Positions 1 to 64,000 of a stretch of DNA of 64,000 nt are shown here, one piece after another (the first letter of the stretch is position 1; each line of letters opens with the position of its first letter). The notes below the pieces were generated by a model that did not search any database, was not told where the DNA came from, and saw nothing but the letters and a program-made list of their open reading frames with translations. This DNA is from a virus (taxonomy: Duplodnaviria; Caudoviricetes): the IMG/VR virus record IMGVR_UViG_3300020045_008916, positions 10,166 to 74,165 of that record, one strand, 5' to 3'. The translations under genes were made by a program, and so were the position numbers.

Positions 1-2
1 TA

Positions 3-620
3 CTAGTTGATAATGGTGTAAAAGCCAATCTATCTGCTACGTACAAATATCCAGTACCGACAGCTGACCAATCGGCACCCACAAGTGTTTCGGGTTCTTT
101 TGGAACAACTCTACCAGCAGCTGATGTTAACTCACCTACTTTGGTGATACAGACGATTACAAGCCCTACAACGGTAAGCACTACCTTGGCCAAGCCTAAG
201 ACAGGTCTTCCAGTAGTTGATGGCTTCGTGACACTACCTACAGGCTCAGAAACGAAAAGTGATAGTGTAAGCATTTCCTTTGCAAGCAGAATGTACCTAA
301 TCAACTCTACGAACGGAAACTTATCTGGTACAGATATCTCTAACATTATAGGAGGTTTGGCTTCTGAATACAGCAAGTTACAAAATGGTGTGAATGCTAC
401 GTTCAACAACGTTACGAGCGGAGGAAGCGGATATACCTACCTTATTTCGGAGGGTACAATCACTCAGGTATTTCAGAACGATGTTCTCCCAGTAATAGGG
501 GCTTTTACCTATCTTGGTAATGTGGATATTACAAATCCTGCGGGAGCTACCGTTACGGTAAGAAGAATTAGAACCAACGATACAGGTTCATTTAACAGTG
601 TAAAATTAACAACCCAATAA
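3..620 (+). CDS. 5'-truncated virion/tail-associated protein
   Basis: The frame of the 141..620 ORF is open back to position 3; Thr/Ser/Gly/Val-rich; abuts the tail fibre gene. Confidence 0.6.
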   Translation, partial: LVDNGVKANLSATYKYPVPTADQSAPTSVSGSFGTTLPAADVNSPTLVIQTITSPTTVSTTLAKPKTGLPVVDGFVTLPTGSETKSDSVSISFASRMYLINSTNGNLSGTDISNIIGGLASEYSKLQNGVNATFNNVTSGGSGYTYLISEGTITQVFQNDVLPVIGAFTYLGNVDITNPAGATVTVRRIRTNDTGSFNSVKLTTQ

Positions 621-621
621 T

Positions 622-3600
622 ATGCCATTAGAATATCCAGATATTTTGACAAGAGCTAACGACTCTCTGCCAATAGTAGACAGCGAAGATGTCAAGGGAG
701 CTGACAGGGCTGTAGCTACTCTTGCTGAGATGTATGCACTTTCTTCCCAAATAGGCAAGCTCACACTTAACGTAACAAAAGTTTACGTAACAACTACGGG
801 AGATACCTACTTGCTCAGAGACTTGGCGCAAATCACCAGTTCGGCAGGTTGGGAGCTAATACCTTTCCTAGATGAAGCTCAAGTACAGACTATTGCAGAT
901 GCTGCGTTTCAGGCTGGACTGCCTGAAATAGCTGATATGATTGCAGCAGCTTTGGCACTCGGTGCCGTACCTAGAAAAGTGCCTTCAACAACTTTGGGAG
1001 CACCATCGGAACCTAAACTATATTTTGCCACGCCAGATACTTATAGCCTATACGCAGGGGAAGATATAGAAACAGTAACTGTGGAAGCCCCTTTGACCAT
1101 CTTTTTATGGGATGGCACTACATGGGACTATATAGAAATTCCAATCGAGGTAGACCTTTCTGGGGTGCGCTTAAAATCAGAATTGATTAAGACCAGCGAT
1201 ACTGACTTTTTTGTAAGGGGAAAAAATCTTTTTAATAAAGATAGTCAAGATAATCTTATGGGTTATTTTCTTTTAGATGATGGTACTCAGGTTGCAAACG
1301 GTTCTTTTTTTATAAGCCACGAAATAGATGTAAATCAGAACACACAATACTCATTTTTGAACTTTGATACAGGTGGCGCATACAACGTATACTTGAACGA
1401 AGCTCACGAGGTAATAGGTGGTTTTCAAACAAACCCAACAACCACACCTACAGGTACGAAGTATGTAAAAATGAGCGGTGTTATTTCCAAGCTTGCTACT
1501 CAACAGTTTGAATTAGGAGCCACAAATACAGCTTATGAAGATTATAAGGAGTCTTTAAATCCTTCTAACTTGACAGTTCCTGTAACCAACACTATTGCAA
1601 GAGCAAACACAACTACCGCTGTAACTGGTAATGCTGTTTTACAAGCACTAGCCTACAAGCTGGACAAAACTGTAGGAAAGAACAAGTTCAACCCCAACGA
1701 CCCTGAAATTATAGTTGAAAAGTTTATCCAAGATACAGGAGAGTACATTACCAACTCAGCTTTTAACATAACAGCCCCAATACCTATTGGTACAGGACAA
1801 ACACTGCGGGCAAACTACAGTTCGGGAGGGTTTAGACATGCTCTTTATAATGAAAAAAATCAGATAATATACATATCAGCCAGTGGGGTAAGCTCTTTAA
1901 CACACCAGACGGGGGCTGTATATGCTAGGTTTACCTACAGCGTATCCGAGCCTAACGTACAGATAGAGTTGGGAAGCACAATAACTGGTTATACACCTTA
2001 CGAAGTCTCGATACCTAATCTTAAACTCATAGTACGTAATATTGTAGAGGCTCTTAACAATACGATACCTGTTACAGGCTTTGCCGTTGATAGGTCACTT
2101 GGTGACAAGCTGGACAAAACTGTAGGAAAGAACAAGTTCAACCCCAACGACTCGGGTATAATTGCAAATGCCTATATACAAGACGGGGTGTTATATACAA
2201 ATGCCAATCCTGACTTTCACTTATCAGTTACAGGGTATATCCCTATTTCTTCAGGACAGACTTTAAAGGGGAATTTTTCTCTGGGTGGAGATGTTGACGC
2301 TGCTCTATTTGATGTCAATGGCAACATTATGCCTAGTACTTCTGTAAACAGTAATAGCATTACACACCAGACGGGGGCTGTATATGCTAGGTTTACCTAC
2401 CAGAACACGTTTGTAAATATGCAAATTGAAATAGGTAGTGTGTCTACAGTATACGAGAAGTATACAAGCAGTACTGTAATAGATAAAAAGTTAGATGTGG
2501 TTGTAGGGAAGAACAAGTATAATGTTAACGACCCAGATGTCATCGAAAATGCCTATATAAATGATATTGGCCAGATTGTTACAGGGTTGCCACCAGATTA
2601 CAATATCGATGTTTCTGGTTTTATACCTATCGCAAACGGTCAGACCCTTAAAGCTAATTATGCAAAAGGAAACACATATCAGGCACTTTATGATAATAAT
2701 AAAAACTACATATCTGGGAGTGCTACAGATGAAGTCTCTATAACAGGTACAAGTGCCTCTGCATACGCCCGTTTTTCGACCACGGGTACTAATCCTGTAC
2801 AGATTGAGACAGGAACCATATCTACAGTGTATGCACCTTACACTACATTAGGATTTTTAGAGAGCCTTACACCCTTTGTCCCCGACTATCCGATAGAGAG
2901 TGTGCTGCCAAACAAATTGTATTTTGCCAAAAATAAACCTTTGAGCTTTTACCACGAGAATATAATCTTTAAAGGCATAGATGACCCTACAAAGCCACAC
3001 TTTAGTCTAGGTACCAACTACACCAGACAGACTGTTTTCGGATTTACAGAAGCACAGGGAGAAACAACCTTAAACCTAGAGCTTGCCAGAAACCTTAAAA
3101 AAGTAGAACAAAAAAGTTATAAATTTGAAGTTGTAGATGGTGCCAATAATAGTGGCAAAACAGTGGTATGGCTTGCAGTTGGTGATAGTTTTACAGATAT
3201 TAGAGATTACATTTCAGAACTAAAAAACCAATTGACAGCTGATGGAGCCAATGTTACTTTGATAGGTACAACTGGAACTCAAGCCATTAGAGCAGAAGGG
3301 CTGAGTGGTGGGACTCTGGCTAACACTTTCTTGAATGCGAGTTCTGGTAGTGCTAGACTAGTGACCACCACCGATTTAACACTTAGGCCAGATACGGGAT
3401 TTCCTGGCGCAGAATACAAAGATACTAATAATAATGTATTTTTGGTAAGAGGTACTGGAAATGTAGTGGGAGGAGTTTCTAAGGTTATCGTAACCAGATT
3501 TGGAGCGGTAGATAGTGATTTTGCAACTTTTCCCCCATCAGGAACACTTACAAAAGTGCAGCCAGAAAGAGAGGGACAGGATGTGATTACCTACTCGGGA

Positions 3601-4152
3601 GCAATAGCTGGATACTTTAATCCATTCATTAATCCTAGTACTGGCAATTTGGACATTACAAACTATATCAGTTACTACGGTTTCGCTGCGCCCACACTAG
3701 TTAGTTTCCAATTCACTTGGAACGACTTACCTGACTGGGCAAATGTGGCACAGATTACGGAATTAGTCGCTAATTTTAAATTGGCAGTAGACCACGTTCA
3801 TAGTGCATTCCCTTTGGCTAAGATTATTTTGTCGGTGGAACCATTTGGAGCTTATGGAGGTAATAGTACAAATATCAATCAGAATGGTAAAAAATACTCT
3901 GTCCTTATGTTTGTAAAAGCTCTTCTTGCAATGTTTGAGCAAAATACCACCTATGATGCCTTTGTAAAAATTGCACCTTCATATGCAGGAGTGGATTTGG
4001 TAAATGCTTACTCTACAACGAGTGTGGCACCGAACGCTAACAGATTTCCAACCATAACCGAACGGTCTGGGGGAGATGGTGTTCACCCTTATGGTATTGG
4101 AATGCTACAGATAGCAGATGTAATGTACCCTATTGCAACAAAGTTAATATAA
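622..4152 (+). CDS. Tail fibre/spike with about 4 repeated GKNxFN modules and a C-terminal SGNH/GDSL esterase domain
   Basis: Module starts GKNLFN, GKNKFN (x2), GKNKYN; SGNH-type blocks VGDSFT, EGLSGG, WND and DGVHP; 1176 aa, directly upstream of the endolysin. Confidence 0.8.
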   Translation: MPLEYPDILTRANDSLPIVDSEDVKGADRAVATLAEMYALSSQIGKLTLNVTKVYVTTTGDTYLLRDLAQITSSAGWELIPFLDEAQVQTIADAAFQAGLPEIADMIAAALALGAVPRKVPSTTLGAPSEPKLYFATPDTYSLYAGEDIETVTVEAPLTIFLWDGTTWDYIEIPIEVDLSGVRLKSELIKTSDTDFFVRGKNLFNKDSQDNLMGYFLLDDGTQVANGSFFISHEIDVNQNTQYSFLNFDTGGAYNVYLNEAHEVIGGFQTNPTTTPTGTKYVKMSGVISKLATQQFELGATNTAYEDYKESLNPSNLTVPVTNTIARANTTTAVTGNAVLQALAYKLDKTVGKNKFNPNDPEIIVEKFIQDTGEYITNSAFNITAPIPIGTGQTLRANYSSGGFRHALYNEKNQIIYISASGVSSLTHQTGAVYARFTYSVSEPNVQIELGSTITGYTPYEVSIPNLKLIVRNIVEALNNTIPVTGFAVDRSLGDKLDKTVGKNKFNPNDSGIIANAYIQDGVLYTNANPDFHLSVTGYIPISSGQTLKGNFSLGGDVDAALFDVNGNIMPSTSVNSNSITHQTGAVYARFTYQNTFVNMQIEIGSVSTVYEKYTSSTVIDKKLDVVVGKNKYNVNDPDVIENAYINDIGQIVTGLPPDYNIDVSGFIPIANGQTLKANYAKGNTYQALYDNNKNYISGSATDEVSITGTSASAYARFSTTGTNPVQIETGTISTVYAPYTTLGFLESLTPFVPDYPIESVLPNKLYFAKNKPLSFYHENIIFKGIDDPTKPHFSLGTNYTRQTVFGFTEAQGETTLNLELARNLKKVEQKSYKFEVVDGANNSGKTVVWLAVGDSFTDIRDYISELKNQLTADGANVTLIGTTGTQAIRAEGLSGGTLANTFLNASSGSARLVTTTDLTLRPDTGFPGAEYKDTNNNVFLVRGTGNVVGGVSKVIVTRFGAVDSDFATFPPSGTLTKVQPEREGQDVITYSGAIAGYFNPFINPSTGNLDITNYISYYGFAAPTLVSFQFTWNDLPDWANVAQITELVANFKLAVDHVHSAFPLAKIILSVEPFGAYGGNSTNINQNGKKYSVLMFVKALLAMFEQNTTYDAFVKIAPSYAGVDLVNAYSTTSVAPNANRFPTITERSGGDGVHPYGIGMLQIADVMYPIATKLI
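1655..2151 (+). repeat. Exact 47-bp direct repeat (1655-1701 and 2105-2151) in the tail fibre
   Basis: ACAAGCTGGACAAAACTGTAGGAAAGAACAAGTTCAACCCCAACGAC occurs twice, 450 bp apart. Confidence 0.95.
1900..2400 (+). repeat. Exact 39-bp direct repeat (1900-1938 and 2362-2400) in the tail fibre
   Basis: ACACACCAGACGGGGGCTGTATATGCTAGGTTTACCTAC occurs twice, 462 bp apart. Confidence 0.95.
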
Positions 4153-4162
4153 AAAAACAATT

Positions 4163-4828
4163 ATGGCATTAGATATTAGTAAAATCATACAATATCCTGC
4201 ACCAGAAAGCGAATATCACAGGGTTGAATACCCCAAATCACAAGTAGTCATACATCATACCGCTTCGGGAGGAAACTCTCGGGGCGATATTGATTACCTA
4301 AACAAACTTGCTGGTAAGGTTCACGTAGCTTTCTGGATTGACAGGGATGGCCAGATATGGCAAGCATTCAGCAGCAAATATTACGCTCCGCACTTGGGCA
4401 CGCCAGCTTCTACATTTAAAAAGTTTGGAGTGAACAATACAATTGAAGATATCCATAAACACTCGATAGGCATTGAGCTTGATAGTTGGGGATGGCTAAC
4501 GCTTAAAGATGGCAAATACTACTCCTATACAGGAGAGACTGTAAAACCAGAGAACGTTGTCACCTTCCCTAAAGGTTTCAGAGGCTACAAATACTATGAA
4601 AGGTATACAGATGCCCAGATAGCAGCCCTAAAAAATTTGCTAATCTATCTTTGCAACACCTACAAAATCTCCAAAAAATACAACAGTGATATGTGGGATG
4701 TTTCAGCCAATGCCTTGAGAGGTCAGAATGGTATTTACGCCCACGTAAGTTACCGTGAAAGTGGAAAATGGGATGCGGCACCCGAAGAGCACCTTATACA
4801 GATGCTGGAAAATTTAGAAAAATCTTAA
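4163..4828 (+). CDS. N-acetylmuramoyl-L-alanine amidase (Amidase_2) endolysin
   Basis: VIHHTA, VHVAF, SIGIEL, YTDAQIAAL and IYAHVS zinc-amidase motifs. Confidence 0.85.
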   Translation: MALDISKIIQYPAPESEYHRVEYPKSQVVIHHTASGGNSRGDIDYLNKLAGKVHVAFWIDRDGQIWQAFSSKYYAPHLGTPASTFKKFGVNNTIEDIHKHSIGIELDSWGWLTLKDGKYYSYTGETVKPENVVTFPKGFRGYKYYERYTDAQIAALKNLLIYLCNTYKISKKYNSDMWDVSANALRGQNGIYAHVSYRESGKWDAAPEEHLIQMLENLEKS

Positions 4829-4829
4829 T

Positions 4830-6425
4830 ATGGGAAGAAAAACAGATAAAAAACACTATGAACAGGAGAATGTTGATTTTGTGGTGAAATTGGTTGATGA
4901 AGGAGTCTCAGCTAGAAAAGCCACAAGAGAAATGTGCAAGCATTTTGGACTTGAATGTGATGAGGTGGTAGAAAGAGCTTTCAGACAGCGTATTGCTAAT
5001 CTTAATAAGTCAAAAGCCCCTAACACGCTGGAAAATTCAGACGAGTTCAAAAAAGCTAGAGAAAAACAGTTCGATACTACTAAAAAACGCTTCATTATAT
5101 CGTGGGCACAGGCCGATACGAAAATCCATGAACAGTTTCTGGAAAATATTGAGGCATACGCTGAAGATATTGATGCAGAAATTTTGATTATTGCGGGAAG
5201 GTATAAATCTCCTACAAGTTTGGAGGCAAGCAAGGCTCAGGAGAAAAAGGATAAGAACAAGAACTTTTGGGATGTAAACGTTACGAAATACTTGACAGCT
5301 ACTCGTCAGAATTTGCATGAGTATTTGTCAGTACTAGCAGAGTTGAAGATACAGCCAACTGCATCTACACCTTTGAGCGGGTTGAATGGCATGTCAGGAT
5401 TGGAAAGCTGTATTATTGGTTCGCCCTCAGTTCACCTAAAATCTCTTCCAGTTCTTCCAAACTATCCGAAAAAGCTTTTACTAACAACAGGAGCTGTAAC
5501 ATTACCAAACTATACAGATACTAAGGCGGGTAAAAAAGGGGAGTTTCATCATCAGCTTGGGTTTGTGATAGTTGAACTTGATGAGGATATATTCCACATG
5601 AGACAAGTACAGTGTGATGATAATGGAACTTTCTATGATTTGATTTATAAAGTAAAAAACGGAGTGGTTTCAGTATATCACAAACAATGCCCTGCAATAG
5701 TATTTGGAGATTTGCACTTAGGAGAAGAAGACTCTGAAGTAGTAGAAGCTGCCTTTTCTCTTGTAGATAGGATTGGTGCTGAGAAGATTATTTTGCACGA
5801 TGTATTTTCAGGCTATTCAGTATCACATCATGAATTGAACAACCCTTTCATTTTAGCACAAAGAGAGTTAGATAATTCTTGGAAATTGGCAGAAGAGTTG
5901 GATTATATGGTACAGTGGTTTTTAGACAGACCTCAGTACAATTTTGTATCTGTAGCCAGCAACCACAATACGTTTATCGATAGATGGTTAATGTCAAACG
6001 ATTGGCGTAAAAGCCCTAACAAGAATAAGTACTTGGAATTAGCCTACACAGTTTCTCAAGGGAAGGCTCCTAAAGGCATTATTCCCTACTTGTTGGACAA
6101 TAACACCTCTAACGTAATATCGTTGAGCTACGACGACTCCTTTAGGGTGAAAAGCTGGGAATTGGGTATTCATGGATGCCACGGTACAAATGGGAGCAGG
6201 GGAAGTATTTCTCAGTACAAGAATTTGAATACAAAAACAATTGTTGCACACTCGCACACACCAGCTAGAGAGTTAGGTTCCGTACAGGTAGGTACTTTTA
6301 CAAAATTGAAACTTAACTACGTTTCAGGACTTTCATCTTGGTTAGCTTCAATGGCTATTGTTTATCCAAATGAAAAGGTTTCTCAAATTCACATTTTAAA
6401 CGGAAAATTTACAACACTATTTTAA
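4830..6425 (+). CDS. Calcineurin-like metallophosphoesterase with N-terminal extension
   Basis: GDLH, LHDVFSG, SNHN, IHGCHG and AHSH metal-binding motifs. Confidence 0.75.
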   Translation: MGRKTDKKHYEQENVDFVVKLVDEGVSARKATREMCKHFGLECDEVVERAFRQRIANLNKSKAPNTLENSDEFKKAREKQFDTTKKRFIISWAQADTKIHEQFLENIEAYAEDIDAEILIIAGRYKSPTSLEASKAQEKKDKNKNFWDVNVTKYLTATRQNLHEYLSVLAELKIQPTASTPLSGLNGMSGLESCIIGSPSVHLKSLPVLPNYPKKLLLTTGAVTLPNYTDTKAGKKGEFHHQLGFVIVELDEDIFHMRQVQCDDNGTFYDLIYKVKNGVVSVYHKQCPAIVFGDLHLGEEDSEVVEAAFSLVDRIGAEKIILHDVFSGYSVSHHELNNPFILAQRELDNSWKLAEELDYMVQWFLDRPQYNFVSVASNHNTFIDRWLMSNDWRKSPNKNKYLELAYTVSQGKAPKGIIPYLLDNNTSNVISLSYDDSFRVKSWELGIHGCHGTNGSRGSISQYKNLNTKTIVAHSHTPARELGSVQVGTFTKLKLNYVSGLSSWLASMAIVYPNEKVSQIHILNGKFTTLF

Positions 6426-6426
6426 T

Positions 6427-6831
6427 ATGATTACACAATATGAAGAACAAATAAAAACAACTCCTTTAGATACCACTAGCAACCCCTTACCAGAAGGAGC
6501 CAGAGAATTTAGTACAGGCTCTAGGCGTGATGCAGCAGACGATAAGCCTCTTGTTAATCATTTAGATGCTTATTTAAGATTACGATTTGGCTATGTGTTG
6601 CTGGAAGGTGGTAAAAAGTACGGTAAGGGGAATTGGCGGTTAGGCCAACCTACAGAAACAGCTTTGGAAAGTCTTCACAGACACTTAGCCAAATGGGAGT
6701 TAAATTATCAAAATGGTGTAGAACAAGACGAAGACCATTTAATAAATATGGTATTCAACATCATGATGATATTAAAAAATGAGGAGCGGGAAGGTATTCC
6801 TGTTGACCATTATGCAGGTAAATTAAAATAA
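6427..6831 (+). CDS. dATP/dGTP diphosphohydrolase domain protein (DUF5664-like)
   Basis: FSTGSRRD, GGKKYGKGNWRLG, SLHRHL and EDHL..MVFN pattern typical of the family. Confidence 0.75.
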   Translation: MITQYEEQIKTTPLDTTSNPLPEGAREFSTGSRRDAADDKPLVNHLDAYLRLRFGYVLLEGGKKYGKGNWRLGQPTETALESLHRHLAKWELNYQNGVEQDEDHLINMVFNIMMILKNEEREGIPVDHYAGKLK

Positions 6832-6833
6832 CC

Positions 6834-7181
6834 ATGAAAGACAAGGTTAAAGAAATTTTGAAAACTCTTGGAGTGGCAGAAGAAAACCTTGACAAGGGAG
6901 TTACCATGATAGTAAAAGCCGTAGAGTCGTTTGCTGAAAGTGTAGAAGATAGAAAATTAAACTTTAAAAAGGAACTGGCCAGCAACAAAGCAGATTATTC
7001 TGTAGAGATGCTGAAAAAATTTTGGGATTATTGGACTGAGATTTCTCCTAACGGCAAACGGCTCCGATTTGAGAAAGAAAAAGCTTTTGACATGAAGAAG
7101 CGACTAAAAACATGGCAAGCAAGAAGCAAGGCCTACACTATAGTAGGAATGTTAAACGCTAAGAAGGAGTATGGAAAATAG
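6834..7181 (+). CDS. Replication initiator/helicase-loader-like protein
   Basis: FWDYWTE...LRFEKEKAFDMKKRLKTW resembles the C-terminal domain of Bacteroidota phage initiators; directly upstream of the helicase. Confidence 0.5.
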   Translation: MKDKVKEILKTLGVAEENLDKGVTMIVKAVESFAESVEDRKLNFKKELASNKADYSVEMLKKFWDYWTEISPNGKRLRFEKEKAFDMKKRLKTWQARSKAYTIVGMLNAKKEYGK

Positions 7182-7184
7182 ACT

Positions 7185-8306
7185 ATGGTTAAAAATTATC
7201 ACAGAGCCTTTGAAGACCCAGAGGCTCTTTTAAACAGCAGGAATACGGCATTTAAAAAAGGAACGCCTACAGGATTTCATCTGTTAGACCAGATAGCTTC
7301 CTTTGTACCTTGCCACACTACGGTTATCTATGCACCACCACATGTGGGTAAGTCGGTAATCACACTTGATATTCTTGTAGGTATAGCTGAACGGGAGGGT
7401 AAGAAAATAGCAATCTACTCTCCCGAATTTAGAAGGAAAGAAGAGCTTTTCCAATCTTTAATACAGACTAGGCTGTCAACCGCAATGTATGGTGAGAAAG
7501 CTGATACGATTACTGACGAGGAGTTTCTAGAAGCCGCTAAATTTGTAGATGAGCACTTTGTTGTATTGTCAAAACCTAAACGGTTGAAAGATGACACTCA
7601 GGAAAAGATGACTCTCAGGAAAATCTATGGTCTTGTTAAGGAAGCTCAGGACGATTATGGCTGGAAATTTGATTTCTTGCTGATTGACCCTGCAAACTTT
7701 ATTGACAAATCACAAAAAGAGTCCACCATGCAATTACAGGACTATGTATTAGACCTTAACGATATGATGGCAGAATTTTCTGAGGCTTTGAACCTACATA
7801 CGATTGTAACAGCCCACACAAGGGATATGGAACTTATTAGAGATACCGATACTGGTATTACTTACTATCCGTATCCTCACCCTAGCCAGATTATGAATGG
7901 TCAGTCGTGGTTTAGAGCTTCTTATCAGATTATAGCGTATTGGAGAGCTCCTGCGGGTGTTATCGACAAAGAAACAGCAATGCCCTATCCAGAGAATGCT
8001 ACTGAAATTCTTGTACAAAAAAGCAAGCCGTTTGGATGTGGAAAGCTGGGCAAGATTAGAATATTCTTTGACCCTTTAAGGCACAGGATGTATGAAGAGA
8101 TTGATGGTCAGAAATATTACGTCAACGACTACTACAAGAAACATCCAGCCAAGGTTGAAGTAAAAGCTAACAGTCAAAAACAGACCACTAACAAAAAGTT
8201 AGTGCCTCAGAATGATAGTGGAAGCGCATTAAGGCCTAGCACTGCATTCGATACGCCAGCTAAACAAGAAGTAAATATTGAAGAAGAAATGTCAAATTGG
8301 ATATAA
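7185..8306 (+). CDS. dnaB: DnaB-like replicative helicase
   Basis: Walker A APPHVGKS, YSPE, Walker B LLIDP, VTAH, QKSKP...GKLG. Confidence 0.8.
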   Translation: MVKNYHRAFEDPEALLNSRNTAFKKGTPTGFHLLDQIASFVPCHTTVIYAPPHVGKSVITLDILVGIAEREGKKIAIYSPEFRRKEELFQSLIQTRLSTAMYGEKADTITDEEFLEAAKFVDEHFVVLSKPKRLKDDTQEKMTLRKIYGLVKEAQDDYGWKFDFLLIDPANFIDKSQKESTMQLQDYVLDLNDMMAEFSEALNLHTIVTAHTRDMELIRDTDTGITYYPYPHPSQIMNGQSWFRASYQIIAYWRAPAGVIDKETAMPYPENATEILVQKSKPFGCGKLGKIRIFFDPLRHRMYEEIDGQKYYVNDYYKKHPAKVEVKANSQKQTTNKKLVPQNDSGSALRPSTAFDTPAKQEVNIEEEMSNWI

Positions 8307-9398
8307 ATGGGAAAGATTAAACGAATAAAATGGAAAGATGGTGATTTCAGTGAATGGGAAAATCAGAGAAAGGAGATGGAAGGTGTTGGCCTTGACTATG
8401 ATTATGTTAGGATAGGTGCCTCTGATATTTCGGTAGTAACTGGAACAAATCGCTGGAAAGAAAAGCGTAGATTGTTTATGCACCTTACTGGTGAGTATTC
8501 CAACTTTCAACTCTCTGAAACAACTGTCTCAGGCCATCTTCTTGAAGAAGTGATAGTTAAGAGGTGGGAAAGTTATGATAAAGATGACCAGCAAGCGGGA
8601 TTAACAAACACGCTAAGAGGTATAAAAGTCAGGAACCTAGAGAAAGCAAGATTTTTCCTGCTCAACTCAGACTACCCAGACTTCTTTATCTCGCTAGACT
8701 ACATACCAGATGGAGAACAGTACTCACCGTTTACGGGAGAGCTTTATCACGAGCTTACACCACACGAATTAAAGCACACAAACTACAACTACTTCTGCCA
8801 ATGGGAGAACGGTATCACTAAGGCCTATTATGACCAGATACAGACCCAAATGCTTTTGACCAATACAGATTTAGCTGTGTTCCACGTACTTGTTGATGGG
8901 GTTAAATACCACGTTAAGGAGTTTGCAAGAGACCAGAAAAGGATAGATGAGATTGTAGCTGAAGTGAAAGCGTTTTGCAAGCTTGTGAGGGACGGTAAGG
9001 ATGCCTATCGTGGAATGCTGACAGCACCTACAGAGGAAATGAGAGAAGCTTTCAAGAATATCTATGAGAATATGCTTCCACCTTTTGAAGGGATGAAAGA
9101 TGGGGTAGCTCTTGCAGATGAACTGTGGCTACCATCAGAGGCAATTGATAAAGATGTAAACTTTAAAATCGCCAGCAAGAAAGAAGACCAGATGATGCAC
9201 GACTACTATAGTATGCTGCGGTTAGAGGAGCAAGTGTGTACTAACAAACAAATGTTACAGGCCACCTTGAAAACAGCGTCAAGCAAATGGGAGGGTATTA
9301 AATCAGACCGATACAAATTAATAAGTAGAGGCATCAACTCAGTGAAAGGTAAATATTTTTCAATTAAACCGATTAAAGAAAAAGCACCAAAGAAATAA
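8307..9398 (+). CDS. YqaJ-like (lambda exonuclease family) recombination nuclease
   Basis: IGASD, GHLLE, SLDY, HELK and YYDQIQTQM motifs. Confidence 0.75.
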   Translation: MGKIKRIKWKDGDFSEWENQRKEMEGVGLDYDYVRIGASDISVVTGTNRWKEKRRLFMHLTGEYSNFQLSETTVSGHLLEEVIVKRWESYDKDDQQAGLTNTLRGIKVRNLEKARFFLLNSDYPDFFISLDYIPDGEQYSPFTGELYHELTPHELKHTNYNYFCQWENGITKAYYDQIQTQMLLTNTDLAVFHVLVDGVKYHVKEFARDQKRIDEIVAEVKAFCKLVRDGKDAYRGMLTAPTEEMREAFKNIYENMLPPFEGMKDGVALADELWLPSEAIDKDVNFKIASKKEDQMMHDYYSMLRLEEQVCTNKQMLQATLKTASSKWEGIKSDRYKLISRGINSVKGKYFSIKPIKEKAPKK

Positions 9399-9399
9399 T

Positions 9400-9660
9400 A
9401 TGAAAAAACAAACAGCACCAAAAGCACCAGCAAAGCCAAAATTAGTACCAGTAAAGAGAATTAAAGAAGTATCGGACAGTTTGGCAATGTCTGGTCTAGC
9501 CAAAACAAAACTAGCTAGTGACCTATCAAAAAGAAAAACCCCAGCATCAGAAAAATTAGCTAAAGAGTTCAAGTCAGGAGCTAAGAGTGATTTAGATAGA
9601 GCAGTAAGATACGATAATATTCAAAAACAGGCTGTTAACAAAGCAAAGAAAAAGAAATAG
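9400..9660 (+). CDS. Lys-rich hypothetical protein
   Basis: In-operon ORF with tight spacing on both sides. Confidence 0.5.
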   Translation: MKKQTAPKAPAKPKLVPVKRIKEVSDSLAMSGLAKTKLASDLSKRKTPASEKLAKEFKSGAKSDLDRAVRYDNIQKQAVNKAKKKK

Positions 9661-9661
9661 T

Positions 9662-10390
9662 ATGGAAGAATTAACATTAGATGAACGCTTAGTAGCTGTT
9701 CAAAACGCATTAAAAGTAACAAAAGACAAGTATAACGTTTTCGGAAAATACAGTTTCCGCAACCAAGAGGCTATTCTTGAAGCGGTAAAGCCTTTACTAT
9801 TAGAACATAGCTTGAGATTGTCCCTGTCAGATAGAATTGAACTGATTGGCGATAGGTATTACATCGTAGCCTCTGCCACATTGAAATACAAAGAGGAAGA
9901 GTTGATTGTAGAGGCGAGAGCTCGTGAAGACTTGACGCAGGCAGGTATGGCCGCTAGTCAGGTAACTGGAAGTACATCATCATACGCACGTAAATACTGT
10001 TTAGGCGGTCTCTTCTTACTGGATGATAATAAAGACCCAGATGAGGATGATAAAGTGAACAAACCAAAGACATTAGCACCTACACAGCCTAAAGCTCCTG
10101 TAAGAACTCCTGCTCAGCCAGTAGCTAAAACACCTGTTAAGGTAGAAGCAGCCAAGACAGAAGCGGCAAAAGAGGAAGTAAAAGCAGAGACTCCGAAAGA
10201 TGATAGTGCAGACAGAGCTAAAGCATTGACAGCCTTTCAAGCATTAGATGAAGCTAAGGTTTTAGCACATTTGATTGGCACTGAGAAAATCCTTAAATAC
10301 GTGAAGCTTGAGGACTATGTGAACAAAGAGCCGTTAGATGACATAAGGGCTGTATATGCTAAAGTATTAAAAACCTGTAAGAAAAATTAA
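9662..10390 (+). CDS. erf: ERF-family ssDNA annealing protein
   Basis: FGKYSFRNQEAILEAVKPLL...QVTGSTSSYARKYCLGGLFLLDDNKDPD. Confidence 0.85.
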   Translation: MEELTLDERLVAVQNALKVTKDKYNVFGKYSFRNQEAILEAVKPLLLEHSLRLSLSDRIELIGDRYYIVASATLKYKEEELIVEARAREDLTQAGMAASQVTGSTSSYARKYCLGGLFLLDDNKDPDEDDKVNKPKTLAPTQPKAPVRTPAQPVAKTPVKVEAAKTEAAKEEVKAETPKDDSADRAKALTAFQALDEAKVLAHLIGTEKILKYVKLEDYVNKEPLDDIRAVYAKVLKTCKKN

Positions 10391-10415
10391 CTAGTAACGA
10401 TAAAAAAAGAATAGG

Positions 10416-10691
10416 ATGGAAATATCTGGTAAAATCATAGAGATAGGAAGTGTTCAGCAAGTAAGCGAGACATTCAGAAAAAGAGAGTTAGTGATTGAAT
10501 ATGCTGAGAACGAAAGTTATCCTGAGTATATCAAATTTGAGTTGCTACAAGATAAGGTAGCCTTGCTTGATGGATTAAGAGTGGGTGAAAAGGTAGATGT
10601 TTCCTACAATTTAAAGGGAAAAGCTTTTACCAACAGGGAAGGAGTTACAGGCTATTTTACTAGTCTAGTGGTTTGGAGAATTTCTAAGTGA
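10416..10691 (+). CDS. DUF3127 OB-fold ssDNA-binding-like protein
   Basis: FRKRELVIE..YPEYIKFELLQDK...VSYNLKGK..YFTSLVVWRI, characteristic of Bacteroidota. Confidence 0.8.
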   Translation: MEISGKIIEIGSVQQVSETFRKRELVIEYAENESYPEYIKFELLQDKVALLDGLRVGEKVDVSYNLKGKAFTNREGVTGYFTSLVVWRISK

Positions 10692-10966
10692 AAACCCAAT
10701 TCATAATCTATAAAATCTACTGGCCTAGCAAAGCATATTACTTTGGAAAGACCAGAGGTTTTGGGAAGCGAAGGAACAGGCATTTGAGAGAGATGCGAGA
10801 AGGTACGCACCATAACATCAACTTGGTAAAGATGTTTGAAAAATACGGGGTACCCAAGATTAAAATCTGTGCATACGCTCACTCGGATGAGGAGCTTCAT
10901 GTGATGGAGAAACAATTTCTTGCAGCCTATAAGGGAAACAGGAGATGTTTAAATCTTAACTTTTAA
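10688..10966 (+). CDS. GIY-YIG homing endonuclease-like protein
   Basis: IIYKI...YYFGKT...R.NRH...HHN pattern. Confidence 0.7.
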   Translation: MKTQFIIYKIYWPSKAYYFGKTRGFGKRRNRHLREMREGTHHNINLVKMFEKYGVPKIKICAYAHSDEELHVMEKQFLAAYKGNRRCLNLNF

Positions 10967-10968
10967 AT

Positions 10969-11001
10969 AAAGGGAGGGGCTTAGTTGCTGCCTCCCTTTT
11001 T
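10969..11001. terminator. Probably bidirectional intrinsic terminator at the convergence of the + and - operons
   Basis: AAGGGAGG...CCTCCCTT stem with T-tract on + and an A-rich 5' flank. Confidence 0.8.
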
Positions 11002-11008
11002 GCTTTTA

Positions 11009-11209
11009 CTATTTAATTGTTTTTACAAATGGTAGACCACCACCTGAATAAGTAGAAGGCAATACTCCGTTCCATTTATCAATAGCTGCTTGTTGTAAGA
11101 TTTCTGGTGTGATGCCTTTAGATTTGATAATATTCTCTTCAGCTTGTAACTCTGAAGCTATGTCCGTCCTTTGTTGTAAAAGAACTGAAAGCTCTAAAAG
11201 AGAATGCTT
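11009..11209 (-). pseudogene. Start-less C-terminal remnant of an SPFH/band-7 protein
   Basis: The frame reads ...AEENIIKSKGITPEILQQAAIDKWNGVLPSTYSGGGLPFVKTIK*, is preceded by in-frame TAA TAA, and has no ATG. Confidence 0.65.
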
Positions 11210-11232
11210 TTATTAAAGTTCCTCTCAACCAT

Positions 11233-11529
11233 TTAACTATTTCCATAATATTGCCTCCTTAGTTTGTCTTTTAATTCGTAAATGATAGTTGCTTCTGGAA
11301 ATTCTGCAAGCAGTTTCTCTCTTCCCACATTATCGTACAGGTGATGTATCCTAGGTTGAACCATCAGTATATTTTCTGGTAAAAGCCTAAAGCTTGGATA
11401 GGCTCCCTTGCCAAGGATGTGAGCAAAATTATTGACATTGAAGGGTATCCACTGTCCTGTAATTTCACAGCACTCGTTCCTCTGTTCGTAGATTTCTTTG
11501 AAGAGCTTTAACTCGCCAGTAGCTGTCAT
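11233..11529 (-). CDS. Small HNH-like nuclease
   Basis: CEITG, FAHILGKG, ENILMV, HHLYD. Confidence 0.5.
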   Translation of the reverse strand: MTATGELKLFKEIYEQRNECCEITGQWIPFNVNNFAHILGKGAYPSFRLLPENILMVQPRIHHLYDNVGREKLLAEFPEATIIYELKDKLRRQYYGNS

Positions 11530-12488
11530 GATAAGTTTTTAAAATACCACTGTCTAACGTAAGGGGCTAATTTTCCCGTAATCTTTTTCCACTCAAGTTT
11601 GCTGCTTACCACAACATCCTCTTCTTCTTTCAAGATGTCTTTCATGACCCACTGGATAAACTCTCCCGTATTTTTAGGTGAAAGCTCTATCCCGTTCGAT
11701 GATAGTACTTCTAGGCCTTGTTTAAGCCTGTTCTCAGTTGCCGCATATTCGATGAACTGTTGAATGTTTTCTAGCTCTTCCGTATCAACTGAAGCTATCT
11801 TTGTAACCTTTGAGCTGGAATGCTTTTCACCTTTAGATTTGAATTTCAAGTTAGGGTCAGAGTCGCAGGTAAAAACAATACCTTCACCAATGCCAGACAC
11901 TCCAAACGCTTTTGCAAACGGACACTCATCTTCTACGGCAATTGTGAGCTCTATCAATTTGTTCTGGATAGCTTCTGGACTGTTAAAATCGATATCTACC
12001 TTCCAAGTAGGGAAATTATCTATATGGTAAATGCCCTGTTCTCTGTCATTAGAGTTAAAATAATCTATCCAAACCCCATCAATCATAGCACCGAAAATAA
12101 CAAAGACTTTAGGAAGCTCATTAAGTGCAACACCTTTTTGGATGTTACCGCCACACCATTCTCCAAATATTGCAATATATTCGTTGAATTGCATACCGCT
12201 GAATAACCAACCCAATTCTTTACCTGACATTGCTGTGGCAAAACCTGCATTGTCGGAGCCGACAGAAAGTACTCTCTCTCTCGATTGAAATTCAATCCTG
12301 TCCTTATACTTCACAACCGCTGCATTAGTGCCGTGCAGCTTGACCCTACCAGTAAAACTAAGTGTTGGGTAGGGTGATGTGTTTCTGTAGATTGGACTAC
12401 CATCAGCATCTTTGCCTTGATAATCATGTTTTGTTCTGACAGCTCTTACTATATTTCTGAACTGTTCAATTGAAGGATATTTTACCAT
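11526..12488 (-). CDS. RNA ligase, Rnl2 family
   Basis: Nucleotidyltransferase motifs KLHGTN, FQSR, FGEWCG, GEGIV and FKSKGEKH. Confidence 0.85.
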   Translation of the reverse strand: MVKYPSIEQFRNIVRAVRTKHDYQGKDADGSPIYRNTSPYPTLSFTGRVKLHGTNAAVVKYKDRIEFQSRERVLSVGSDNAGFATAMSGKELGWLFSGMQFNEYIAIFGEWCGGNIQKGVALNELPKVFVIFGAMIDGVWIDYFNSNDREQGIYHIDNFPTWKVDIDFNSPEAIQNKLIELTIAVEDECPFAKAFGVSGIGEGIVFTCDSDPNLKFKSKGEKHSSSKVTKIASVDTEELENIQQFIEYAATENRLKQGLEVLSSNGIELSPKNTGEFIQWVMKDILKEEEDVVVSSKLEWKKITGKLAPYVRQWYFKNLS

Positions 12489-12667
12489 TATGATAATTCT
12501 TTAATTTTTTCGTGAATAACTGCTCTCTGAAATAGGATGCTGCAAACACAATACAGGCAGGTATAGGTCAAGCAATGTGTGAAGGTATAGAACCAAATCC
12601 AGAGCGCGATAATTATGATAGTGAGAATGTTATTTAGGACTTTATAGGCTGTTAGCGTAGTCCTCAT
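12488..12667 (-). CDS. Small membrane protein (59 aa, below the ORF-track cutoff)
   Basis: MRTTLTAYKVLNNILTIIIIALWIWF...; its stop overlaps the ligase ATG (TAATG). Confidence 0.55.
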   Translation of the reverse strand: MRTTLTAYKVLNNILTIIIIALWIWFYTFTHCLTYTCLYCVCSILFQRAVIHEKIKELS

Positions 12668-13485
12668 AATATTTTAGGTTTTCTAAATAGTTTTCTGTTG
12701 TAAGTGTTGGAAGTTGGAAGGTTGGTGGTGGTAGTTCTGAAAAACCACAGCATTTTGCTGCACAGTTATAGCCTCCGAAATAACCTTTACGAAGATAATC
12801 CATAGCCACTTCAAAGCTGTCTATAAAATATTTTTCTTGCTCCTCAGAGAAGGTAAGGTTGAAAACATCCCCGCCCACAAGAAGCTCGGCTGCTGTCTTG
12901 ATACCTAATTTATCTTCTACCGTCCAAGCTTTTCCCCTAATCTCGCAGATAGTGTTAGTTGCAGCACATCCGAAGCAGATATTATCTCTAGTATCTCCAT
13001 AAGTGTCCATATCAATCTCAACGTGCTTAGCTTTTAAGCCATTAACCATAGCCATAACAATATCCTTACCTGACATGGCTTTTACTATTTCACTGAATTT
13101 CTTTTCCATTTCTTTCGATTTTTAAATTGTAAAACAATGTGTCCTCAGTGAAATGTACGCTCTCTTGCATATCCTCAATCACTGTTGGTATTCCCTTGCT
13201 ATTGTACTTGGCTTTCCCACCTTTAAGGGTTTCTTTGCTTGCTTCAGGGTCGATAGCCTCTTCGTCTTGTAGGTTTGTAATCTTTGTAACGTTAAACTCA
13301 CCTTCTGGCAAGATGATAGTATCACCTATGTTAACCTCAGTGTTTGAGAATAGGTTGATTGTGTTGGGAGTTGAAAGGAATTGGTGGTAGCTTGGGTATT
13401 CTTTATAGTTGTTAAGGTCGTGTTTCATTATAGGGGTTTTAGTTTTTAAAATTCTATGTCTTTCTGACATCAATACTTTCTTCAT
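12642..13485 (-). CDS. Two hypothetical early proteins (12642-13109, 13090-13485)
   Basis: Co-oriented overlapping ORFs from the track. Confidence 0.6.
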
Positions 13486-13497
13486 GGTTAAAAGCTT

Positions 13498-14109
13498 TTA
13501 CTTAACAAAATTAATAAGAAAGTCTAGCAATAGTTGTTTGTAATTTACAGCAGCACCTAAAACAGCAGCAGCAGCATCAGCAGCATAAGCAGCATAAGCA
13601 GCATAAGCAGCATAAGCAGCATAAGCAGCAGCAGCAGCAGCAGCATCAGCAGCATAAGCAGCATAAGCAGCATAAGCAGCAGCAGCAGCAGCAGCATCAG
13701 CAGCATAAGCAGCATAAGCAGCACCAAAAGCAGCAGCAGCATCAGCAGCATAAGCAGCATCAGCAGCAGCCCTTCTTTTTATCCTCAAAAACTCTAAGTC
13801 GACAGTACCATTCAAATAATCTTGTGTCGCTTGTATAGCCTCTCTTGGGGCTTTACTTGGATACTTTTTCTCGTAGATAGGTAATACAATCAATGCAACA
13901 CCAATGGCAAGTAATCTAAACTCTTTATCTTGTAATTGGCAATTGTTTCTTACAAACCAAAACTTATCCTTTAAGGAAATATCTAGATTTAAAATCTGTT
14001 GGATTGACATCTCTTGTGCCTCGCCAATGATAGTTTCAGATTTGCCAGCAGTTTCTTTATAGCAGCCACTACCCGCTAAAATTTCTTTTCTTGAAAATAA
14101 TGTTTTCAT
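13498..14109 (-). CDS. Imm5-like domain protein with Ala/Tyr/Asp low-complexity repeat
   Basis: VLPIYEKKYPSKAPREAIQATQDYLNG followed by an AADAAYAA-type tract. Confidence 0.55.
   Translation of the reverse strand: MKTLFSRKEILAGSGCYKETAGKSETIIGEAQEMSIQQILNLDISLKDKFWFVRNNCQLQDKEFRLLAIGVALIVLPIYEKKYPSKAPREAIQATQDYLNGTVDLEFLRIKRRAAADAAYAADAAAAFGAAYAAYAADAAAAAAAYAAYAAYAADAAAAAAAYAAYAAYAAYAAYAADAAAAVLGAAVNYKQLLLDFLINFVK
13563..13770 (-). repeat. GCA-based tandem repeat encoding (AAY/AAD)n
   Basis: Runs of gcagcataa, gcagcatca and gcagca. Confidence 0.95.
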
Positions 14110-14113
14110 AATT

Positions 14114-15547
14114 TTACTTATAATAAGTTAATAATTGTCCGATAGGTTCACAAATATAATAGTAGGTCTTGACAAAACTCCTGTACTTGGGATGGTATCT
14201 ATAAATAGCCGACTTTCTCCGTCTCTTAGGAGTTTCAACTTTCAATATACGCTCCCCCATTTTATGAGCTTTCTCAGCTACCTCGTGTAAATGTGTGAAG
14301 TACTGGTACTTGTTGCCGTAATAGCGTACCGTATAGGGCAAATCGAAAAGTTCTATGCTGTTCATTATGATAGTACGCTAGGATTGATATCTTTGATTGG
14401 TATCCCACCCTTGACAGTCTCTATGTCAATATTCCCGTTACGATAGATGGCTGTGATAAAGAACCACCTGCCCAAGTAAGGAGCCTCAAGTTCTGTCCGA
14501 AACTCGGGAGATATCTCTACCTTTATCCCAGAGAGCATCTTACTCAGGAGGTGTTTTAGTTCTTTGGTCTTCATATCCACTGTTCTTCTTTGGAATGTTT
14601 AATTACGTTATTTATAAACCGACTATTTTTGTGAGGATTTAAAGAAGTTGGATAGTGCTTCGCTAAAATCATTGTTTGATTATTTCTCATCAAGGCGAGT
14701 TTCCCTCGTATGCTAATTATCCTCTGAATATCCCCTTTTGCAGGTTTACTGTAATCTGGTTTATACATAGTTATAGGTTGGCAATAATTTGAAAAAGATT
14801 GTCGGTCGCTAGATTAAGCAGATGTTCTTTTATCTGTTCGTACTCTGCCTCAATTTTTCCAAGATTGAAACCATAATCTGCCACTAGAATTGCATAACAA
14901 GCAGCAGCATCTTTATGCGTATAGTCCTTGTCAAGGATAAGTTTCAAAAGTCTTGACTTTTCACGCAAATCTGCGGCTTCTACTGGTAAGTATAAGTCTA
15001 AAAACAGTTCTGGCTCTATATTGAAAAGATTGCCACCCGAAGTAAGGTCTATCAGACCGTTTGTATTGAACAGCACATTAATAATCTCAAAATCAGGTTG
15101 TTCGACTTCCAACAACTCTAGGCTTTCCAAATTTCCATAGGCAATGTGTTTTGCATAGGCATTCATTTGGGAATAAGTGCCAACTTTCTGGCCTGTTACG
15201 GGAACTCTGAGAGCTACCTTGTTCTGGACATCGTAGATGCTGTATTGATTTCTGATTATGCCAAAATAAAGGGCATCTTCTTTGGCCTGTATGTTCTGGC
15301 TGATATCCAGTGTGGCAGTTTTGCCATTCACCCACACACTGAAGTAGGTGTTATCTTTGATATGGTTTTTATATTCTGCAATATAATTTTCCAAACTTGG
15401 CAAAAAATTTGTGATATCCGACTGATGTGAATATGGTGATAGTGCTACCATAAATCCAGTTGTAGGGGTCTGTCCCTCTAGGTTAAAAGACAAACCTCCG
15501 TTTGCTAAGGCAAGTACTGCCATTCTGATAATGTTTTGCTTGTTCAT
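14114..15547 (-). CDS. Hypothetical early proteins (14114-14365, 14365-14580, 14571-14768, 14771-15547)
   Basis: Tightly packed co-oriented ORFs. Confidence 0.55.
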
Positions 15548-15558
15548 GTTGCTTTAGA

Positions 15559-16539
15559 TTAAAAATTAGGATTGATAAGTGATTGGCATTCTTGTTCGCT
15601 GACTTCTCTAAGAACCAAGAGTTTAGGAGTTCTTACCTTTCCATCACAATCCGCTGACACAATAATATCAGCAGCATCTACCTCACACTCTAAAATCACC
15701 ATATCTGACCAATTACGACCAAAATCTATAGCCCACTTCAAATGAGAGACATGAATGCCTTGAGAACAACTATTTTTAGAATTGTTATCTGTTTTCTTTT
15801 CTTGCTTAAGCTCTCCAATAACATACTTAAAACTCCTGTCATAGTCTGAACAGTAATTTTCACCCACCTTGTGAACAGCTTTGTAAAGAATTGCCTTATC
15901 ACCCACCATTTTAACTGGATAATTTTTTCGATAGACATCAAAATTGTTTTCAATGGTAGGTATTTCAATTAAAATAGAAGTGTCGTTCAATGATAGTTTT
16001 AAATTCTTAACATTATCAGAAAAAACACGAAGAGAGTTATAACCGAAACAAACCACAGTATTTGCGCCCTTCAGCAAATTGACCTGTGAGCTTCCCCACA
16101 TTTCTTTGACCTGTGAGCTTCCCCGCATTTCTTTGACCTGTGAGCTTTCCCGCATTACATTGACCTGTGAGCTTCCCCGCATTACATTGACCTGTGAGCT
16201 TTCCCGCATTTCTTTGACCTGTGAGCTTCCCCGCATTACATTGACCTGTGAGCTTCCCCGCATTACATTGACCTGTGAGCTTTCCCGCATTTCTTTGACC
16301 TGTGAGCTTCCCCACATTTCTTTGACCTGTGAGCTTTCCCACATTTCTTTGACCTGTGAGCTTTCCCGCATTACATTGACCTGTGAGCTTCCCCGCATTT
16401 GCAAGATGATAGTTGTACCTAGTACGCAGTCAATTTTTGCATTGACTAAAATATATACGCCACCCTCTAGTATTATTGGTGACGTGTTATTTTCAATTCT
16501 GAAAGGATTTAATAAAGTACCTTTGTTTATTCTTTCCAT
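15559..16539 (-). CDS. Nonapeptide-repeat (probable beta-solenoid) protein with conserved phage C-terminal domain
   Basis: 12 x M[R/W][G/E]SSQV[NV/KE/NL], then YCSDYD..FKY.IGE..CSQGIH..ECEV..DGKVR domain. Confidence 0.7.
   Translation of the reverse strand: MERINKGTLLNPFRIENNTSPIILEGGVYILVNAKIDCVLGTTIILQMRGSSQVNVMRESSQVKEMWESSQVKEMWGSSQVKEMRESSQVNVMRGSSQVNVMRGSSQVKEMRESSQVNVMRGSSQVNVMRESSQVKEMRGSSQVKEMWGSSQVNLLKGANTVVCFGYNSLRVFSDNVKNLKLSLNDTSILIEIPTIENNFDVYRKNYPVKMVGDKAILYKAVHKVGENYCSDYDRSFKYVIGELKQEKKTDNNSKNSCSQGIHVSHLKWAIDFGRNWSDMVILECEVDAADIIVSADCDGKVRTPKLLVLREVSEQECQSLINPNF
16075..16398 (-). repeat. 12 x 27-bp tandem repeat
   Basis: Invariant core gacctgtgagctt in every unit; 324 bp in total. 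Confidence 0.97.
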
Positions 16540-16584
16540 TGTTATTTTAGATATTTTTAAGTTTTAACCTGTTAATCTTATCTA

Positions 16585-19190
16585 CTATCTGTTCTCTTGA
16601 GAAAACATGCCACATTCACCTAAAAACCAGTCTATAATATCATATCTGGGGTCATAGGTCGTATCTTTAACAACTCTTCCGTCTACACTATTAATCCACA
16701 AATCTACATGCAAGCCATAAGGTAGGTGGTTATCCTTATTCTTCCAATAGAATGCAAAAGCATCCCACAAATCTTCTGTTCTAAAAATTGTTTCTGTACC
16801 CTGTGCGGAAGATAATAATACTTGATACTCTGCCGTATCTCCTTCCAAAAATTCCAGTTGTTCCATGATTTTTAAATTTCGTCTATAAATATATCGTTGA
16901 TGTGTTTTAACATACCAACACCGTTTTTAATTTTTTGTTTTACTTTTCTCTTAGCCTCTGTTTTGTTTTTGGCTTTTATCGTCATTACAATCGAGTAAAA
17001 ATCGACATCTACTGTGTAACTTTTCATGGCTCAAGCTCTATTACCCGTACAATGTCCTTGCCAAACCCTAACTCCTTAGCAGTTGCCTCGTCCGCAGTAA
17101 ATTTATCGTGACCATACTCCTCTTTAAATTTAAATAAGACTCCATTTACAGTAGTATGTTTTGAACCTGTTCTTACATCACAGCCTGAAAGGACTCTCTT
17201 ACAAGCCTTACTAACTGCACAATTTCCGTTGCTAATGTAGGAAGTATCTTTAAAGTCGCTTGCAATAAGCACTAATACTTTTGGATTTTTCATGATAAGA
17301 ATAATGAAGTTATATCGGTTTTGTTAATTGGATTTTTGAATATTGTTTGGAAACGTGATTGATGATAGTCGTTAACCTCGTAAAGGTACACACGAAACCC
17401 CAATTTTTCAACAGCTTCTTTGACCTCTTCATTGGTAAAAGCTATTTTAAAACGCTCTATGGTGTTAAAAGCAAACTTATAAGGGTCACAAGCGGCTGCT
17501 CCCAAAGAAGCTACTAATTCCCAATCTGCATGTAGGGGTGGGAACATATTACAATTCGAATGTCTGCCCCTAATAGTCGCTTGCATAGAATGCTGAAATA
17601 TTCTACTGTAGCCGTCATCTCCACGAGAATGCCAAAGGCCTTTACAATCAGAAGGGTGTTCAATCCTGAAAACTTGAATTACACGTTTCATAAGCTTTTA
17701 CTATTAAGGTGCTGTTAACTCTTCGAAAGTGAATAAACCAAGTTCAGTAATACCTCTACTAATCTTAAACTTACCCTTGATAGCTATCCCATCATGGATT
17801 GTTTGAAGTGCTTGCCACTGGTCAATCGTTAGTTTTCCAACTGCTTCAGGTCTGAGAATACCTGCGTTTTCTCGTAAAATATAGTCAGCAGATTTGTCTC
17901 TCAAATACGGGCTAGTGTTTATTTCCTTGGCATTTAAAAGGTTTTTACCAAGGACACACTGTCTACCATCTTTGGTGTCATATCTACAAGAACCACCCTC
18001 ATATCCACATGTTGAAGGGTCTTTATAGTAAGGTCTGATTTGCTCTAAAGCAAACTCTTTTGCTGTTTGATTTTCCATTACGCTCTTTTTGTTAAGATGA
18101 TAGTTCTGATTACATTTTCTCCGTAGCCCGAGTGATAAGCCTTGTCTTTATCATCTCCAAACTCTGTCTCTCCGTAGTAGTCAAAAGCATAGTACACCCT
18201 CTCTGTCTGTGCAAGGTCAGGGTATAGGAATACACTGTCCGTACCTGTATTCGGAAATTGTTGTCCCTCTTGTCTTTTGAGAGCTTTTGATATCGCACAG
18301 TTACCATTGTCTGTGTATCTTGTGTTTACAAAGTCAATGCCTTTTAATTCTAATGTGATTGTGTTTTTCATATCTAAATGTATAAATAAATTTCTTGTTC
18401 CTCTTTGTTTTGTACCCAAGCAAAAGCACGTCCGCTAACCTCAATCCCAAATCCACCGATTGTCCATTTCTCATCCGCATCAATACATACTTTCAAGTTA
18501 CAGACAAAGTATCCCGCCCAACTACCAGATGAGGTGTAAGCAAGTCCCAAACAATTTAAAAGGTTATTCCAAGCACTTCGCCCTGTAAACTTAGGCAAGG
18601 CGCACCGTTTGGGCAGTCTTGCAACGTGGGTGTTATTTTTGAAATAAGTTACGATAGCTTTTTCTAGGTAGTTGAAATCGCTTTCTGAAAATGTTGTTAG
18701 TGCGTTCATATTAAATTCTCCCCGATGATAGTACATTAATGGTAAAAGCTCTTTGGTTTTCTACAAACTCCCCTGTCTTTTGATGAGAAGCCGCCTGTGC
18801 TATAACCTCAATCAAAATCAACTCTCTTTCTAAGTGCCAGTCCTCAGGCAGTTCCGCACACTGTGCAAACGCTACACGTGCCTCGCTCATGTACTCAAAA
18901 TCTTCGTTTAATTCTAAGTGCTTAGCATCGTGCCAAGCTCTGAATAGTATGTTTATATAGGGGTCTCCGAAAATTGTATTATCGCAATGGTCTCCCGATA
19001 TAGGCATGTATCCGTGTTTTTTGGTGGCTTTTTTGAACTCTTCAAAGGACATTTCTTCTCCACACTCTACAGTGAATTTTAAATTATTTGTTCTGTTGAC
19101 AATCCAGTCGTTCAACCTTTGACTGAATGGTGTACTAGCTTTTAACCTTAATAGCTGTTCGATTGAGTACCCGTTTTTGTTGTTTTCCAT
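16585..19190 (-). CDS. Cluster of hypothetical early proteins (16585-16866, 17024-17293, 17290-17691, 17704-18078, 18078-18419, 18374-18736, 18711-19190)
   Basis: Co-oriented abutting ORFs; 17024 and 18078 are paralogues. Confidence 0.6.
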
Positions 19191-19204
19191 TTCGTGATTT
19201 GTTT

Positions 19205-19253
19205 TAGTACTCTGTGTTTTACAGGCTTGTAACCGTCTTTGGCCACATTGCTA
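19205..19253 (-). ncRNA. Twister ribozyme, P1 type
   Basis: UAGC^AA UGU GGC CAAAG ACGG UUACAAGC CUGU AAAAC ACA GAGU ACUA: P2 UGU/ACA, P4 ACGG/CUGU, L4 UUACAAGC, GAGU; P1 is short (3 bp plus C-A). Confidence 0.8.
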
Positions 19254-19287
19254 GGTGCTTTTCAGGTTAAGCACCAAACCGTCTACT

Positions 19288-19431
19288 CTAGTAGCTTGAT
19301 AGGTTGAAAATAGTTCCGTTGATATGTGCCACAACCAACATAGAGATGATAGTTGCCAAGAACAGGATGCCGCCAACGATAGCGCACTTCTCGTTTATAG
19401 GCTTTGACCTAAAATAGTGGATAGCTTTCAT
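19288..19431 (-). CDS. Small membrane peptide (47 aa)
   Basis: MKAIHYFRSKPINEKCAIVGGILFLATIISMLVVAHINGTIFNLSSY. Confidence 0.55.
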   Translation of the reverse strand: MKAIHYFRSKPINEKCAIVGGILFLATIISMLVVAHINGTIFNLSSY

Positions 19432-19432
19432 T

Positions 19433-20872
19433 TTAATCTTTGGTTAGGTCTACTTCAACAAGTTCTTTTATTTCCAACGTAATATGGTTAGCATATAGTT
19501 TTCTTTGACCACGCTCCCACAAATCTAAAGCGGTAGCTCTCGGCTGCTCGTTATGTTCATCCACCAAACACGATGTTTGAATGTTACCGTCTTCAACCTC
19601 ACAGTTAGCAAAGTCCAAATTAAATCCAACGTGTTGAAAGTATTTGCCTATTGCATCTTTCCAGTTTTCAGCCTCTACAATTTCATCTAGCGTATAGGCG
19701 TTAACACTTTCTAATTGTTCGCCCTCTAAATAGATGTCTTCATAAACATCGTGCATGGAAGTTATATAAAATCTTTTCATGTTGTTAGTTTTTATGTTTA
19801 GCAAATATTTCAATTATCTTAACATCTCTTCCACTCTTAGCGTAGTGGTTACGTCCATCATTAAATTGTACTACATTTTTATTGTAAAATCTCACACGGC
19901 TTCTGTTGACTAACAAATCCTTAACCAGTGGGTTTTCAAAAATGGAAACTTGTACAGCTTCTTTTCTTTTAGCCCTTAATTTTTTCTTAGTACGAATTTC
20001 ATCTATGTTAATAGTTAGCCTTAATTTTGCTATTTCTGATTTAATTTCACGGCTTAATTTAAACCGCATATCTAGTTTTGGCAGTCGCCCACATAAGACA
20101 AACGCTGTCGATGTTACGGCTTTTATTGCAATTAGCTTTGCTTTCTTATTCATGTTACAAAAGTTTAGGGTTTTTAATTGAGGGGATAAAATCGTTTTCC
20201 ATCCATTCGACGAACAACAACCAGCGTTTAGCTTGGCGTGTTTTATATCTTCTTAGCGTGTTGGTTTTCATATTTATAGGAATTTATGTTTAACTCTCTT
20301 TTTTGCTTCGCTGTAAAACTCCCCATCTTCATCTTCCAAGTCCATCAATACTATTTGCAATCCCTCCCGAGTGCCTCCATTATCAGCCCATTCTAATTGG
20401 TTAGGAGAATAGTCTTTGAAATACTCGTCTTCAACATCACCAACACCTACAGTTAAAAAGCTTAACAACGCTATAGAACTTTCTAAGCTATCCCACGAAT
20501 GAAAAATAGAGGGTTTATAATCAGCCCCTTTAAAAAGCAACTTACCATCTACGTACATTTTATAAGCTACTTTATCACCACAATAGTAAGTGGTTAGGCT
20601 AATACCTAAATCTTTGATTTTAGTAGAGGCTAGTTTTTGCGTAAAATAGTTAGTTTTCATAGCTTTATGGTTTCTAAATCTCCTCTTAAAATCCTACCTA
20701 GATAGGCGGTTTTGCCCTCATCAACTAAAAATAATAATCTACCTATCTGCTTTAAGTCTTTTTTGAAACGTCCGTTTAACAAGCCTTCAAATACGCTTGG
20801 TGCAAGAATGCTTTTATGAGTTTCTACTAAAGCAAGTAATTGCTCGTTTGTTGTTAAGATATACTGTTTCAT
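19433..20872 (-). CDS. Hypothetical early proteins (19433-19813, 19785-20153, 20155-20271, 20274-20660, 20657-20872)
   Basis: Abutting co-oriented ORFs lying between the type III hammerhead and the twister. Confidence 0.6.
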
Positions 20873-20921
20873 TGTTTCGTTATTTTTAACTCATCAGGCT
20901 AGACACACATCTAGCGACAAT
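20871..20921 (-). ncRNA. Hammerhead ribozyme, type III
   Basis: AUUGU C^ GCUAGA(UGUGUG)UCUAGC CUGAUGA GUUA(AAAA)UAAC GAAAC AAU: perfect core and three perfectly paired stems. Confidence 0.93.
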
Positions 20922-21373
20922 TTATTTACCCAAACTCGTTGCCTAGTCTTTGGGGGCTCGCAATACCTGTACACTTTTATCGGTGTTATGGCTCAAATAG
21001 TCCTGTTTATGTGACTAATGCGGATTTGTTTTTGTTTCGGGTTGGAGTATCTCTTAATTCCCTACATTACGTTTTAAAGTTGCTATGTAATATTTAACCT
21101 AATCGCTTTGCGACATTTCACAACGTCCTACTAACTTTCGGGATAAAACCCATATTCAATTGGTAACAACTAATTTGTTTGACTTGACATTTAATAAGCC
21201 ATTGAGTTTATTCTCAATCCACCATTTAGAGGACGTGGAAAACCTGCATCTTTTAAGTCCCTGCAAGACTTTTTAGAAAATGTAACAGTCGTCTATATAG
21301 ACCTCTCTTTTGTATAGACTTATCCTTATTTCATGATTTAGCCACTGTTACATTCTTGTTGGTTACTTTCAAC
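20922..21373 (-). ncRNA. Candidate structured non-coding RNA (about 450 nt)
   Basis: No ATG-initiated ORF longer than 17 aa; 11-bp stem (21344-54/21279-89), many hairpins with GNRA loops, 7-bp long-range pairing (21230-36/21123-29); has its own promoter. Confidence 0.6.
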
Positions 21374-21377
21374 ACTT

Positions 21378-21409
21378 CAAAGGTAAGTATAAGATTTGGT
21401 ATTTGCAAG
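21378..21409 (-). promoter_or_regulatory. Bacteroidota sigma-A-type early promoter
   Basis: CTTG ... TACCTTTG, with the two terminal Gs 28 bp apart. Confidence 0.75.
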
Positions 21410-21584
21410 GGTTATTTTAAAATACTTGTATCATTGCTTTATTTGTGTGCTAGCTTGTAATTTGATAAGTGCTAACCTACTTTAAAGTTTTAGGTTCAAA
21501 GCCTCTTAATCATACTGCAAGCGTAACTTACTAATTGGCGTGTATTGAACACTAATATATTTTAAACTCTATACAAAGAACTAT

Positions 21585-21649
21585 CTTTTGCTTAACTCAT
21601 CAGAATAGGCTCAAAAGCTACCTATTGACGGCTGTTAGACCGTTTCGTT
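21585..21649 (-). ncRNA. Hammerhead ribozyme, type II, with loop I/3'-tail pseudoknot
   Basis: AAC GAAAC GG(UCUAACAG)CCGU C^ AAUAGG(UAGCUUUUGAG)CCUAUU CUGAUGA GUU AAG CAAAAG; CUUUUG pairs with CAAAAG. Confidence 0.88.
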
Positions 21650-21652
21650 TTT

Positions 21653-21862
21653 TTACTTGTTTGCTTTGTGCATTTCTCTTTCGTGTGTTAAAACATCAGC
21701 ACACCACCTTACTTTATTCATTAAGGCAGTAGAGTTACCAAAACCATATTCAAAACTATTACAACCCAAATATATGTCACCTATTACATTTTTTAATTCT
21801 GCTGATAATTTAGCGGCTTTTGCAAACTTTGCATCTAATTGTTTTACTGTAAGTGTTTTCAT
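21653..21862 (-). CDS. Hypothetical early protein (first gene after the promoter at 21917)
   Basis: ORF track; its initiation region is identical to that at 23343-23368. Confidence 0.65.
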   Translation of the reverse strand: MKTLTVKQLDAKFAKAAKLSAELKNVIGDIYLGCNSFEYGFGNSTALMNKVRWCADVLTHEREMHKANK

Positions 21863-21916
21863 AATGCTAATATTTTTAGTTTTAAGGTGATTTCCTGCTT
21901 GTCACTTCCGACATAA

Positions 21917-21955
21917 CAAAGGTGTGAATAATATTTGATATACACAATAGCAAGA
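21917..21955 (-). promoter_or_regulatory. Early promoter (CACCTTTG variant)
   Basis: CACCTTTG at 21924-21917 with CTTG/TTTG upstream. Confidence 0.55.
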
Positions 21956-22702
21956 CAAAAATAAATACAATAAAGTTTAATATAATTTGTAAAGTGCTGA
22001 TAATGAGAGAGATTAATTTTATATAAGATTTAAGATAAAGCGGGATAGCTATAAGGTAGTAGGATATTTTGAGCTAAAAGTTGTTAGCTAACCATATCAC
22101 AGGATTTAAAGGATAAGAGCTAATTAGCTACTACCTATAGGTGAATAACAAAGAGTGACACAATGACACGTATAAGATGACACGATATGATAGTTTGTCA
22201 TGCTATAATAAATTGACAGCTAACAGAATATACCGAGCGGTATAATTAGTGGATGCTAAAATTGTTAGCAAAGGATGGATGTTATCAGCTAACCTACTAA
22301 TTTAAGAGATAAGTAATATATACTATAAGATAGATAACAAGACATAGGAGATATAAGGGTAAACAGGGGAGAGAGCAAGAGAGCGTGTAACGTGTTGCGG
22401 GATATCGTGCGGATTAGGTTGTTATTGTGCCTCAGATAAGCTGAAAGGGTGATTATAGACTAGATGGATAAGTGAGGGAATATTAAAAGCACAATAGTAT
22501 TATACCCTCATCTCACAAACATCTATCTAAATCTCTTTCAAAATACCCTCAAATCAATACTTAGTGTATCAAAGTGCCTCTAATTAGCCTCAAATATCCC
22601 AATTAACAAAGTGCCTTTAAAGCATCGTGAATAAACTATTCCTCTAGGGCAGAGACTTGAATATCAATCACCCCCTTAGTGTATTTAGAACCGATTGGAC
22701 GT

Positions 22703-22735
22703 AAAAAAGCCCTTAACAATTGCTTGCAAGGGCTT
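22703..22735 (-). terminator. Intrinsic terminator of the small-peptide operon
   Basis: AAGCCCTT/AAGGGCTT stem followed by a T-tract on minus. Confidence 0.8.
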
Positions 22736-22758
22736 CAACCATTAATAGCTGTCAATAT

Positions 22759-23350
22759 TCAGCTCATCTGCTTTATCCAATATGCCATCAGCACACACAA
22801 GATAAAGAAAGCTAACATAGCTAAATCAAATTGCTTTGGGTTTCTCGGGTTGCTAGCGTAGTTCATTTCAATAGGGTTATGTAAGCGATTGAATAAACAG
22901 CTAACAAAGCGACAGCTAAGCAGATTAGCACGGGTTTTAAACGTGACAAAGTGGCAGACAAGCCTCTGTACTTGTAGGTTGTGGCTAGAACTTCAAGGGT
23001 AAGTTTTAAATCTTTCATTGTGATTATGTTTAAGGTTAAAGGGGTTTAGTAGCCCCCAAGAAATGTGATTTGAATATCTCCATTAGGTAGTTCGATAGCT
23101 TGGAATGTTACCCCGCTTTCGATGATGCCACTAAGCATCTCGCAAAATGTCTCGTTAGTTACTGTTAGTTGTTTCATAACTATTTGCTGTTAGGTGAGAA
23201 GATAAAGAACACACTTGCAACGATAACGGCTAACAGCCCTGCAACGTAGTAGTTTGCAGGATTAACCGAGCTAACAGCAAATAAAGAGATGAGGCAAGCG
23301 AAAGCTAATGCTAAGAATGCGATTGAGATGATTTGGTGAGTAGTTTTCAT
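22759..23350 (-). CDS. Operon of four small peptides: 23180-23350 (TM), 23046-23177 (43 aa), 22863-23018 (51 aa, TM), 22759-22866 (35 aa, TM)
   Basis: Translated by hand; abutting or ATGA-overlapping; lies between the promoter at 23398 and the terminator at 22703. Confidence 0.65.
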
Positions 23351-23397
23351 AATGCTAATATTTTTAGTAAAAGCCGTAGCGTCATTGCTTGGCACTT

Positions 23398-23429
23398 CAA
23401 AGGTGCAAAATAGTATTGACATATGCAAG
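23398..23429 (-). promoter_or_regulatory. Early promoter
   Basis: CTTGCA ... CACCTTTGAAGTG; same 28-bp spacing and same ACCTTTGAAGTG tail as the promoter at 21378. Confidence 0.7.
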
Positions 23430-23653
23430 TGGCTAGTTGATATAGTGCAGATATTTCACGCTGTTAGTGTCACAATTACGTTACAAAAGAAATCAGCTAG
23501 CAATTTGCCCCATCACAGAGTGAAGCGGAGATATAGCCCAAAGGTATGAGCAACAAGCGATTTAGATAGCGAAGTGGTACAAGGGTACGTTTGCCACATC
23601 CGAAACGTTTGAGGGTAGCACCTTGAGATGAAAGAATTGTTTTGGGATTGAAA

Positions 23654-23715
23654 GAGGGGGGAGGGGTGAAGGAGATTAAAAACCCGAGAGAGGGGGGTGA
23701 TGAAGATGGGATGGG
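23654..23715 (+). other. G-tract cluster (G-quadruplex-capable); candidate genome end or packaging region
   Basis: GGGGGGAGGGG, GGGGGG, GGG, GGG; 29 G vs 3 C in 23641-23700. Confidence 0.4.
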
Positions 23716-23956
23716 ATAGACCCATGAAATCATAGATATAATCCTGAAATCATATTCACGTTATTTCCCCCTAAAATTTTTAAATTTTCTGGCCTAAATT
23801 TTTCGAACTCCTTAGACGTACCCTTAAAAATCCTTTTAAAGATACCCAGCTGAGTAAGCCATCCAGAATAGAAAGATAATTGAAAATGTGATACTACCCT
23901 ACACGAATTTTGGATAAAGAAGCTCTCACCATAGAAGTGGAAATTGTTTATAACGC

Positions 23957-23983
23957 AAAAATCCCCGACTGTTAGGCCGAGGA
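23957..23983 (-). terminator. Intrinsic terminator ending the 24-28 kb minus operon
   Basis: TCCTCG...CGGGGA stem followed by TTTTT. Confidence 0.7.
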
Positions 23984-24392
23984 CTCTTTTAAATTGTTAT
24001 TTCTTTTATAGTTTTTAACTTGTCTGGTTTCTGACTTAAAATCCAATACTCTGCTAAGGCTGCTGTTTCAAAGACTAATACCTCAGACCAGCTGTCAAAC
24101 ATATCGGAATACTCCTGATACTGTCTCCACCAAAATCCCATTACCTTCCTATAAACATGATATTCAACATTTTTTGTAGATACTGGTGGTGTTACCTGTA
24201 CAATTTTAAATTTCATAATTACTTTACTAATACTGCGTAATATCCACTAAACGTAGGTAGATTGCCTCCACCCTCACGTGTTACCTCTAAGCCTAACTCC
24301 CTTAATTTTTCAACTATTTGGTAGAGCTCATGTCTTTTGTTTTCGGCCACTAGGATTTTGACCTCTATTTGATTTTCCATTTTTTGGTGTAA

Positions 24393-24875
24393 TTAATAAT
24401 TTGAGTGTAAATAGTCTAAGAAATAATCTGCTGCGGTATTCTCGTAGTTACTCTCTTTGGTTAATTCTTTTAATCTCTTTTGAAAGTCAAAACAAATATC
24501 ATCACAACCTAAGGTTTCAGGCACATCCCAAACAATAGCTACAAAACGAGAGCCTATTCTATTATGCTGGTACAGTCCGTGAAGCTTATTTCCATCAAAC
24601 CTGATAATATCTCCTGATTGAATAACCATCTCACAGAACTCATGGTTAAAAGATAAACCTCCGTCTGCAACCAGTACGAGCATTACAGTATCCTTGCCTT
24701 TAACAGTACCATCGGTATGTAAGGGTACGTAGCCATCAGATAAAACCAAATCTTCTCCTATTCGCATAATATTGATACTTTCAAGATTAGATAATTTTAC
24801 GTTCCTGTAATACTCTTTCAGCTTTTTTGGGATAACTATATCACGAAATCGCCATTGGTAAACTTTCTTACTCAT
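24393..24875 (-). CDS. 2OG-Fe(II) oxygenase/cupin-like protein
   Basis: VPLHTDG ... GDIIRFDGNKLHG: HxD...H triad pattern in a beta-rich fold. Confidence 0.6.
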   Translation of the reverse strand: MSKKVYQWRFRDIVIPKKLKEYYRNVKLSNLESINIMRIGEDLVLSDGYVPLHTDGTVKGKDTVMLVLVADGGLSFNHEFCEMVIQSGDIIRFDGNKLHGLYQHNRIGSRFVAIVWDVPETLGCDDICFDFQKRLKELTKESNYENTAADYFLDYLHSNY

Positions 24876-24876
24876 T

Positions 24877-25074
24877 CTACTTAGAGTTTAGCTCAATTCT
24901 GTTTGCCAAAATGTCACTATATTCCGACATAACAACTTCTTGGTTAAAGAGGAGTTCTCTGTTTTGCGGTGATAAGTTTTTAAAAGCAGGAGTCTCTAAA
25001 AATTCAGTCAGCTTAGACAGTTTTGTATCCAGCTCTTTTTGCTCCTCTTGCAATCTTTCTAAAAATGTACTCAT
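24877..25074 (-). CDS. crAss001_48-related small coiled-coil protein
   Basis: FLERLQEEQKELDTKLSKLTEFL...LL.NQ..VMSEY..IL..RI pattern. Confidence 0.65.
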   Translation of the reverse strand: MSTFLERLQEEQKELDTKLSKLTEFLETPAFKNLSPQNRELLFNQEVVMSEYSDILANRIELNSK

Positions 25075-25654
25075 ATTTTATTGGTTAAGAGCCTATAAGA
25101 AAGCTCAAAGGTTAAAAAATAAACTGTTATAAAAATTAGGAAGTTAGCTGCTAACATCAGCCCAATCGATAAACCAACTATCGGGAAAGCAGTAAAAGGT
25201 AGTAGGCACGTACAGAAAATCATCAAGGCCTTGAACAAGTGCCAGCCATCCATGAACATCACAAAGACTGTACTGCTGCCCCAAAACTTCTCTCCCTGAG
25301 ATTTGTCCCCATTTTTCCACTTATTTACCCAAGCGGTATCTTTTCGCCAGAACATCTGGTTCCAAGTCTTTATACGGCTCCCTAAAAAGAAAGGCTCAAT
25401 CATTGTATCCATGCCAGCGGATAAAAGAGCTATTACCATAATTAATAGGATAGCTGTCATAGTGCGGTCATTCCTTTAATAAACACTTTCAAATCCTCAA
25501 GACTGTAAATCTGTGCAATAAACATTCTTCCAAAATCGTGGTACTCAAATCTGATTGTTCCTTCTACGTCTACAGTAATCTCATCTGTAATATTGTAGTA
25601 GCCATTTTCGTAAGTTGGGAGACCTAACTCCTCAAGCATTCCTTCTGTTATCAT
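25071..25654 (-). CDS. Membrane protein (25071-25460) and small hypothetical protein (25457-25654)
   Basis: Hydrophobic segments and NKWKNGD..GEKFWGSST..DGWHLFK. Confidence 0.55.
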
Positions 25655-26109
25655 AATTGTATGGGTTGGTAATACTCGTAATTCATCGGTAAAATCCCAC
25701 TACTCTCTAGCATAGCTTCACAAGCTGACCAGTTAACATAGTGTCTCTGAGTTTTAGGGTCAAATAATAAGGGACATCCCAAAGCAGCATCATCGATGTA
25801 AAGCTGAGCAAAGCACTTAGGACTAGTTGTCCAGTTGCACTGTGTAGGGTTACATTGAACTCCGTACAATGGAATACCATTTTCTTTGAACCAGTTTTCT
25901 GCCTCTGTTAAGAAAGCTCCTATCCTGTCTTCAATCAAATCATCCCCTGTAGCCTTGTGGGTATCCCTATCGGAGCGCATTGTATAAAGAATTAGCTGAT
26001 GACCTGCATCAACCAATCTTCTGAGAACTCTTGCTGCTCCAATATCCTCTCCTATATGGGGAAAGTTGTGTGTGGTACACGTACCATCAAAGTCGACAGC
26101 TATTACCAT
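25651..26109 (-). CDS. HAD-superfamily phosphatase (BT0820-like)
   Basis: N-terminal IAVDFDGT, LILYTMR, SPK, YIDD. Confidence 0.85.
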   Translation of the reverse strand: MVIAVDFDGTCTTHNFPHIGEDIGAARVLRRLVDAGHQLILYTMRSDRDTHKATGDDLIEDRIGAFLTEAENWFKENGIPLYGVQCNPTQCNWTTSPKCFAQLYIDDAALGCPLLFDPKTQRHYVNWSACEAMLESSGILPMNYEYYQPIQL

Positions 26110-29100
26110 TAGAATAAAGAATTAGTTCTTTCTACAATAATGTCCAGTTGGATTTCCAAATCTTTAGCTAAATCAATACTGCCTTCTAGCCGTTCTACAA
26201 AACTCTTTTCAGAGAAAGGTCTTTCTGGTGCAAGAGGCATAGGTGATGGATTTTTGTTTGGATTGTCATGTGTTTTTATTCTGTTTATAAAATAGGTCAC
26301 ATTATTAACGCGAGCCTCGATACGTTCTAATACTCGATTAAGTTTTTCGGATAGCTCATCTAACTCAGGACGCTGATTTGCTGTTTTTACGCAAGGTGCT
26401 CCACTATACACTACGTTGCAAGTATCGCTCATCCTATTTGTTTTTAGATTTCTTAGCAGCTACTTTATTGGTAGAGGCCGCAGGAGTTTGTACTGGTTCT
26501 TCTTTTTCGACTACTACAGGCTCAGCGTCAGCTGCTGGCGAGCTTATCTCTTCTGTTGTGGCCGTTACACCACTCTCTGCAATTTCTTCGCTTGTATCGC
26601 CTGCCTCAGGGTCAAATTCTTGTGGATGTAAATCTTCATCGCCTGCAAGGTTGTCATCTTCTGCTGCATCGAAAGTAATTACTTCGCCAACTTCTACACC
26701 CTCTTCAACCAATTCTGGATTTGAGTCCAAAGTTTCTTGAGTCACAATGTGCTCTACAGGGCTTTCACCTAAAATATCATTTAATACAGACTGTTGAGGC
26801 TCTTCAACCTGTCCTAGGTCGCATTGATGTTTTGCAACGTCCCAAGAGAACATCACTTCTCCACAATTATCACATTTTGTCATATCTTTGTTTTTATAAT
26901 TCGTCAAATTCTTTTTGTAGTTTTTCAATATAAGCTTCATCTATGGCACACAGGTCTTGGATGAACTTTTCTATTAAAGGCTTAATTTCCTTTCTCACAT
27001 CTTTTAAAGAGATTGTCGTGGTTTTTAACACTTCACCAGAGCTTTCAAGATGGATGAATTTAGTAGCATGAATAGCTCGCAAACCAAATTTCGTCTGCCT
27101 TATCCGCTGTAGCAGATTACTTCCTTTTTCAAGGCGTTCTAATTCTTGCTCTGTCATTACTTGCTCAATCTACTGTGAAATCTCCACTTAGCTAATTTTG
27201 TTACAGGAATATCAATTCCCATTCCAGCTCCGTTTCCAATGTTTGTCACAACATCTACAGGCATTAGTCTTGCCATCTTGTCAGGAAGAGGATTTATGAT
27301 AACAGCTCTTACTCTTTTATTATTAATGCGTTTTTTGATAATATCGCCTTTCAAAAGAAGCCTTCCATCTTTATCGGTAGTATTCCATTCTATCTGAGAC
27401 TCTGCGGTCTGCACATAAGGGTCAACACCTGCGGAGTAGTAGGGTATTGAAGGGTTTTCTGCCGTACTCGGACGATGATGATAAACAACTACACCATTTC
27501 CCCGCAGTTTCTTTCCCAATTTGGCGTTAACCTCTATAGCCGCCTGTTGTTCGTATTCCAATATTTTTGCTTTGCCTTCAAAAAGACTAACAATCGTCAG
27601 CCAGATAAGTTTTAAAAATTTCATATAAGTTTTGTGTTTGTTAATTTTTCGTAAATCTCTTCCATCGACTCTTTGACCTGAATATATCTTCCTGTTTTTA
27701 AATAGATAATGGTTGATTGAAAGCTTCTTTCATTTCCACACGCTTCCATGTAATCTATGTTATCTTTAAATAGGGTTACCTTAGATGCTTCTTCATCAAA
27801 TTCTCGAACTGCTGTAAAAACCGCCCCTAACATTCTTCAAACAAATTATCAGGTTCCACATTGTTTAACCAAACCTCTGCATCTAATGCCGCATTTACAG
27901 TGTTAAGGTCATAACCACCTTCTTCATAATCCGCAGATGTTGATACGCCTCGCAAGACTGCTACTTTAGCGTCAGCCATATCCCAGACATTGCGTCCCCA
28001 GAAGTCTTTCTCTGGTGTAGTCTGTCTTTCTTCCAAGATGCCTTGGACTTGATAATCGATTTCTTCCTGTGTTCTCATTTTCTGTTGTTTAATGTAAGGC
28101 AAATATATACAAACATTTTGACTCTCACAAATTTATTTTAAACTTTTTGTTTGGAGCATAGATAGTCATATTACCATTTTACTGTTGCTAGGCCTAGGCC
28201 TACGTTAGTTATTGAATAGCCTAAAGATGTAAATTCCAAAAGAAAAATATCAAGCCCTTTGTATGGTACATTGATAACCACATCTCTAAAGCCAGACTGA
28301 CAAGCCTTCTCAATTAGAGTAAAAGCTTTTTCTACTTGAACATCAATACTCGCTTGAAAATTTTCAGCAATTTCCCTTGCCGCAGTTGCGGGTAATCTTT
28401 TTGGTTTATCACACATACAGTAGTTTAAAAAATGTCCACATAATATACACGTATTCGTAGCTAGAAATTTTTCTAAATAAACAACTGCTTCGCTATTCAT
28501 CTTGTCTGGGTTTTTCTGGTACAACTAAAACATGTGTAGAGCAAGCAAAAGGCCAGTCTTCATTGAAATATTTAGTTTCTCCATTGTCAAATAGCACCAT
28601 AAGATTTTCAGTCTTAACACCACCTTTTAAGAGTTCTAAGCCTTCTTGACTATTTACATCAATCCACTCAGACTTAAATTGTTTAGCGTAGGCATGAGCT
28701 ACGATTTCTAAAAGCTGCTCCATACTGGTAGTGTCAAACTGCCGCATGAAAGATACTTCGTTGTAGATTTCGAATACAGATTTCATAACGAAGCCCTCCT
28801 ATCTACAACTCTCCCAGAACCGTTTCTGATAATGTCCACAAGACTTTTGTATGACACTGATATCCTATTCTTGCGATATTTATCTAAAGCTTCTGCATCC
28901 ATTCTACGCTCTTTAAGCTGTTGTTTGGATATTGGATTTGTTTGGTGTCTTTTCATATAACTTTCAACTTAGCTACATTTCTTGGTGTAGCATAAAAATG
29001 TAAATTTGGTGCCGTATTGGGATTATCAAGATATGCTAAGCTATCCTTTAAATACTCTTTTTCAGGCAAGAGTACAAACCCAAACCTATGCTGAGGTGTA

Positions 29101-31011
29101 CAGAATATACATAAACATTTTTGACCCTTACCTATAAAAGAAACTTTACTTACAACTTCAACCGTAGAGCCATTTAAAATCTCATTGCCAAACTTATCTT
29201 TAAGTCCTATTGGCTTTCCTATTTCAACCATTTTCGATAAAATAACCCCCGTACCGAATTGCACGAGGGGCAACAGATTAAACAACTAATTAGAAAATTA
29301 GCTAAGAATGGCTATTTGCCAAGTATTTTAAATCCATAGTGGTAGTGCATCTTTTTGAAGAGGTCTCCAATGTGAGTGCATTTTAACGGTTAACTGGGGG
29401 TCATAAGAACCCTTACCTATAAAAACACCCTTATAAAGATAAGGCTCTCCTTTGCCATTCACATTACATCTACTTAGACACTCTACCCTCACAAGGCCTT
29501 CTGGTAAGTCGTCAATAGAATGGATAGCTGTCCAGCCATTATTCTCTTCTAAGTCAGTTAAAACTTCTGGTCTCCACATCGTGAAAAGTGGTGCATTCCG
29601 TTCGATACTCCCTGTAAACACACTATTAGATGCATCACCAGACCAAATCCAGCCATTCTCATTAATATATTTCTTTAAAGTCTCGTACAAATCCCCGTAG
29701 GCTTCTACTATTAATTCCTGTTTAGTTTTCATCATCCAATGTGGGAAAAGGTATTTCTACCTGTGGGTTCTCTTGTCTATACTTCTCACCTAGCTGGTTC
29801 CAAAGAGCATCTGCTTCTTCAAGATATTTCTCAGTTAAGAGTTCATTTTCTAATTCTATGAGCCTTTCCATATTAAAGACATGGCCTTGGTTTATCTCAC
29901 TCATGCTCTGTTCTATCTAAAAGTTCCATTGCCGCAATACTGAGAGTTGCTTGCTGAAGAACTCGTTTTCTAAGTTCTACTCTTGCAGATTTTTGTGTGA
30001 AATCAATCTCAAGTATCTTATCTACTCTCTTTTGAAATACATAGCCCCAAGTTTCTTTGTTGAATGTTTCGTCAGCCGATAACGTAGCCCCACCCCAGAT
30101 ATACTCCTGAACATCTCGTGCAGCTATGATTGCATTGAACACAATCTGTTCTTCTGGTGAAAGCTCTTCCATTAGTTTACCAACTCATCAGCCCAAGAAA
30201 CATGGACAACTGTCGTTTTGTCAGATGCAGCTCCAAGAGTAGTTTTTAAGGAGTTCTGAGGTAATTGTAACTCTTCTACCACAGCCTTGAGCACTTCATT
30301 GGGAACTGGATATTTACTCTCAAACTTTCCCTGAGTCGCTTCGGCCTGAGCAGCTTTTACTATTTTCATCATAGTCTGATTTCTAAGACCATTCTCATCA
30401 GCAATTGCTTGCAATACACCTTTCAATGTTTGTCTGTTAGCTGGTACGTTAGCTTCTGCTGGTTTCTCAGCCGCTACAAATGTTTCGTTATTTTCCATAT
30501 TTTTGTAATTCTTGTTTTTCTTCTAGTTCGTGTACAACTCTCATGCTGTCAAGGATATCTATCTCCCGTTCGATTTGAAACAGCCGACCTTTCTTAAAGC
30601 CCCACTGTTCTCCCTCTACCCTTCCCCTAAGATACTCGCACCTTAGAGTATTCTCGTAACTGATGCTGCTCCACACTCCGATACTGACTACAGCACAGAT
30701 TGCCAGCATTATTATAATAAGCTTCTTTGCCATTATTTCCAGATTATTTTTAAGTTCACACAATCACCTACATCGGGAAGTTCTTCTATCCACAGGCCAC
30801 AGTTCTCTAGGAATTTGATAACAAAATCCTTTCGGGAGATATGTATCTTACGGTAGTACATAAACTTGCCTCTTCTTGCTTCAAGTTCACACTCGTCAAG
30901 GATGTTGTTTACTATACCAACCCCACCATTTCTGTGGGTCGCTATCAGGTTGAGATATTCTTTGATGTTTTTCATTGGTGTAAAAGTAGTCAATAGTTTT
31001 GATGTGTGCAA
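26109..31011 (-). CDS. Cluster of about 17 small hypothetical proteins, including acidic Zn-ribbon (26434-26940), YopX-like (28953-29285) and DUF551-like (28493-28786, 29328-29735)
   Basis: Co-oriented abutting ORFs; motifs CDNC, IGLKDKFGNEI, NNGW...LP...SHWRPL. Confidence 0.55.
28100..28131 (-). promoter_or_regulatory. Canonical Bacteroidota promoter
   Basis: AAATTTG ... TATATTTG, 28-bp spacing. Confidence 0.75.
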
Positions 31012-31075
31012 ATTTATTTTGATATTTTTGCTAAATTTGAAAAATTTGGCTAGAGAGCGGGCAAAACCTGAGGTT

Positions 31076-31576
31076 TTATTTATACTTGGTCGGGTCGATG
31101 TTTATTGTGAACTTTCCAATTTTTGTTGCATAGGCCACGCAATTTGCTGTCCCACCTTCGGTTCCATCCCAAACAGATAAAACCATGTTGCAATTATCGC
31201 ACATCCACACATTACGTGCTTGCATACACCATTTTGTAAAAGGTTCTTCTGAAACATAAACAACTTTATCCGCTTTACTTGTAATTTCTTTCCATAATTT
31301 TTTGGAAGAAGCTACCCACTTTGAACTGTGGTCTTTGCAAGGTATTGCGCATATCAGTTTTATGTATGGATATTTTTCTTTTAGCTTCAAAACAGAAAGT
31401 GCTGCCCAAGTATCTATGCCTAAAGCCATGCCAGAAATAAACACATTTGCCTTATTTTCTAGTATGAGCTTTTCAATTCTTTCGTGCAAAGCCCAGAGAA
31501 GCTCTTTGTTGTCTTTAGCCTCGTAGCCGTTCAGAGACGCTGGCCTATGGCCTGTAAATGCTACTATATAGTTCAT
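31076..31576 (-). CDS. SLOG family (YspA-like) protein
   Basis: VAFTGHRP, FISGMALGID, RNVWMCD, VWDGTEGGTANCVAYA. Confidence 0.85.
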   Translation of the reverse strand: MNYIVAFTGHRPASLNGYEAKDNKELLWALHERIEKLILENKANVFISGMALGIDTWAALSVLKLKEKYPYIKLICAIPCKDHSSKWVASSKKLWKEITSKADKVVYVSEEPFTKWCMQARNVWMCDNCNMVLSVWDGTEGGTANCVAYATKIGKFTINIDPTKYK

Positions 31577-31589
31577 ACTTTCTTTTTAG

Positions 31590-31662
31590 CGCATTCTCTC
31601 GGAGTCGAACCGAGGTACATCAGAGTCTGTCAGTCTGTGCTCTACCGCTGAGCTAAGAATGC
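31590..31662 (-). tRNA. Atypical tRNA with an undetermined anticodon (open 9-nt loop CUGACAGAC); CCA not encoded
   Basis: Perfect acceptor GCATTCT/AGAATGC, D arm GCTC/GAGC, T arm CTCGG-TTCGACT-CCGAG; anticodon stem only 4 bp; G73 followed by CTA. Confidence 0.8.
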
Positions 31663-31668
31663 TTCTGT

Positions 31669-31923
31669 TTAATATTTTTCTAAGACAATTACAGCTCTTT
31701 GCCAGCCTTCGTCCTCGCTGAGAACCACGGACTTTACAATATAGCCTCCTTTAACTTGCTGAAGGATATAAGCAGCAACGTCATCTTGTATTCCCCATTT
31801 TCCGTGAAAAGCTTTTACTATTACGGAAGTAGGCCTAGCTGGTTTCATTGTACTCTCAACACCAGCGGCAATTGATACGGTCAGGAATATTCCCAACACA
31901 AAACTTAATAGTATCTTTCTCAT
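31669..31923 (-). CDS. Small secreted or membrane-anchored hypothetical protein
   Basis: N-terminal hydrophobic signal-like segment. Confidence 0.55.
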   Translation of the reverse strand: MRKILLSFVLGIFLTVSIAAGVESTMKPARPTSVIVKAFHGKWGIQDDVAAYILQQVKGGYIVKSVVLSEDEGWQRAVIVLEKY

Positions 31924-31927
31924 GATG

Positions 31928-31959
31928 CAATATTACGTTAAATTATTTAATCCTACAAA
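31928..31959 (-). promoter_or_regulatory. Promoter for the ORF-tRNA-SLOG unit
   Basis: AAATTTG ... TAATATTG, 28-bp spacing. Confidence 0.6.
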
Positions 31960-31965
31960 TTTATT

Positions 31966-32937
31966 TTAAAATTCTTCGTCTGTACTAAAAATCCTGTCAA
32001 TCAAATCTCCAAGCCAATTACTATCCATTTTAAAATCTGGATGTCTTTCAACATGCTCTCTTAAAACTTTAATCAAAGTTTCAAAGTAAGCAACATCAAC
32101 GCCAATCAACTGTTCCTCAAGCACATCGGGATTTGTTAAATCAAGCTCAGAAGTCTGAAATAACATTTTAAGATAATCGCCAGCACTTACAGTCCATTTT
32201 CTGTTGATAAATTTCTTTGTGCGAATTACAGAAGTTAGAGGATATTTAGAACCTTGATACTTCAGCTGTTTTGTTAAGATTGAGACAAGGGCAGATGAGT
32301 TTACAACTAGACCATCATTAAAAGTAAAATAATTTGTAGCATGGATAAAGTCGAATGTACTGTGGATTTTCTCAGGAGTTCCCGTAAATCTTAGTACAAT
32401 CTGAATATTATCGTGCAAGCTGATTGCATTTGGAGAGATGTAAGAAGGTTGATAAGGTTTTGGTTCTTGTGCTGGTTCTCCTTCTTTAGGAAGTGGCTGC
32501 TCAATCTTTTTACCTCCCGACTCATAAAAGAAAATTTTAATCTGCTCTGGCTGCAAGGTTCTCAATGCAACTGTTTTCTTTGCATCGTGAGTATCAAAAC
32601 TGAAAATTCCATCCTCATCTTCAGCCTCTTTAGGTTTACCTCCTGTAAGCTCTCCTCGCCAATACCCTGATATTAATCCTTGTTTTAATCTTCCATCAAA
32701 TATCTCTATTCCTGAAATGCCTTTAGTGTAATAAGTAGCTAAATCTTTTGCTACTTGCTGACTCTGAATATAAACATCATAATCGTTTACCTCTTCATTT
32801 AAAAATAGAGACGTAATACTGCCACCACTTAAAAGCAAAGACTCTTTTACTTTTTCTCTGAGAGGTTTGTCTTCGATACTTTCTAGCCACGCTAAAAGTT
32901 TTTTCTTAATTACCTTTTCAATTGTTTTTATTTGCAT
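31966..32937 (-). CDS. Pol-beta-superfamily nucleotidyltransferase-like phage protein
   Basis: LLSGGSITS...VNDYDVY (GG..DxD), FDFIHATNYF, GSKYPL.S.IR..KF. Confidence 0.65.
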   Translation of the reverse strand: MQIKTIEKVIKKKLLAWLESIEDKPLREKVKESLLLSGGSITSLFLNEEVNDYDVYIQSQQVAKDLATYYTKGISGIEIFDGRLKQGLISGYWRGELTGGKPKEAEDEDGIFSFDTHDAKKTVALRTLQPEQIKIFFYESGGKKIEQPLPKEGEPAQEPKPYQPSYISPNAISLHDNIQIVLRFTGTPEKIHSTFDFIHATNYFTFNDGLVVNSSALVSILTKQLKYQGSKYPLTSVIRTKKFINRKWTVSAGDYLKMLFQTSELDLTNPDVLEEQLIGVDVAYFETLIKVLREHVERHPDFKMDSNWLGDLIDRIFSTDEEF

Positions 32938-33971
32938 TTTTTTTGATTTTTAATAATAAATTCTACGACCTGAAATACATCCCAGTCGGTGTCTGCTAAA
33001 TCCCAGCCTGAAGGATACTGTTTTACGTGTTCAGGTTTTACCCAATACAAGGTAGTTCCCCAAGTGCCCACTAACTCCTGACGTATATGGTTAAAAGCTT
33101 TAGGACTTGGCTGCTCAATATACGGTCTAGCTTCAGTAGTAGAGGCCATAGCATCATAGTCATTATCAGGTACTAGATAAACCTCTCTCCCAATAAGTAC
33201 CGACCAGTCAGCCCTAGCCACAGTTTCTGCACCTCCCTGCCAGCATATGACAACTACCTTTGCAGGGTCGAACATCTTTTGCAGAAAATCTACACACTTC
33301 TCACCCTCAACTACCAGTACCTTTGCTACAGGGTTCTCTCTCAATCGCTCAAGGCCATAAATTGGCTTACTTTCACCAAAACCTATAAACCTAGGAACGA
33401 TATCTCCAACTTTGTGAAATTTTCCAGCACCTTTACCCTCATACTCATATTCCCACCCCTCTTTTACACACGTTGCCCAGTTGAATGGGAGTATCTGCTT
33501 TTTACCGTGTTTATCGTAATACCTTAACACATATCCAACCACATCACGAAACTCGTTAAAATAGGGGTACGTATCAGCTGGTTTGCCAAATTTAGAATGT
33601 ATAAACTTGATTGGGTCTATAGGTTCTTTTCTTCGGATATAAATCCACTCTGCTAAGGGTACAAGCACTCTTACGGGCTTCTTTTCAATTCCTGCAAGAG
33701 TGACACCTTCCTTCAATGCCTCTACGGTCTCTTTAAAGCTTTTACCTAAATTAGTAAGAAAACCGATAACATCTCCACCAGAACCGCAGCTGTAGCACTT
33801 ATAGCTTTGCTTTCTTTCGTCAACTTTAAAAGACCCTATATTCTCATCGGGGTGAAAGCAGCATAAGCCTGTATAGTAGTTCCCAACTTTTTGTAAAGTC
33901 GTAACCTGACCGATAACATCAACTATGTTCACCTTATCTTTTAGCTCTTCAATTTCTTCTTCAGGTATCAT
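32928..33971 (-). CDS. dnaG: DNA primase (CHC2 zinc finger plus Toprim)
   Basis: CCFH...YKCYSC; VVEGEKC, WQGG, PDND, GWDLAD. Confidence 0.85.
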   Translation of the reverse strand: MIPEEEIEELKDKVNIVDVIGQVTTLQKVGNYYTGLCCFHPDENIGSFKVDERKQSYKCYSCGSGGDVIGFLTNLGKSFKETVEALKEGVTLAGIEKKPVRVLVPLAEWIYIRRKEPIDPIKFIHSKFGKPADTYPYFNEFRDVVGYVLRYYDKHGKKQILPFNWATCVKEGWEYEYEGKGAGKFHKVGDIVPRFIGFGESKPIYGLERLRENPVAKVLVVEGEKCVDFLQKMFDPAKVVVICWQGGAETVARADWSVLIGREVYLVPDNDYDAMASTTEARPYIEQPSPKAFNHIRQELVGTWGTTLYWVKPEHVKQYPSGWDLADTDWDVFQVVEFIIKNQKKCK

Positions 33972-34712
33972 TATAGTGAGGTTACTAGTTCTGCATACTT
34001 TAAAATAGCTCTGTCCCTGTCTCTACCTACGCTCCATGCTGTAATCCCAAAGTTCTCTGTACTAGGATAGCTTTCACGTTCTGGCATCATTATCCCAAAT
34101 ACTTCTCCCTCTTGCAAAATTTTTACAAGAAACAGTTCATGCCCTACGATACTACCTTCATCATCTACCTGTTCATACAGGGCTACTTTTTCGCTCCTCA
34201 CCACTTGATTGAAGGTGAAGCCTACTCTTTTTATCGTTATCTCTAGTTCTTGCATTGTTCTGTTTTTTAAATTCCTTGTACTTTATTAAAGCTACTTTGT
34301 AGGTTATGTGGATAGCGTCAAAAACATTACCTAAAAGATAAGCATATGGTTCTTCAGAAGAAGCTGTTTTATCAATTTCCATTCCTCTAGGAAAAAGAAT
34401 ATCTTTAACAACGTGAAAGGCTTCGTGTACTCCTGTATTGTTTGTATATCTGTTAATGTCAAATATTACAAGGTTCCAGCTTTTACCATTTTTTAACTTA
34501 ACATTCGTAACTTGGGCGCACACATTTTTACTATAAGGTAGATGATGTTTTATTTCTTTTTCCGTTGCCCCGTTGCTTTTAAGTGTTTCAGTTATTTCCT
34601 GTTTCAGATTATTTGTAAAGACTATCTGCCAATTGTGGTGATAAATACTATTGTCATAATCAGCTACATGGGTAAACAGTTTTTCTTTTATCTTAGTTTT
34701 TGAAGCGGTCAT
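33971..34712 (-). CDS. Two hypothetical proteins (33971-34255; 34173-34712 with HEAFH HExxH motif)
   Basis: ORF track; VHEAFHVV. Confidence 0.5.
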
Positions 34713-35040
34713 ATTTACTTTTATCTAATGTCATGTGTCTGTCTGTGCTGCTATTGAGCCAAGCTGTTTTTACTGTTCCGTTAGCTAGTATGGCCATTAT
34801 CAAATCGAATTTGCTACAGTGCGGTATTCTTACAAGAACTTTGCTGGTTGTCAGATTATCTTGAGTTTCCACTTCAATGATATTCCACTTGCTAACAACT
34901 ATTGAGCTGGGAAGTTTAATTCTCCCATAACGGTCAATCGTAGCTTCAGAAACTGCATGAGAGCTATACGTTAGTTCAAAGAGCTTGTTGATGGGCAAAT
35001 CCAAACTTTTTGGAAAGCCTAATTGTTTATGATAAAGCAT
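34693..35040 (-). CDS. Small conserved phage protein, possible RelE/DUF4258-like RNase fold
   Basis: YSSHA...DRYG, VKTAWLN..DRH pattern. Confidence 0.4.
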   Translation of the reverse strand: MLYHKQLGFPKSLDLPINKLFELTYSSHAVSEATIDRYGRIKLPSSIVVSKWNIIEVETQDNLTTSKVLVRIPHCSKFDLIMAILANGTVKTAWLNSSTDRHMTLDKSKYDRFKN

Positions 35041-35156
35041 TGTCAGCTAACATATTAATTAATAGTAAAAGCCATTCGCATCCCGTAACAGCACAATATC
35101 TGGACTGCATCAAGTATAGCTGCACTCCTGTGCCTAGGTTGAGTATTTTCATGTTA

Positions 35157-35186
35157 CAAAGGTAATTGATTTTTCGGGATTACAAA
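35157..35186 (-). promoter_or_regulatory. Bacteroidota promoter
   Basis: TTTG ... TACCTTTG. Confidence 0.65.
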
Positions 35187-35198
35187 ATTTATTTAAAA

Positions 35199-38100
35199 TT
35201 AGTGGCAACCAGCCCAAGTTTTGTTACAAATCCATTCATGGCCGAGGGCTACATTAAGGTTCATCAGATTTCCTGTTTTCTGAATAGCATTAGCTATGGC
35301 TCTTGAAATATCGTTTGGCATAGTTATATACCACTTTTTACCGTGGGATACTGCACTAAGCTGTTCACCCTTCCATTCCTTAGCAAAAGCATTTGCCTCA
35401 TCTTCTGTTTCAAAAACCTTGAACTCCATAAGCGTGGGATTAACAGCTAGTTGGTTCTCATCGTGGTACTCAATCATGCTACAACAATCTGGCCTACCTA
35501 CAAAAGGGTCGGTACAATATCCTTTTTCTTCAAGCTCTTGCATCAAAAACATGGTTGTATATTTTGCACAGATAACCCCAGCACTCTGGAACAAGGCGTT
35601 AAGAATACTGTGCTGGCTCCTAATGTTTATTTTTCTACCATCGATACTCCTAATGTATTTTTTACCAGTGCTTAACCACTCCTTTTCCATAGCATCCTTA
35701 GCTTCTTTCAAAGCAGGTGCCGCTTCCCAAAAACCATTATACAGTTCTTCGCCTCTTTCTCTCCCCACCACAAACATCTTCATTATTTTAGCTATTTGAG
35801 CACCATACGTTATGGAGTATTTGAAACTTTTAGCATCTGACCTGCTGATACTCAGCACTTTAGCATTTACGGAGTGGATGTCATCGGGCTTTTCTGCAAT
35901 CATAGCTTTTGAATATGCTATTCCATCTGTACCTCTGTAGCAATAGTGGCCTTCTATTCTAGCCTCCAAGCTACTGAAGTCAAAACCACATTGAAGAAAA
36001 CCTACTCCTGCTCCAAACAAACTTCGCATTTCTACCCCATACGTTGATGTTGGTCTAGCCACATTAGCAACACCTATGTGCTTGTACCTGTGTGTGTTGT
36101 GAGTTACAATACCGTTTGAAACATAGCTGTGTGCATTTTCAATAGTAAGGTCATAAGTAGACTCTCTTCCTTTATAAATTAGAGATTTTATTTTTGTAGG
36201 TTTATAGTCTGGCTTGAAAGTATATTCTAAATATTGGTCATTCTCAATGTTCCATCTAATACCTCTACGTATTTGGCTGACAGTTTCTCTACAAACGCCA
36301 TATTTTTCGGCTACTCTTCTATCGTCTCCCTTGTTATATCCTTTTTTAAAATACTCCCTAATCTCTTCTATATCTTTTTGCTTTAGTTTTGTATCGGAAC
36401 CCTGTCTCCTTCGCTTACCAATGCCCCCATGTAATTTTATATCAAATTTATTTTCTTTGGAAGTGCCATATTTCAAATTGCTTAGGAAATTATTAAAAGT
36501 ATTACCATCTAAATGTCTACACTCTAAATCTGACAAGCCTTGAAAAGTTTCAAGAACAGCTCTTCCGATAGATTTTCTTACTTTTGTTCTTCCATCTCCA
36601 ACATAGAAATCAAAGGTTACAGGCCTTCCAGAGTGTTTCTCAGCAACCATCGGACTTAAGTACCTACCACGCTTTGTCCTAATTCTTCCCCAAGAGGATA
36701 CTTCATACTTATCAAAACTGGGATATTCCTTCCAAATTTCTTCCCCTTCATAAGAAAACACCAAATCGTTATCCTGTAATTCTTGGCACGTGACCCAACC
36801 CCTCTCAGTTAAAAATGGATGATTACCCGTGCATCTTAGCGTAGCTAAATTTTCTAGAGTCACTTCCCAAACATCTTTTATACCATTCTCAATTTTATCA
36901 ATCGCTTTTTCGTATTTTCCAGTGTGTGTTAAAACTCTATCTACATTTTCAATCACATCAACAATCCTTTTCAAACCATTGTTTGTAATTATTAACGTAT
37001 CCTCAGTGACACAGGAAGCACCAATTTCTATTGCTGGTGTTGGTACTCGGCCATCCTCCTCGCGATAGTTTTTCAGAAATCCCGTATTTGGCACCTCGGT
37101 ATCCATATCCATCTCCTCAATATCTCCACCTGCTATGGTAGACTTTCTGTGGCGATATGTCAGGTAATCTGCAAAGTCTTTAGCAAAGGCAACTTTCTCT
37201 CCCAAGGCTATCAGATTAGGACAAAGCTCTTTCTCCACTCCAACCCGTACGGCAGGAGATGTTGGCACACGAACAGGTTTTCTATCTCCCAATCGCTTTT
37301 TGATTTTCATATACACCGTATCTTCATCAGCCTTTAGAAATTCCAATCGTTGTGCCTTGTATTTTCCTCCCATTGTGTCAGCGTACCACCTATCTAGGGC
37401 TTTAATCCTTTTGTCCAGTGGAATGGTCTGTTTCTTGCTATCCTTCGTTAAATCCCTCTCCTTCCAATCGCTCGGGTTCCAGCCCAGTTCTATTAAATAC
37501 ATTTTTACAGTATCCAAGTCATCAATCTCCGCTGGTACTTCTGTTTTCAAAGGTTCGGTCAGTGGAAGCGTATAGGTCGTTCCCTCGTATAAAAAGCTTT
37601 CACCATTTAAAGTAGCTCCCAAGTTTTCTGCAAACCTAAGCATACTCTGGGTATAACTCCCATCTTTTTTGACCTGCTGTACAGGGGGAGTATAGAAACT
37701 CTTCTCTGTTTGGGTCAACTTCCTTTTGGGTAGTATCGGATTTACCTTGTTCGCAAGTTCGGTAAGCTTATTGTCCAAGTCAATCAGAAGTCTCAATGCA
37801 AGCGGCTTATCAAAGAAGAAACCCAAAGTCTCCCGCCTGATTGCGATATCCGCTAGTTTATGTTCCTGCTTAATGGCCATTCGCCAGCCATCATATCCTG
37901 CCAGTTCCTGTGTAAGAGCTTTATATGTAGAAGCTGTGGATGAGCAATCCTGGATACAGTAGTCTGTCATTAAATCATTGAACTCCCAAAACTCTGCACC
38001 TTTAGGGTCACTCTTGTCAATATACCCTGCCTCAATGCACTTTTCCCTATAATCTGTCTTGAAATTTCCTGTACGTAAACCCCAAGCCATCAGTCCATGC

Positions 38101-38474
38101 CCTCCCAATCTATCTGGATTTGACATTCTAGAAAGGATAAGCGTATCGAGAAATCGCATTTCCCTTCCAAAACACGTGTCTGATTGTTCCAAATATCCAA
38201 TAGTATATTCAAGAACTCCAAACAATCTTAGAGCAGGTAAATCGAATTTTATACCATTGTGAGCTAGAATATAATCATAGGGCTCCAATGCGGCCTTCAT
38301 CCAGTCTTTTGTGATATCTTCTTTTTCTGCTGAGACATATTCACCAGTAGCATAGTCTCGAACTACCACACACCATAATCTTGCTGTATCTTTTAACTTG
38401 TAAGGAAAACTCCTATGGTCAATCATTTCTTCAAGAAGGTTGTTGGACTCTATATCTATGATACCTATTTTCAT
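35199..38474 (-). CDS. polA: Family A (T7-like) DNA polymerase with 3'-5' exonuclease and an intein
   Basis: IDIESN, HNGIKFD, YCIQD; motif A FDFSSLEAR, motif B RSDAKSFKYSITYGA (Tyr at the 762-equivalent position), motif C YHDENQ. Confidence 0.93.
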   Translation of the reverse strand: MKIGIIDIESNNLLEEMIDHRSFPYKLKDTARLWCVVVRDYATGEYVSAEKEDITKDWMKAALEPYDYILAHNGIKFDLPALRLFGVLEYTIGYLEQSDTCFGREMRFLDTLILSRMSNPDRLGGHGLMAWGLRTGNFKTDYREKCIEAGYIDKSDPKGAEFWEFNDLMTDYCIQDCSSTASTYKALTQELAGYDGWRMAIKQEHKLADIAIRRETLGFFFDKPLALRLLIDLDNKLTELANKVNPILPKRKLTQTEKSFYTPPVQQVKKDGSYTQSMLRFAENLGATLNGESFLYEGTTYTLPLTEPLKTEVPAEIDDLDTVKMYLIELGWNPSDWKERDLTKDSKKQTIPLDKRIKALDRWYADTMGGKYKAQRLEFLKADEDTVYMKIKKRLGDRKPVRVPTSPAVRVGVEKELCPNLIALGEKVAFAKDFADYLTYRHRKSTIAGGDIEEMDMDTEVPNTGFLKNYREEDGRVPTPAIEIGASCVTEDTLIITNNGLKRIVDVIENVDRVLTHTGKYEKAIDKIENGIKDVWEVTLENLATLRCTGNHPFLTERGWVTCQELQDNDLVFSYEGEEIWKEYPSFDKYEVSSWGRIRTKRGRYLSPMVAEKHSGRPVTFDFYVGDGRTKVRKSIGRAVLETFQGLSDLECRHLDGNTFNNFLSNLKYGTSKENKFDIKLHGGIGKRRRQGSDTKLKQKDIEEIREYFKKGYNKGDDRRVAEKYGVCRETVSQIRRGIRWNIENDQYLEYTFKPDYKPTKIKSLIYKGRESTYDLTIENAHSYVSNGIVTHNTHRYKHIGVANVARPTSTYGVEMRSLFGAGVGFLQCGFDFSSLEARIEGHYCYRGTDGIAYSKAMIAEKPDDIHSVNAKVLSISRSDAKSFKYSITYGAQIAKIMKMFVVGRERGEELYNGFWEAAPALKEAKDAMEKEWLSTGKKYIRSIDGRKINIRSQHSILNALFQSAGVICAKYTTMFLMQELEEKGYCTDPFVGRPDCCSMIEYHDENQLAVNPTLMEFKVFETEDEANAFAKEWKGEQLSAVSHGKKWYITMPNDISRAIANAIQKTGNLMNLNVALGHEWICNKTWAGCH
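36096..37013 (-). mobile_element. 306-aa intein carrying a NUMOD4-HNH endonuclease
   Basis: Begins CVTEDT, contains CTGNHPF, ends YVSNGIVTHN with +1 Thr; internal EEIWKEYP..YEVSSWGRIR and CRHLDGNTFNN..SNL.Y.TSKEN. Confidence 0.92.
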
Positions 38475-39185
38475 CTATTTGTCTTTGGTTAGCTGAAGAT
38501 GTAGTGCGCCACCTACTAGTCTTGTTTTTACAATGCTATGCTTAGAAAGTTTAAAGCCAACTTCGAACATATCTTTTAATAAGTCATCAGCTATTACCAA
38601 TGTTAGTTCTTCTTGTTCTTGATTTTGTTTGTACTGTGCATTCAAAGCTACTATTTTTTCATATAGCTCTATATCGTTATCTGTCATCTAAAATCCTCCT
38701 CTTTTAATTAATTTTTCAATCTGACTTTCTGATAGGTATTTAAAGCCTGTACGTGCAGCGTTTACGGTGTTCAAAACTTTGAAGGTGCCATTCTCTAGGA
38801 GAGCCTTAGAAAACTCTTCTGTGGCGATAGCCTTACCCTCTATGTCGTAATCCTCGTGTTCGAAGTAATAGGCTAGCTTATAATTCCCGTTTAATTCAGG
38901 TTGAAGCTCAAAACCTTTTGCCCTTAATTCGGATAATGTGAAATATTCTTTCCCGCCCGAACTCTTAATATATAGTGAAAGCTGCTGCTCATCTAGCGGA
39001 AATTTACCATCCCAGACTTTAACATACTCGCCAATAGCATTTACATTTAATGAGTCTGTTGTTAAATACTTACTTGTTGCATAATTATCTCGGTCTGCTA
39101 TAAATTGAAGGTAAATTTCATCACCATCTGTAACTTGTTCAAAACCTTTTGCTAGTAATTCTTGTTTACTAAATGTGTTCTTCAT
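38475..39185 (-). CDS. Two hypothetical proteins (38475-38687, 38688-39185)
   Basis: Abutting ORFs upstream of polA. Confidence 0.55.
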
Positions 39186-39377
39186 ATTATGTGTTCTAGT
39201 TCTTATGCTTGTTGGTAAGGGAATTTTGCTTTTAAAGGGTCAGCTGTATTAGAAGTTGCTCTCACCAAATAGGGAGTTTTAGTCAACTCGTTAAACTTTA
39301 CTGCTACGTGGCCACGTTTGATGGCTCTACTAAGTGATTTGAACTTTTTCATATTGTTTATTAAATTTTAACTTCGA

Positions 39378-39471
39378 CAAACATACGGACATTTTGCTTA
39401 CCCCACAAATTTATCTGAAAATAGTTTTTAAAAAATAAATTTTAGAATACGAAATCTTTTATATACTTTTG
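39378..39471. promoter_or_regulatory. Divergent promoter pair
   Basis: Minus: TTTG (39409-06) ... TATGTTTG (39385-78); plus: TACTTTTG at 39464-71. The minus promoter shares TTTCAGATAAATTTGTG with the promoter at 41501. Confidence 0.75.
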
Positions 39472-39494
39472 TCGAAACAAATATCAAAGCGTAT

Positions 39495-40258
39495 ATGACG
39501 ATACAAAGAAAAGACAGAGATTTAGCCGTAACAGTAGAAGATTTAATGCTAAGCCAACGTTTAAAGATTGCTACCCTTTATTATGAACACGCACCTGACC
39601 TTTTAAAAGACTTATTTCTAACGCTCGGTGAAGCAGCACAACAGGCCACCAAAAGCATCATCATTTCCGAATACAACAAGTACGGTTCCCCTAAGAAGGC
39701 CAAAAAAACTTCGGAGGATGGTATCGAGCCTGTAAGTGTTGACGGGCTTCCACAGTATGAAATGGTACCTTATCTAAGAGCTATCAAAGATTTTAGGAAG
39801 TACAACACTTGGTGGAAGATTAAGGAAGGATTGGAACGTGACATTTATTTGGCCGACCCGTTGTTTAAATTAGACGCATCTGGTAGAAAGGCTTTGATTG
39901 AAAAACTAAGGGGTAGCAATTAAGCTGCTCCTTTAAAACTTGAATTTTGAAAGAGACCCTTGGCCAGATATTGTGATTTCTCAAACTCTGGAAATGCAGA
40001 ATGCTTGGGACAAAGTTTTTAGAGATTGGATTATAAATTGTGAAAATGAAAATAACAAAAATACTTGAGAAAAACGACAGGAAATTTGTTGAAGACCTTA
40101 AAAGGGTTTCCGAGTGTCTTGTTATTCCTAATGCTTCTAATGCTTATCTTCCCGTAACAAAAACCAGACTTGCAAAAGAAGCTGAAAGTGAAAAAATTGT
40201 TTACTACTTGACTAAGAAAATTTATAAAGTTGGTCGGGAGGTTATGGTAATAGTTTAA
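39495..40258 (+). CDS. Two hypothetical proteins (39495-39923, 40040-40258)
   Basis: ORF track; downstream of the plus promoter. Confidence 0.55.
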
Positions 40259-40802
40259 AAATTTCATCTAATTTCTCTTGCAAAAAATCCTGAACATGGT
40301 ACGGAAAAGTAATAAGTTTAATACCTTTCTTTTTAGCATATCTTATTTTTAGTTTATCTCTATATTTTTGGTCGGCCAATTTTGCAAAAGTATTGTTAAA
40401 TCTACAAAGCTTATAATGTTGTATGCCATGAAACTCTATCAAAAGATTGTGGGTTTCTACAAAGAAATCATAACGCAAATACAAGCCAGACATCGGATTT
40501 TTACAATCCGAGAATGTTTTCTCCATCACAAAGTCAATATTTTTAGATTTTAAATATTTTTCTATGATACGTTCTCCTGTAGAACAACCTTTTAAGCCTC
40601 TACCTTTAGATGTTGTTTTATCTTTGGGCTGTTTCCGAACTTTAGTTGCAACTGGATTTTCTAATTCTCGAAGTCTTTTTTGCTCAGCTCTTATTTTTCT
40701 TAACTTTTTTAAATTCTCGACATTATCAAGACCGTATTTACTTTTAAAACCCATTATATTTTTACTTTGTTGATTAGATACACGTAGCCTTATACCCCTC
40801 AA
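40242..40802 (-). CDS. Vsr/DUF559-like PD-(D/E)xK homing-endonuclease-like protein (likely start at 40754)
   Basis: STGERIIEKYL..EKTF..LRYDFFV..LLIEFHGIQHY..RDKLK..YA. Confidence 0.7.
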   Translation of the reverse strand: MRGIRLRVSNQQSKNIMGFKSKYGLDNVENLKKLRKIRAEQKRLRELENPVATKVRKQPKDKTTSKGRGLKGCSTGERIIEKYLKSKNIDFVMEKTFSDCKNPMSGLYLRYDFFVETHNLLIEFHGIQHYKLCRFNNTFAKLADQKYRDKLKIRYAKKKGIKLITFPYHVQDFLQEKLDEIFKLLP

Positions 40803-41227
40803 ATCCTCTTAGCTCAGCACTGAGTGTATTGATTAGGTTTTATACTGTTAATATTCCCCATAGTAGGGCTCTCTTTCAGTACATTCATTTGCAATAAGTC
40901 TACCCATTACCCCTCCCCCAAGCTTAGCTAATTACTGTTAGCTAACATCCATGTATCTTACGTTTCTCTTGGTTCTTTTAAAATGGCGGTTTAGAACTTT
41001 CGTTTAGCTTACGCTAATTTTGAGGTCATCTAGTTGCTGGCTTTACCTTATAGCATTGCTAGTTGATATTTGTTCTTCCTAACTTAAATACAGGTTGTTT
41101 TTGATTAAGGCTCGTGATTTCCTTTAGCTGTACTACCTATACAACAGCTAATAATATGTGAAAGCCTATACTCCGTAACAGTAAAAGCTTTTTAATAGTT
41201 TAAAAATGGAAAAATTCCAGACATGCA

Positions 41228-41346
41228 AAAAACACCCCCAGATAGTCTGAAGGTGCTCTTGTATAACACACAACCAAGGTCTTTATAAGAACGAACCAGT
41301 TTAGAGCCCTTACGGCTTAGAAGTTTGCCCCGTTGTGTTGGAATGA
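41228..41346 (-). ncRNA. Candidate small RNA (about 120 nt) with its own late-type promoter and intrinsic terminator
   Basis: Promoter 41390-41351; ACACAAC/GTTGTGT closing stem; terminator GCACCTTCAGA-CTA-TCTGGGGGTGT-TTTTT. Confidence 0.55.
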
Positions 41347-41393
41347 AAAACAAAGATAGGAAAAATAATCGACCTATTTTTACATAGGTTAAT

Positions 41394-41446
41394 TTGTTAC
41401 AAGATTGGGAGTCGAACCCAAACAGTACCACATTTACTAACTTGAA
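41394..41446 (-). ncRNA. Anticodon-less mini-tRNA-like element
   Basis: Perfect T arm TTGGG-TTCGACT-CCCAA, D-like arm with G18G19, 5/7-bp acceptor stem; 5' end coincides with the predicted TSS. Confidence 0.5.
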
Positions 41447-41449
41447 GAA

Positions 41450-41489
41450 CAAAGGTAAGTAAAATAATTGAAAGTTTTTAACAGGGGTG
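41450..41489 (-). promoter_or_regulatory. Late-class promoter
   Basis: CACCCCTG...TACCTTTG; 37/42 identical to the scaffold-gene promoter at 49588-49629. Confidence 0.8.
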
Positions 41490-41500
41490 CATAAAACTAT

Positions 41501-41543
41501 TTTCAGATAAATTTGTGAGTATAAAAAATTAGCATTATGTTTG
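41501..41543 (+). promoter_or_regulatory. Canonical promoter for the 41.5-44.5 kb operon
   Basis: TTTG (41512-15) ... TATGTTTG (41536-43). Confidence 0.75.
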
Positions 41544-41565
41544 CATCAGATTAATAAACAACGAT

Positions 41566-42007
41566 ATGAAAAATACAACAACAATTGAAAAAATTGAAGC
41601 AGGAGAAGAAGGATACAAAGCTTTTCTTTTCACAGACACTTACGAAACTACTTTAGGATTTTTAAGGCATCCAGATAATGAAGTAACTATTCACACAACT
41701 GGCATCATAAAGCTTGATGAAGCAGCACAACAAACTTTGTCTGACCTTTTAGCAAACAAATAGGATGAAAACAATAAGTGCTTGGCTAAAGAAGCTTCCC
41801 GACCCGCACAGAACGCAAGCTCTTGCTAATTTGAAATCACGAGATAAGAATAAAGTAATTGCAAAAACCAAAGTAGAAAAACTCAGTAATGCTGTTCAAT
41901 CTGCTTTTATTTGGAACACTACGCCTGAAGGCCATGTTTATTGGGAAAACTTAATAATTAACATAGAATTACAAGAATATGAACGGAAAAATAGCAAGAG
42001 GTCTTAG
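41566..42007 (+). CDS. Two small hypothetical proteins (41566-41763, 41765-42007)
   Basis: ORF track. Confidence 0.55.
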
Positions 42008-42153
42008 AAAAATGGCCAAGCAAGCAGTAGCAGAAAAACGCAGTGACTCTAAAAGAGATGCTGTTCTCATCCAACAGGAAACAAGACAATTGTATCAAGG
42101 CCTGAAGAGAGGCTATGTAATCGAACGTAAAACTTTTAACAATTTAAAATAAA

Positions 42154-42426
42154 ATGGCAGACAAAGTATTTGTAGATGGTATCTTCTTGAAAGAGAGAAC
42201 CTTCCCCAACGGTGGTACCGTAACCTCGGCAGGATTTGCAATCGACAAGTTCGTAGCTTTCCTGAAGGCCAATGATAACGGCAAGGGTATGGTGAACATC
42301 GATATAAAAAAATCACTTAACGGTGAAAAGATTTATGCAGAACTAAATACATACGTTCCACAACAAGAACAGCAAGCGGCTGCTCCTGAAACACCAGCTG
42401 AAGAAGAAGGCGAGCTCCCATTTTAA
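42154..42426 (+). CDS. Small ssDNA-binding protein with acidic C-terminal tail
   Basis: VNIDIKKS..KIYAELNTYVP ... EEEGELPF (SSB-like tail). Confidence 0.65.
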   Translation: MADKVFVDGIFLKERTFPNGGTVTSAGFAIDKFVAFLKANDNGKGMVNIDIKKSLNGEKIYAELNTYVPQQEQQAAAPETPAEEEGELPF

Positions 42427-42460
42427 TCAAAACATTAAACAGCAATTAGAAAAAACAAAG

Positions 42461-42709
42461 ATGAAAAAAATTACCAACTATCTAGTGTTCCTCATCAAAG
42501 GTTCATTGGCCGCACGAAGTGCTAAAGCTTCAAACCTATTTACAAAAGCTTACAAAAACATCAGCAAAGTCAATGAGGCTATTATCGATGAAAATAACGA
42601 TATTCAAAAAGCCATTGACAAAGCAAAACAAAAAGCAGCCGACAACAACCAAGTGCTGAAAGGTAATATGCGCTTGTTGAACAAGCTGGATGAGTTTCTT
42701 GTAGGGTAG
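42461..42709 (+). CDS. Small coiled-coil hypothetical protein
   Basis: ORF track. Confidence 0.5.
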   Translation: MKKITNYLVFLIKGSLAARSAKASNLFTKAYKNISKVNEAIIDENNDIQKAIDKAKQKAADNNQVLKGNMRLLNKLDEFLVG

Positions 42710-42714
42710 ATAAA

Positions 42715-42737
42715 AGGGGAGCAATCCCCTATTTTAT
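42715..42737 (+). terminator. Hairpin terminator candidate
   Basis: AGGGGA-GCAA-TCCCCT followed by ATTTTATT. Confidence 0.55.
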
Positions 42738-42738
42738 T

Positions 42739-43533
42739 ATGGAAAAGAGAACCGACAAGATTAAAAAAGTTAGCTATGGAGGTTTTTATGCTGATATCAG
42801 GAATTGGAACCCCAAGGGCAGAAGTACTCTTGAGAAGACCCGAATAATCCACGACCAGAAAAACTGCATCATCCACCAATTGACCCGAATTAGAAAACTC
42901 AAGTACGTCATCGAATGTTTGGAAAAAGAACGGGATGCTAGGGTAAGTATCGAGAAGGTCAGAGAAGTGCGCTCACAGTACAGACGTAAGCTCGAAAATC
43001 AGAAGAATAAGGTAGCTGTCAGGGATAACCACTTAGAAAAGTATGAAGCAGAAATAAAAATTCTTACCGAGAACCTAAAAGTGTATGCAAAAGAAAACGA
43101 TAAACTTCTCCGAACAGAAGCTAAGAACAAGGATATTATCTCCGAACTCAAAGCTACTAAAAGAAAAGTTGTTGTCAAGGAAATCCCAAAGGCTCTTACA
43201 GCTTCAGAAAAGCGAGTGGAAAGACTAGCTGGGCAACCTCTGTCTGAAAGGGGAGTCAATACTATGGAAGCTACGATAAAAATGGGTAAGTTCTCAGCTG
43301 ACAATAACATCAGTGTAACAAATTTATCTATTCTCATGCAGATTGACCAGTTTAAGAGTGTAAAATTCAGCGAGCTTATCTTGGGGACTAGGGTCAACCT
43401 TAAATTTCTTGTGGACAATGAGTACATAAACCACCAGCTAACAAAGCAGGTCAAGAATTATTTCCTTACAGCTAAGGGAGATAAAATAGTAAAAGCCCTA
43501 AAAGACTATATAAGTTACAACAAAGTGATATGA
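42739..43533 (+). CDS. Coiled-coil plus C-terminal winged-helix (MarR-like) protein
   Basis: ILMQI...KFSEL...LKFLVDNEYI...YFLTAKG. Confidence 0.55.
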   Translation: MEKRTDKIKKVSYGGFYADIRNWNPKGRSTLEKTRIIHDQKNCIIHQLTRIRKLKYVIECLEKERDARVSIEKVREVRSQYRRKLENQKNKVAVRDNHLEKYEAEIKILTENLKVYAKENDKLLRTEAKNKDIISELKATKRKVVVKEIPKALTASEKRVERLAGQPLSERGVNTMEATIKMGKFSADNNISVTNLSILMQIDQFKSVKFSELILGTRVNLKFLVDNEYINHQLTKQVKNYFLTAKGDKIVKALKDYISYNKVI

Positions 43534-44198
43534 TACCAAGAATAAAAGACACAGACGAATATTATGAGCAGGGGTATTATATCTGTACAGCCGATGCCTA
43601 TCACAATGATACGAGAAAACTCAAAGACGAGAACGGCAAAGAGATAAAACTACAAATGCTCAACGAGTTGAACCTAAACCACAGAATATCCCACGGAAAT
43701 ATGGCCACCATAGTCAAGACCGTAGGGAAGACCAACTTCAAGGTAGGCGACACTATCATAGTGCATCATTTTGCACTAACAGGTTCAGATAGAAAAAAGA
43801 AAATCCATTACGAGGAAAACGGTGTAGAGTACTATAAGATTTCTATGCGGGAAACTTTCTTCAAATTAGGCAAGGATGGAAAACTTACTCCAAGAGAGGG
43901 AGTTCTACTCTGTAAGGGAGTGAAGTATAAGCCTGAGCAATCTAAGATTTTAGATGACAGGCGGGATTTGGTGCAGGTGGTGGACAAGTGGATGGGATGC
44001 AAAGAGTTCAAGCCAAATGACTACCTGTTGTTGGCAAAGGGAGCGGACTACCAGTTTGAAAATCCGATTACAGGAGAAAGTCATATAAAAGTGGATGTCT
44101 ACTTTAAAGATGTCTGGGCGATTGTTGACTCGCCAGATTGGATGCTTACCGAAATCAGAGAACACATTAAAGATTATAATACAAAAGTAACTATATAA
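43530..44198 (+). CDS. GroES-like two-domain protein
   Basis: HGNMATIV..FKVGDTIIVHH; second repeat FKPNDYLL. Confidence 0.5.
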   Translation: MIPRIKDTDEYYEQGYYICTADAYHNDTRKLKDENGKEIKLQMLNELNLNHRISHGNMATIVKTVGKTNFKVGDTIIVHHFALTGSDRKKKIHYEENGVEYYKISMRETFFKLGKDGKLTPREGVLLCKGVKYKPEQSKILDDRRDLVQVVDKWMGCKEFKPNDYLLLAKGADYQFENPITGESHIKVDVYFKDVWAIVDSPDWMLTEIREHIKDYNTKVTI

Positions 44199-44200
44199 CT

Positions 44201-44506
44201 ATGAGCAAAATAGGCTTTAGACCAAGATTAGATATGGTATTGGCAAGACCACTAACAACTATATCAGAAGAAGAGTATGTGATTGGAGATGTAAGAAATC
44301 CCATCATTGTAGAAAAGGGAGATGTAATTCCTGTAGATGATTGGGCTGTTATTGTAGAGGGAAACAAAAGTATTCCAGACCTTAAAGCTGACGACCAAGT
44401 ATTTTTTAAAGGAAAAGTAGAACAAGTATCTTTCAACGGAGACGTTTACTACCTCATAAGAAATGACAGCTGCCTAGGGGTAGCTGATGAGATAGACACC
44501 CCATAG
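44201..44506 (+). CDS. groES: GroES-like co-chaperonin
   Basis: FRPRLDMVLAR ... LKADDQVFF ... NGDVYYLIRNDSCLGV. Confidence 0.7.
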   Translation: MSKIGFRPRLDMVLARPLTTISEEEYVIGDVRNPIIVEKGDVIPVDDWAVIVEGNKSIPDLKADDQVFFKGKVEQVSFNGDVYYLIRNDSCLGVADEIDTP

Positions 44507-44536
44507 AAATTTCATCAAATAAAATTCTTAGATTTG
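44497..44536 (+). promoter_or_regulatory. Late-class promoter (terminase)
   Basis: CACCCCAT (44497) ... TAGATTTG (44529), 32 bp start to start. Confidence 0.75.
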
Positions 44537-44585
44537 TCACTTGAGCTTAACCGCTTGGTGGCTTTTTGCGTTTAAACAAAAATAT

Positions 44586-45035
44586 ATGGAAAAAGAAAAA
44601 TTTAAGATTAATCTGTTTTGGGAAACACTGACCAAAATTGAGCTGAAAGAGTATGTGGAAGAAATGCATGAATATCTCTTAGCTTCGGATACAAGTGCAA
44701 TCAAACAAATGATTATCTCCCTCAACAAACTATGCCTTACACTGCGAGATGACATTGAGAGTATTTCTGATGGAAATCCCAACCCCTTCGATTTACAAAT
44801 ACTTTCTTCAGACAAAGACGATAAGACCTTCGATAAACTGATGAAGATTGTGGAAAAGGTAAAATACTTCAAAGAAATCAACGAGATGGCTGAAACCTAT
44901 AAACCAGAAATTCTTAAAAAAGAACAGGATGATGCAGCTAAGAGAGCAAAGGAAAATGGAACTGCTCTTGAAATAAAAGGAGGTAATGTATTCGAAACAC
45001 TACAACTAGAAGCTATTAAGAAAGGAAGAACATGA
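44586..45035 (+). CDS. Putative terminase small subunit
   Basis: Helical protein overlapping the terL start; start reassigned to the ATG at 44586. Confidence 0.5.
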   Translation: MEKEKFKINLFWETLTKIELKEYVEEMHEYLLASDTSAIKQMIISLNKLCLTLRDDIESISDGNPNPFDLQILSSDKDDKTFDKLMKIVEKVKYFKEINEMAETYKPEILKKEQDDAAKRAKENGTALEIKGGNVFETLQLEAIKKGRT

Positions 45036-47089
45036 GAAGTGAAATGAAAGAGGGCAAGCTTTTTATAGAGGGGCTTGAATACATCTTTCCTGAAAAACCT
45101 TCACTTAAAAAGATTAGAAACTTTAAAACTCCAAAGAAACAGCAAAAATGGTCAAGGGTTACAGAGTATGAAGACTACGACTGGTCGGAAGGCTGGGAAG
45201 AGCGAATAGTTCTGGAAGAGAATGCCAAGCAATTAGAGTACCTAAGAGCCGAGCTTGACCGTCTTGCAAACGGGGAGTGGTTGTTTATTAACGGAGAGCT
45301 GACCTACTTTAACAACTACACGTATTTCTTTTTACAATGGTTCATATTGGAAGATACTGGCGAGTATCCAGAGTTTAGGGATACCTCGCTCCACTATTAC
45401 CGCTTTGTAGAAATATGCGATAAGGCTAAGCTCTGTACAGGACACACACTTTTAAAGGCCAGACGTTTGGGAGCTACATCAATGATTATTGCAAGGCTCT
45501 TACTTAAAATGTTATTGTCCCGAAACAAGTCTTTTGGTATTACATCCAAAACAGGAGATGATGCTAAAGTAGCTTTTGGTTTCTTAGTAAATGCTTTTCA
45601 AGCCCTGCCAGTATTCTTAAAACCCCAGACCGAAGGTAACGATGACCCGAAGAAAGTGCTTGCAATGAAAAAGCAATCTTCTCGTATCAAGAAAGACCAG
45701 AAAGTCGCAGGAGCGAGAGAGGGATTGAACAACAAGGCCGATTGGAGAGCAACAGGAATGAACACCTATGACTCTGGTGCCTTTGAAGATATTCTAGTCG
45801 ATGAAACGGGAAAATACAGTAAGGACATTCCAGTATCAAAATATTTAGGTGTCGTAACAAAATGTGTTAAAAAAGGTACACTTGTAACAGGAAAATTAGC
45901 CCTACCGACAACGGTAAATCCACCAGCTTTGGGAGGTAGTGAATATAAGAAAATTTGGGAAGGTTCAAATCAGGAAGATAGAAGTAGGTTGGGAGAAACA
46001 ACTACTGGGCTGTACAGGATTTTTATTCCAAGCTACTGTGGAGCTGCTGGTTATATTGGAGAGTTTGGAGAAAGTGTTTGGGATACCCCAACACCAGAAC
46101 AAACAGAATTTCTGAAAACAACAGGATGTCCAGACCCTTATATAGGGGCTAAGGAATATCTGCAAAGTGTTAGGGATGCCAAAATGGCCAAAGACCCAGC
46201 AGATGCGGAAGAGGAGATAAGGATGAACCCTTTTACCCCTCAAGAGGTTTTCGATAGTGCCAACGATAGATGTCTGTTTGACTTGCAAGCTTTAATCGAA
46301 AGAGAGAAACAACTGAAAGAAGAACTTTTAAAGTTAGGCTTAGACCCAGATAAGGGGGAGTTAGGTAGAAGAGGATGGTTTGATAAGCACCCTAATGGTA
46401 GGGTAATGTTCCGAGACGACCCAGAAGGTTTGTGGTACGTTCTTCAGTTTTTAGAGCCCAACGAGTCCAACAGGTTTGAAATCAAGGGAGGAAAGCAAAC
46501 GCCAACCAATGAAGAGCTAGGAGCAGCTGGGCTCGACCCTATTGCTTCAGGAGATGCTACTGTAGATAAAGGCTCTGATGCTTGCTGCATGATACGTTCA
46601 CGCTACAGCTCAATGAACCCAGATAGAACAGGTATTCCTATGGCAATGTTTTTGGGAAGAATGAAAAGTCCTACCAAACTCAATGAACAGGTTTTTAATG
46701 GCCTTACCTACTATGGTATAAAAGTGTTGGCAGAGAGAGCTCCAATTTCTTGGTTAACCTATGCCGAGGACAATAAGCTCGAGAACTACTGTTATGGAAC
46801 AAAAAGAAGTGATGGAACCGAAGTAAAAGGGATTTCTGCCTCAGGAGGTAAAGCGGTTCAAGATGAACATGCCGAAGCTCAGGTATTGGCCTCTCTTCAT
46901 GACCACGATAAGATTGGTTTTATGAGATTGGTAAGGGACAGAAAAGCTTTCAGCATAACAGATAGAACAGACTATGATGCTGGAATGGCCGATGGTTATG
47001 CAAACATTGCTATGAAAATACCATTCAAAAAGCCTAAAAAAGAAGTAAGGGTTATTAAATACGTCAAAAGAGGAAGGGTTCTCACCTAG
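45032..47089 (+). CDS. terL: Terminase large subunit
   Basis: LKARRLGATS, ILVDETGK, TTVN, AGLDP. Confidence 0.9.
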   Translation: MRSEMKEGKLFIEGLEYIFPEKPSLKKIRNFKTPKKQQKWSRVTEYEDYDWSEGWEERIVLEENAKQLEYLRAELDRLANGEWLFINGELTYFNNYTYFFLQWFILEDTGEYPEFRDTSLHYYRFVEICDKAKLCTGHTLLKARRLGATSMIIARLLLKMLLSRNKSFGITSKTGDDAKVAFGFLVNAFQALPVFLKPQTEGNDDPKKVLAMKKQSSRIKKDQKVAGAREGLNNKADWRATGMNTYDSGAFEDILVDETGKYSKDIPVSKYLGVVTKCVKKGTLVTGKLALPTTVNPPALGGSEYKKIWEGSNQEDRSRLGETTTGLYRIFIPSYCGAAGYIGEFGESVWDTPTPEQTEFLKTTGCPDPYIGAKEYLQSVRDAKMAKDPADAEEEIRMNPFTPQEVFDSANDRCLFDLQALIEREKQLKEELLKLGLDPDKGELGRRGWFDKHPNGRVMFRDDPEGLWYVLQFLEPNESNRFEIKGGKQTPTNEELGAAGLDPIASGDATVDKGSDACCMIRSRYSSMNPDRTGIPMAMFLGRMKSPTKLNEQVFNGLTYYGIKVLAERAPISWLTYAEDNKLENYCYGTKRSDGTEVKGISASGGKAVQDEHAEAQVLASLHDHDKIGFMRLVRDRKAFSITDRTDYDAGMADGYANIAMKIPFKKPKKEVRVIKYVKRGRVLT

Positions 47090-47122
47090 TGTAAAAACTA
47101 TCAAATAAAATGATTAACTTTG
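47083..47122 (+). promoter_or_regulatory. Late-class promoter (portal)
   Basis: CACCTAGTGTAAAAAC ... TAACTTTG (47115), 32-bp spacing. Confidence 0.7.
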
Positions 47123-47149
47123 TAAACTAATAAAAACAAATAACAGCTA

Positions 47150-49588
47150 ATGAGTACAACATACAGTATTGCGGGTGTCTTTCCTAACGGATTGGCACCC
47201 AAGTCTGTTAAGGACACGCACAAGTATGGGGAACAAGTTGCAAGTGCAATATTAGCTTCGACTCAGGAATACCGAGAATATGTAAGAGCAAAAGCTTTCG
47301 AGTGTAGAAAGTTTGTAGATGCCCGACAATCAATCAAGGAATACTTGGACGAGCTGGATATTGATGGCCAAAAGATGTATGCAAATATATCCTACAAGCC
47401 CAGACCTATTATACAGAAATTCTTAAAAGTAGTAGTTGACGGTTATATTCTAAGAAGAGAGTATCCGAACGTTACAGCTACTTCTAAGCATATCAAGGAT
47501 AGGAAGGATAAGCGAATAGCAGATGCCGAGTTTAGAATGAACTACGGAAACGATATTGGCCAACTATCCCAAGAGTCTGGATTGCAATTGGAAGACCCCA
47601 AAGACTTCACACCCAAGTCTGTAGAAGAGCTTGAAATCTACAAAACATTAAGCGATAAGGAGAGAGAAGAACTTTTGATGCAGGAGATGGTTTCTTTCGC
47701 CTTAAAAGACAACAACATCAAGGAAAAGAAAAGAACTTTCCTAACAGAAACATTTGTAACATCCCTTTGCGGTTATTATAATCACATCGACGAGAACGGA
47801 AGGTTAGATATAACTGCCATTCAGGCAGAAGATGCCATTATGTCAGACTCTCACAAGAGTGTTATGACAGATGTTCATTACGCAGGACATTTTTTGCGAA
47901 TGAAAGTTTCTGAATTAAGAAGTATTTTTGCAATCTCAGGAGCTAAGGAAAAAGAACTTTTCTCAGCTGCAAAGAACTGTCTGGGCAAATACGGAAATCC
48001 GTTGATGACTATGCGCTGGCAAGAAGATTACAGGATGTCAGATGCCAGACCTTATGACAATGTGACAGTAGAGCTTTACCACGTATGGTGGAAAACCTCT
48101 CAGATTATAGGTTTGGCCGATGGTGTTGATGCCTCTGGTAAGAAAATTAGAAAAGCCAGCTACGATTATGATAGTGACGCTTGGAGACAGGAAAATGAAA
48201 GTCTACTACTAACCAGAAAGTTTCCACAGACCGCATACGAAGGCTATTTTTTAGCTGCAAACAACATGTGTCTTGAATGGGGAGAGCAAAAGAATGTTCT
48301 AAAGAAAGGCAAGGATAAACAAACACTGTTATGTCCTTACATCTATGCCATGCCGTATAATAACGGAAACATGAAAACTCCATCTTCTGTTCACATCATT
48401 TTAGATAGCGTTCGAAACATGGACGTTGCTATTCTGAAGATTAAGCAGATAATTGTAAACATGGCTCCTGATGATATGATGATTGATTTAGACTCCTTAC
48501 TGAACATTGATTTGGGAGATGGAGAACTTAATCCTTTGGATATTATTACCATATACAAACAGACAGGTAATCTATTTTGGCGAAGCAGACAAGAAGATGG
48601 AGATAAAGAATTTGCACCACCAGTAAGGGCAGGACAGGCAGGTGTAGGTAGTAATTTACAGCACCTAATTACTTGGTACAATACAGAGCTCCAAAATATT
48701 AAGGAGTATTTAGGTATTAATGATTTTAGGGATGGTAGTGCTTCTCAGGCTAGAACAGGCTTTAGGTTTCAACAAGCCCAACTAGAGGCTTCAAACACAG
48801 CCACATTCTTTCTGTACGACTCTTACGTGAGTGCTACAGAGGAGTTGATTAAACAGGTTGCTATACGTATCTGGGATGCCCTGCTTTACGGAGATGCCAA
48901 CGAAGGTTATCTACAGTACATAGGAAAAGAAAACGTCGATTGGCTCAAGAGCAGAAAAGAAATAACTGACTCAAGCTATGACATAGAGTTTTCTATGGGG
49001 ATGACAGATGCAGACAAGGCTAATCTTGAAGCTAAGATACAAGGTGCCATCGAAAAAGGACAGTTGGAACTACCTGACGCTCTTATGCTCGAAGATATTG
49101 AAGACCCTAAAAAAGCGTACAAGCTCTTGACGTATGTCTACAATGTTAGGAGAAGAGAAAGAATGGAGGAAGCTCAGGCAAACCAAAAATCAGCAGCAGA
49201 CTACTCTGCTCAGGCAGGTGTAGCAGTAGAAGAGGCCAAGCAACAGACAGCTAAGATTATGGCTGATTTGGAAATGGCCAAAGAACGTGAGAGAGGTAAG
49301 AACGCCCAGCTACAGTTATATCAAAAGACAGCTCTTGATTTATTAGTAGAAGCCTTTAAATCTGGAAAGGAAATCCCAGAAACATTGACACCTCTGATTG
49401 CATCGGCCTTAGAGCCTCTACAGATTAAAAATGAAATGGATGCCAATGCCGCAGAACAAGAAATGCAGCAGATGGAACAAGCTCAAAATCAGCAAGCTAT
49501 GCTCCAAGAGTTACAGTCCGCAGTAGAGAGTGGGGAGATAACAGCAGAGGAAGCACAAGAGATGGCAAGTGAAAATGGACTGGTATAA
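47150..49588 (+). CDS. Portal protein (crAss-like)
   Basis: 812 aa after terL; LNPLDIITIYKQTGNLFWRS, LGINDFRDGS typical of crAss-like portals. Confidence 0.85.
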   Translation: MSTTYSIAGVFPNGLAPKSVKDTHKYGEQVASAILASTQEYREYVRAKAFECRKFVDARQSIKEYLDELDIDGQKMYANISYKPRPIIQKFLKVVVDGYILRREYPNVTATSKHIKDRKDKRIADAEFRMNYGNDIGQLSQESGLQLEDPKDFTPKSVEELEIYKTLSDKEREELLMQEMVSFALKDNNIKEKKRTFLTETFVTSLCGYYNHIDENGRLDITAIQAEDAIMSDSHKSVMTDVHYAGHFLRMKVSELRSIFAISGAKEKELFSAAKNCLGKYGNPLMTMRWQEDYRMSDARPYDNVTVELYHVWWKTSQIIGLADGVDASGKKIRKASYDYDSDAWRQENESLLLTRKFPQTAYEGYFLAANNMCLEWGEQKNVLKKGKDKQTLLCPYIYAMPYNNGNMKTPSSVHIILDSVRNMDVAILKIKQIIVNMAPDDMMIDLDSLLNIDLGDGELNPLDIITIYKQTGNLFWRSRQEDGDKEFAPPVRAGQAGVGSNLQHLITWYNTELQNIKEYLGINDFRDGSASQARTGFRFQQAQLEASNTATFFLYDSYVSATEELIKQVAIRIWDALLYGDANEGYLQYIGKENVDWLKSRKEITDSSYDIEFSMGMTDADKANLEAKIQGAIEKGQLELPDALMLEDIEDPKKAYKLLTYVYNVRRRERMEEAQANQKSAADYSAQAGVAVEEAKQQTAKIMADLEMAKERERGKNAQLQLYQKTALDLLVEAFKSGKEIPETLTPLIASALEPLQIKNEMDANAAEQEMQQMEQAQNQQAMLQELQSAVESGEITAEEAQEMASENGLV

Positions 49589-49628
49589 CACCCCTGTTAA
49601 AAACTTTAAAAAATTTTACATACCTTTG
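49589..49628 (+). promoter_or_regulatory. Late-class promoter (scaffold/capsid)
   Basis: CACCCCTG ... TACCTTTG (49621), 32-bp spacing. Confidence 0.8.
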
Positions 49629-49654
49629 TAATCAACAAAAAGGAAATAATAATT

Positions 49655-50740
49655 ATGAGTAAATTTCTTGAAAGTGTTTTGGATAAACAAACCACTCCTC
49701 AAGCTGTAACTCCCGAACCAGTACCAGCAGTTCCCGTAACGCCAGTAGCAGAGACTCCAAGTCCAGACCCGCTGATTATCGAAACTCCTGCTGTTGTTCC
49801 TGAGCCAGCACCAATAGTGCCCATTGTTGAAACACCAACAATCGTGCCAGAAAAGAAAAAAGTTCAGGTAGATGTTAAAGAGTACTTGACTGGAAATAAA
49901 GAAACAGTCTTAAAGCTTTTACAGGAAACGGATTATTCAGCAGTTAGACCAGAAGAGGCGATTAGGATTAAGCTCTTAAAAGAAAATCCAGAATGGGATG
50001 CAGAAGATGTAGCAGCAGAGTTGGAAACGAAATATGGTGTAGGCCTCAAGGTCAAAGAAATTGACACCACAACGATGACCGACGACGAAATTACAGAAGC
50101 TGAAGCACACAATAAGCATTTGGCCTCTTTAAAAAGAAGCTTGAAAAAAGATGGAAATGTAGCCAAGACAGAATTAACTGAAGAGCTTCAAAGCTTAGAG
50201 CTACCCCTTTTTGAACATGAGATTGATGTAGAAGCCCCTGTAGTTCTTGATAAGAGTGCAGCCATAGCAGATTATCTTAAAGAAGGTCAGGATGCGCTAA
50301 AGAAAACAGTAGAAGAAGTTTGGGTGCCAGCATTAAGTGATGCTTTCAAAGGAGTTGAGAAAGTAACTGAAAAAGTTGTTTTCAAAGACGATGAAGGTAC
50401 GGAACAAACATTAGATGTAGATATCACCCTCACCCCAGAAGACAAGGAAAAGATTGTTAGTACACTTGCGTACTATACTGCAACAGAAGAAGACAACAAG
50501 TATATGGATGCAGAAGGCAACGTAGATTATGTTAAATTCTTAACAGACAAATCCCCAGCTGTTCTTCGGGAAAAGATTAATGCGGAAATTGCAAGACAAT
50601 CAGCGGAGAAGGCCGTACAGGACTATATTAGGACTAAAGTTGTAAACTACAGTTCAGGCGTAAGAAACAATGCCACTCACGAACAAACAGAAGGAGACCC
50701 TGCTCGTGGTATCTGGAAATCTAGTAAAAACAGAGCATAA
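49655..50740 (+). CDS. Capsid scaffolding protein
   Basis: Acidic, Pro-rich N-terminus; located between portal and MCP. Confidence 0.7.
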   Translation: MSKFLESVLDKQTTPQAVTPEPVPAVPVTPVAETPSPDPLIIETPAVVPEPAPIVPIVETPTIVPEKKKVQVDVKEYLTGNKETVLKLLQETDYSAVRPEEAIRIKLLKENPEWDAEDVAAELETKYGVGLKVKEIDTTTMTDDEITEAEAHNKHLASLKRSLKKDGNVAKTELTEELQSLELPLFEHEIDVEAPVVLDKSAAIADYLKEGQDALKKTVEEVWVPALSDAFKGVEKVTEKVVFKDDEGTEQTLDVDITLTPEDKEKIVSTLAYYTATEEDNKYMDAEGNVDYVKFLTDKSPAVLREKINAEIARQSAEKAVQDYIRTKVVNYSSGVRNNATHEQTEGDPARGIWKSSKNRA

Positions 50741-50775
50741 TAAAAACAAATATTAGAAAACTAAATAAATAACAA

Positions 50776-52116
50776 ATGCCACAAGTATTTCCAAATGGCT
50801 TTTCAACGCCAATGATTACATTACCAATCTTATCTAACTTGGGATTGATTAACAGCACTAATTACGATGGGTACGTCAAAGATTTTCCTGATTTGGTTAA
50901 GGACTCGTACATCATGGCCGCAGAGGCAGCAGGTAAGTTGAAGTATACCCCTCAAATGAAATTCAGACAATGGATTGATGCAAACAAACCAATGTCGGCT
51001 TTCAAGGTGACAGCAAACGTTTCAGGTTCGGCAGGTGCTACTGTAACTGTAACATTAACAGCAGCTTCTCATGAAGGTACAGGTAACACATTATCTCCTG
51101 TAGCAGTAGGCTTATTGTTCGAGAATGATGCGGATGGTAAAGAGTATGAAGTAGTTGCAGTTAACAAAAACGTAGCAGGTGCTCACACAGCAGATTTATC
51201 TCCAACATCACTAAGCGTTTCTGCTACAATTGTTGCAACAACCGCCTACTTTAAGTGGTTAGGCCGCCCATCAGTTCAAGAAGCATCATTTCAACAAGAC
51301 GGTACTTACGAAACTTGGGAACCAAGAGAGCGTACGTTATCTATTATCCGTACCAACAAAAAATATTCTGATTTAGCTAAATTTGAAAAATTAGAATACA
51401 AAGGCGAGTCTTACTACGGTATCGACAAAACCAACTTGGACAAACAACACATTCAGGCTACTGAGATGCAATTGATGTTCGGTAGAAAACGTGATAACAT
51501 GAAAGCTGTTGGTAACGCCAACACAGAGGCAGAGGGCATGATACCTCAAATCTTACGTTGGGGTACTGACTTAACTGGTCAAACAACCTTAACCGACACT
51601 TTCTTTGAAGATTTAGCACGTTCTAACGATGGTGACGGTTTCACTGACACCTATGACATCTTGGCAGAGACTGACTTCTCAATCGCTTGGCAGAATTACT
51701 TACGTAACGCAGGTTCAAACTTGACAGTTAACGTAGATATTGACAACGGAGAAATCAGAGGTATCTTTGACTTCTCAGATGCTGTGAAAATGTATGGTAT
51801 CACATACAGCGTTAAGAAATATGCTTACTTTAACTCAGCCCGCACACACGGTAATACTGCTGGTGTAGGTTTCTGGTCTGGTGCTGCAATCTTCATACCA
51901 ACTGGTACATTCTACCACTCAGAAGAAGGAGAGTCAATGCCATTCTACAGAGTACGTTATATGTCAGATGATGAAGGTGGAGTAATCAACCGTTTCACAA
52001 CTGACGGTGGTTTAGTAGGTAAAAACACTACAATGAACGTAGAGTTGGCTTTAACCTCTTATAAAGGTTTAGAGATGTACCACTTACCATCATTTAAATT
52101 TGCTAAAATCGGCTAA
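50776..52116 (+). CDS. Major capsid protein
   Basis: 446 aa; strongly biased codon usage; followed by a terminator; EMQLMFG...EGMIPQI. Confidence 0.85.
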   Translation: MPQVFPNGFSTPMITLPILSNLGLINSTNYDGYVKDFPDLVKDSYIMAAEAAGKLKYTPQMKFRQWIDANKPMSAFKVTANVSGSAGATVTVTLTAASHEGTGNTLSPVAVGLLFENDADGKEYEVVAVNKNVAGAHTADLSPTSLSVSATIVATTAYFKWLGRPSVQEASFQQDGTYETWEPRERTLSIIRTNKKYSDLAKFEKLEYKGESYYGIDKTNLDKQHIQATEMQLMFGRKRDNMKAVGNANTEAEGMIPQILRWGTDLTGQTTLTDTFFEDLARSNDGDGFTDTYDILAETDFSIAWQNYLRNAGSNLTVNVDIDNGEIRGIFDFSDAVKMYGITYSVKKYAYFNSARTHGNTAGVGFWSGAAIFIPTGTFYHSEEGESMPFYRVRYMSDDEGGVINRFTTDGGLVGKNTTMNVELALTSYKGLEMYHLPSFKFAKIG

Positions 52117-52131
52117 TAACTGATTTTTAAT

Positions 52132-52161
52132 AGGGGAGAGCCTAAGAAACTTTCCCCTTTC
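52132..52161 (+). terminator. Intrinsic terminator after MCP
   Basis: GGGGAGAG...CTTTCCCC TTTT. Confidence 0.8.
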
Positions 52162-52187
52162 TTATTTTAGAACACAAAAACAACACT

Positions 52188-53021
52188 ATGCCACCAAAAG
52201 GAACTGAAAAACCCCACCCACTATCCAAAGAAGCAAGAGCTGTAAGAGCTCGTGAGAACTTTAAGATTGACCCTAAAAAATCGTACACGTTCAAAATGAC
52301 GAACGGTTCTGAAGGTCTCTCAATTATTCCAAGAACTCAGAGGGTATGGTGCGAGACAGAAGGAAAAATTAGAGATATTAGATATTGTAAGACTGAGGAC
52401 TCACCGTTCGTAGATGAACAGACCGAGGGTGCAAGAGAAGAAAGACTACCCCTTTCTTTTTTCAAGGGAGAACTTACAATAGAAGGTACAGATGCTTCGG
52501 CAATCAAATACCTTATGGCCTCTGACCAGATTGCAGGTAGAAAAAGAATTTTACCTCAAAACGAGTCAGTAAGAGGTCGTTATTACCTTATAGATACAGA
52601 AGCAGATATTGAAGCGGCTCTTGAAGATGAAGAGGCAACAAACGAAGCTAAAGAAATTATCAAAGCAGCTAAGGAAGAAGATTTGGAAGCTTTTATCAGA
52701 AGCCAATTCCATCCGAGCAGCGAAAAGATTGCAGATGCAAAATCTTTAAGATTGTATGCCTACTCGCAAGCAAAAGGCCACTCTGCCAAGTTTATCAAAG
52801 ATTTTAACAACCCCCTTCACCAATTGAAGGCTAAAGTTCAAAAAATGTTTGAAGCAGGACTTTTAGATGATACGAGTGGTGTTGTATCCTACAAAGATAC
52901 AAAAGGACAAATCCTAGTATATTCTGAGGGTAGAGCTGATGAGGCTTTAGCAAAATGGATTTTAGAGGGAAGTAAAGAAGCTTTGACCTTTAAAGAAGTT
53001 TTAGAAGAAAAGACCAAATAA
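52188..53021 (+). CDS. Conserved crAss-like post-capsid protein
   Basis: Position after MCP; IRYCKTEDSPFVDEQ. Confidence 0.55.
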   Translation: MPPKGTEKPHPLSKEARAVRARENFKIDPKKSYTFKMTNGSEGLSIIPRTQRVWCETEGKIRDIRYCKTEDSPFVDEQTEGAREERLPLSFFKGELTIEGTDASAIKYLMASDQIAGRKRILPQNESVRGRYYLIDTEADIEAALEDEEATNEAKEIIKAAKEEDLEAFIRSQFHPSSEKIADAKSLRLYAYSQAKGHSAKFIKDFNNPLHQLKAKVQKMFEAGLLDDTSGVVSYKDTKGQILVYSEGRADEALAKWILEGSKEALTFKEVLEEKTK

Positions 53022-53038
53022 AATTGGGAGTTAAACTG

Positions 53039-53072
53039 AGCCACCTTTCTGTCACGGAATAGGTGGTTTTTT
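53039..53072 (+). terminator. Intrinsic terminator
   Basis: AGCCACCT...AGGTGGTT TTTT. Confidence 0.75.
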
Positions 53073-53079
53073 AGTTTTA

Positions 53080-53119
53080 TACCCTTATCAAATAGTATGC
53101 CAGAAATTTAGTACTTTTG
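53080..53119 (+). promoter_or_regulatory. Late-class promoter (tail rings)
   Basis: TACCCTTA ... TACTTTTG (53112), 32-bp spacing. Confidence 0.65.
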
Positions 53120-53143
53120 TAATGTTAATTTAAAAACCCAAAG

Positions 53144-55148
53144 ATGATAAATATTTATGAAAATTACAAATACGTAAATGACCTCATCTCTAAAAACAAT
53201 GGAAGCTACATGTCTCCCGAGGAGTATTCTCGCTATGCGGAAATAGCTTCAGATGGAGAGTTCTCAACCTTAGCGGGAGAAAAGAACCAGAATACTGCTG
53301 CTTATGGAAGAAGCCGAACCTTGGATAAACGTCTGAGAGTTTTTAGAAAAAGAGAGCCACTTAGTTTTGTAAACAGTATAGCACAAATTCCAACAGACTG
53401 TAGAATGGTAAGAGCCATTTCGACGGTAGATGGTAAGGTGGTGCGACCTCTTGATGAAGATAGAGAAGCACCTGTACTTAAAGACCCACTAGCTAAACCA
53501 GATATCAACGATATTTACTATGTTGAGGATGAAATAGAGTATAGACTGTTGGGAACCATTAGGAATTTGGACTGTTTTATAGAGTACCTTAAACAGCCAG
53601 CCAAGCCAGTGTTTGGTTATACAACCATAAACAACGGAAGAACCATAGTATATGACCCAACCACCTCTACGGATTTTGAATGGGAAGAAAGAATGGAAGA
53701 AGCAATCACGAGCAGAATACTAGCTCAGATAGGCCTATCTATGAACAACGGCACTGTGATACAGGTAGCCAATAACTCTATGGCAAAAGAATAAGACGAT
53801 GACAACAGAAGAAATTATATACGCTCTTTGGAGAAAACTTGAGGGAGGCTTTATCCCAGATGACTCAAAATACACTTATAGGGAACTAAGACTCTATGCA
53901 AGAGGTGCCATAGCCGAAACTTTAAGGCAGGATTACTTTAACCAGCTCAATGCTGACGAATATAGATATGCAGGTGATAGTATTGCTGTAAAGTATAAAC
54001 TTACGGTAAGCACAGACGTAGACTCTGGGTTGAAGATGATTACACTGCCCCAAACACAGGTTAATGTACCAGCTGGGTTGAGGAACGTAAACATAACAAG
54101 TTTAAATCCAGTAAGTCTCCTCTCAACTACCTTCATTCCAGTGAGAGTCGAAGAAGTGTTTGTGGGTGAACTTCAAGACCCAATTCCCTGCGTAGTCCTG
54201 TATTATCAAGAGGGAGACCAGATAACCTTCTATAACGGAGATTTTGACGATGCACAGGTAAGGGTATCTCAAAAATATTCTCTTCCAAGTTCAGATACAG
54301 CAGATATTGGTGTTAGTGAAGAGACATTACCAAGTATTTTAACAATTGCTCAAAGACTCTTACAGACAGGGATGCTTCCCAGTGATAAGGTCAATGACGG
54401 AGCACCAACTAATTCATAATAAGAAATGGCTAGTATAAAATTAAAAAAAATCATAGGCTACTTCTTGGACGAGATAAATGGAGGAAAAGTAGAGTATGCA
54501 AGAGCTTACAGAATAGCTGTTCTGGGAAATAAGAACCTAAAGTGGGATATTACTGGAAAAATAGCTCAGGTTTGTATTCCCGTAGAGGACGATAGGACAG
54601 CACAGATACCAGATTGGCTTGGAAAGATTACAAAAGTAGGAAAGATGAACCATGTTACTGGAAAGATTGTAGGTTTAACCCAGAACAACAGCTTAGCTTT
54701 CGACACACATTGTGATACGGAAGATGATGAGGACAATTTTCCAAGAGAGAACGTTCTTGACAATGGAGAATACTACATGAACTCTTTCCCACCACATTCG
54801 CTCGGAAAGGGAGGCTACAGGAATATTGGAGAATATAGGATAAGTGAAGAGCAGGGGCTCATAGTTCTCTCTCCCGATTGCGATTTTTCAGAGATAGTTG
54901 TAGAGGGTATCGATACTCGTGATAATGAAGGAGACGTATGCGTAAATGAGCTACTTTCTGAAGCTATCCTTGCATTTGTACGGTGGAGATGGCATCTCTC
55001 GAAAAAAGGGGTACCCTTTCAAGATAAAAAAGAATATAGAAATCTCTGGAAAGTTGAAAAGTCAAACGCCAAGTTCAGGATTAAAAAACCAAAACTACAG
55101 GACATGAACAGGATTGCAAGACAGAGCGATAAATTTTTAAAATCATAG
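53144..55148 (+). CDS. Three tail ring/adaptor proteins (53144-53794, 53799-54419, 54426-55148)
   Basis: Size and synteny match crAss-like tail barrel rings. Confidence 0.65.
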
Positions 55149-55150
55149 AT

Positions 55151-58100
55151 ATGGAAGAAACCAAAATATTGAACGGTAGCATGAACTTAGACGATAGCCC
55201 CGAGAGTTTGGGTGCTAACGAATATTTCAAGGCATATAACTACCGCTCTTCGGGTACGAATGCCCAAGAGGCTAATAGAGGCTCCAATCTTGAAAGCACG
55301 AGGACTATAACACCAAACGGACAGCGGCCTTCTGGTTTCAGTACAAGCGTTGGAGTTGGAAAGTTCAATAACGTTAAAAAAGCCTATACCGTTTATTACA
55401 ACACCGATGGAAAGCACCAGATAACAGAGTTTGACTATGATACGCTAGTGGAGACTGTTATATTTGAAGACCTTACAGACACTGCTGGGGATAGTGTGTT
55501 TAACATCACTGCCAAAACCTTCTTCAATGATATAAAGCTTTTACATAAAAAGTATCTCCTGATGACCGATGGTGAAAGTGGGATGATTTACTCAATAAAT
55601 ATTGAGAGGTTAAAAGCTGGGGGATATGGTGTAATAACTAAAGAAGCCTTCAATCTTTTGAAAGGACAACCTTTAAAACCAATCAAGGCCGTGTATACCA
55701 ACGACAGTTTTAAGAAAGCCAATCTACTAAAAGGAAAACTTTTCCAGTTCAGACCCCGCTATGGCTATGCAGATTATGCTAAATCCTTGTGGGGGACTAT
55801 TTCACAACGTCCCGTTCCAGAACTAGAGATGACCGATACCGTAGGAGATAATCCCAGCAAGAATAACGGAATTGTACTGAAGGTAAACATGGGGAATGCT
55901 CTTGTAGAAGAGGTGGATGTTGCTGTTAGGGAGGGGCTTTTAAATTGGAGATTGATAAAAACAATAACCCGAGCATATGTGCTAACTCTTGCAGACCAAG
56001 AAATAGATATTGATAATGAAATAGTAGAAGCCTATAACCCAACCACAAACGAATATACATTTATCTTCTACAACGAAGGTTCTGGTGAAGCTATAGATGT
56101 TCTGGAAACAGATGAACCTTACGATGCCGTACCAAAAAATGCGGGAACACTTGAAATCGTGAATGGGGATATCATTGCGCTAGGAGATATTGAAGAGGGG
56201 TATGAAAGACCAATAGTAGACTTGAAAGTGTCTGTGTCCACCTATTTGCCAGATGTGGCTACAAGCGTTTCTGTACCAAGAACTTTTACTTCGGAAAGTA
56301 ATCAAATTAGGGTAGGGGGTTCTCACAGTAGGGCTGTAGGTATTTCTTTCATAGGCACCCCAAAGGCAGGGGACAGAATAATAATCAGTTTGGGAAATAT
56401 AGATAATACTGCCATAACAGCCCAAGTAGATTATACATTGGTAGCTTCAGATGACGAAGACATGAATAATTTTATCGAGCACCTTTTCAATATCGTGCCG
56501 AGCAGATATCCTAGTTTTGGTGTGTCCATACCAAAATCCAGAAGAGTCGATGATGCCACGCACGGTTCTATCCTATTCATAACCGAAAGTAGGATTGAAT
56601 TGAAAAACGTTCAAATACTTCTCAACCAATTGGGCACTGTAGAGGGGAAAACACTTAACACGGTAAAATCAAATACAAGTTATCAGTTGGGAGTGGAATA
56701 TTTTGACAAATATGGCACCTATATGCCAATTGTTTCGGGAAGCAAACAATCAATAACAACACCATCGTATGCAGTATCACAAGGACTTATACCACAAATA
56801 GGTTGGAACTTATCTGGAACACCACCAGCAGATGCTGCAAGCTATCAGATAATTATATCAGAAAACAGCAAGTACCTGAAAAATCTGTATATTACAGGAG
56901 CATACGATGCTGAAGAGAGCAAAGATGATTTTATAGCAATCAATATGGCATCTCTGGCCAAGTATGCCACTGCAAAAGAGGGAGCTGTAGTTCAATGGGA
57001 CTTCGCAACGGGAGACAGGGTTTCACTCATACACACCTTTGTAGGGAATACTACACCAGTAAAGTGGTTCAATAGTCCACCATTGGATTTTGCTATTCAG
57101 GATATCGAAATAAAGACCGTAACAGCAGGAAGCGTTACTACCACAAAATACCTTCTAAAAATAAAAAAATCAGTTCTATTGCCCACAACAGACATTACGG
57201 GCAAAGAGATACTAATGGAGCTGTACACTCTTAAACAGTCAGACACAGATTTAGAGAGTAAGATTTTCTTTGAAATAGGAGAGCAATTTGATGTAATCAA
57301 CGGACAGCACAGTGTAACCAGTGGAACAGTTAAAAAAGCAGACAGTTATGTGAGGCCAAGAAAGTTTGTATCAAACCTAAATCCAAATACAATATATGCC
57401 CTAACTGTTGAAGACTTTAATTTTAGTGACGGATGGCAAAGCAGGTTTTGGAGTGCTGGTAGGGGGAGAACCTATAAGGACGAGGTGGGATATGTAAGAC
57501 GTTCTGCTTCCATAAGATACTCGGACACATTTGCTTTGGGAACTCAGGTTAACAATAGTAACAGGTTTTATTCAAGCAGCATCTATGGTGAAAGCCCTGA
57601 CGAAACCTCATCTGTTCATGGAGCTATAACTAAGCTGGTAATGAGAAATACATACCTAATTGCACTGCAAGAGCTACAGATAGGGCATATCCCCGTTTTC
57701 AGGGCAACCATTGAAACAGCAGATAGTCAGCAAAGTATAACCATCAGCAATAAGCTGTTCAATAAGGTTACGTACGTATCCAGTTTTGGTACTGGGGGGG
57801 CTAAAAAGGCCATAACAATTTCCGATAAAAATGTGGTATATTTTGTGGATATCAATAAAGGATATCCCTGTAGGGATGGCTATGATGGGGTAAAGGATAT
57901 ACCTAACAAACTTGTAAAACATTTTAGTGAAAAGATAAAAGGATTAAACGCAGACAGCCTCATCAGCTACTACGACGATTTCTATCAAGAGTGGAACTTA
58001 ACATTTCCAGACCTAAGTTCTGGCCTGAAGACTTTTACTTTCGATACTTCAACATACGAGTACAAAGATGCCTTTACCAACACTATAGACACAGTAACCA

Positions 58101-58786
58101 TTGTGCAGCCTGAACACGGAACAGTTACAGTAGTAGAAGGTGATTTACAGTACCTTCCAGATACCGACTACGTAGGAGAGGATAGCTTTAGCATTGTATT
58201 TACCGCTGGCGGTCAGACCATAACAAAAATAAAATGTGGGGAGGTAATAGCAGGTAATGACGTTGTAGATGATTATTCGTTTAATGACGCTTTAGGGCAA
58301 AATCTTAATGAGGAGGTTATCAGTAATCAGGTGATTGCTGGTGGAATTACAATTCCTATAGTGGCAACCATCGACTCAGAACCCGTAGGTGGGGAGGCAG
58401 GAACAGTATTACCTTCAAACATAGGAATGAGGAGAAACGGAGGAACTTGGACAACAGCTCCACTAACGGTACAACCTAACGATATAGTAGAAGTTAAGCA
58501 GACCACACCAAACAGTTATGGAACTTCAGCTGCAATACGACTCTATATGGGGAGTAAAAGTGCAAAATTTACAGTCAAGACAAAATATGGAAATGCTGGG
58601 TTTACTAGTTCGTTTCAACGTCAGTGTGATGACGGTGCAACAGGTAGTATGGTAGAGTTTGAAGCTAGCCCCAACACCTATTTTGGAGAGACACAAGAAC
58701 TGGCAGATTTAGCAGCACAAGAAGCAGGACAGGCATTTGCAAACGACCCAGACAACGGAGGAACATGTACGACAACAGAAGTTTAA
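55151..58786 (+). CDS. Tail muzzle/stabilisation protein (N-terminal part) with appended Ig-like and DUF5977-like domains
   Basis: MNLDD..Y..A.N start; GTLEIVNG.IIALGDIEEGY; C-terminal QPEHGTV..YVGEDSF and FQRQC..G.GS.V..A..YFG..QELAD. Confidence 0.75.
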   Translation: MEETKILNGSMNLDDSPESLGANEYFKAYNYRSSGTNAQEANRGSNLESTRTITPNGQRPSGFSTSVGVGKFNNVKKAYTVYYNTDGKHQITEFDYDTLVETVIFEDLTDTAGDSVFNITAKTFFNDIKLLHKKYLLMTDGESGMIYSINIERLKAGGYGVITKEAFNLLKGQPLKPIKAVYTNDSFKKANLLKGKLFQFRPRYGYADYAKSLWGTISQRPVPELEMTDTVGDNPSKNNGIVLKVNMGNALVEEVDVAVREGLLNWRLIKTITRAYVLTLADQEIDIDNEIVEAYNPTTNEYTFIFYNEGSGEAIDVLETDEPYDAVPKNAGTLEIVNGDIIALGDIEEGYERPIVDLKVSVSTYLPDVATSVSVPRTFTSESNQIRVGGSHSRAVGISFIGTPKAGDRIIISLGNIDNTAITAQVDYTLVASDDEDMNNFIEHLFNIVPSRYPSFGVSIPKSRRVDDATHGSILFITESRIELKNVQILLNQLGTVEGKTLNTVKSNTSYQLGVEYFDKYGTYMPIVSGSKQSITTPSYAVSQGLIPQIGWNLSGTPPADAASYQIIISENSKYLKNLYITGAYDAEESKDDFIAINMASLAKYATAKEGAVVQWDFATGDRVSLIHTFVGNTTPVKWFNSPPLDFAIQDIEIKTVTAGSVTTTKYLLKIKKSVLLPTTDITGKEILMELYTLKQSDTDLESKIFFEIGEQFDVINGQHSVTSGTVKKADSYVRPRKFVSNLNPNTIYALTVEDFNFSDGWQSRFWSAGRGRTYKDEVGYVRRSASIRYSDTFALGTQVNNSNRFYSSSIYGESPDETSSVHGAITKLVMRNTYLIALQELQIGHIPVFRATIETADSQQSITISNKLFNKVTYVSSFGTGGAKKAITISDKNVVYFVDINKGYPCRDGYDGVKDIPNKLVKHFSEKIKGLNADSLISYYDDFYQEWNLTFPDLSSGLKTFTFDTSTYEYKDAFTNTIDTVTIVQPEHGTVTVVEGDLQYLPDTDYVGEDSFSIVFTAGGQTITKIKCGEVIAGNDVVDDYSFNDALGQNLNEEVISNQVIAGGITIPIVATIDSEPVGGEAGTVLPSNIGMRRNGGTWTTAPLTVQPNDIVEVKQTTPNSYGTSAAIRLYMGSKSAKFTVKTKYGNAGFTSSFQRQCDDGATGSMVEFEASPNTYFGETQELADLAAQEAGQAFANDPDNGGTCTTTEV

Positions 58787-58790
58787 AAAG

Positions 58791-59657
58791 ATGAAATTCA
58801 CAACAATACAGAACAGACCTGTAGTTATTAGCTACAACGAGTTGTTAAACGATAGAGGATGGGTTTTGGCAGGTAATACTGCCACCCACCTATCTTGTAA
58901 CTCAAATACAAAATTAAAACTGATAGGCCAACCATTAGAAGTTGGAGAAGAATATAGTATTGTTTTTACAATAGTCTCTATCTCAGGAACCTTAGGAGTG
59001 GGGTTTGATACAGCCACAACAATTTATACCACAACAGGACTTAAAACCTTAGTAATGACTCCGACAAGTGTTACCCAAAAAATAACACTATGGGGTACAG
59101 GAGATATTGTTATATCCAAAATCAGTGTCAAGAAAGCAGCGGAGGTTGCCACATCTAAGGATGAACATACGATTGCTTGGGGGGAAGATAGAAATGGGTG
59201 GATAACGTTCAAGGCATACAGACCAGAAATGGGATTTAGCATGTTCAATGATTTGTTCACTTACAAGAACGGCATCCTACAAATGCACGACCAGCAGTCT
59301 GCCAGCTATAACGTATTTTATGGTGACAGCTTCGACACATTTATCGAATTTCCAATGTCATCCCCAAAAATAAAGACATACAAAAGTATAGCTATACACA
59401 GCAACAGGATTGTAGGAACTTCTGAAGATGGGGTCAAGACCTCGTTAGGTCACGTTTCAGATTTGATGGAGATAGACTTCACAGAAAAAGAAGGAGTCTT
59501 CTACGCAAACTTTCTCAGGAACAAGTTGGAAAATATCTTGACAGGTTCTCGCCTAAAGGGGCGATATATCGTTATTGAACTTCAAGCCAAAGGACAGGAA
59601 AAATTGCAGATATTCAAGATTGTGGCAAAGAGCGACATTTCAACGGTGAATGAATAA
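58791..59657 (+). CDS. CBM-like domain plus the C-terminal part of the muzzle protein
   Basis: TIAWGEDRNGWITF..YRPE..FTYKNG..NVFYG..RLKGRY resumes the muzzle sequence; the frame is open from 58737. Confidence 0.65.
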   Translation: MKFTTIQNRPVVISYNELLNDRGWVLAGNTATHLSCNSNTKLKLIGQPLEVGEEYSIVFTIVSISGTLGVGFDTATTIYTTTGLKTLVMTPTSVTQKITLWGTGDIVISKISVKKAAEVATSKDEHTIAWGEDRNGWITFKAYRPEMGFSMFNDLFTYKNGILQMHDQQSASYNVFYGDSFDTFIEFPMSSPKIKTYKSIAIHSNRIVGTSEDGVKTSLGHVSDLMEIDFTEKEGVFYANFLRNKLENILTGSRLKGRYIVIELQAKGQEKLQIFKIVAKSDISTVNE

Positions 59658-59661
59658 CAGC

Positions 59662-59701
59662 CACCCCTGACGAATAATATGAAAAAAATAACCTATTTTT
59701 G
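59662..59701 (+). promoter_or_regulatory. Late-class promoter (ejection proteins)
   Basis: CACCCCTG ... TATTTTTG (59694), 32-bp spacing. Confidence 0.75.
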
Positions 59702-59725
59702 TAAAACAATTAATTTAAAAATAAT

Positions 59726-61721
59726 ATGGCATTTCCACTATCAGCAGGTATTGGTCTTGGTGCGGCAGCTGTTGGGGGGATTTTCGGAGCCTTCCAAACT
59801 GCTAAGGCCAACAGACTGGAACGAGGTAATACATTGCCCCTTGCAGACGTAAACGCAAATATAGCAAACAATGTTGCACTCGCCCAGCAGATGTCCAACG
59901 TAGGTCTTGCTCAAGAGCAATATGACGCAGCAGTACAAGGGCAAAATCAAAATCTAACAGCAGCACTAAAAGCTTCTGGGAGAACAGGAAGAAACACCAA
60001 TGTTGGTGGTATTTTGAGACAGGCAAACGAAGCCACCTTAAAGCTTAATGCAGCTGATGCAGCCGCTAGACAACAGAACCAAAGACTTTTAATACAGCAG
60101 AGACAAGTATTAGCAGGAGAAGAGCAAAGGGTATGGAACTGGAACAAAGCGCAACCGTATCTTAAAATGAGTCAGAGAATTGCTGCTCTAAGAAATGCTG
60201 GAAACCAGAACATGTTCGGAGCTTTAGGAGCTGGTGCTGCAATAGGTATGAACATCGACGCACAAAATCAATCATAACATGGCAACAGACAATTATCAAG
60301 GCGGCAGCGAAATAAATCTGTCTGGATTTTTTCAGGGGCTTGTAGGCAATCTCTACAAAAATCAAGCTACTATCGCAAAAAGAAAGGCTGACGAGGCTAA
60401 GGCAACGAGTGATGTGAATAAAGAAATTTCTGCACTTGTTGGCAAAGTAAGCCCTAATGGCGTTCAACAGAAAGACGTAGAAGAGTTTTCTAAAATGTAT
60501 GATGAGATTAAAGAATTGAATTTCAAGGCTTCAAAAGCGGCATCGACTACAGAAGCTAGAAAACTTCAGGCAGAAATTCAGGGAAAGATACAACAAACAA
60601 ATCTTTTTGTAAATCAATCCAAACAGGCAGGGCAGCAGATTGTAAAATTTGCAGACGAAGTACAGCGAAATTCTTGGGGCTATAATGATACAGTAAAAGC
60701 CCACTTGAAAAAACTACAGGACACACCAACTTCAAAGCTTTTGACTACAGATTATGACTATTCCAATTTCAAGCCAAGTCCAGATGCAGTGAAGATGGAT
60801 ACCATCAACGATAGCATTTTTAAAGAGGCTGTTTTAGGTGCAAGAAATAATCCAGCTCTAAGAAGAATGACTCAGTCAGGAATTACAGATGCTACAGGAC
60901 AAAGAGGTACATTATTCCGAGAAGTTGCTGCTGGTCAGACAGGGGCGGTAATCGAAAGAATGAAACAGGAATACTCTGTAAATCCTCAATACCGTGCATA
61001 CTACGATGATAAAGCTAAACAGTCTGGCATTCCACCAGAAGCAGTTATCGCTAAAGATGTGGTAGATGCAAATAAAGCTGGAAGATTGAACTGGATGGGA
61101 GATGGGTCTATCAAATATCCAAGCAAGGGAAAATCTGGAAGCGGTGATGATGATGGTACGGGAAGCGAATACCTACAGGGAGAGACAGTACAGAATTTTG
61201 GAAGTGGTAACACTACAACAACTGCTAAAAACTTTGTCTCTATTGCCACAACACCTACACTAACAGCAGGAGGTACTTTTACAATGCAAAACAGTCAAGG
61301 TCAAAAAGTTAAATTGAACTCGACAGCTGATGAATTTAAACTTGTAGGTGTAGGCCTTTATCCTGTTGTAAAAAAAGATATCAACTCTAAAGTTAAAAAA
61401 GGGGATATAGCTACATCAGATTTTGCAGCTAAAAACCCTAATGCCGTAGAGTATGTAGAGAAGGCAGTTGTTAGAGGTAATGCTGATAAGTATGAAAAGA
61501 TGTTTGGTATAGCAGGTTCTGTGTACTTTGCAGACCCTAAAGAGGTGCTTTCAAAAGCCAAGCTTACTAAAAAACAAGCAGCAGCATACAAGGAATTGCA
61601 AGCTTTAAAACCAACAGCTAAGCCTTCAACAGTGAAAGCTAGTACACCTGCTCAAACCCCTAAGCCAGTGGTTAAAAGCCAAGCAAAAACTGCTCCTAAA
61701 AAAGAAACCCTTAAATGGTAA
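59726..61721 (+). CDS. Two internal virion/ejection proteins (59726-60277, 60279-61721)
   Basis: Gly/Ala-rich amphipathic termini and Gln-rich helices; synteny after the tail genes. Confidence 0.6.
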
Positions 61722-63952
61722 CAATAATGGATGAAAAAGAATTAGAAAAATTGTATGGTGTTGTATCAGAGAAATTTGATATCGGCACCTTTGATGCTTT
61801 CAAAGAAAAGATGACAACTTCAGAAGATAGAAAAAAGTTCTATGATGTGGTTGATAAAAAAGGATTTAGTCTTGGAGACTACGATGCTTATGAAAAACGC
61901 TTGGGAAAGTCAAACGAAGTTTCTTTACAAGGCTCAGAGACTACTTCGGAAACATCTACCGAGCCATTACCAGCTTCCCAGACTTTTGATGAGTTTGGGA
62001 TGCCTGTTGAATACCTTACGGACGAGAGTTTAATACTTCCACCACCTGCTGATACAAAAAACCCAGATGCGGATATTTTGGAAGTTCCAGTTGTCCCGAA
62101 TGATTTACAGATAGCAGGTACAGAAGGGCAGATAAGACAAGAAAAAGTACCTTACGGTGAGTGGCTTTCACAGTTTAATCAACCTACATTTCTTAGCAAG
62201 GGCTGGTTTGATTTGGAAGGAATTTACAAACAGGAAGAAGAGGTTGGAAATTATAAGCTGACAGCTAAACAAAAATTAGCTTTTACCACCCCAAGCAATC
62301 CACTCTTCTCCACTAAAAGTGCATACTACGGGGGGTCGGGAAAAGACGAAAAAGTAGCCAAGTGGATAAGTACTCAGGACGAGGCAGGACATGCCCTTAA
62401 ACTCGGTACCTATAACAAGGAAACTAACGGCATGAAAGCCATCATCGATACGTTTCAGGAACTGTATTCAAAATACACCCTACTGGACACAGATGGTTCC
62501 GTTATCTACGCAAATGGAGAGATATCTCCCAAATATGAAAAATATGCTTTGTACGGAGAAAGTGGAGAGATAGATGCTCCAACCAGTTTAAAAAACACCC
62601 TAAGTAATATTGGTAATAGGCTGAGCGGTTTTGATGACCGATTAGCTATAATGTCTGCTGATACTTGGGAGGCCATCCTTGGAAAAGAGCTTACTGGAAA
62701 CATCAACGAATTTTTTGATGCCCAGAGTTTTTCTGATAAAAGAACTGAAGCGTATGCAGAGCTGGACAAATTACAGACAGAGGTTAAAACCACAAGAGAT
62801 TTGGGAGAAGCCTTGAGGAGTAAAGATGCAATCGGTTCCGCTGTTGCCATTTTAGATTTAATGGGAAGCGTAGTACCTTCAGCACCCTTAGCGGTAGCTG
62901 GTGGAGTGCCTCTAGTCTTAGATTTTGCTGGTGATTATGTCTATCAGTACAACAAAGAAAAAGCAAGGCAAATGGGGGTATCTGTCGAAAAACTTTACAA
63001 AGACGGTAATAATGATTATGTGGCACCAGCCATGCTCGGAACTGTTGCAGGTCTTTTGGAGAAATTTCAAATCAAGAATGCAAAACAGATATTGCTTTCA
63101 AGTTTCGATACGAAAGGTTCTAAGGTTATGGTTAAGCTTTTAGGGTCTGTCAATAAAGAGGGACTTCAAGAATGGTTTCAATATGGAACAGAGCAGGGGA
63201 ACTTAAAGGCAGCTGACCCAAAGGCAACATCAGGAGAAGTAGGAGGGGCTATCACTGAGGCTCTGTTTTCAGAACAGGGGATAAAAGCTTACTTGTATGC
63301 AGCAGTAGCTTCAATGGGTATTGGCGGTGTTGGAAAGTTAGCAAAAACATTTGGAACAACATCAAGGAGTTTGGTCAATAACTATAAAACTTTCTATGCA
63401 CTGATGACCGATGCGGGTAAGTTTACCAAAGGAAGTCCTGAAAGATTGGCATTAGAAGTCCAAATGGATGAAGTTGCTGGAAAAATGACAAATGATTTAG
63501 CAAAAGCAGCCAGAGAAGAAAGCAAACTTGAAGCCCTTCCGTTAGAGGATAAGGTTAAGGTGAATAAGATGCAACAGGAGCTTGCTGACGTAACAGTGGC
63601 TATTGAAAATCCAGAGACATCCAACGAAACAAAAGGAGTTCTTGCCCAAAAAGAGGCTGAGCTGGAAATAGAAATGGAAGACTTAATTGACTCCGCACCA
63701 GAACAAACTGTTAAAGAGGATGTTTCACCAGAGGCAACAATACCAGCCAATATAGTAGAAGCTTTTAAAGGTGGCGAAGAAGGTATTCGTGCTAGAAAAG
63801 AACAGGTTTATAAAGAATTGGTAACAGGACTAAGAAAAACAGCAAACATGTTTGTTAATCCTCAATTTGCAAAACAATTATTGGAGTATGCAATACTATC
63901 TATTGCTGATGGGTCAGCTGCCTTTAAGTTCCCCTGCTCTGTTCCATATTGA
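61715..63952 (+). CDS. Large internal virion/ejection protein, apparently truncated by an inverted duplication
   Basis: The last ~14 codons derive from an antisense copy of 63130-63220. Confidence 0.6.
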   Translation: MVTIMDEKELEKLYGVVSEKFDIGTFDAFKEKMTTSEDRKKFYDVVDKKGFSLGDYDAYEKRLGKSNEVSLQGSETTSETSTEPLPASQTFDEFGMPVEYLTDESLILPPPADTKNPDADILEVPVVPNDLQIAGTEGQIRQEKVPYGEWLSQFNQPTFLSKGWFDLEGIYKQEEEVGNYKLTAKQKLAFTTPSNPLFSTKSAYYGGSGKDEKVAKWISTQDEAGHALKLGTYNKETNGMKAIIDTFQELYSKYTLLDTDGSVIYANGEISPKYEKYALYGESGEIDAPTSLKNTLSNIGNRLSGFDDRLAIMSADTWEAILGKELTGNINEFFDAQSFSDKRTEAYAELDKLQTEVKTTRDLGEALRSKDAIGSAVAILDLMGSVVPSAPLAVAGGVPLVLDFAGDYVYQYNKEKARQMGVSVEKLYKDGNNDYVAPAMLGTVAGLLEKFQIKNAKQILLSSFDTKGSKVMVKLLGSVNKEGLQEWFQYGTEQGNLKAADPKATSGEVGGAITEALFSEQGIKAYLYAAVASMGIGGVGKLAKTFGTTSRSLVNNYKTFYALMTDAGKFTKGSPERLALEVQMDEVAGKMTNDLAKAAREESKLEALPLEDKVKVNKMQQELADVTVAIENPETSNETKGVLAQKEAELEIEMEDLIDSAPEQTVKEDVSPEATIPANIVEAFKGGEEGIRARKEQVYKELVTGLRKTANMFVNPQFAKQLLEYAILSIADGSAAFKFPCSVPY

Positions 63953-64000
63953 AACCATTCTTGAAGTCCCTCTTTATTGACAGACCCTAAAAGCTTAACC
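63910..64000. repeat. Exact 91-bp inverted copy of 63130-63220 running off the window end
   Basis: Base-by-base reverse-complement match. Confidence 0.97.

Follow-up and report, generated by a model that had tools for sequence, protein, structure and literature searches.

The early minus-strand RNA of this phage is probably split by co-transcriptional ribozyme cuts into separate messages with fixed ends. We give this reading, which reaches from the sequence motifs to cleavage and its consequences, a probability of about 0.65. The window (the whole stretch of DNA that was analyzed, 64,000 nt) comes from a phage of about 74 kb whose host is probably a member of the Bacteroidota, as predicted by its promoters and by its lack of Shine-Dalgarno sequences. 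Within 2.45 kb of it lie a type II hammerhead, a type III hammerhead and a twister, all sense to the minus-strand genes and each at a gene boundary. A preliminary description had claimed these motifs, and we could read all three directly in the sequence with the same positions and cut sites, while their placement and orientation follow from the ORF list. It had further stated that no intrinsic terminator separates the ribozymes, and a terminator scan reported none on the minus strand between them. Because the motifs are real, gene-sense and placed at gene boundaries, the natural reading is indeed that the transcript is cut into units without protein, although this reading is not novel, as the model was published in 2011 (PMC3088659). 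The features of the locus, all on the minus strand, are listed below in the order of transcription.

21917..21947 (-): promoter-like site of the Bacteroidota type (TTG N20 CACCTTTG), repeat family D1, ahead of ORF69
21653..21862 (-): ORF69, a small gene from the ORF list, upstream of the type II hammerhead
21585..21649 (-): type II hammerhead ribozyme, predicted cut 21627/21626, complete core read in the sequence
21378..21408 (-): second promoter-like site, same family as 21917..21947, inside the 711-nt stretch between the hammerhead cuts
20917..21370 (-): ORF-free leader (no ORF >52 aa), upstream of the six-gene block
20871..20921 (-): minimal type III hammerhead, predicted cut 20916/20915, from Rfam RF00008 and a complete core
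19288..20872 (-): six tightly packed small ORFs (71, 128, 38, 122, 115 and 47 aa), from the type III hammerhead to the twister
19254..19275 (-): perfect 7-bp hairpin (GGUGCUU/AAGCACC), from the sequence and kept in the minimum free energy (MFE) fold
19204..19254 (-): type-P1 twister without P3, predicted cut 19250/19249, from Rfam RF03160 and the conserved nucleotides
18711..19190 (-): ORF159, a match to phrog_7806, first gene after the twister and the anchor for finding relatives

The promoter motif is enriched in the phage, with 17 occurrences observed against 6.0 ± 2.7 in shuffles, and is located before minus-strand ATGs. The site at 21378..21408 matches the phage's other early promoter-like sites, being 70% identical over 37 nt to the one at 23393-23429. 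It is likely a promoter and would give rise to an ORF-free leader of ~455 nt with its end at the type III cut. Transcription starts are predicted near 21910 and 21370. The cuts had been described as bounding a 711-nt non-coding unit and a 1666-nt unit of about six ORFs. Both lengths are arithmetically right and the longer unit does correspond to the six ORFs. The 711-nt stretch, in contrast, is less convincing as a single non-coding unit: the promoter-like site (21408..21378) falls within it, neither of its parts folds better than shuffled sequences (z −0.94 for the leader at 20917..21370 and −0.16 for the other part), and the ORF-free leaders have neither homologues nor internal repeats in our searches, in which the sole match was that of the hammerhead itself to locus L063. 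The leader at 20917..21370 also belongs to no Rfam family. Protein comparisons of the surrounding genes gave no PHROG or Pfam match for ORF69 and, for the six-ORF block, no family match above the curated cut-offs of the same two collections. A blastn search of 50,697 phage records with the region as query returned no match.

Structure of the three ribozyme motifs

The type II hammerhead begins 3 nt past the TAA stop of ORF69 (21862..21653). Its core, recovered from the sequence and by a descriptor, comprises CUGAUGA at 21603-21597 and GAAA at 21646-21643 (C21647-GAAA). The cleavage triplet GUC ends at 21627 (C17 = 21627), and G21596 and C21647 form the G10.1-C11.1 pair. Stem I has 6 bp (21626-21621/21609-21604) and stem III, running from A21643 to U21628, has 4–5 bp with the A15.1-U16.1 pair present; both are closed by loops and are returned by the MFE fold. 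Stem II is an open 3-bp helix (GUU 21596-21594 with AAC 21649-21647), which gives the type II topology. Type II hammerheads make their tertiary contact through a pseudoknot in which at least 4 bp link loop I to the sequence just after stem II (PMC3088659). Here it has 6 bp, pairing CUUUUG of loop I (21617-21612) with CAAAAG of the 3'-tail (21590-21585), and starts 3 nt past stem II. The layout of short stem II and pseudoknot is shared with six other loci (L029, L031, L039, L063, L073 and L077). Rfam hammerhead models gave no match at this site, even at E ≤ 10. By comparison, a covariance model that we call R1, for which 29 viral type II hammerheads other than that of the window were used, scored the site at 55.5 bits (E 2.6e-12), its top match. 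Since the training set of R1 was picked by a core pattern that the window sequence also carries, pattern-only controls are the fair comparison, and these scored 13–24 bits.

The type III hammerhead was aligned over its full length by Rfam RF00008 (36.5 bits, E 4.4e-6), below the gathering score of 48.5. The deficit is due to short stems and loops and not to the core: stem I is a 6-bp helix with loop UGUGUG, stem II a 4-bp helix with loop AAAA, and stem III is open with 5 bp. Stem III includes two start-codon nucleotides of the 71-aa ORF, A20872 and U20871 (AUG at 20872). Two other contigs, L003 and L004, carry hammerheads whose core and stem II are identical to those of the window. Stem I covaries among these three sequences, reading GUAAAG/CUUUAC and AGAUAG/CUAUCU in L003 and L004 and GCUAGA/UCUAGC in the window, and stem III of L003 and L004 pairs as AUUG/CAAU and ACUG/CAGU, which is compensatory relative to the window. 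In all three, the ribozyme follows a long non-coding leader and precedes the first of several small genes. Unlike in the window, the start codon of L003 and L004 lies ~25–50 nt past the ribozyme.

The twister is situated in the gap between the stop (19288) and the next ATG (19190), which is that of ORF159; its end is 14 nt before this ATG. Rfam RF03160 scored it at 34.2 bits (E 7.8e-5), below the gathering score of 67.2; the low score reflects the absence of the P3 stem of the model, in place of which there is a mini C-AAA-G. All conserved nucleotides are present between 19249 and 19210, including the AA after the scissile bond, the GC(C) after P2, the L4 element G-GU-NN-CAAGCC, and the AAA and GAG. 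The hallmark of twisters is a double pseudoknot consisting of T1 (L4 with L1) and T2 (L4 with L2), whereas P3 is optional, occurring in ~78% of twisters, and P1 is dispensable for cleavage (PMC6154101). Both pseudoknots can be drawn in the window: T1 is formed by U19231-A19208, A19230-U19209 and C19229-G19210 (UAC/GUA), and T2 by G19243 C19242 with G19226 C19225. The T1 of the window fits a covariation rule that is near exceptionless among 112 viral twister-pattern matches, 12 of which have the UA/UA combination, and the P3-less layout of the window is the commonest form, found identically in 47 of 103 viral twisters. One departure is the nucleotide at N-1, which is C19250 in the window and not U. 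Of the same 103 viral twisters, 98 have U here, 4 have C and 1 has A, and a U 5' of the scissile phosphate is a frequent but not strictly defining twister feature. The motif has further weak points in a G-U pair within its 3-bp P4 and in its 3-bp P1, and the MFE fold prefers a competing nested hairpin over the twister. The adjoining 7-bp hairpin is kept in the MFE fold of 19201-19281 (z −3.14); on the predicted upstream product of twister cleavage, it would be separated from the 3' end by 4 nt. The GUUU ahead of this hairpin can pair with AAAC past the twister. We infer that the hairpin may serve as a 3'-end protector.

All three motifs thus score below Rfam gathering thresholds, at which the scan of the whole window returned nothing but a tRNA, and a permissive Rfam scan of 4 kb found neither hammerhead. 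The cmsearch that had been suggested as a check gives sub-gathering matches at the type III hammerhead and the twister and no match at the type II hammerhead. When our descriptors were run on 400 simulated genomes, the total matches were 2 for the twister, 2 for type II and 1 for type III. A chance origin of the three motifs is negligible. We consider them genuine-looking and core-complete, with self-cleavage predicted for each. It is quite unlikely that one or more of them, with the twister the likeliest case, only looks like a ribozyme and is inactive, so that the RNA has fewer cut sites than proposed. The Rfam scores, the C at N-1 of the twister, its short P1 and P4 with the G-U pair, and the competing hairpin would all fit such a case, and inactive hammerhead-like RNAs are on record (PMC3088659). 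Those recorded hammerheads, however, deviate at core positions, whereas every conserved core nucleotide is in place in all three motifs of the window; in twisters, P3, the stem that is missing here, is optional, and cleavage can do without P1 (PMC6154101), and the C at N-1 has its counterparts among natural viral twisters (4/103).

Elsewhere in the window, a hammerhead-like site near 44484(+) was rejected since it has no G10.1-C11.1 pair and a weak stem III. R1 also gave a weak match at 30166-30223(-), with 18 bits and E 0.12.

Relatives of the ORF159 junction and a census of arrays

Synteny in related genomes had been proposed as a further check. At the orthologous ORF159 junctions of L224 and L226, where the 5'-UTR and the N-terminus of the protein are conserved, a type I (RAGATH-1-like) hammerhead is found in place of the twister of the window. 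Homologues of ORF159 in L225, L227 and L228/L306, on the other hand, have a junction without a ribozyme, so a ribozyme is not required for ORF159 expression. The occurrence of two unrelated ribozyme classes at one orthologous junction suggests repeated selection for a cut there. This modest comparative evidence points to cleavage itself, and not one particular fold, as the function that may be under selection. L310 was dropped as a candidate ribozyme-free orthologous junction because its ATCACGAAATTATG motif precedes a different ORF, and a motif similar to ATCACGAAATTATG in L236 lies inside coding sequence.

Among the loci with ORF159 homologues, only L226/L305 share further genes with the window by tblastn. 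A tblastn search of 21 local ORFs against all the ribozyme-bearing loci collected gave no matches, and the six ORFs of the block have no homologues in any of these loci. Searches of IMG/VR for relatives, one with only ORF159 as query and one with only the RNA ligase of the phage, found none. In the 334 distinct viral and metagenome loci collected, at least two same-strand ribozymes within 5 kb are present in 49 and at least three in 18, and hammerhead and twister are mixed on one strand in 7. Arrays of more than one class are frequent in other viral contigs.

Predicted messages and rival readings

Cleavage by hammerheads and twisters leaves a 2',3'-cyclic phosphate and a 5'-OH, ends that are the substrate of RtcB. 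In the reading that we prefer, each ribozyme would cut itself during transcription, with the cyclic phosphate on the upstream piece and the 5'-hydroxyl on the downstream one. The type II hammerhead would clip the ORF69 message 26 nt past its stop codon, substituting for a terminator and leaving its stem III hairpin at the 3' end of that message. The type III hammerhead would remove the long ORF-free leader from the six-gene block, and its 5-bp stem III may dissociate after the cut and free the paired start codon. Finally, the twister would part the six-gene block, giving it a new 3' end with the 7-bp hairpin, from a long downstream operon that begins at ORF159. With message ends fixed in this way, neighboring genes could differ in stability and translation, which would resemble the action of engineered ribozyme insulators.

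The start codon paired in stem III invites a different reading of the type III hammerhead as a regulated switch, in which the leader or a bound factor sets the rate of cleavage, cleavage unmasks the start codon, and translation of the six genes is gated accordingly. Besides the pairing of two start-codon nucleotides (A and U, AUG at 20872), this would fit the setting common to all three members of the sub-family, between a long non-coding leader and the first of several small genes, and, in L004, a sequence directly downstream of the hammerhead that is perfectly complementary to the ribozyme core. Such an anti-core complement was sought downstream of the type III hammerhead in the window and in L003 and is absent from both, being significant in L004 only. 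Start-codon pairing is likewise absent from the L003 and L004 hammerheads, whose start codons lie well beyond the ribozyme, so sequestration is not conserved, and the leader of the window has neither excess structure (z −0.94) nor homologues. We regard a switch as improbable. An unlikely but more general objection is that the ribozymes are near-neutral passengers, easily gained and lost, which travel with accessory cassettes and whose position at boundaries reflects tolerance of insertion. Their patchiness at ORF159 junctions (a type I hammerhead in two, the twister in the window, nothing in several) agrees with this, as does the finding that the flanking genes are ORFans with none common to the ribozyme-bearing loci; the genes beside clustered hammerheads are also not constant in earlier work (PMC3088659). 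On the other hand, all three ribozymes are gene-sense, and intact cores with covarying stems indicate purifying selection for cleavage competence. The two unrelated classes at the ORF159 junction, which suggest repeated selection for cutting, argue in the same direction.

The ends that RtcB joins raise the question of whether the pieces are rejoined. The preliminary description had suggested circular RNA through RtcB-type ligation. In such a reading, the 711-nt or the 1666-nt piece would be circularized by a host RtcB-type ligase, or by the phage ligase after end healing, and the product would be a circle of non-coding RNA or of polycistronic mRNA. The phage does encode an Rnl2-like RNA ligase, its only ligase, on the same strand (11526-12488(-)). 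Rnl2-type ligases require 3'-OH and 5'-phosphate ends, and this enzyme would thus not join a 2',3'-cyclic phosphate to a 5'-OH; no RtcB, AAA_33 kinase or PNK3P phosphatase was found in the phage. At its two ends (GCUAG... and ...CUAGC), the 1666-nt piece has 5 nt of complementarity, which makes this six-gene piece a candidate for circularization, yet its 5'-terminal GCUAG is already inside the 6-bp stem I of the type III hammerhead. As for the 711-nt piece, it is interrupted by the promoter-like site at 21378..21408, and it is bracketed by hammerheads of types II and III and not by the same-type ends expected of a ribozyme-bounded circle. Because the flanking topologies differ, a circle would not rebuild a ribozyme. 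Circular and spliced products of clustered phage hammerheads were sought in the 2011 study and none were detected (PMC3088659), and circularization here appears extremely improbable. There is a scarcely greater probability that the cuts do more than part messages, in that either the ~455-nt promoter-driven, ORF-free RNA, with a 3' end set by the type III hammerhead, acts as a functional early RNA in its own right, or one of the ribozyme-bounded pieces is rejoined or circularized by a host RtcB.

Why phages and bacteria carry many self-cleaving ribozymes is not answered by this locus. It does provide a test case, with three architectures in 2.5 kb that each occupy a different position: after a stop codon, across the start codon where a long leader ends, and between two gene blocks. 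Given an identified host, the locus would suit tests of natural ribozymes as insulators of mRNA stability and translation, notably in Bacteroidota, in which translation initiation does not rely on Shine-Dalgarno pairing.

Comparison with known systems

The locus is a clean further example of a known phage ribozyme layout and not a new system. It had been put forward as a candidate for an undescribed one, a claim that we set aside because clustered phage arrays have been known since 2011 (PMC3088659) and the clustering of classes has been reviewed (PMC6765202). In prophages, arrays of three hammerheads have been shown to cleave both in vitro and in vivo (PMC3088659). The cutting of long phage transcripts into gene-length mRNAs can be regarded as the standard model, itself a proposal of Perreault et al., who also raised the idea of spliced or circular RNA (Perreault et al., 2011; PMC3088659). 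Like those prophage arrays, the window has several same-strand ribozymes within a few kb at gene boundaries, small genes that vary between phages, and a type II hammerhead with a pseudoknot between loop I and the 3'-tail. Unlike them, it mixes two hammerhead topologies with a twister, it belongs to an uncultured phage with Bacteroidota-type promoters, and one of its ribozymes would strip a long promoter-proximal leader rather than part two genes.

In bacteria and phages, ribozymes of one class are found clustered with those of others, and their co-location near phage genes was used to discover the twister-sister, pistol, hatchet and RAGATH motifs (reviewed in PMC6765202). The window conforms to this pattern in having different classes close together near phage genes. 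It goes beyond the pattern in the explicit replacement of one class by another at an orthologous junction, with a twister in the window and a type I hammerhead in L224 and L226.

A non-coding stretch of ~600–1000 nt between two hammerheads, with ends suited to RtcB, is also a feature of retrozymes and viroid-like RNAs (PMC5680766, PMC7761336). Such elements carry one ribozyme in duplicate, yield a circle with a complete copy, and replicate through RNA. The window differs in having hammerheads of types II and III, with a promoter-like site between them, in the operon of a DNA phage.

A further parallel is found in RiboJ and related synthetic insulators, RiboJ being a hammerhead-based insulator that raises the expression of the downstream gene (PMC6206723). 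RiboJ is engineered, derives from a plant satellite RNA and was tested in E. coli, whereas the predicted ribozymes of the window are natural, and two of them would also create 3' ends. In both cases, a hammerhead in the leader cuts off variable upstream RNA to give a fixed 5'-OH end with a compact fold, or would do so in the window. By analogy with RiboJ, the type III hammerhead and the twister would make expression of the genes that follow them independent of upstream context.

Three ribozyme motifs on the minus strand

Three ribozyme motifs lie on the minus strand of the window, in the sense orientation of the neighboring genes, as the preliminary description had claimed; the C17 of the type II hammerhead is again placed at 21627. 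The predicted cuts (21627/21626, 20916/20915 and 19250/19249) would separate pieces of 711 and 1666 nt.

Elements of the ribozyme region, in order of transcription
21947..21917 (-): promoter-like site, first in transcription order
21862..21653 (-): ORF69, a small gene after this promoter-like site
21585-21649 (-): type II hammerhead, 3 nt past the ORF69 stop, then about 215 nt
21408..21378 (-): promoter-like site, then about 455 nt without an ORF
20871-20921 (-): type III hammerhead, running into the ATG at 20872, followed by six ORFs
between the six-ORF block and the twister (-): 7-bp hairpin
19204-19254 (-): type-P1 twister, 14 nt before ORF159
downstream of the twister (-): long operon from ORF159 (18711..19190) to the Rnl2-like RNA ligase at 11526-12488

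Structure-aware descriptors returned exactly these three sites from the real genome; 400 same-size simulated genomes gave, in total, two twisters, two type II hammerheads, one type III and one type I. Three ribozymes on one strand within 2.45 kb are not a product of chance, and the original observation is correct, well above chance. Other ribozyme classes were sought in 11000-19300 and 21600-31000, and none was found. A hammerhead-like arrangement at about 44405-44520 (+), consisting of GAAA, a hairpin, UA, a 7-bp hairpin and CUGAUGA in an intergenic stretch before the late genes, is probably a look-alike, having no G10.1-C11.1 pair and a weak stem III.

In the Rfam check proposed in the preliminary description, no motif reached its gathering score. 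The type III hammerhead aligned over its full length to RF00008 at 20869-20923 (-) with 36.5 bits (E 4.4e-6) but under the GA of 48.5, and the twister matched RF03160 at 34.2 bits (GA 67.2), a low score because the model's P3 is deleted. A search of an 831-nt stretch gave no match at the type II hammerhead, even at E<=10. This motif reads AAC-GAAA-[ACGGU CUAACAG CCGU]-C^-[AAUAGG UAGCUUUUGAG CCUAUU]-CUGAUGA-GUU-AAG-CAAAAG on the minus strand; all core nucleotides are canonical, stem II is just 3 bp long, and a 6-bp pseudoknot pairs CUUUUG with CAAAAG. A pattern scan of IMG/VR for type II hammerheads gave 105 loci, about 30–40 of them obviously real, and the real viral examples likewise have a GUU(C)/(G)AAC stem II, with the tail pairing with loop I in many. 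When 29 of these were used to build a covariance model, with the window left out, the window site scored 55.5 bits (E 2.6e-12), top of all matches; loci fitting only the sequence pattern scored 13–24 bits.

Two other viral contigs carry the identical 24-nt core of the type III hammerhead together with stem II. Their stem I reads GUAAAG/CUUUAC or AGAUAG/CUAUCU, versus GCUAGA/UCUAGC in the window, and their stem III AUUG/CAAU or ACUG/CAGU; the differences are compensatory and leave the core constant. In all three copies a long non-coding leader precedes the ribozyme and the first gene of a small-gene run follows it, and only in the window is the AUG paired in stem III. One of the two contigs, L004, carries at 3266-3320 (-), directly after its hammerhead, a 19-20-nt stretch almost perfectly complementary to the ribozyme core (CUGAUGAGUUAAAAA...) that no shuffle matched; neither the window nor the other contig, L003, has it. 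An alternative hairpin formed with this complement could block the ribozyme, or it could cap the 5' end left by cleavage.

Twisters can lack P3 and can cleave without P1, and their T1 and T2 contacts link L4 with loops L1 and L2 (PMC6154101). We scanned IMG/VR with the presumed T1 positions left free. Across 112 distinct matches, the pair of L4 nucleotides left free and the pair following GAG were reverse complements with almost no exception (CA/UG 50, UC/GA 13, UA/UA 12, GA/UC 11, CC/GG 8, others); the window has UA/UA. Its 5-nt C-NNN-G insert replacing P3 is found in 47 of 103 viral twisters, among which a P1 of 3–5 bp is typical and the nucleotide preceding the cut is U in 98, C (as in the window) in 4 and A in 1. 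P4 of the window's twister contains a G-U pair. A nested MFE fold favors a competing hairpin; such programs cannot model the twister's double pseudoknot.

Transcription units and genomic setting

The motifs and their positions are shown by the sequence; from there, the mechanism we favor, as an inference, is that the ribozymes would self-cleave co-transcriptionally and so leave adjacent genes on distinct messages whose ends are fixed and structured. A minus-strand terminator scan found none between the ribozymes, in agreement with the preliminary description; two were recognized by eye further upstream, near 22735..22700 and 23985..23950. The proposed 711-nt non-coding unit fared less well. 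About 455 nt of it is indeed ORF-free, but given the internal promoter-like site and the upstream layout, the full unit would arise only from read-through, and a leader of about 455 nt would be the commoner RNA species. Compared with shuffles, neither part of the stretch shows more stable folding (z -0.94 and -0.16), and sequence searches found no homologues of either.

The IMG/VR record is 74,165 bp long (estimated completeness 96%), the window being its positions 10166-74165. The ribozyme region, presumably early, is a tightly packed run of small minus-strand ORFs nearly devoid of family matches. The pattern TTG, 19-21 nt, [T/C]AnnTTTG, a promoter-like site of the Bacteroidota type, occurs 17 times versus 6.0 ± 2.7 in shuffles; on the minus strand these enriched sites directly precede ATG codons at 39378, 28100, 23398 and 21917. 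Shine-Dalgarno sequences are absent at start codons. A 26-nt exact direct repeat (21855-21880 and 23343-23368) spans the leader and ATG of ORF69 and of a 56-aa membrane-like ORF. Because a similar promoter-like site lies upstream of each copy, it looks like a duplicated promoter-leader-start module. Two more ORF-free stretches of 500–850 nt, at 21863-22700 and 23430-23950, lie upstream of early promoters, the latter containing a minus-strand tract rich in pyrimidines at about 23640-23720. GC skew changes sign over 22000-24000, and these stretches could be an origin or regulatory region.

Elsewhere, residues about 480–790 of the 1091-aa DNA polymerase ORF (35199-38474, -) match HNH endonuclease and intein-like PHROGs, which suggests an intein or homing-endonuclease insertion. 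A sub-threshold isrG match (44.9 bits, GA 100) at 13512-13778 (-), within a 203-aa ORF (phrog_18326), is probably conserved coding sequence rather than an sRNA. A tRNA-Val (GAC) gene adjoins a YpsA/SLOG-family protein gene (31076-31662, -), and an ERF-family recombinase (9662-10390, +) lies on the opposite strand to it.

Ligation and the ORF159 junction

Ligation of the cleaved ends by an RtcB-type enzyme, as previously suggested, finds no counterpart in the phage's gene content: RtcB, an AAA_33-type kinase and a PNK3P phosphatase were sought in the phage genome and none was found. The phage's own RNA ligase, at the far end of the ribozyme operon, matches phrog_548 (1e-60), Pfam RNA_ligase (1e-10) and, weakly, T4_Rnl2_C, with no recognizable polynucleotide kinase or phosphatase partner in the genome. 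Rnl2-type ligases seal 3'-OH/5'-phosphate nicks, not ribozyme ends. The 5' end of the 1666-nt piece (GCUAG, 20915-20911) and its 3' end (CUAGC, 19254-19250), both on the minus strand, are complementary over 5 nt, probably by chance, since the 5' pentamer belongs to hammerhead stem I.

We gathered 123 loci with an alignment of homologues of ORF159 (phrog_7806), the first gene past the twister. Beyond ORF159, the only locus with genes in common with the window is L226 (=L305, a 78-kb contig); it also has a tRNA, at 2912-2986, some 2 kb upstream of the hammerheads that it carries. In L226 and a second locus, L224, the start of the gene is clearly orthologous, with conservation of both the 5'-UTR, (C/U)UAAAC..AUCACGA(A/U)nAUG, and the ORF159 N-terminus, ..NGY..RLK..PFSQRLN. 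At the position of the window's twister, L224 and L226 each have a type I hammerhead directly upstream of the gene, with a second about 300 nt further upstream; Rfam assigns the L226 site to RAGATH-1-hammerhead at 30 bits, under threshold. Homologues L225, L227 and L228/L306 have no ribozyme at this junction, which thus holds either of two unrelated classes or none, by lineage. The use of two unrelated classes favors selection for a cut rather than a particular fold, and the lineages without a ribozyme show that the cut is dispensable.

Ribozyme arrays in other loci

The type II model, run over 100 twister-bearing loci, gave 12 matches in 11 loci. In a census of 334 distinct loci, 49 had at least two same-strand ribozymes in 5 kb, 18 at least three and 7 a hammerhead with a twister; these loci were picked by ribozyme-like pattern or ORF159 homologue, which means that the fractions do not represent population frequencies. 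Examples include five type II hammerheads in 1.4 kb (L007, 5508-6960), types III, I, II, I and II in 2.3 kb (L034, 716-3040; L062, 4728-7030), two twisters with two type II hammerheads (L134) and three twisters each in L183 and L204.

The array had been put forward as a candidate undescribed system. However, arrays occur in those 49 of 334 loci, and both clustered ribozymes and the message-processing model were described for prophages with multiple hammerheads around single genes or short gene blocks (Perreault et al., 2011; PMC3088659). Triple arrays there cleaved in vitro and in vivo, processing into gene-length mRNAs was proposed, and spliced or circular products were raised but undetectable in that study. 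A 2019 review likewise places bacterial ribozymes near one another and near phage genes, with their role unresolved (PMC6765202). The window's array is therefore a further example of known phage ribozyme clusters, and its proposed cutting would correspond, in nature, to what engineered ribozyme insulators do (PMC6206723).

Follow-up and report, generated by a model that had tools for sequence, protein, structure and literature searches.

The DNA analyzed here, referred to as the window, is a stretch of 64,000 nucleotides that corresponds to bases 10166-74165 of a 74,165-bp IMG/VR virus record (CheckV completeness 96%). The large terminase shows 28% identity to its counterparts in Flavobacterium phages and in the Cellulophaga phi18:3 group, and the phage promoters carry the Bacteroidota TAnnTTTG box. 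Together, the likeness of the terminase and the promoter box indicate that the source is an uncultured phage whose host is of the Flavobacteria type.

Genes are carried on the minus strand from about 11.5 to 40.8 kb. On this strand, between an upstream ORF of 69 aa (ORF69, 21653-21862) and a downstream ORF of 71 aa (ORF71, 20657-20872), lies a gene-free stretch bracketed by a type II and a type III hammerhead ribozyme. An earlier note on this DNA had proposed that the two hammerheads release the intervening RNA exactly, and the positions of the predicted cuts agree with this: cleavage after 21627 and after 20916 would release 21626..20916, which is exactly 711 nt. The features of the region are listed below in the order of transcription, with the evidence for each.

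21585..21649, minus strand: predicted type II hammerhead, read from the sequence, with a homologous ribozyme in L007/L008
20916..21626, minus strand: 711-nt ORF-free piece between the predicted cleavage sites (ORF calls, Rfam, similarity searches)
21409..21584, minus strand: putative 3' trailer of the upstream unit, from the type II hammerhead to the promoter (folding z -0.26; no terminator)
21378..21408, minus strand: predicted Bacteroidota-type promoter, TTG-N20-TACCTTTG, then AGTGTTGAAAG (spacing, repeat family, recurrence)
21100..21380, minus strand: central part rich in inverted repeats (folding z, repeats)
20869..20923, minus strand: predicted type III hammerhead (RF00008 and covariation with L002, L003 and L004)
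20863..20873, minus strand: AATGAAACAGT at the start of ORF71, which repeats AATGTAACAGT (21354-21344) in direct orientation with 10 of 11 bases identical

Elsewhere in the window an Rnl2-like RNA ligase is encoded at 11526-12488 (Pfam PF09414 at 1e-10; PHROG 548 at 1e-60). No tRNA or tmRNA was found in the region. A twister-like motif at 19254..19204 (34.2 bits, E 3.7e-5, below threshold) lies in the same operon, 1.7 kb downstream of the hammerhead pair, and ends about 13 nt ahead of the next-but-three gene; this position fits the gene-boundary processing logic that is set out below for the hammerheads. The sequence CTGATGA at 38584, considered as a fourth hammerhead, was rejected since it sits in coding sequence.

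The two hammerhead ribozymes

The type II hammerhead begins 3 nt past the stop codon of ORF69 (TAA, 21655-21653). The cores GAAA, GUC and CUGAUGA (the last at 21603-21597) are all present and the cleavage-site C is 21627. The elements follow each other in the order of a type II ribozyme, namely GAAA, stem III as a hairpin (5 bp with a 6-nt loop), UH, stem I as a hairpin (7 bp), CUGAUGA and an open stem II of 3 bp (AAC/GUU). Three bases beyond stem II, the sequence CAAAAG of the 3' tail (21590-21585) can pair with CUUUUG of loop I in a pseudoknot of 6 bp. A short stem II combined with a loop I/3'-tail pseudoknot is the type II design described by Perreault et al. (PMC3088659). Rfam, which includes a type II model (RF02276), gave no hammerhead match at 21585-21649 at E up to 10, and this miss is probably explained by the 3-bp stem II and by the pseudoknot, which is not modelled.

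L007/L008 carry a type II hammerhead with the same geometry, directly after the stop codon of an ORF69 homologue. In these sequences pairing is kept despite changes in stem I, in stem II (CGC/GCG), in the final pair of stem III and in the pseudoknot, which in L007 is GGUG/CACC as read by eye. These compensatory changes indicate that the type II hammerhead is a genuine motif, whose cleavage is predicted. In L006, which carries another ORF69 homologue, a terminator hairpin is located where the type II hammerhead would sit.

The type III hammerhead matched Rfam RF00008 over the full length of the model (positions 1-54) with 36.5 bits and an E of 1.2e-5 in a 2.3-kb search, a score below the gathering score of 48.5 bits, and it is absent from the lists of the whole-window Rfam searches. 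The core CUGAUGA, GAAA and a UH site are present, stems I and II are closed by loops and stem III is open, an arrangement that defines type III; the cleavage-site C is 20916. Stem III consists of 5 bp, 20875-20871 pairing with 20921-20917, and the start codon of ORF71 (20872-20870) has its A and U in the 3' strand of this stem.

The same type III subtype was found by pattern scan in L002, L003 and L004 and by metagenome scan in L125/L126, and in L002, L003, L004 and L125 it is located just ahead of ORFs. When the window was aligned with L002, L003 and L004, compensatory changes on both sides were observed in 7 of the 15 pairs, indicating that the type III hammerhead is also a genuine motif, again with cleavage as a prediction. 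A type III hammerhead with the same stem III was present in 76 further IMG/VR loci. In nearly all of these the next ATG-led frame is found 8-28 nt past the ribozyme, and the stretch upstream, often of 225-780 nt, holds no ORF of at least 50 aa. Alignment of the largest cluster (31 loci) showed a pairwise identity of about 0.80 in the ribozyme and of about 0.55 in the leader, which is rich in gaps. A start codon inside stem III is seen in this phage and in only 3 of the 76 loci.

Since a type II hammerhead follows the stop codon of the ORF69 homologue in L007/L008, and start codons are preceded by type III hammerheads in about 80 phage loci, it appears that each ribozyme belongs to the neighbouring gene and not to the intervening piece. 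The leader is variable while the ribozyme is kept, and the hammerheads are linked to genes; the recurring unit would thus be a ribozyme at a gene boundary and not a pair of ribozymes around an RNA.

The internal promoter

A promoter within the 711-nt piece, giving transcription a second entry, had also been proposed. The 31-nt span TTG-N20-TACCTTTG is shared with five other intergenic sites of the window, making six in total, on the coding strand. Within 20600-24400 there are four copies of a promoter-like repeat family, D1, and three of them coincide with these promoter sites. The extended box TAnnTTTGnAGTGTTGAAAG recurs ahead of phage genes and of Bacteroidota tRNA genes. Scanning viral contigs for TTTGnAGTGTTGAAAG revealed about 35 sites with the proper TA two bases upstream, most of them followed by a short leader and then an ATG (usual leader about 25-60 nt), and scanning bacterial genomes for the promoter motif revealed more than 120 sites, mostly in Bacteroidota and several directly before tRNA genes. 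The consensus spacing and this recurrence bear out the proposal, and the internal element is well supported as a consensus host-type promoter. The transcript would start at about 21372-21368 and, ending at the type III hammerhead, would be about 455 nt long.

With a promoter in mid-piece, the 711 nt belong to two transcription units; about 175 nt of trailer come before the promoter and a leader of about 455 nt comes after it. A terminator scan found no clear terminator on the minus strand in 21409..21584. For an antisense RNA, no Bacteroidota-type promoter was found on the plus strand of the region.

Coding potential, folding and relatives of the 711-nt piece

The longest ATG frame on the sense strand of the 711-nt piece has 11 codons, and no long frame was found under table 11, under table 4 or with TAG read as Q. 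Stop codons occur at 0.085 per codon, the expectation from base composition being 0.079. A hidden gene was ruled out by the lack of a frame in the three codes and by the random rate of stops. A decayed paralogue was also ruled out: in tblastn searches with all ORFs of the window the best per-query E was 6e-4 over several hundred queries. The 711-nt stretch is non-coding.

The central part of the piece contains an 11-bp perfect inverted repeat (21354-21344 / 21289-21279) that was equalled in 5 of 200 shuffles, a 12-nt palindrome (GTCTATATAGAC, 21302-21291) that is unique in the window, and the pairings ACGUCCU/AGGACGU and AUUGAG/CUCAAU. Short hairpins are not unusual in number: 25 were counted, compared to 18 +/- 5.4 in shuffles, and this count was reached in 24 of 200. 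Folding of the whole piece gave a z of -0.53 for the sense strand (determined on 20914-21624, 2 nt off the exact piece) and of -2.43 for the antisense strand, with 20 shuffles. For the central 281 nt (21380..21100) the sense z was -2.26, with 4 of 200 shuffles as good, and the antisense z was -4.56. On the sense strand the trailer gave a z of -0.26 (measured over 21410-21626, part of the type II hammerhead being included), the 3' 195 nt gave +0.17, and sliding windows of 160 nt ranged between -1.5 and +1.4.

An RNA fold that is selected on the sense strand is usually less stable on the opposite strand, where G-U pairs become A-C. Here the sense strand folds worse than the antisense strand, both in the whole piece and in the central part, and simple inverted repeats of the DNA therefore fit the central signal better than an RNA fold under selection on the sense strand.

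The body of the piece was unmatched in Rfam 15, including the RAGATH, GOLLD and ROOL models, at E up to 10, and the whole-window searches gave the same result. No relative was found by blastn against 50,697 phage records (INPHARED), and a blastn comparison with the 900 nt that precede each of the 76 other type III hammerheads gave no match. Comparison with the L002-L008 spacers and with two other non-coding stretches of the window, by blastn, nhmmer and local alignment with shuffles, gave z values of at most 0.25. There was no homologue in 200 phage loci or beside the three homologues of ORF69 obtained in a representative-library search, and no relative at two other type II hammerhead loci (L007/L008 and L161), the L007 spacer having an unrelated sequence and no unusual stability (z -1.13). 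Alignment of ORF69 against metagenome and viral contigs likewise yielded no relative of the body. ORF71 had no homologue beyond itself among 5.8 billion protein clusters, and no close relative of the phage was found in IMG/VR when the large terminase, ORF69 and ORF71 were each used as the query. The phage is nearly an orphan, and the comparisons that bear on the conservation of the body are thus all distant ones. As no homologue was found, neither conservation nor covariation can be demonstrated for the body.

These results divide the claims of the earlier note. Its description of the piece was accurate: the sense strand is free of ORFs, all nine pairings that it listed exist on the minus strand, and the body belongs to no class in Rfam. 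On the other hand, its proposal of a new structured RNA is not supported, since no homologue was found and the sense strand folds better than shuffles only in the central 281 nt. The collection of homologues by blastn and nhmmer that it recommended returned none among the sequences compared and no covariation to show.

Discussion

The reading that we favour, with a probability of about 0.5, is that the 711 nt are a transcribed spacer and not a dedicated RNA gene, made up of a trailer, a promoter and a long leader, and that the hammerheads serve the flanking mRNAs. The ORF69 unit would end in a 3' trailer of about 175 nt after the type II ribozyme, and the strong host-type early promoter and the leader of about 455 nt would belong to the ORF71 operon. 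Read-through from the promoter at 21947 would be cut by the type II hammerhead 25 nt past the stop codon of ORF69, the ribozyme taking the position that a terminator hairpin has in neighbouring units and in one ORF69 homologue. Transcripts from 21408..21378 would be cut by the type III hammerhead 43 nt ahead of the ORF71 AUG, which would remove the long leader and leave an ORF71 mRNA with a 5'-OH. After this cut the 5-bp stem III, holding the A and U of the AUG, would join two separate molecules and could fall apart, and its dissociation would expose the start codon of ORF71. The excised RNAs of 711 and 455 nt would be by-products, and an earlier duplication or insertion may have left the body as a relic. 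We infer cleavage in vivo, the transcript ends, an effect on translation and stability, and the lack of a function of the body.

In agreement with the spacer reading, folding is no better than in shuffled sequence for the piece as a whole, for the trailer and for the 3' part. Clustered prophage hammerheads that flank genes and process long transcripts have already been described (PMC3088659; PMC6765202). However, a strong promoter, of a type also found ahead of tRNA genes, that drives 455 nt without a frame is costly if the RNA is useless, and this counts against the spacer reading. The sense fold of the central 281 nt beats 196 of 200 shuffles, the 11-bp stem begins about 17 nt past the inferred transcript start, as in stable RNAs, and the hammerheads flank a gene-free piece here but genes in the described clusters; these points also speak against it.

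The leader could instead be a real ncRNA. Transcription from the strong early promoter would give about 455 nt of primary RNA, the type III hammerhead would form the 3' end, and the first 280 nt or so, which include the 11-bp stem and the long-range ACGUCCU/AGGACGU pairing, would serve as a decoy, scaffold or regulator. The reading matches the idea of the earlier note. The promoter has consensus strength, the transcript has no reading frame and the ribozyme is predicted to give it a precise 3' end, all of which would be expected of such an RNA; nevertheless no Rfam family corresponds to it, and the analogous leaders of other phages are not conserved. Within the leader, the z of -2.26 in the central 281 nt and the rarity of the 11-bp stem (5 of 200 shuffles) argue for structure, but folding is better on the antisense strand, the last 195 nt at the 3' end lack structure, and there is no homologue and no covariation to show. 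We therefore consider this reading possible but unlikely.

A different origin of the leader is suggested by its first 36 nt, which resemble, over about 34 nt, the 3' half of the type III hammerhead together with the start of ORF71. The two sequences agree at 27 of 34 bases with one 2-nt gap, a score reached in 0 of 2000 shuffles, and the leader reads ATG-TAA where ORF71 reads ATG-AAA. The likeness suggests an insertion or duplication of about 480 bp that now separates the promoter from the gene. The body, with the hammerhead at its 3' end, would then be a relic of this event: the promoter would once have driven ORF71 via a short leader, as is normal for this promoter type (about 25-60 nt before the ATG), and the ribozyme would now trim the extra RNA. 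A similar bracketing is seen in L007, where one complete and one partial copy of the type II hammerhead flank the spacer. The 39 generic leaders of the same promoter type scored 11-28, compared to 34 for this leader. The similarity is partly generic to the promoter family, however, and about 4 of the 2557 segments compared along the minus strand of the window (self-overlaps of the query excluded) score as well. Moreover, the body contains no remnant of a gene or paralogue and no known mobile element was recognised. A relic of this kind is compatible with the spacer explanation; as an account of its own we hold it to be decidedly unlikely.

Another view that we regard as improbable is that the strong early promoter yields an abundant ncRNA of about 455 nt and that one and the same hammerhead would finish a regulatory RNA and, by freeing the next start codon, turn on an mRNA.

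The inverted repeats could also act in the DNA, either as operators of the early promoter or as part of a transcription-primed origin together with 21863-22862. Their complementarity is symmetric between the strands and stronger on the antisense strand, and the part contains the perfect 12-nt palindrome with a third half-site and three copies of an 11-mer. The adjoining 1 kb (21863-22862) is rich in repeats, with repeated motifs and a reversed base skew; the cumulative skew, however, has no extreme here. A regulator gene was not identified in the vicinity. As the palindrome has a single occurrence in the window, it was ruled out as a repeated operator. On balance a role of the repeats in the DNA is quite improbable.

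Two hammerhead cuts leave a 5'-OH and a 2',3'-cyclic phosphate, ends that can be joined by RtcB-type ligases or, after healing, by Rnl2-like ligases. Circularisation of the 711-nt piece by an RtcB-type ligase of the host, or by the Rnl2-like ligase of the phage (11526-12488) after end healing, is very improbable in spite of these ligatable ends, as no predicted pairing brings the ends together, the joined ends would not rebuild a hammerhead as they do in viroids and retrozymes, no end-healing kinase or phosphatase was recognised, and the internal promoter would make most transcripts start inside the piece.

Among known systems, the clustered hammerheads of prophages and phages (Perreault et al. 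2011, PMC3088659) are alike in having several types close together in one phage transcript and in their type II ribozymes with a short stem II and a loop I/3'-tail pseudoknot. The role proposed for them is the cutting of long transcripts into gene-length mRNAs (PMC3088659). Their pairs flank genes or small blocks of genes, whereas the present pair flanks a gene-free piece with a promoter and has a twister-like motif downstream. RAGATH RNAs (Weinberg et al. 2017, PMC5737381) are also non-coding and located beside hammerhead or twister ribozymes in phage-like DNA; they were defined by conservation and covariation across many sequences, while the body described here matches none of them and is without a known relative. 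Retrozymes and viroid-like circles (PMC4918200, PMC7761336) resemble the piece in size (600-1000 nt), in the lack of a frame, in release by two hammerheads and in ligatable ends. In these, however, identical type III (or type I) hammerheads lie in direct repeats and are rebuilt in the circle (PMC4918200, PMC7761336), whereas the two hammerheads of this phage are of different types and each is tied to a gene, and a circle would have neither GAAA nor the 3' strand of stem III at its junction. Closest in arrangement are the 76 IMG/VR loci with a start-proximal type III hammerhead, which share the core, stem III, an ATG within 28 nt and a long, poorly conserved gene-free sequence upstream; these upstream sequences are unrelated to the body of this phage.

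Both hammerheads belong to ribozyme types that are already known. It is more likely that the piece between them is a by-product, and that the locus is of value for its ribozymes and not as a new class of RNA. What bacterial and phage hammerheads do biologically is still an open question (PMC6765202), and for it the locus provides a compact test case, with a type II hammerhead in the position of a terminator, a type III hammerhead holding a start codon and a twister-like motif downstream. If the leader were a stable, functional RNA, ribozymes would act as makers of the 3' ends of phage ncRNAs, and the combination of a leader and a hammerhead, found in about 80 loci of uncultured phages, could be a general and so far undescribed way in which phages make RNAs.

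Hammerheads and other ribozymes

The IMG/VR loci L127-L202 contained 76 type III hammerheads whose stem III is UUGUC/ACAA, 42 of which were accounted for by one phage cluster. In nearly all of the 76 an ATG-led frame starts 8-28 nt downstream, and many are preceded by 225-780 nt devoid of any ORF of at least 50 aa.

Two contigs carrying a type III hammerhead of the same subtype as that of the window, L003 and L125, revealed an inverted copy of the ribozyme's own core (TTTTTAACTCATCAG) directly past the ribozyme (L003 3270-3296; L125 3986-4012 (-)). This copy could pair with the ribozyme core and mask it. A weaker counterpart is present in the window, where 20716-20734 is paired with 20880-20898.

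Additional ribozyme motifs were detected on L007, a contig with an ORF69 homologue and a type II hammerhead, and in the operon of the 711-nt piece:

L007 2977-3044, plus strand: Pistol ribozyme
L007 2463-2500, plus strand: second type II hammerhead copy, partial
Window 19204-19254, minus strand: twister-like ribozyme motif (RF03160, 34.2 bits, E 3.7e-5)

The Pistol ribozyme scored 56.5 bits, above threshold; the second type II copy lacks CUGAUGA and lies immediately 5' of the next ORF. The twister-like motif, which falls below the RF03160 gathering score of 67.2, is the third of three self-cleaving motifs within 2.4 kb of the same operon, and the ATG of ORF 18711-19190 begins about 13 nt past its end.

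Other genes and matches in the window

Window 11526-12488, minus strand: Rnl2-like RNA ligase (Pfam PF09414, 1e-10; PHROG 548, 1e-60)
Window 13512-13778, minus strand: match to Rfam isrG at 44.9 bits, under the gathering score of 100
Window 35199-38474, minus strand: DNA polymerase, 1091 aa

The RNA ligase gene lies at the distal end of the minus-strand gene block that also holds the 711-nt piece, about 9 kb downstream of that piece. No kinase or phosphatase for end healing was recognised near it. The isrG match falls within ORF 13498-14109 and is probably spurious. The DNA polymerase bears an insert at approximately residues 481-788 with matches to HNH endonuclease and intein-like sequences.

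The stretch 21863-22862 (about 1 kb) has no ORF of at least 45 aa, contains repeats of AAAGTGCC and of GTTAGCT, and shows GC and AT skew opposite to that of the minus-strand genes around it. The stretch may serve in regulation or as an origin of replication.

Promoter box and early-gene leaders

Identical 26-nt leaders were found at 21855-21880 and 23343-23368, each reaching into the start codon of a small early ORF and each downstream of one copy of the same promoter type. Across loci L009-L124 and L203-L322, TAnnTTTGnAGTGTTGAAAG, the extended box of the window promoter 21378-21408 (minus strand), was encountered repeatedly. It precedes phage early genes and is also present in over 120 bacterial genomes, the majority from Bacteroidota; tRNA genes lie directly 3' of several copies. 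The TAnnTTTGnAGTGTTGAAAG box appears to be an element of strong promoters or of transcript starts.
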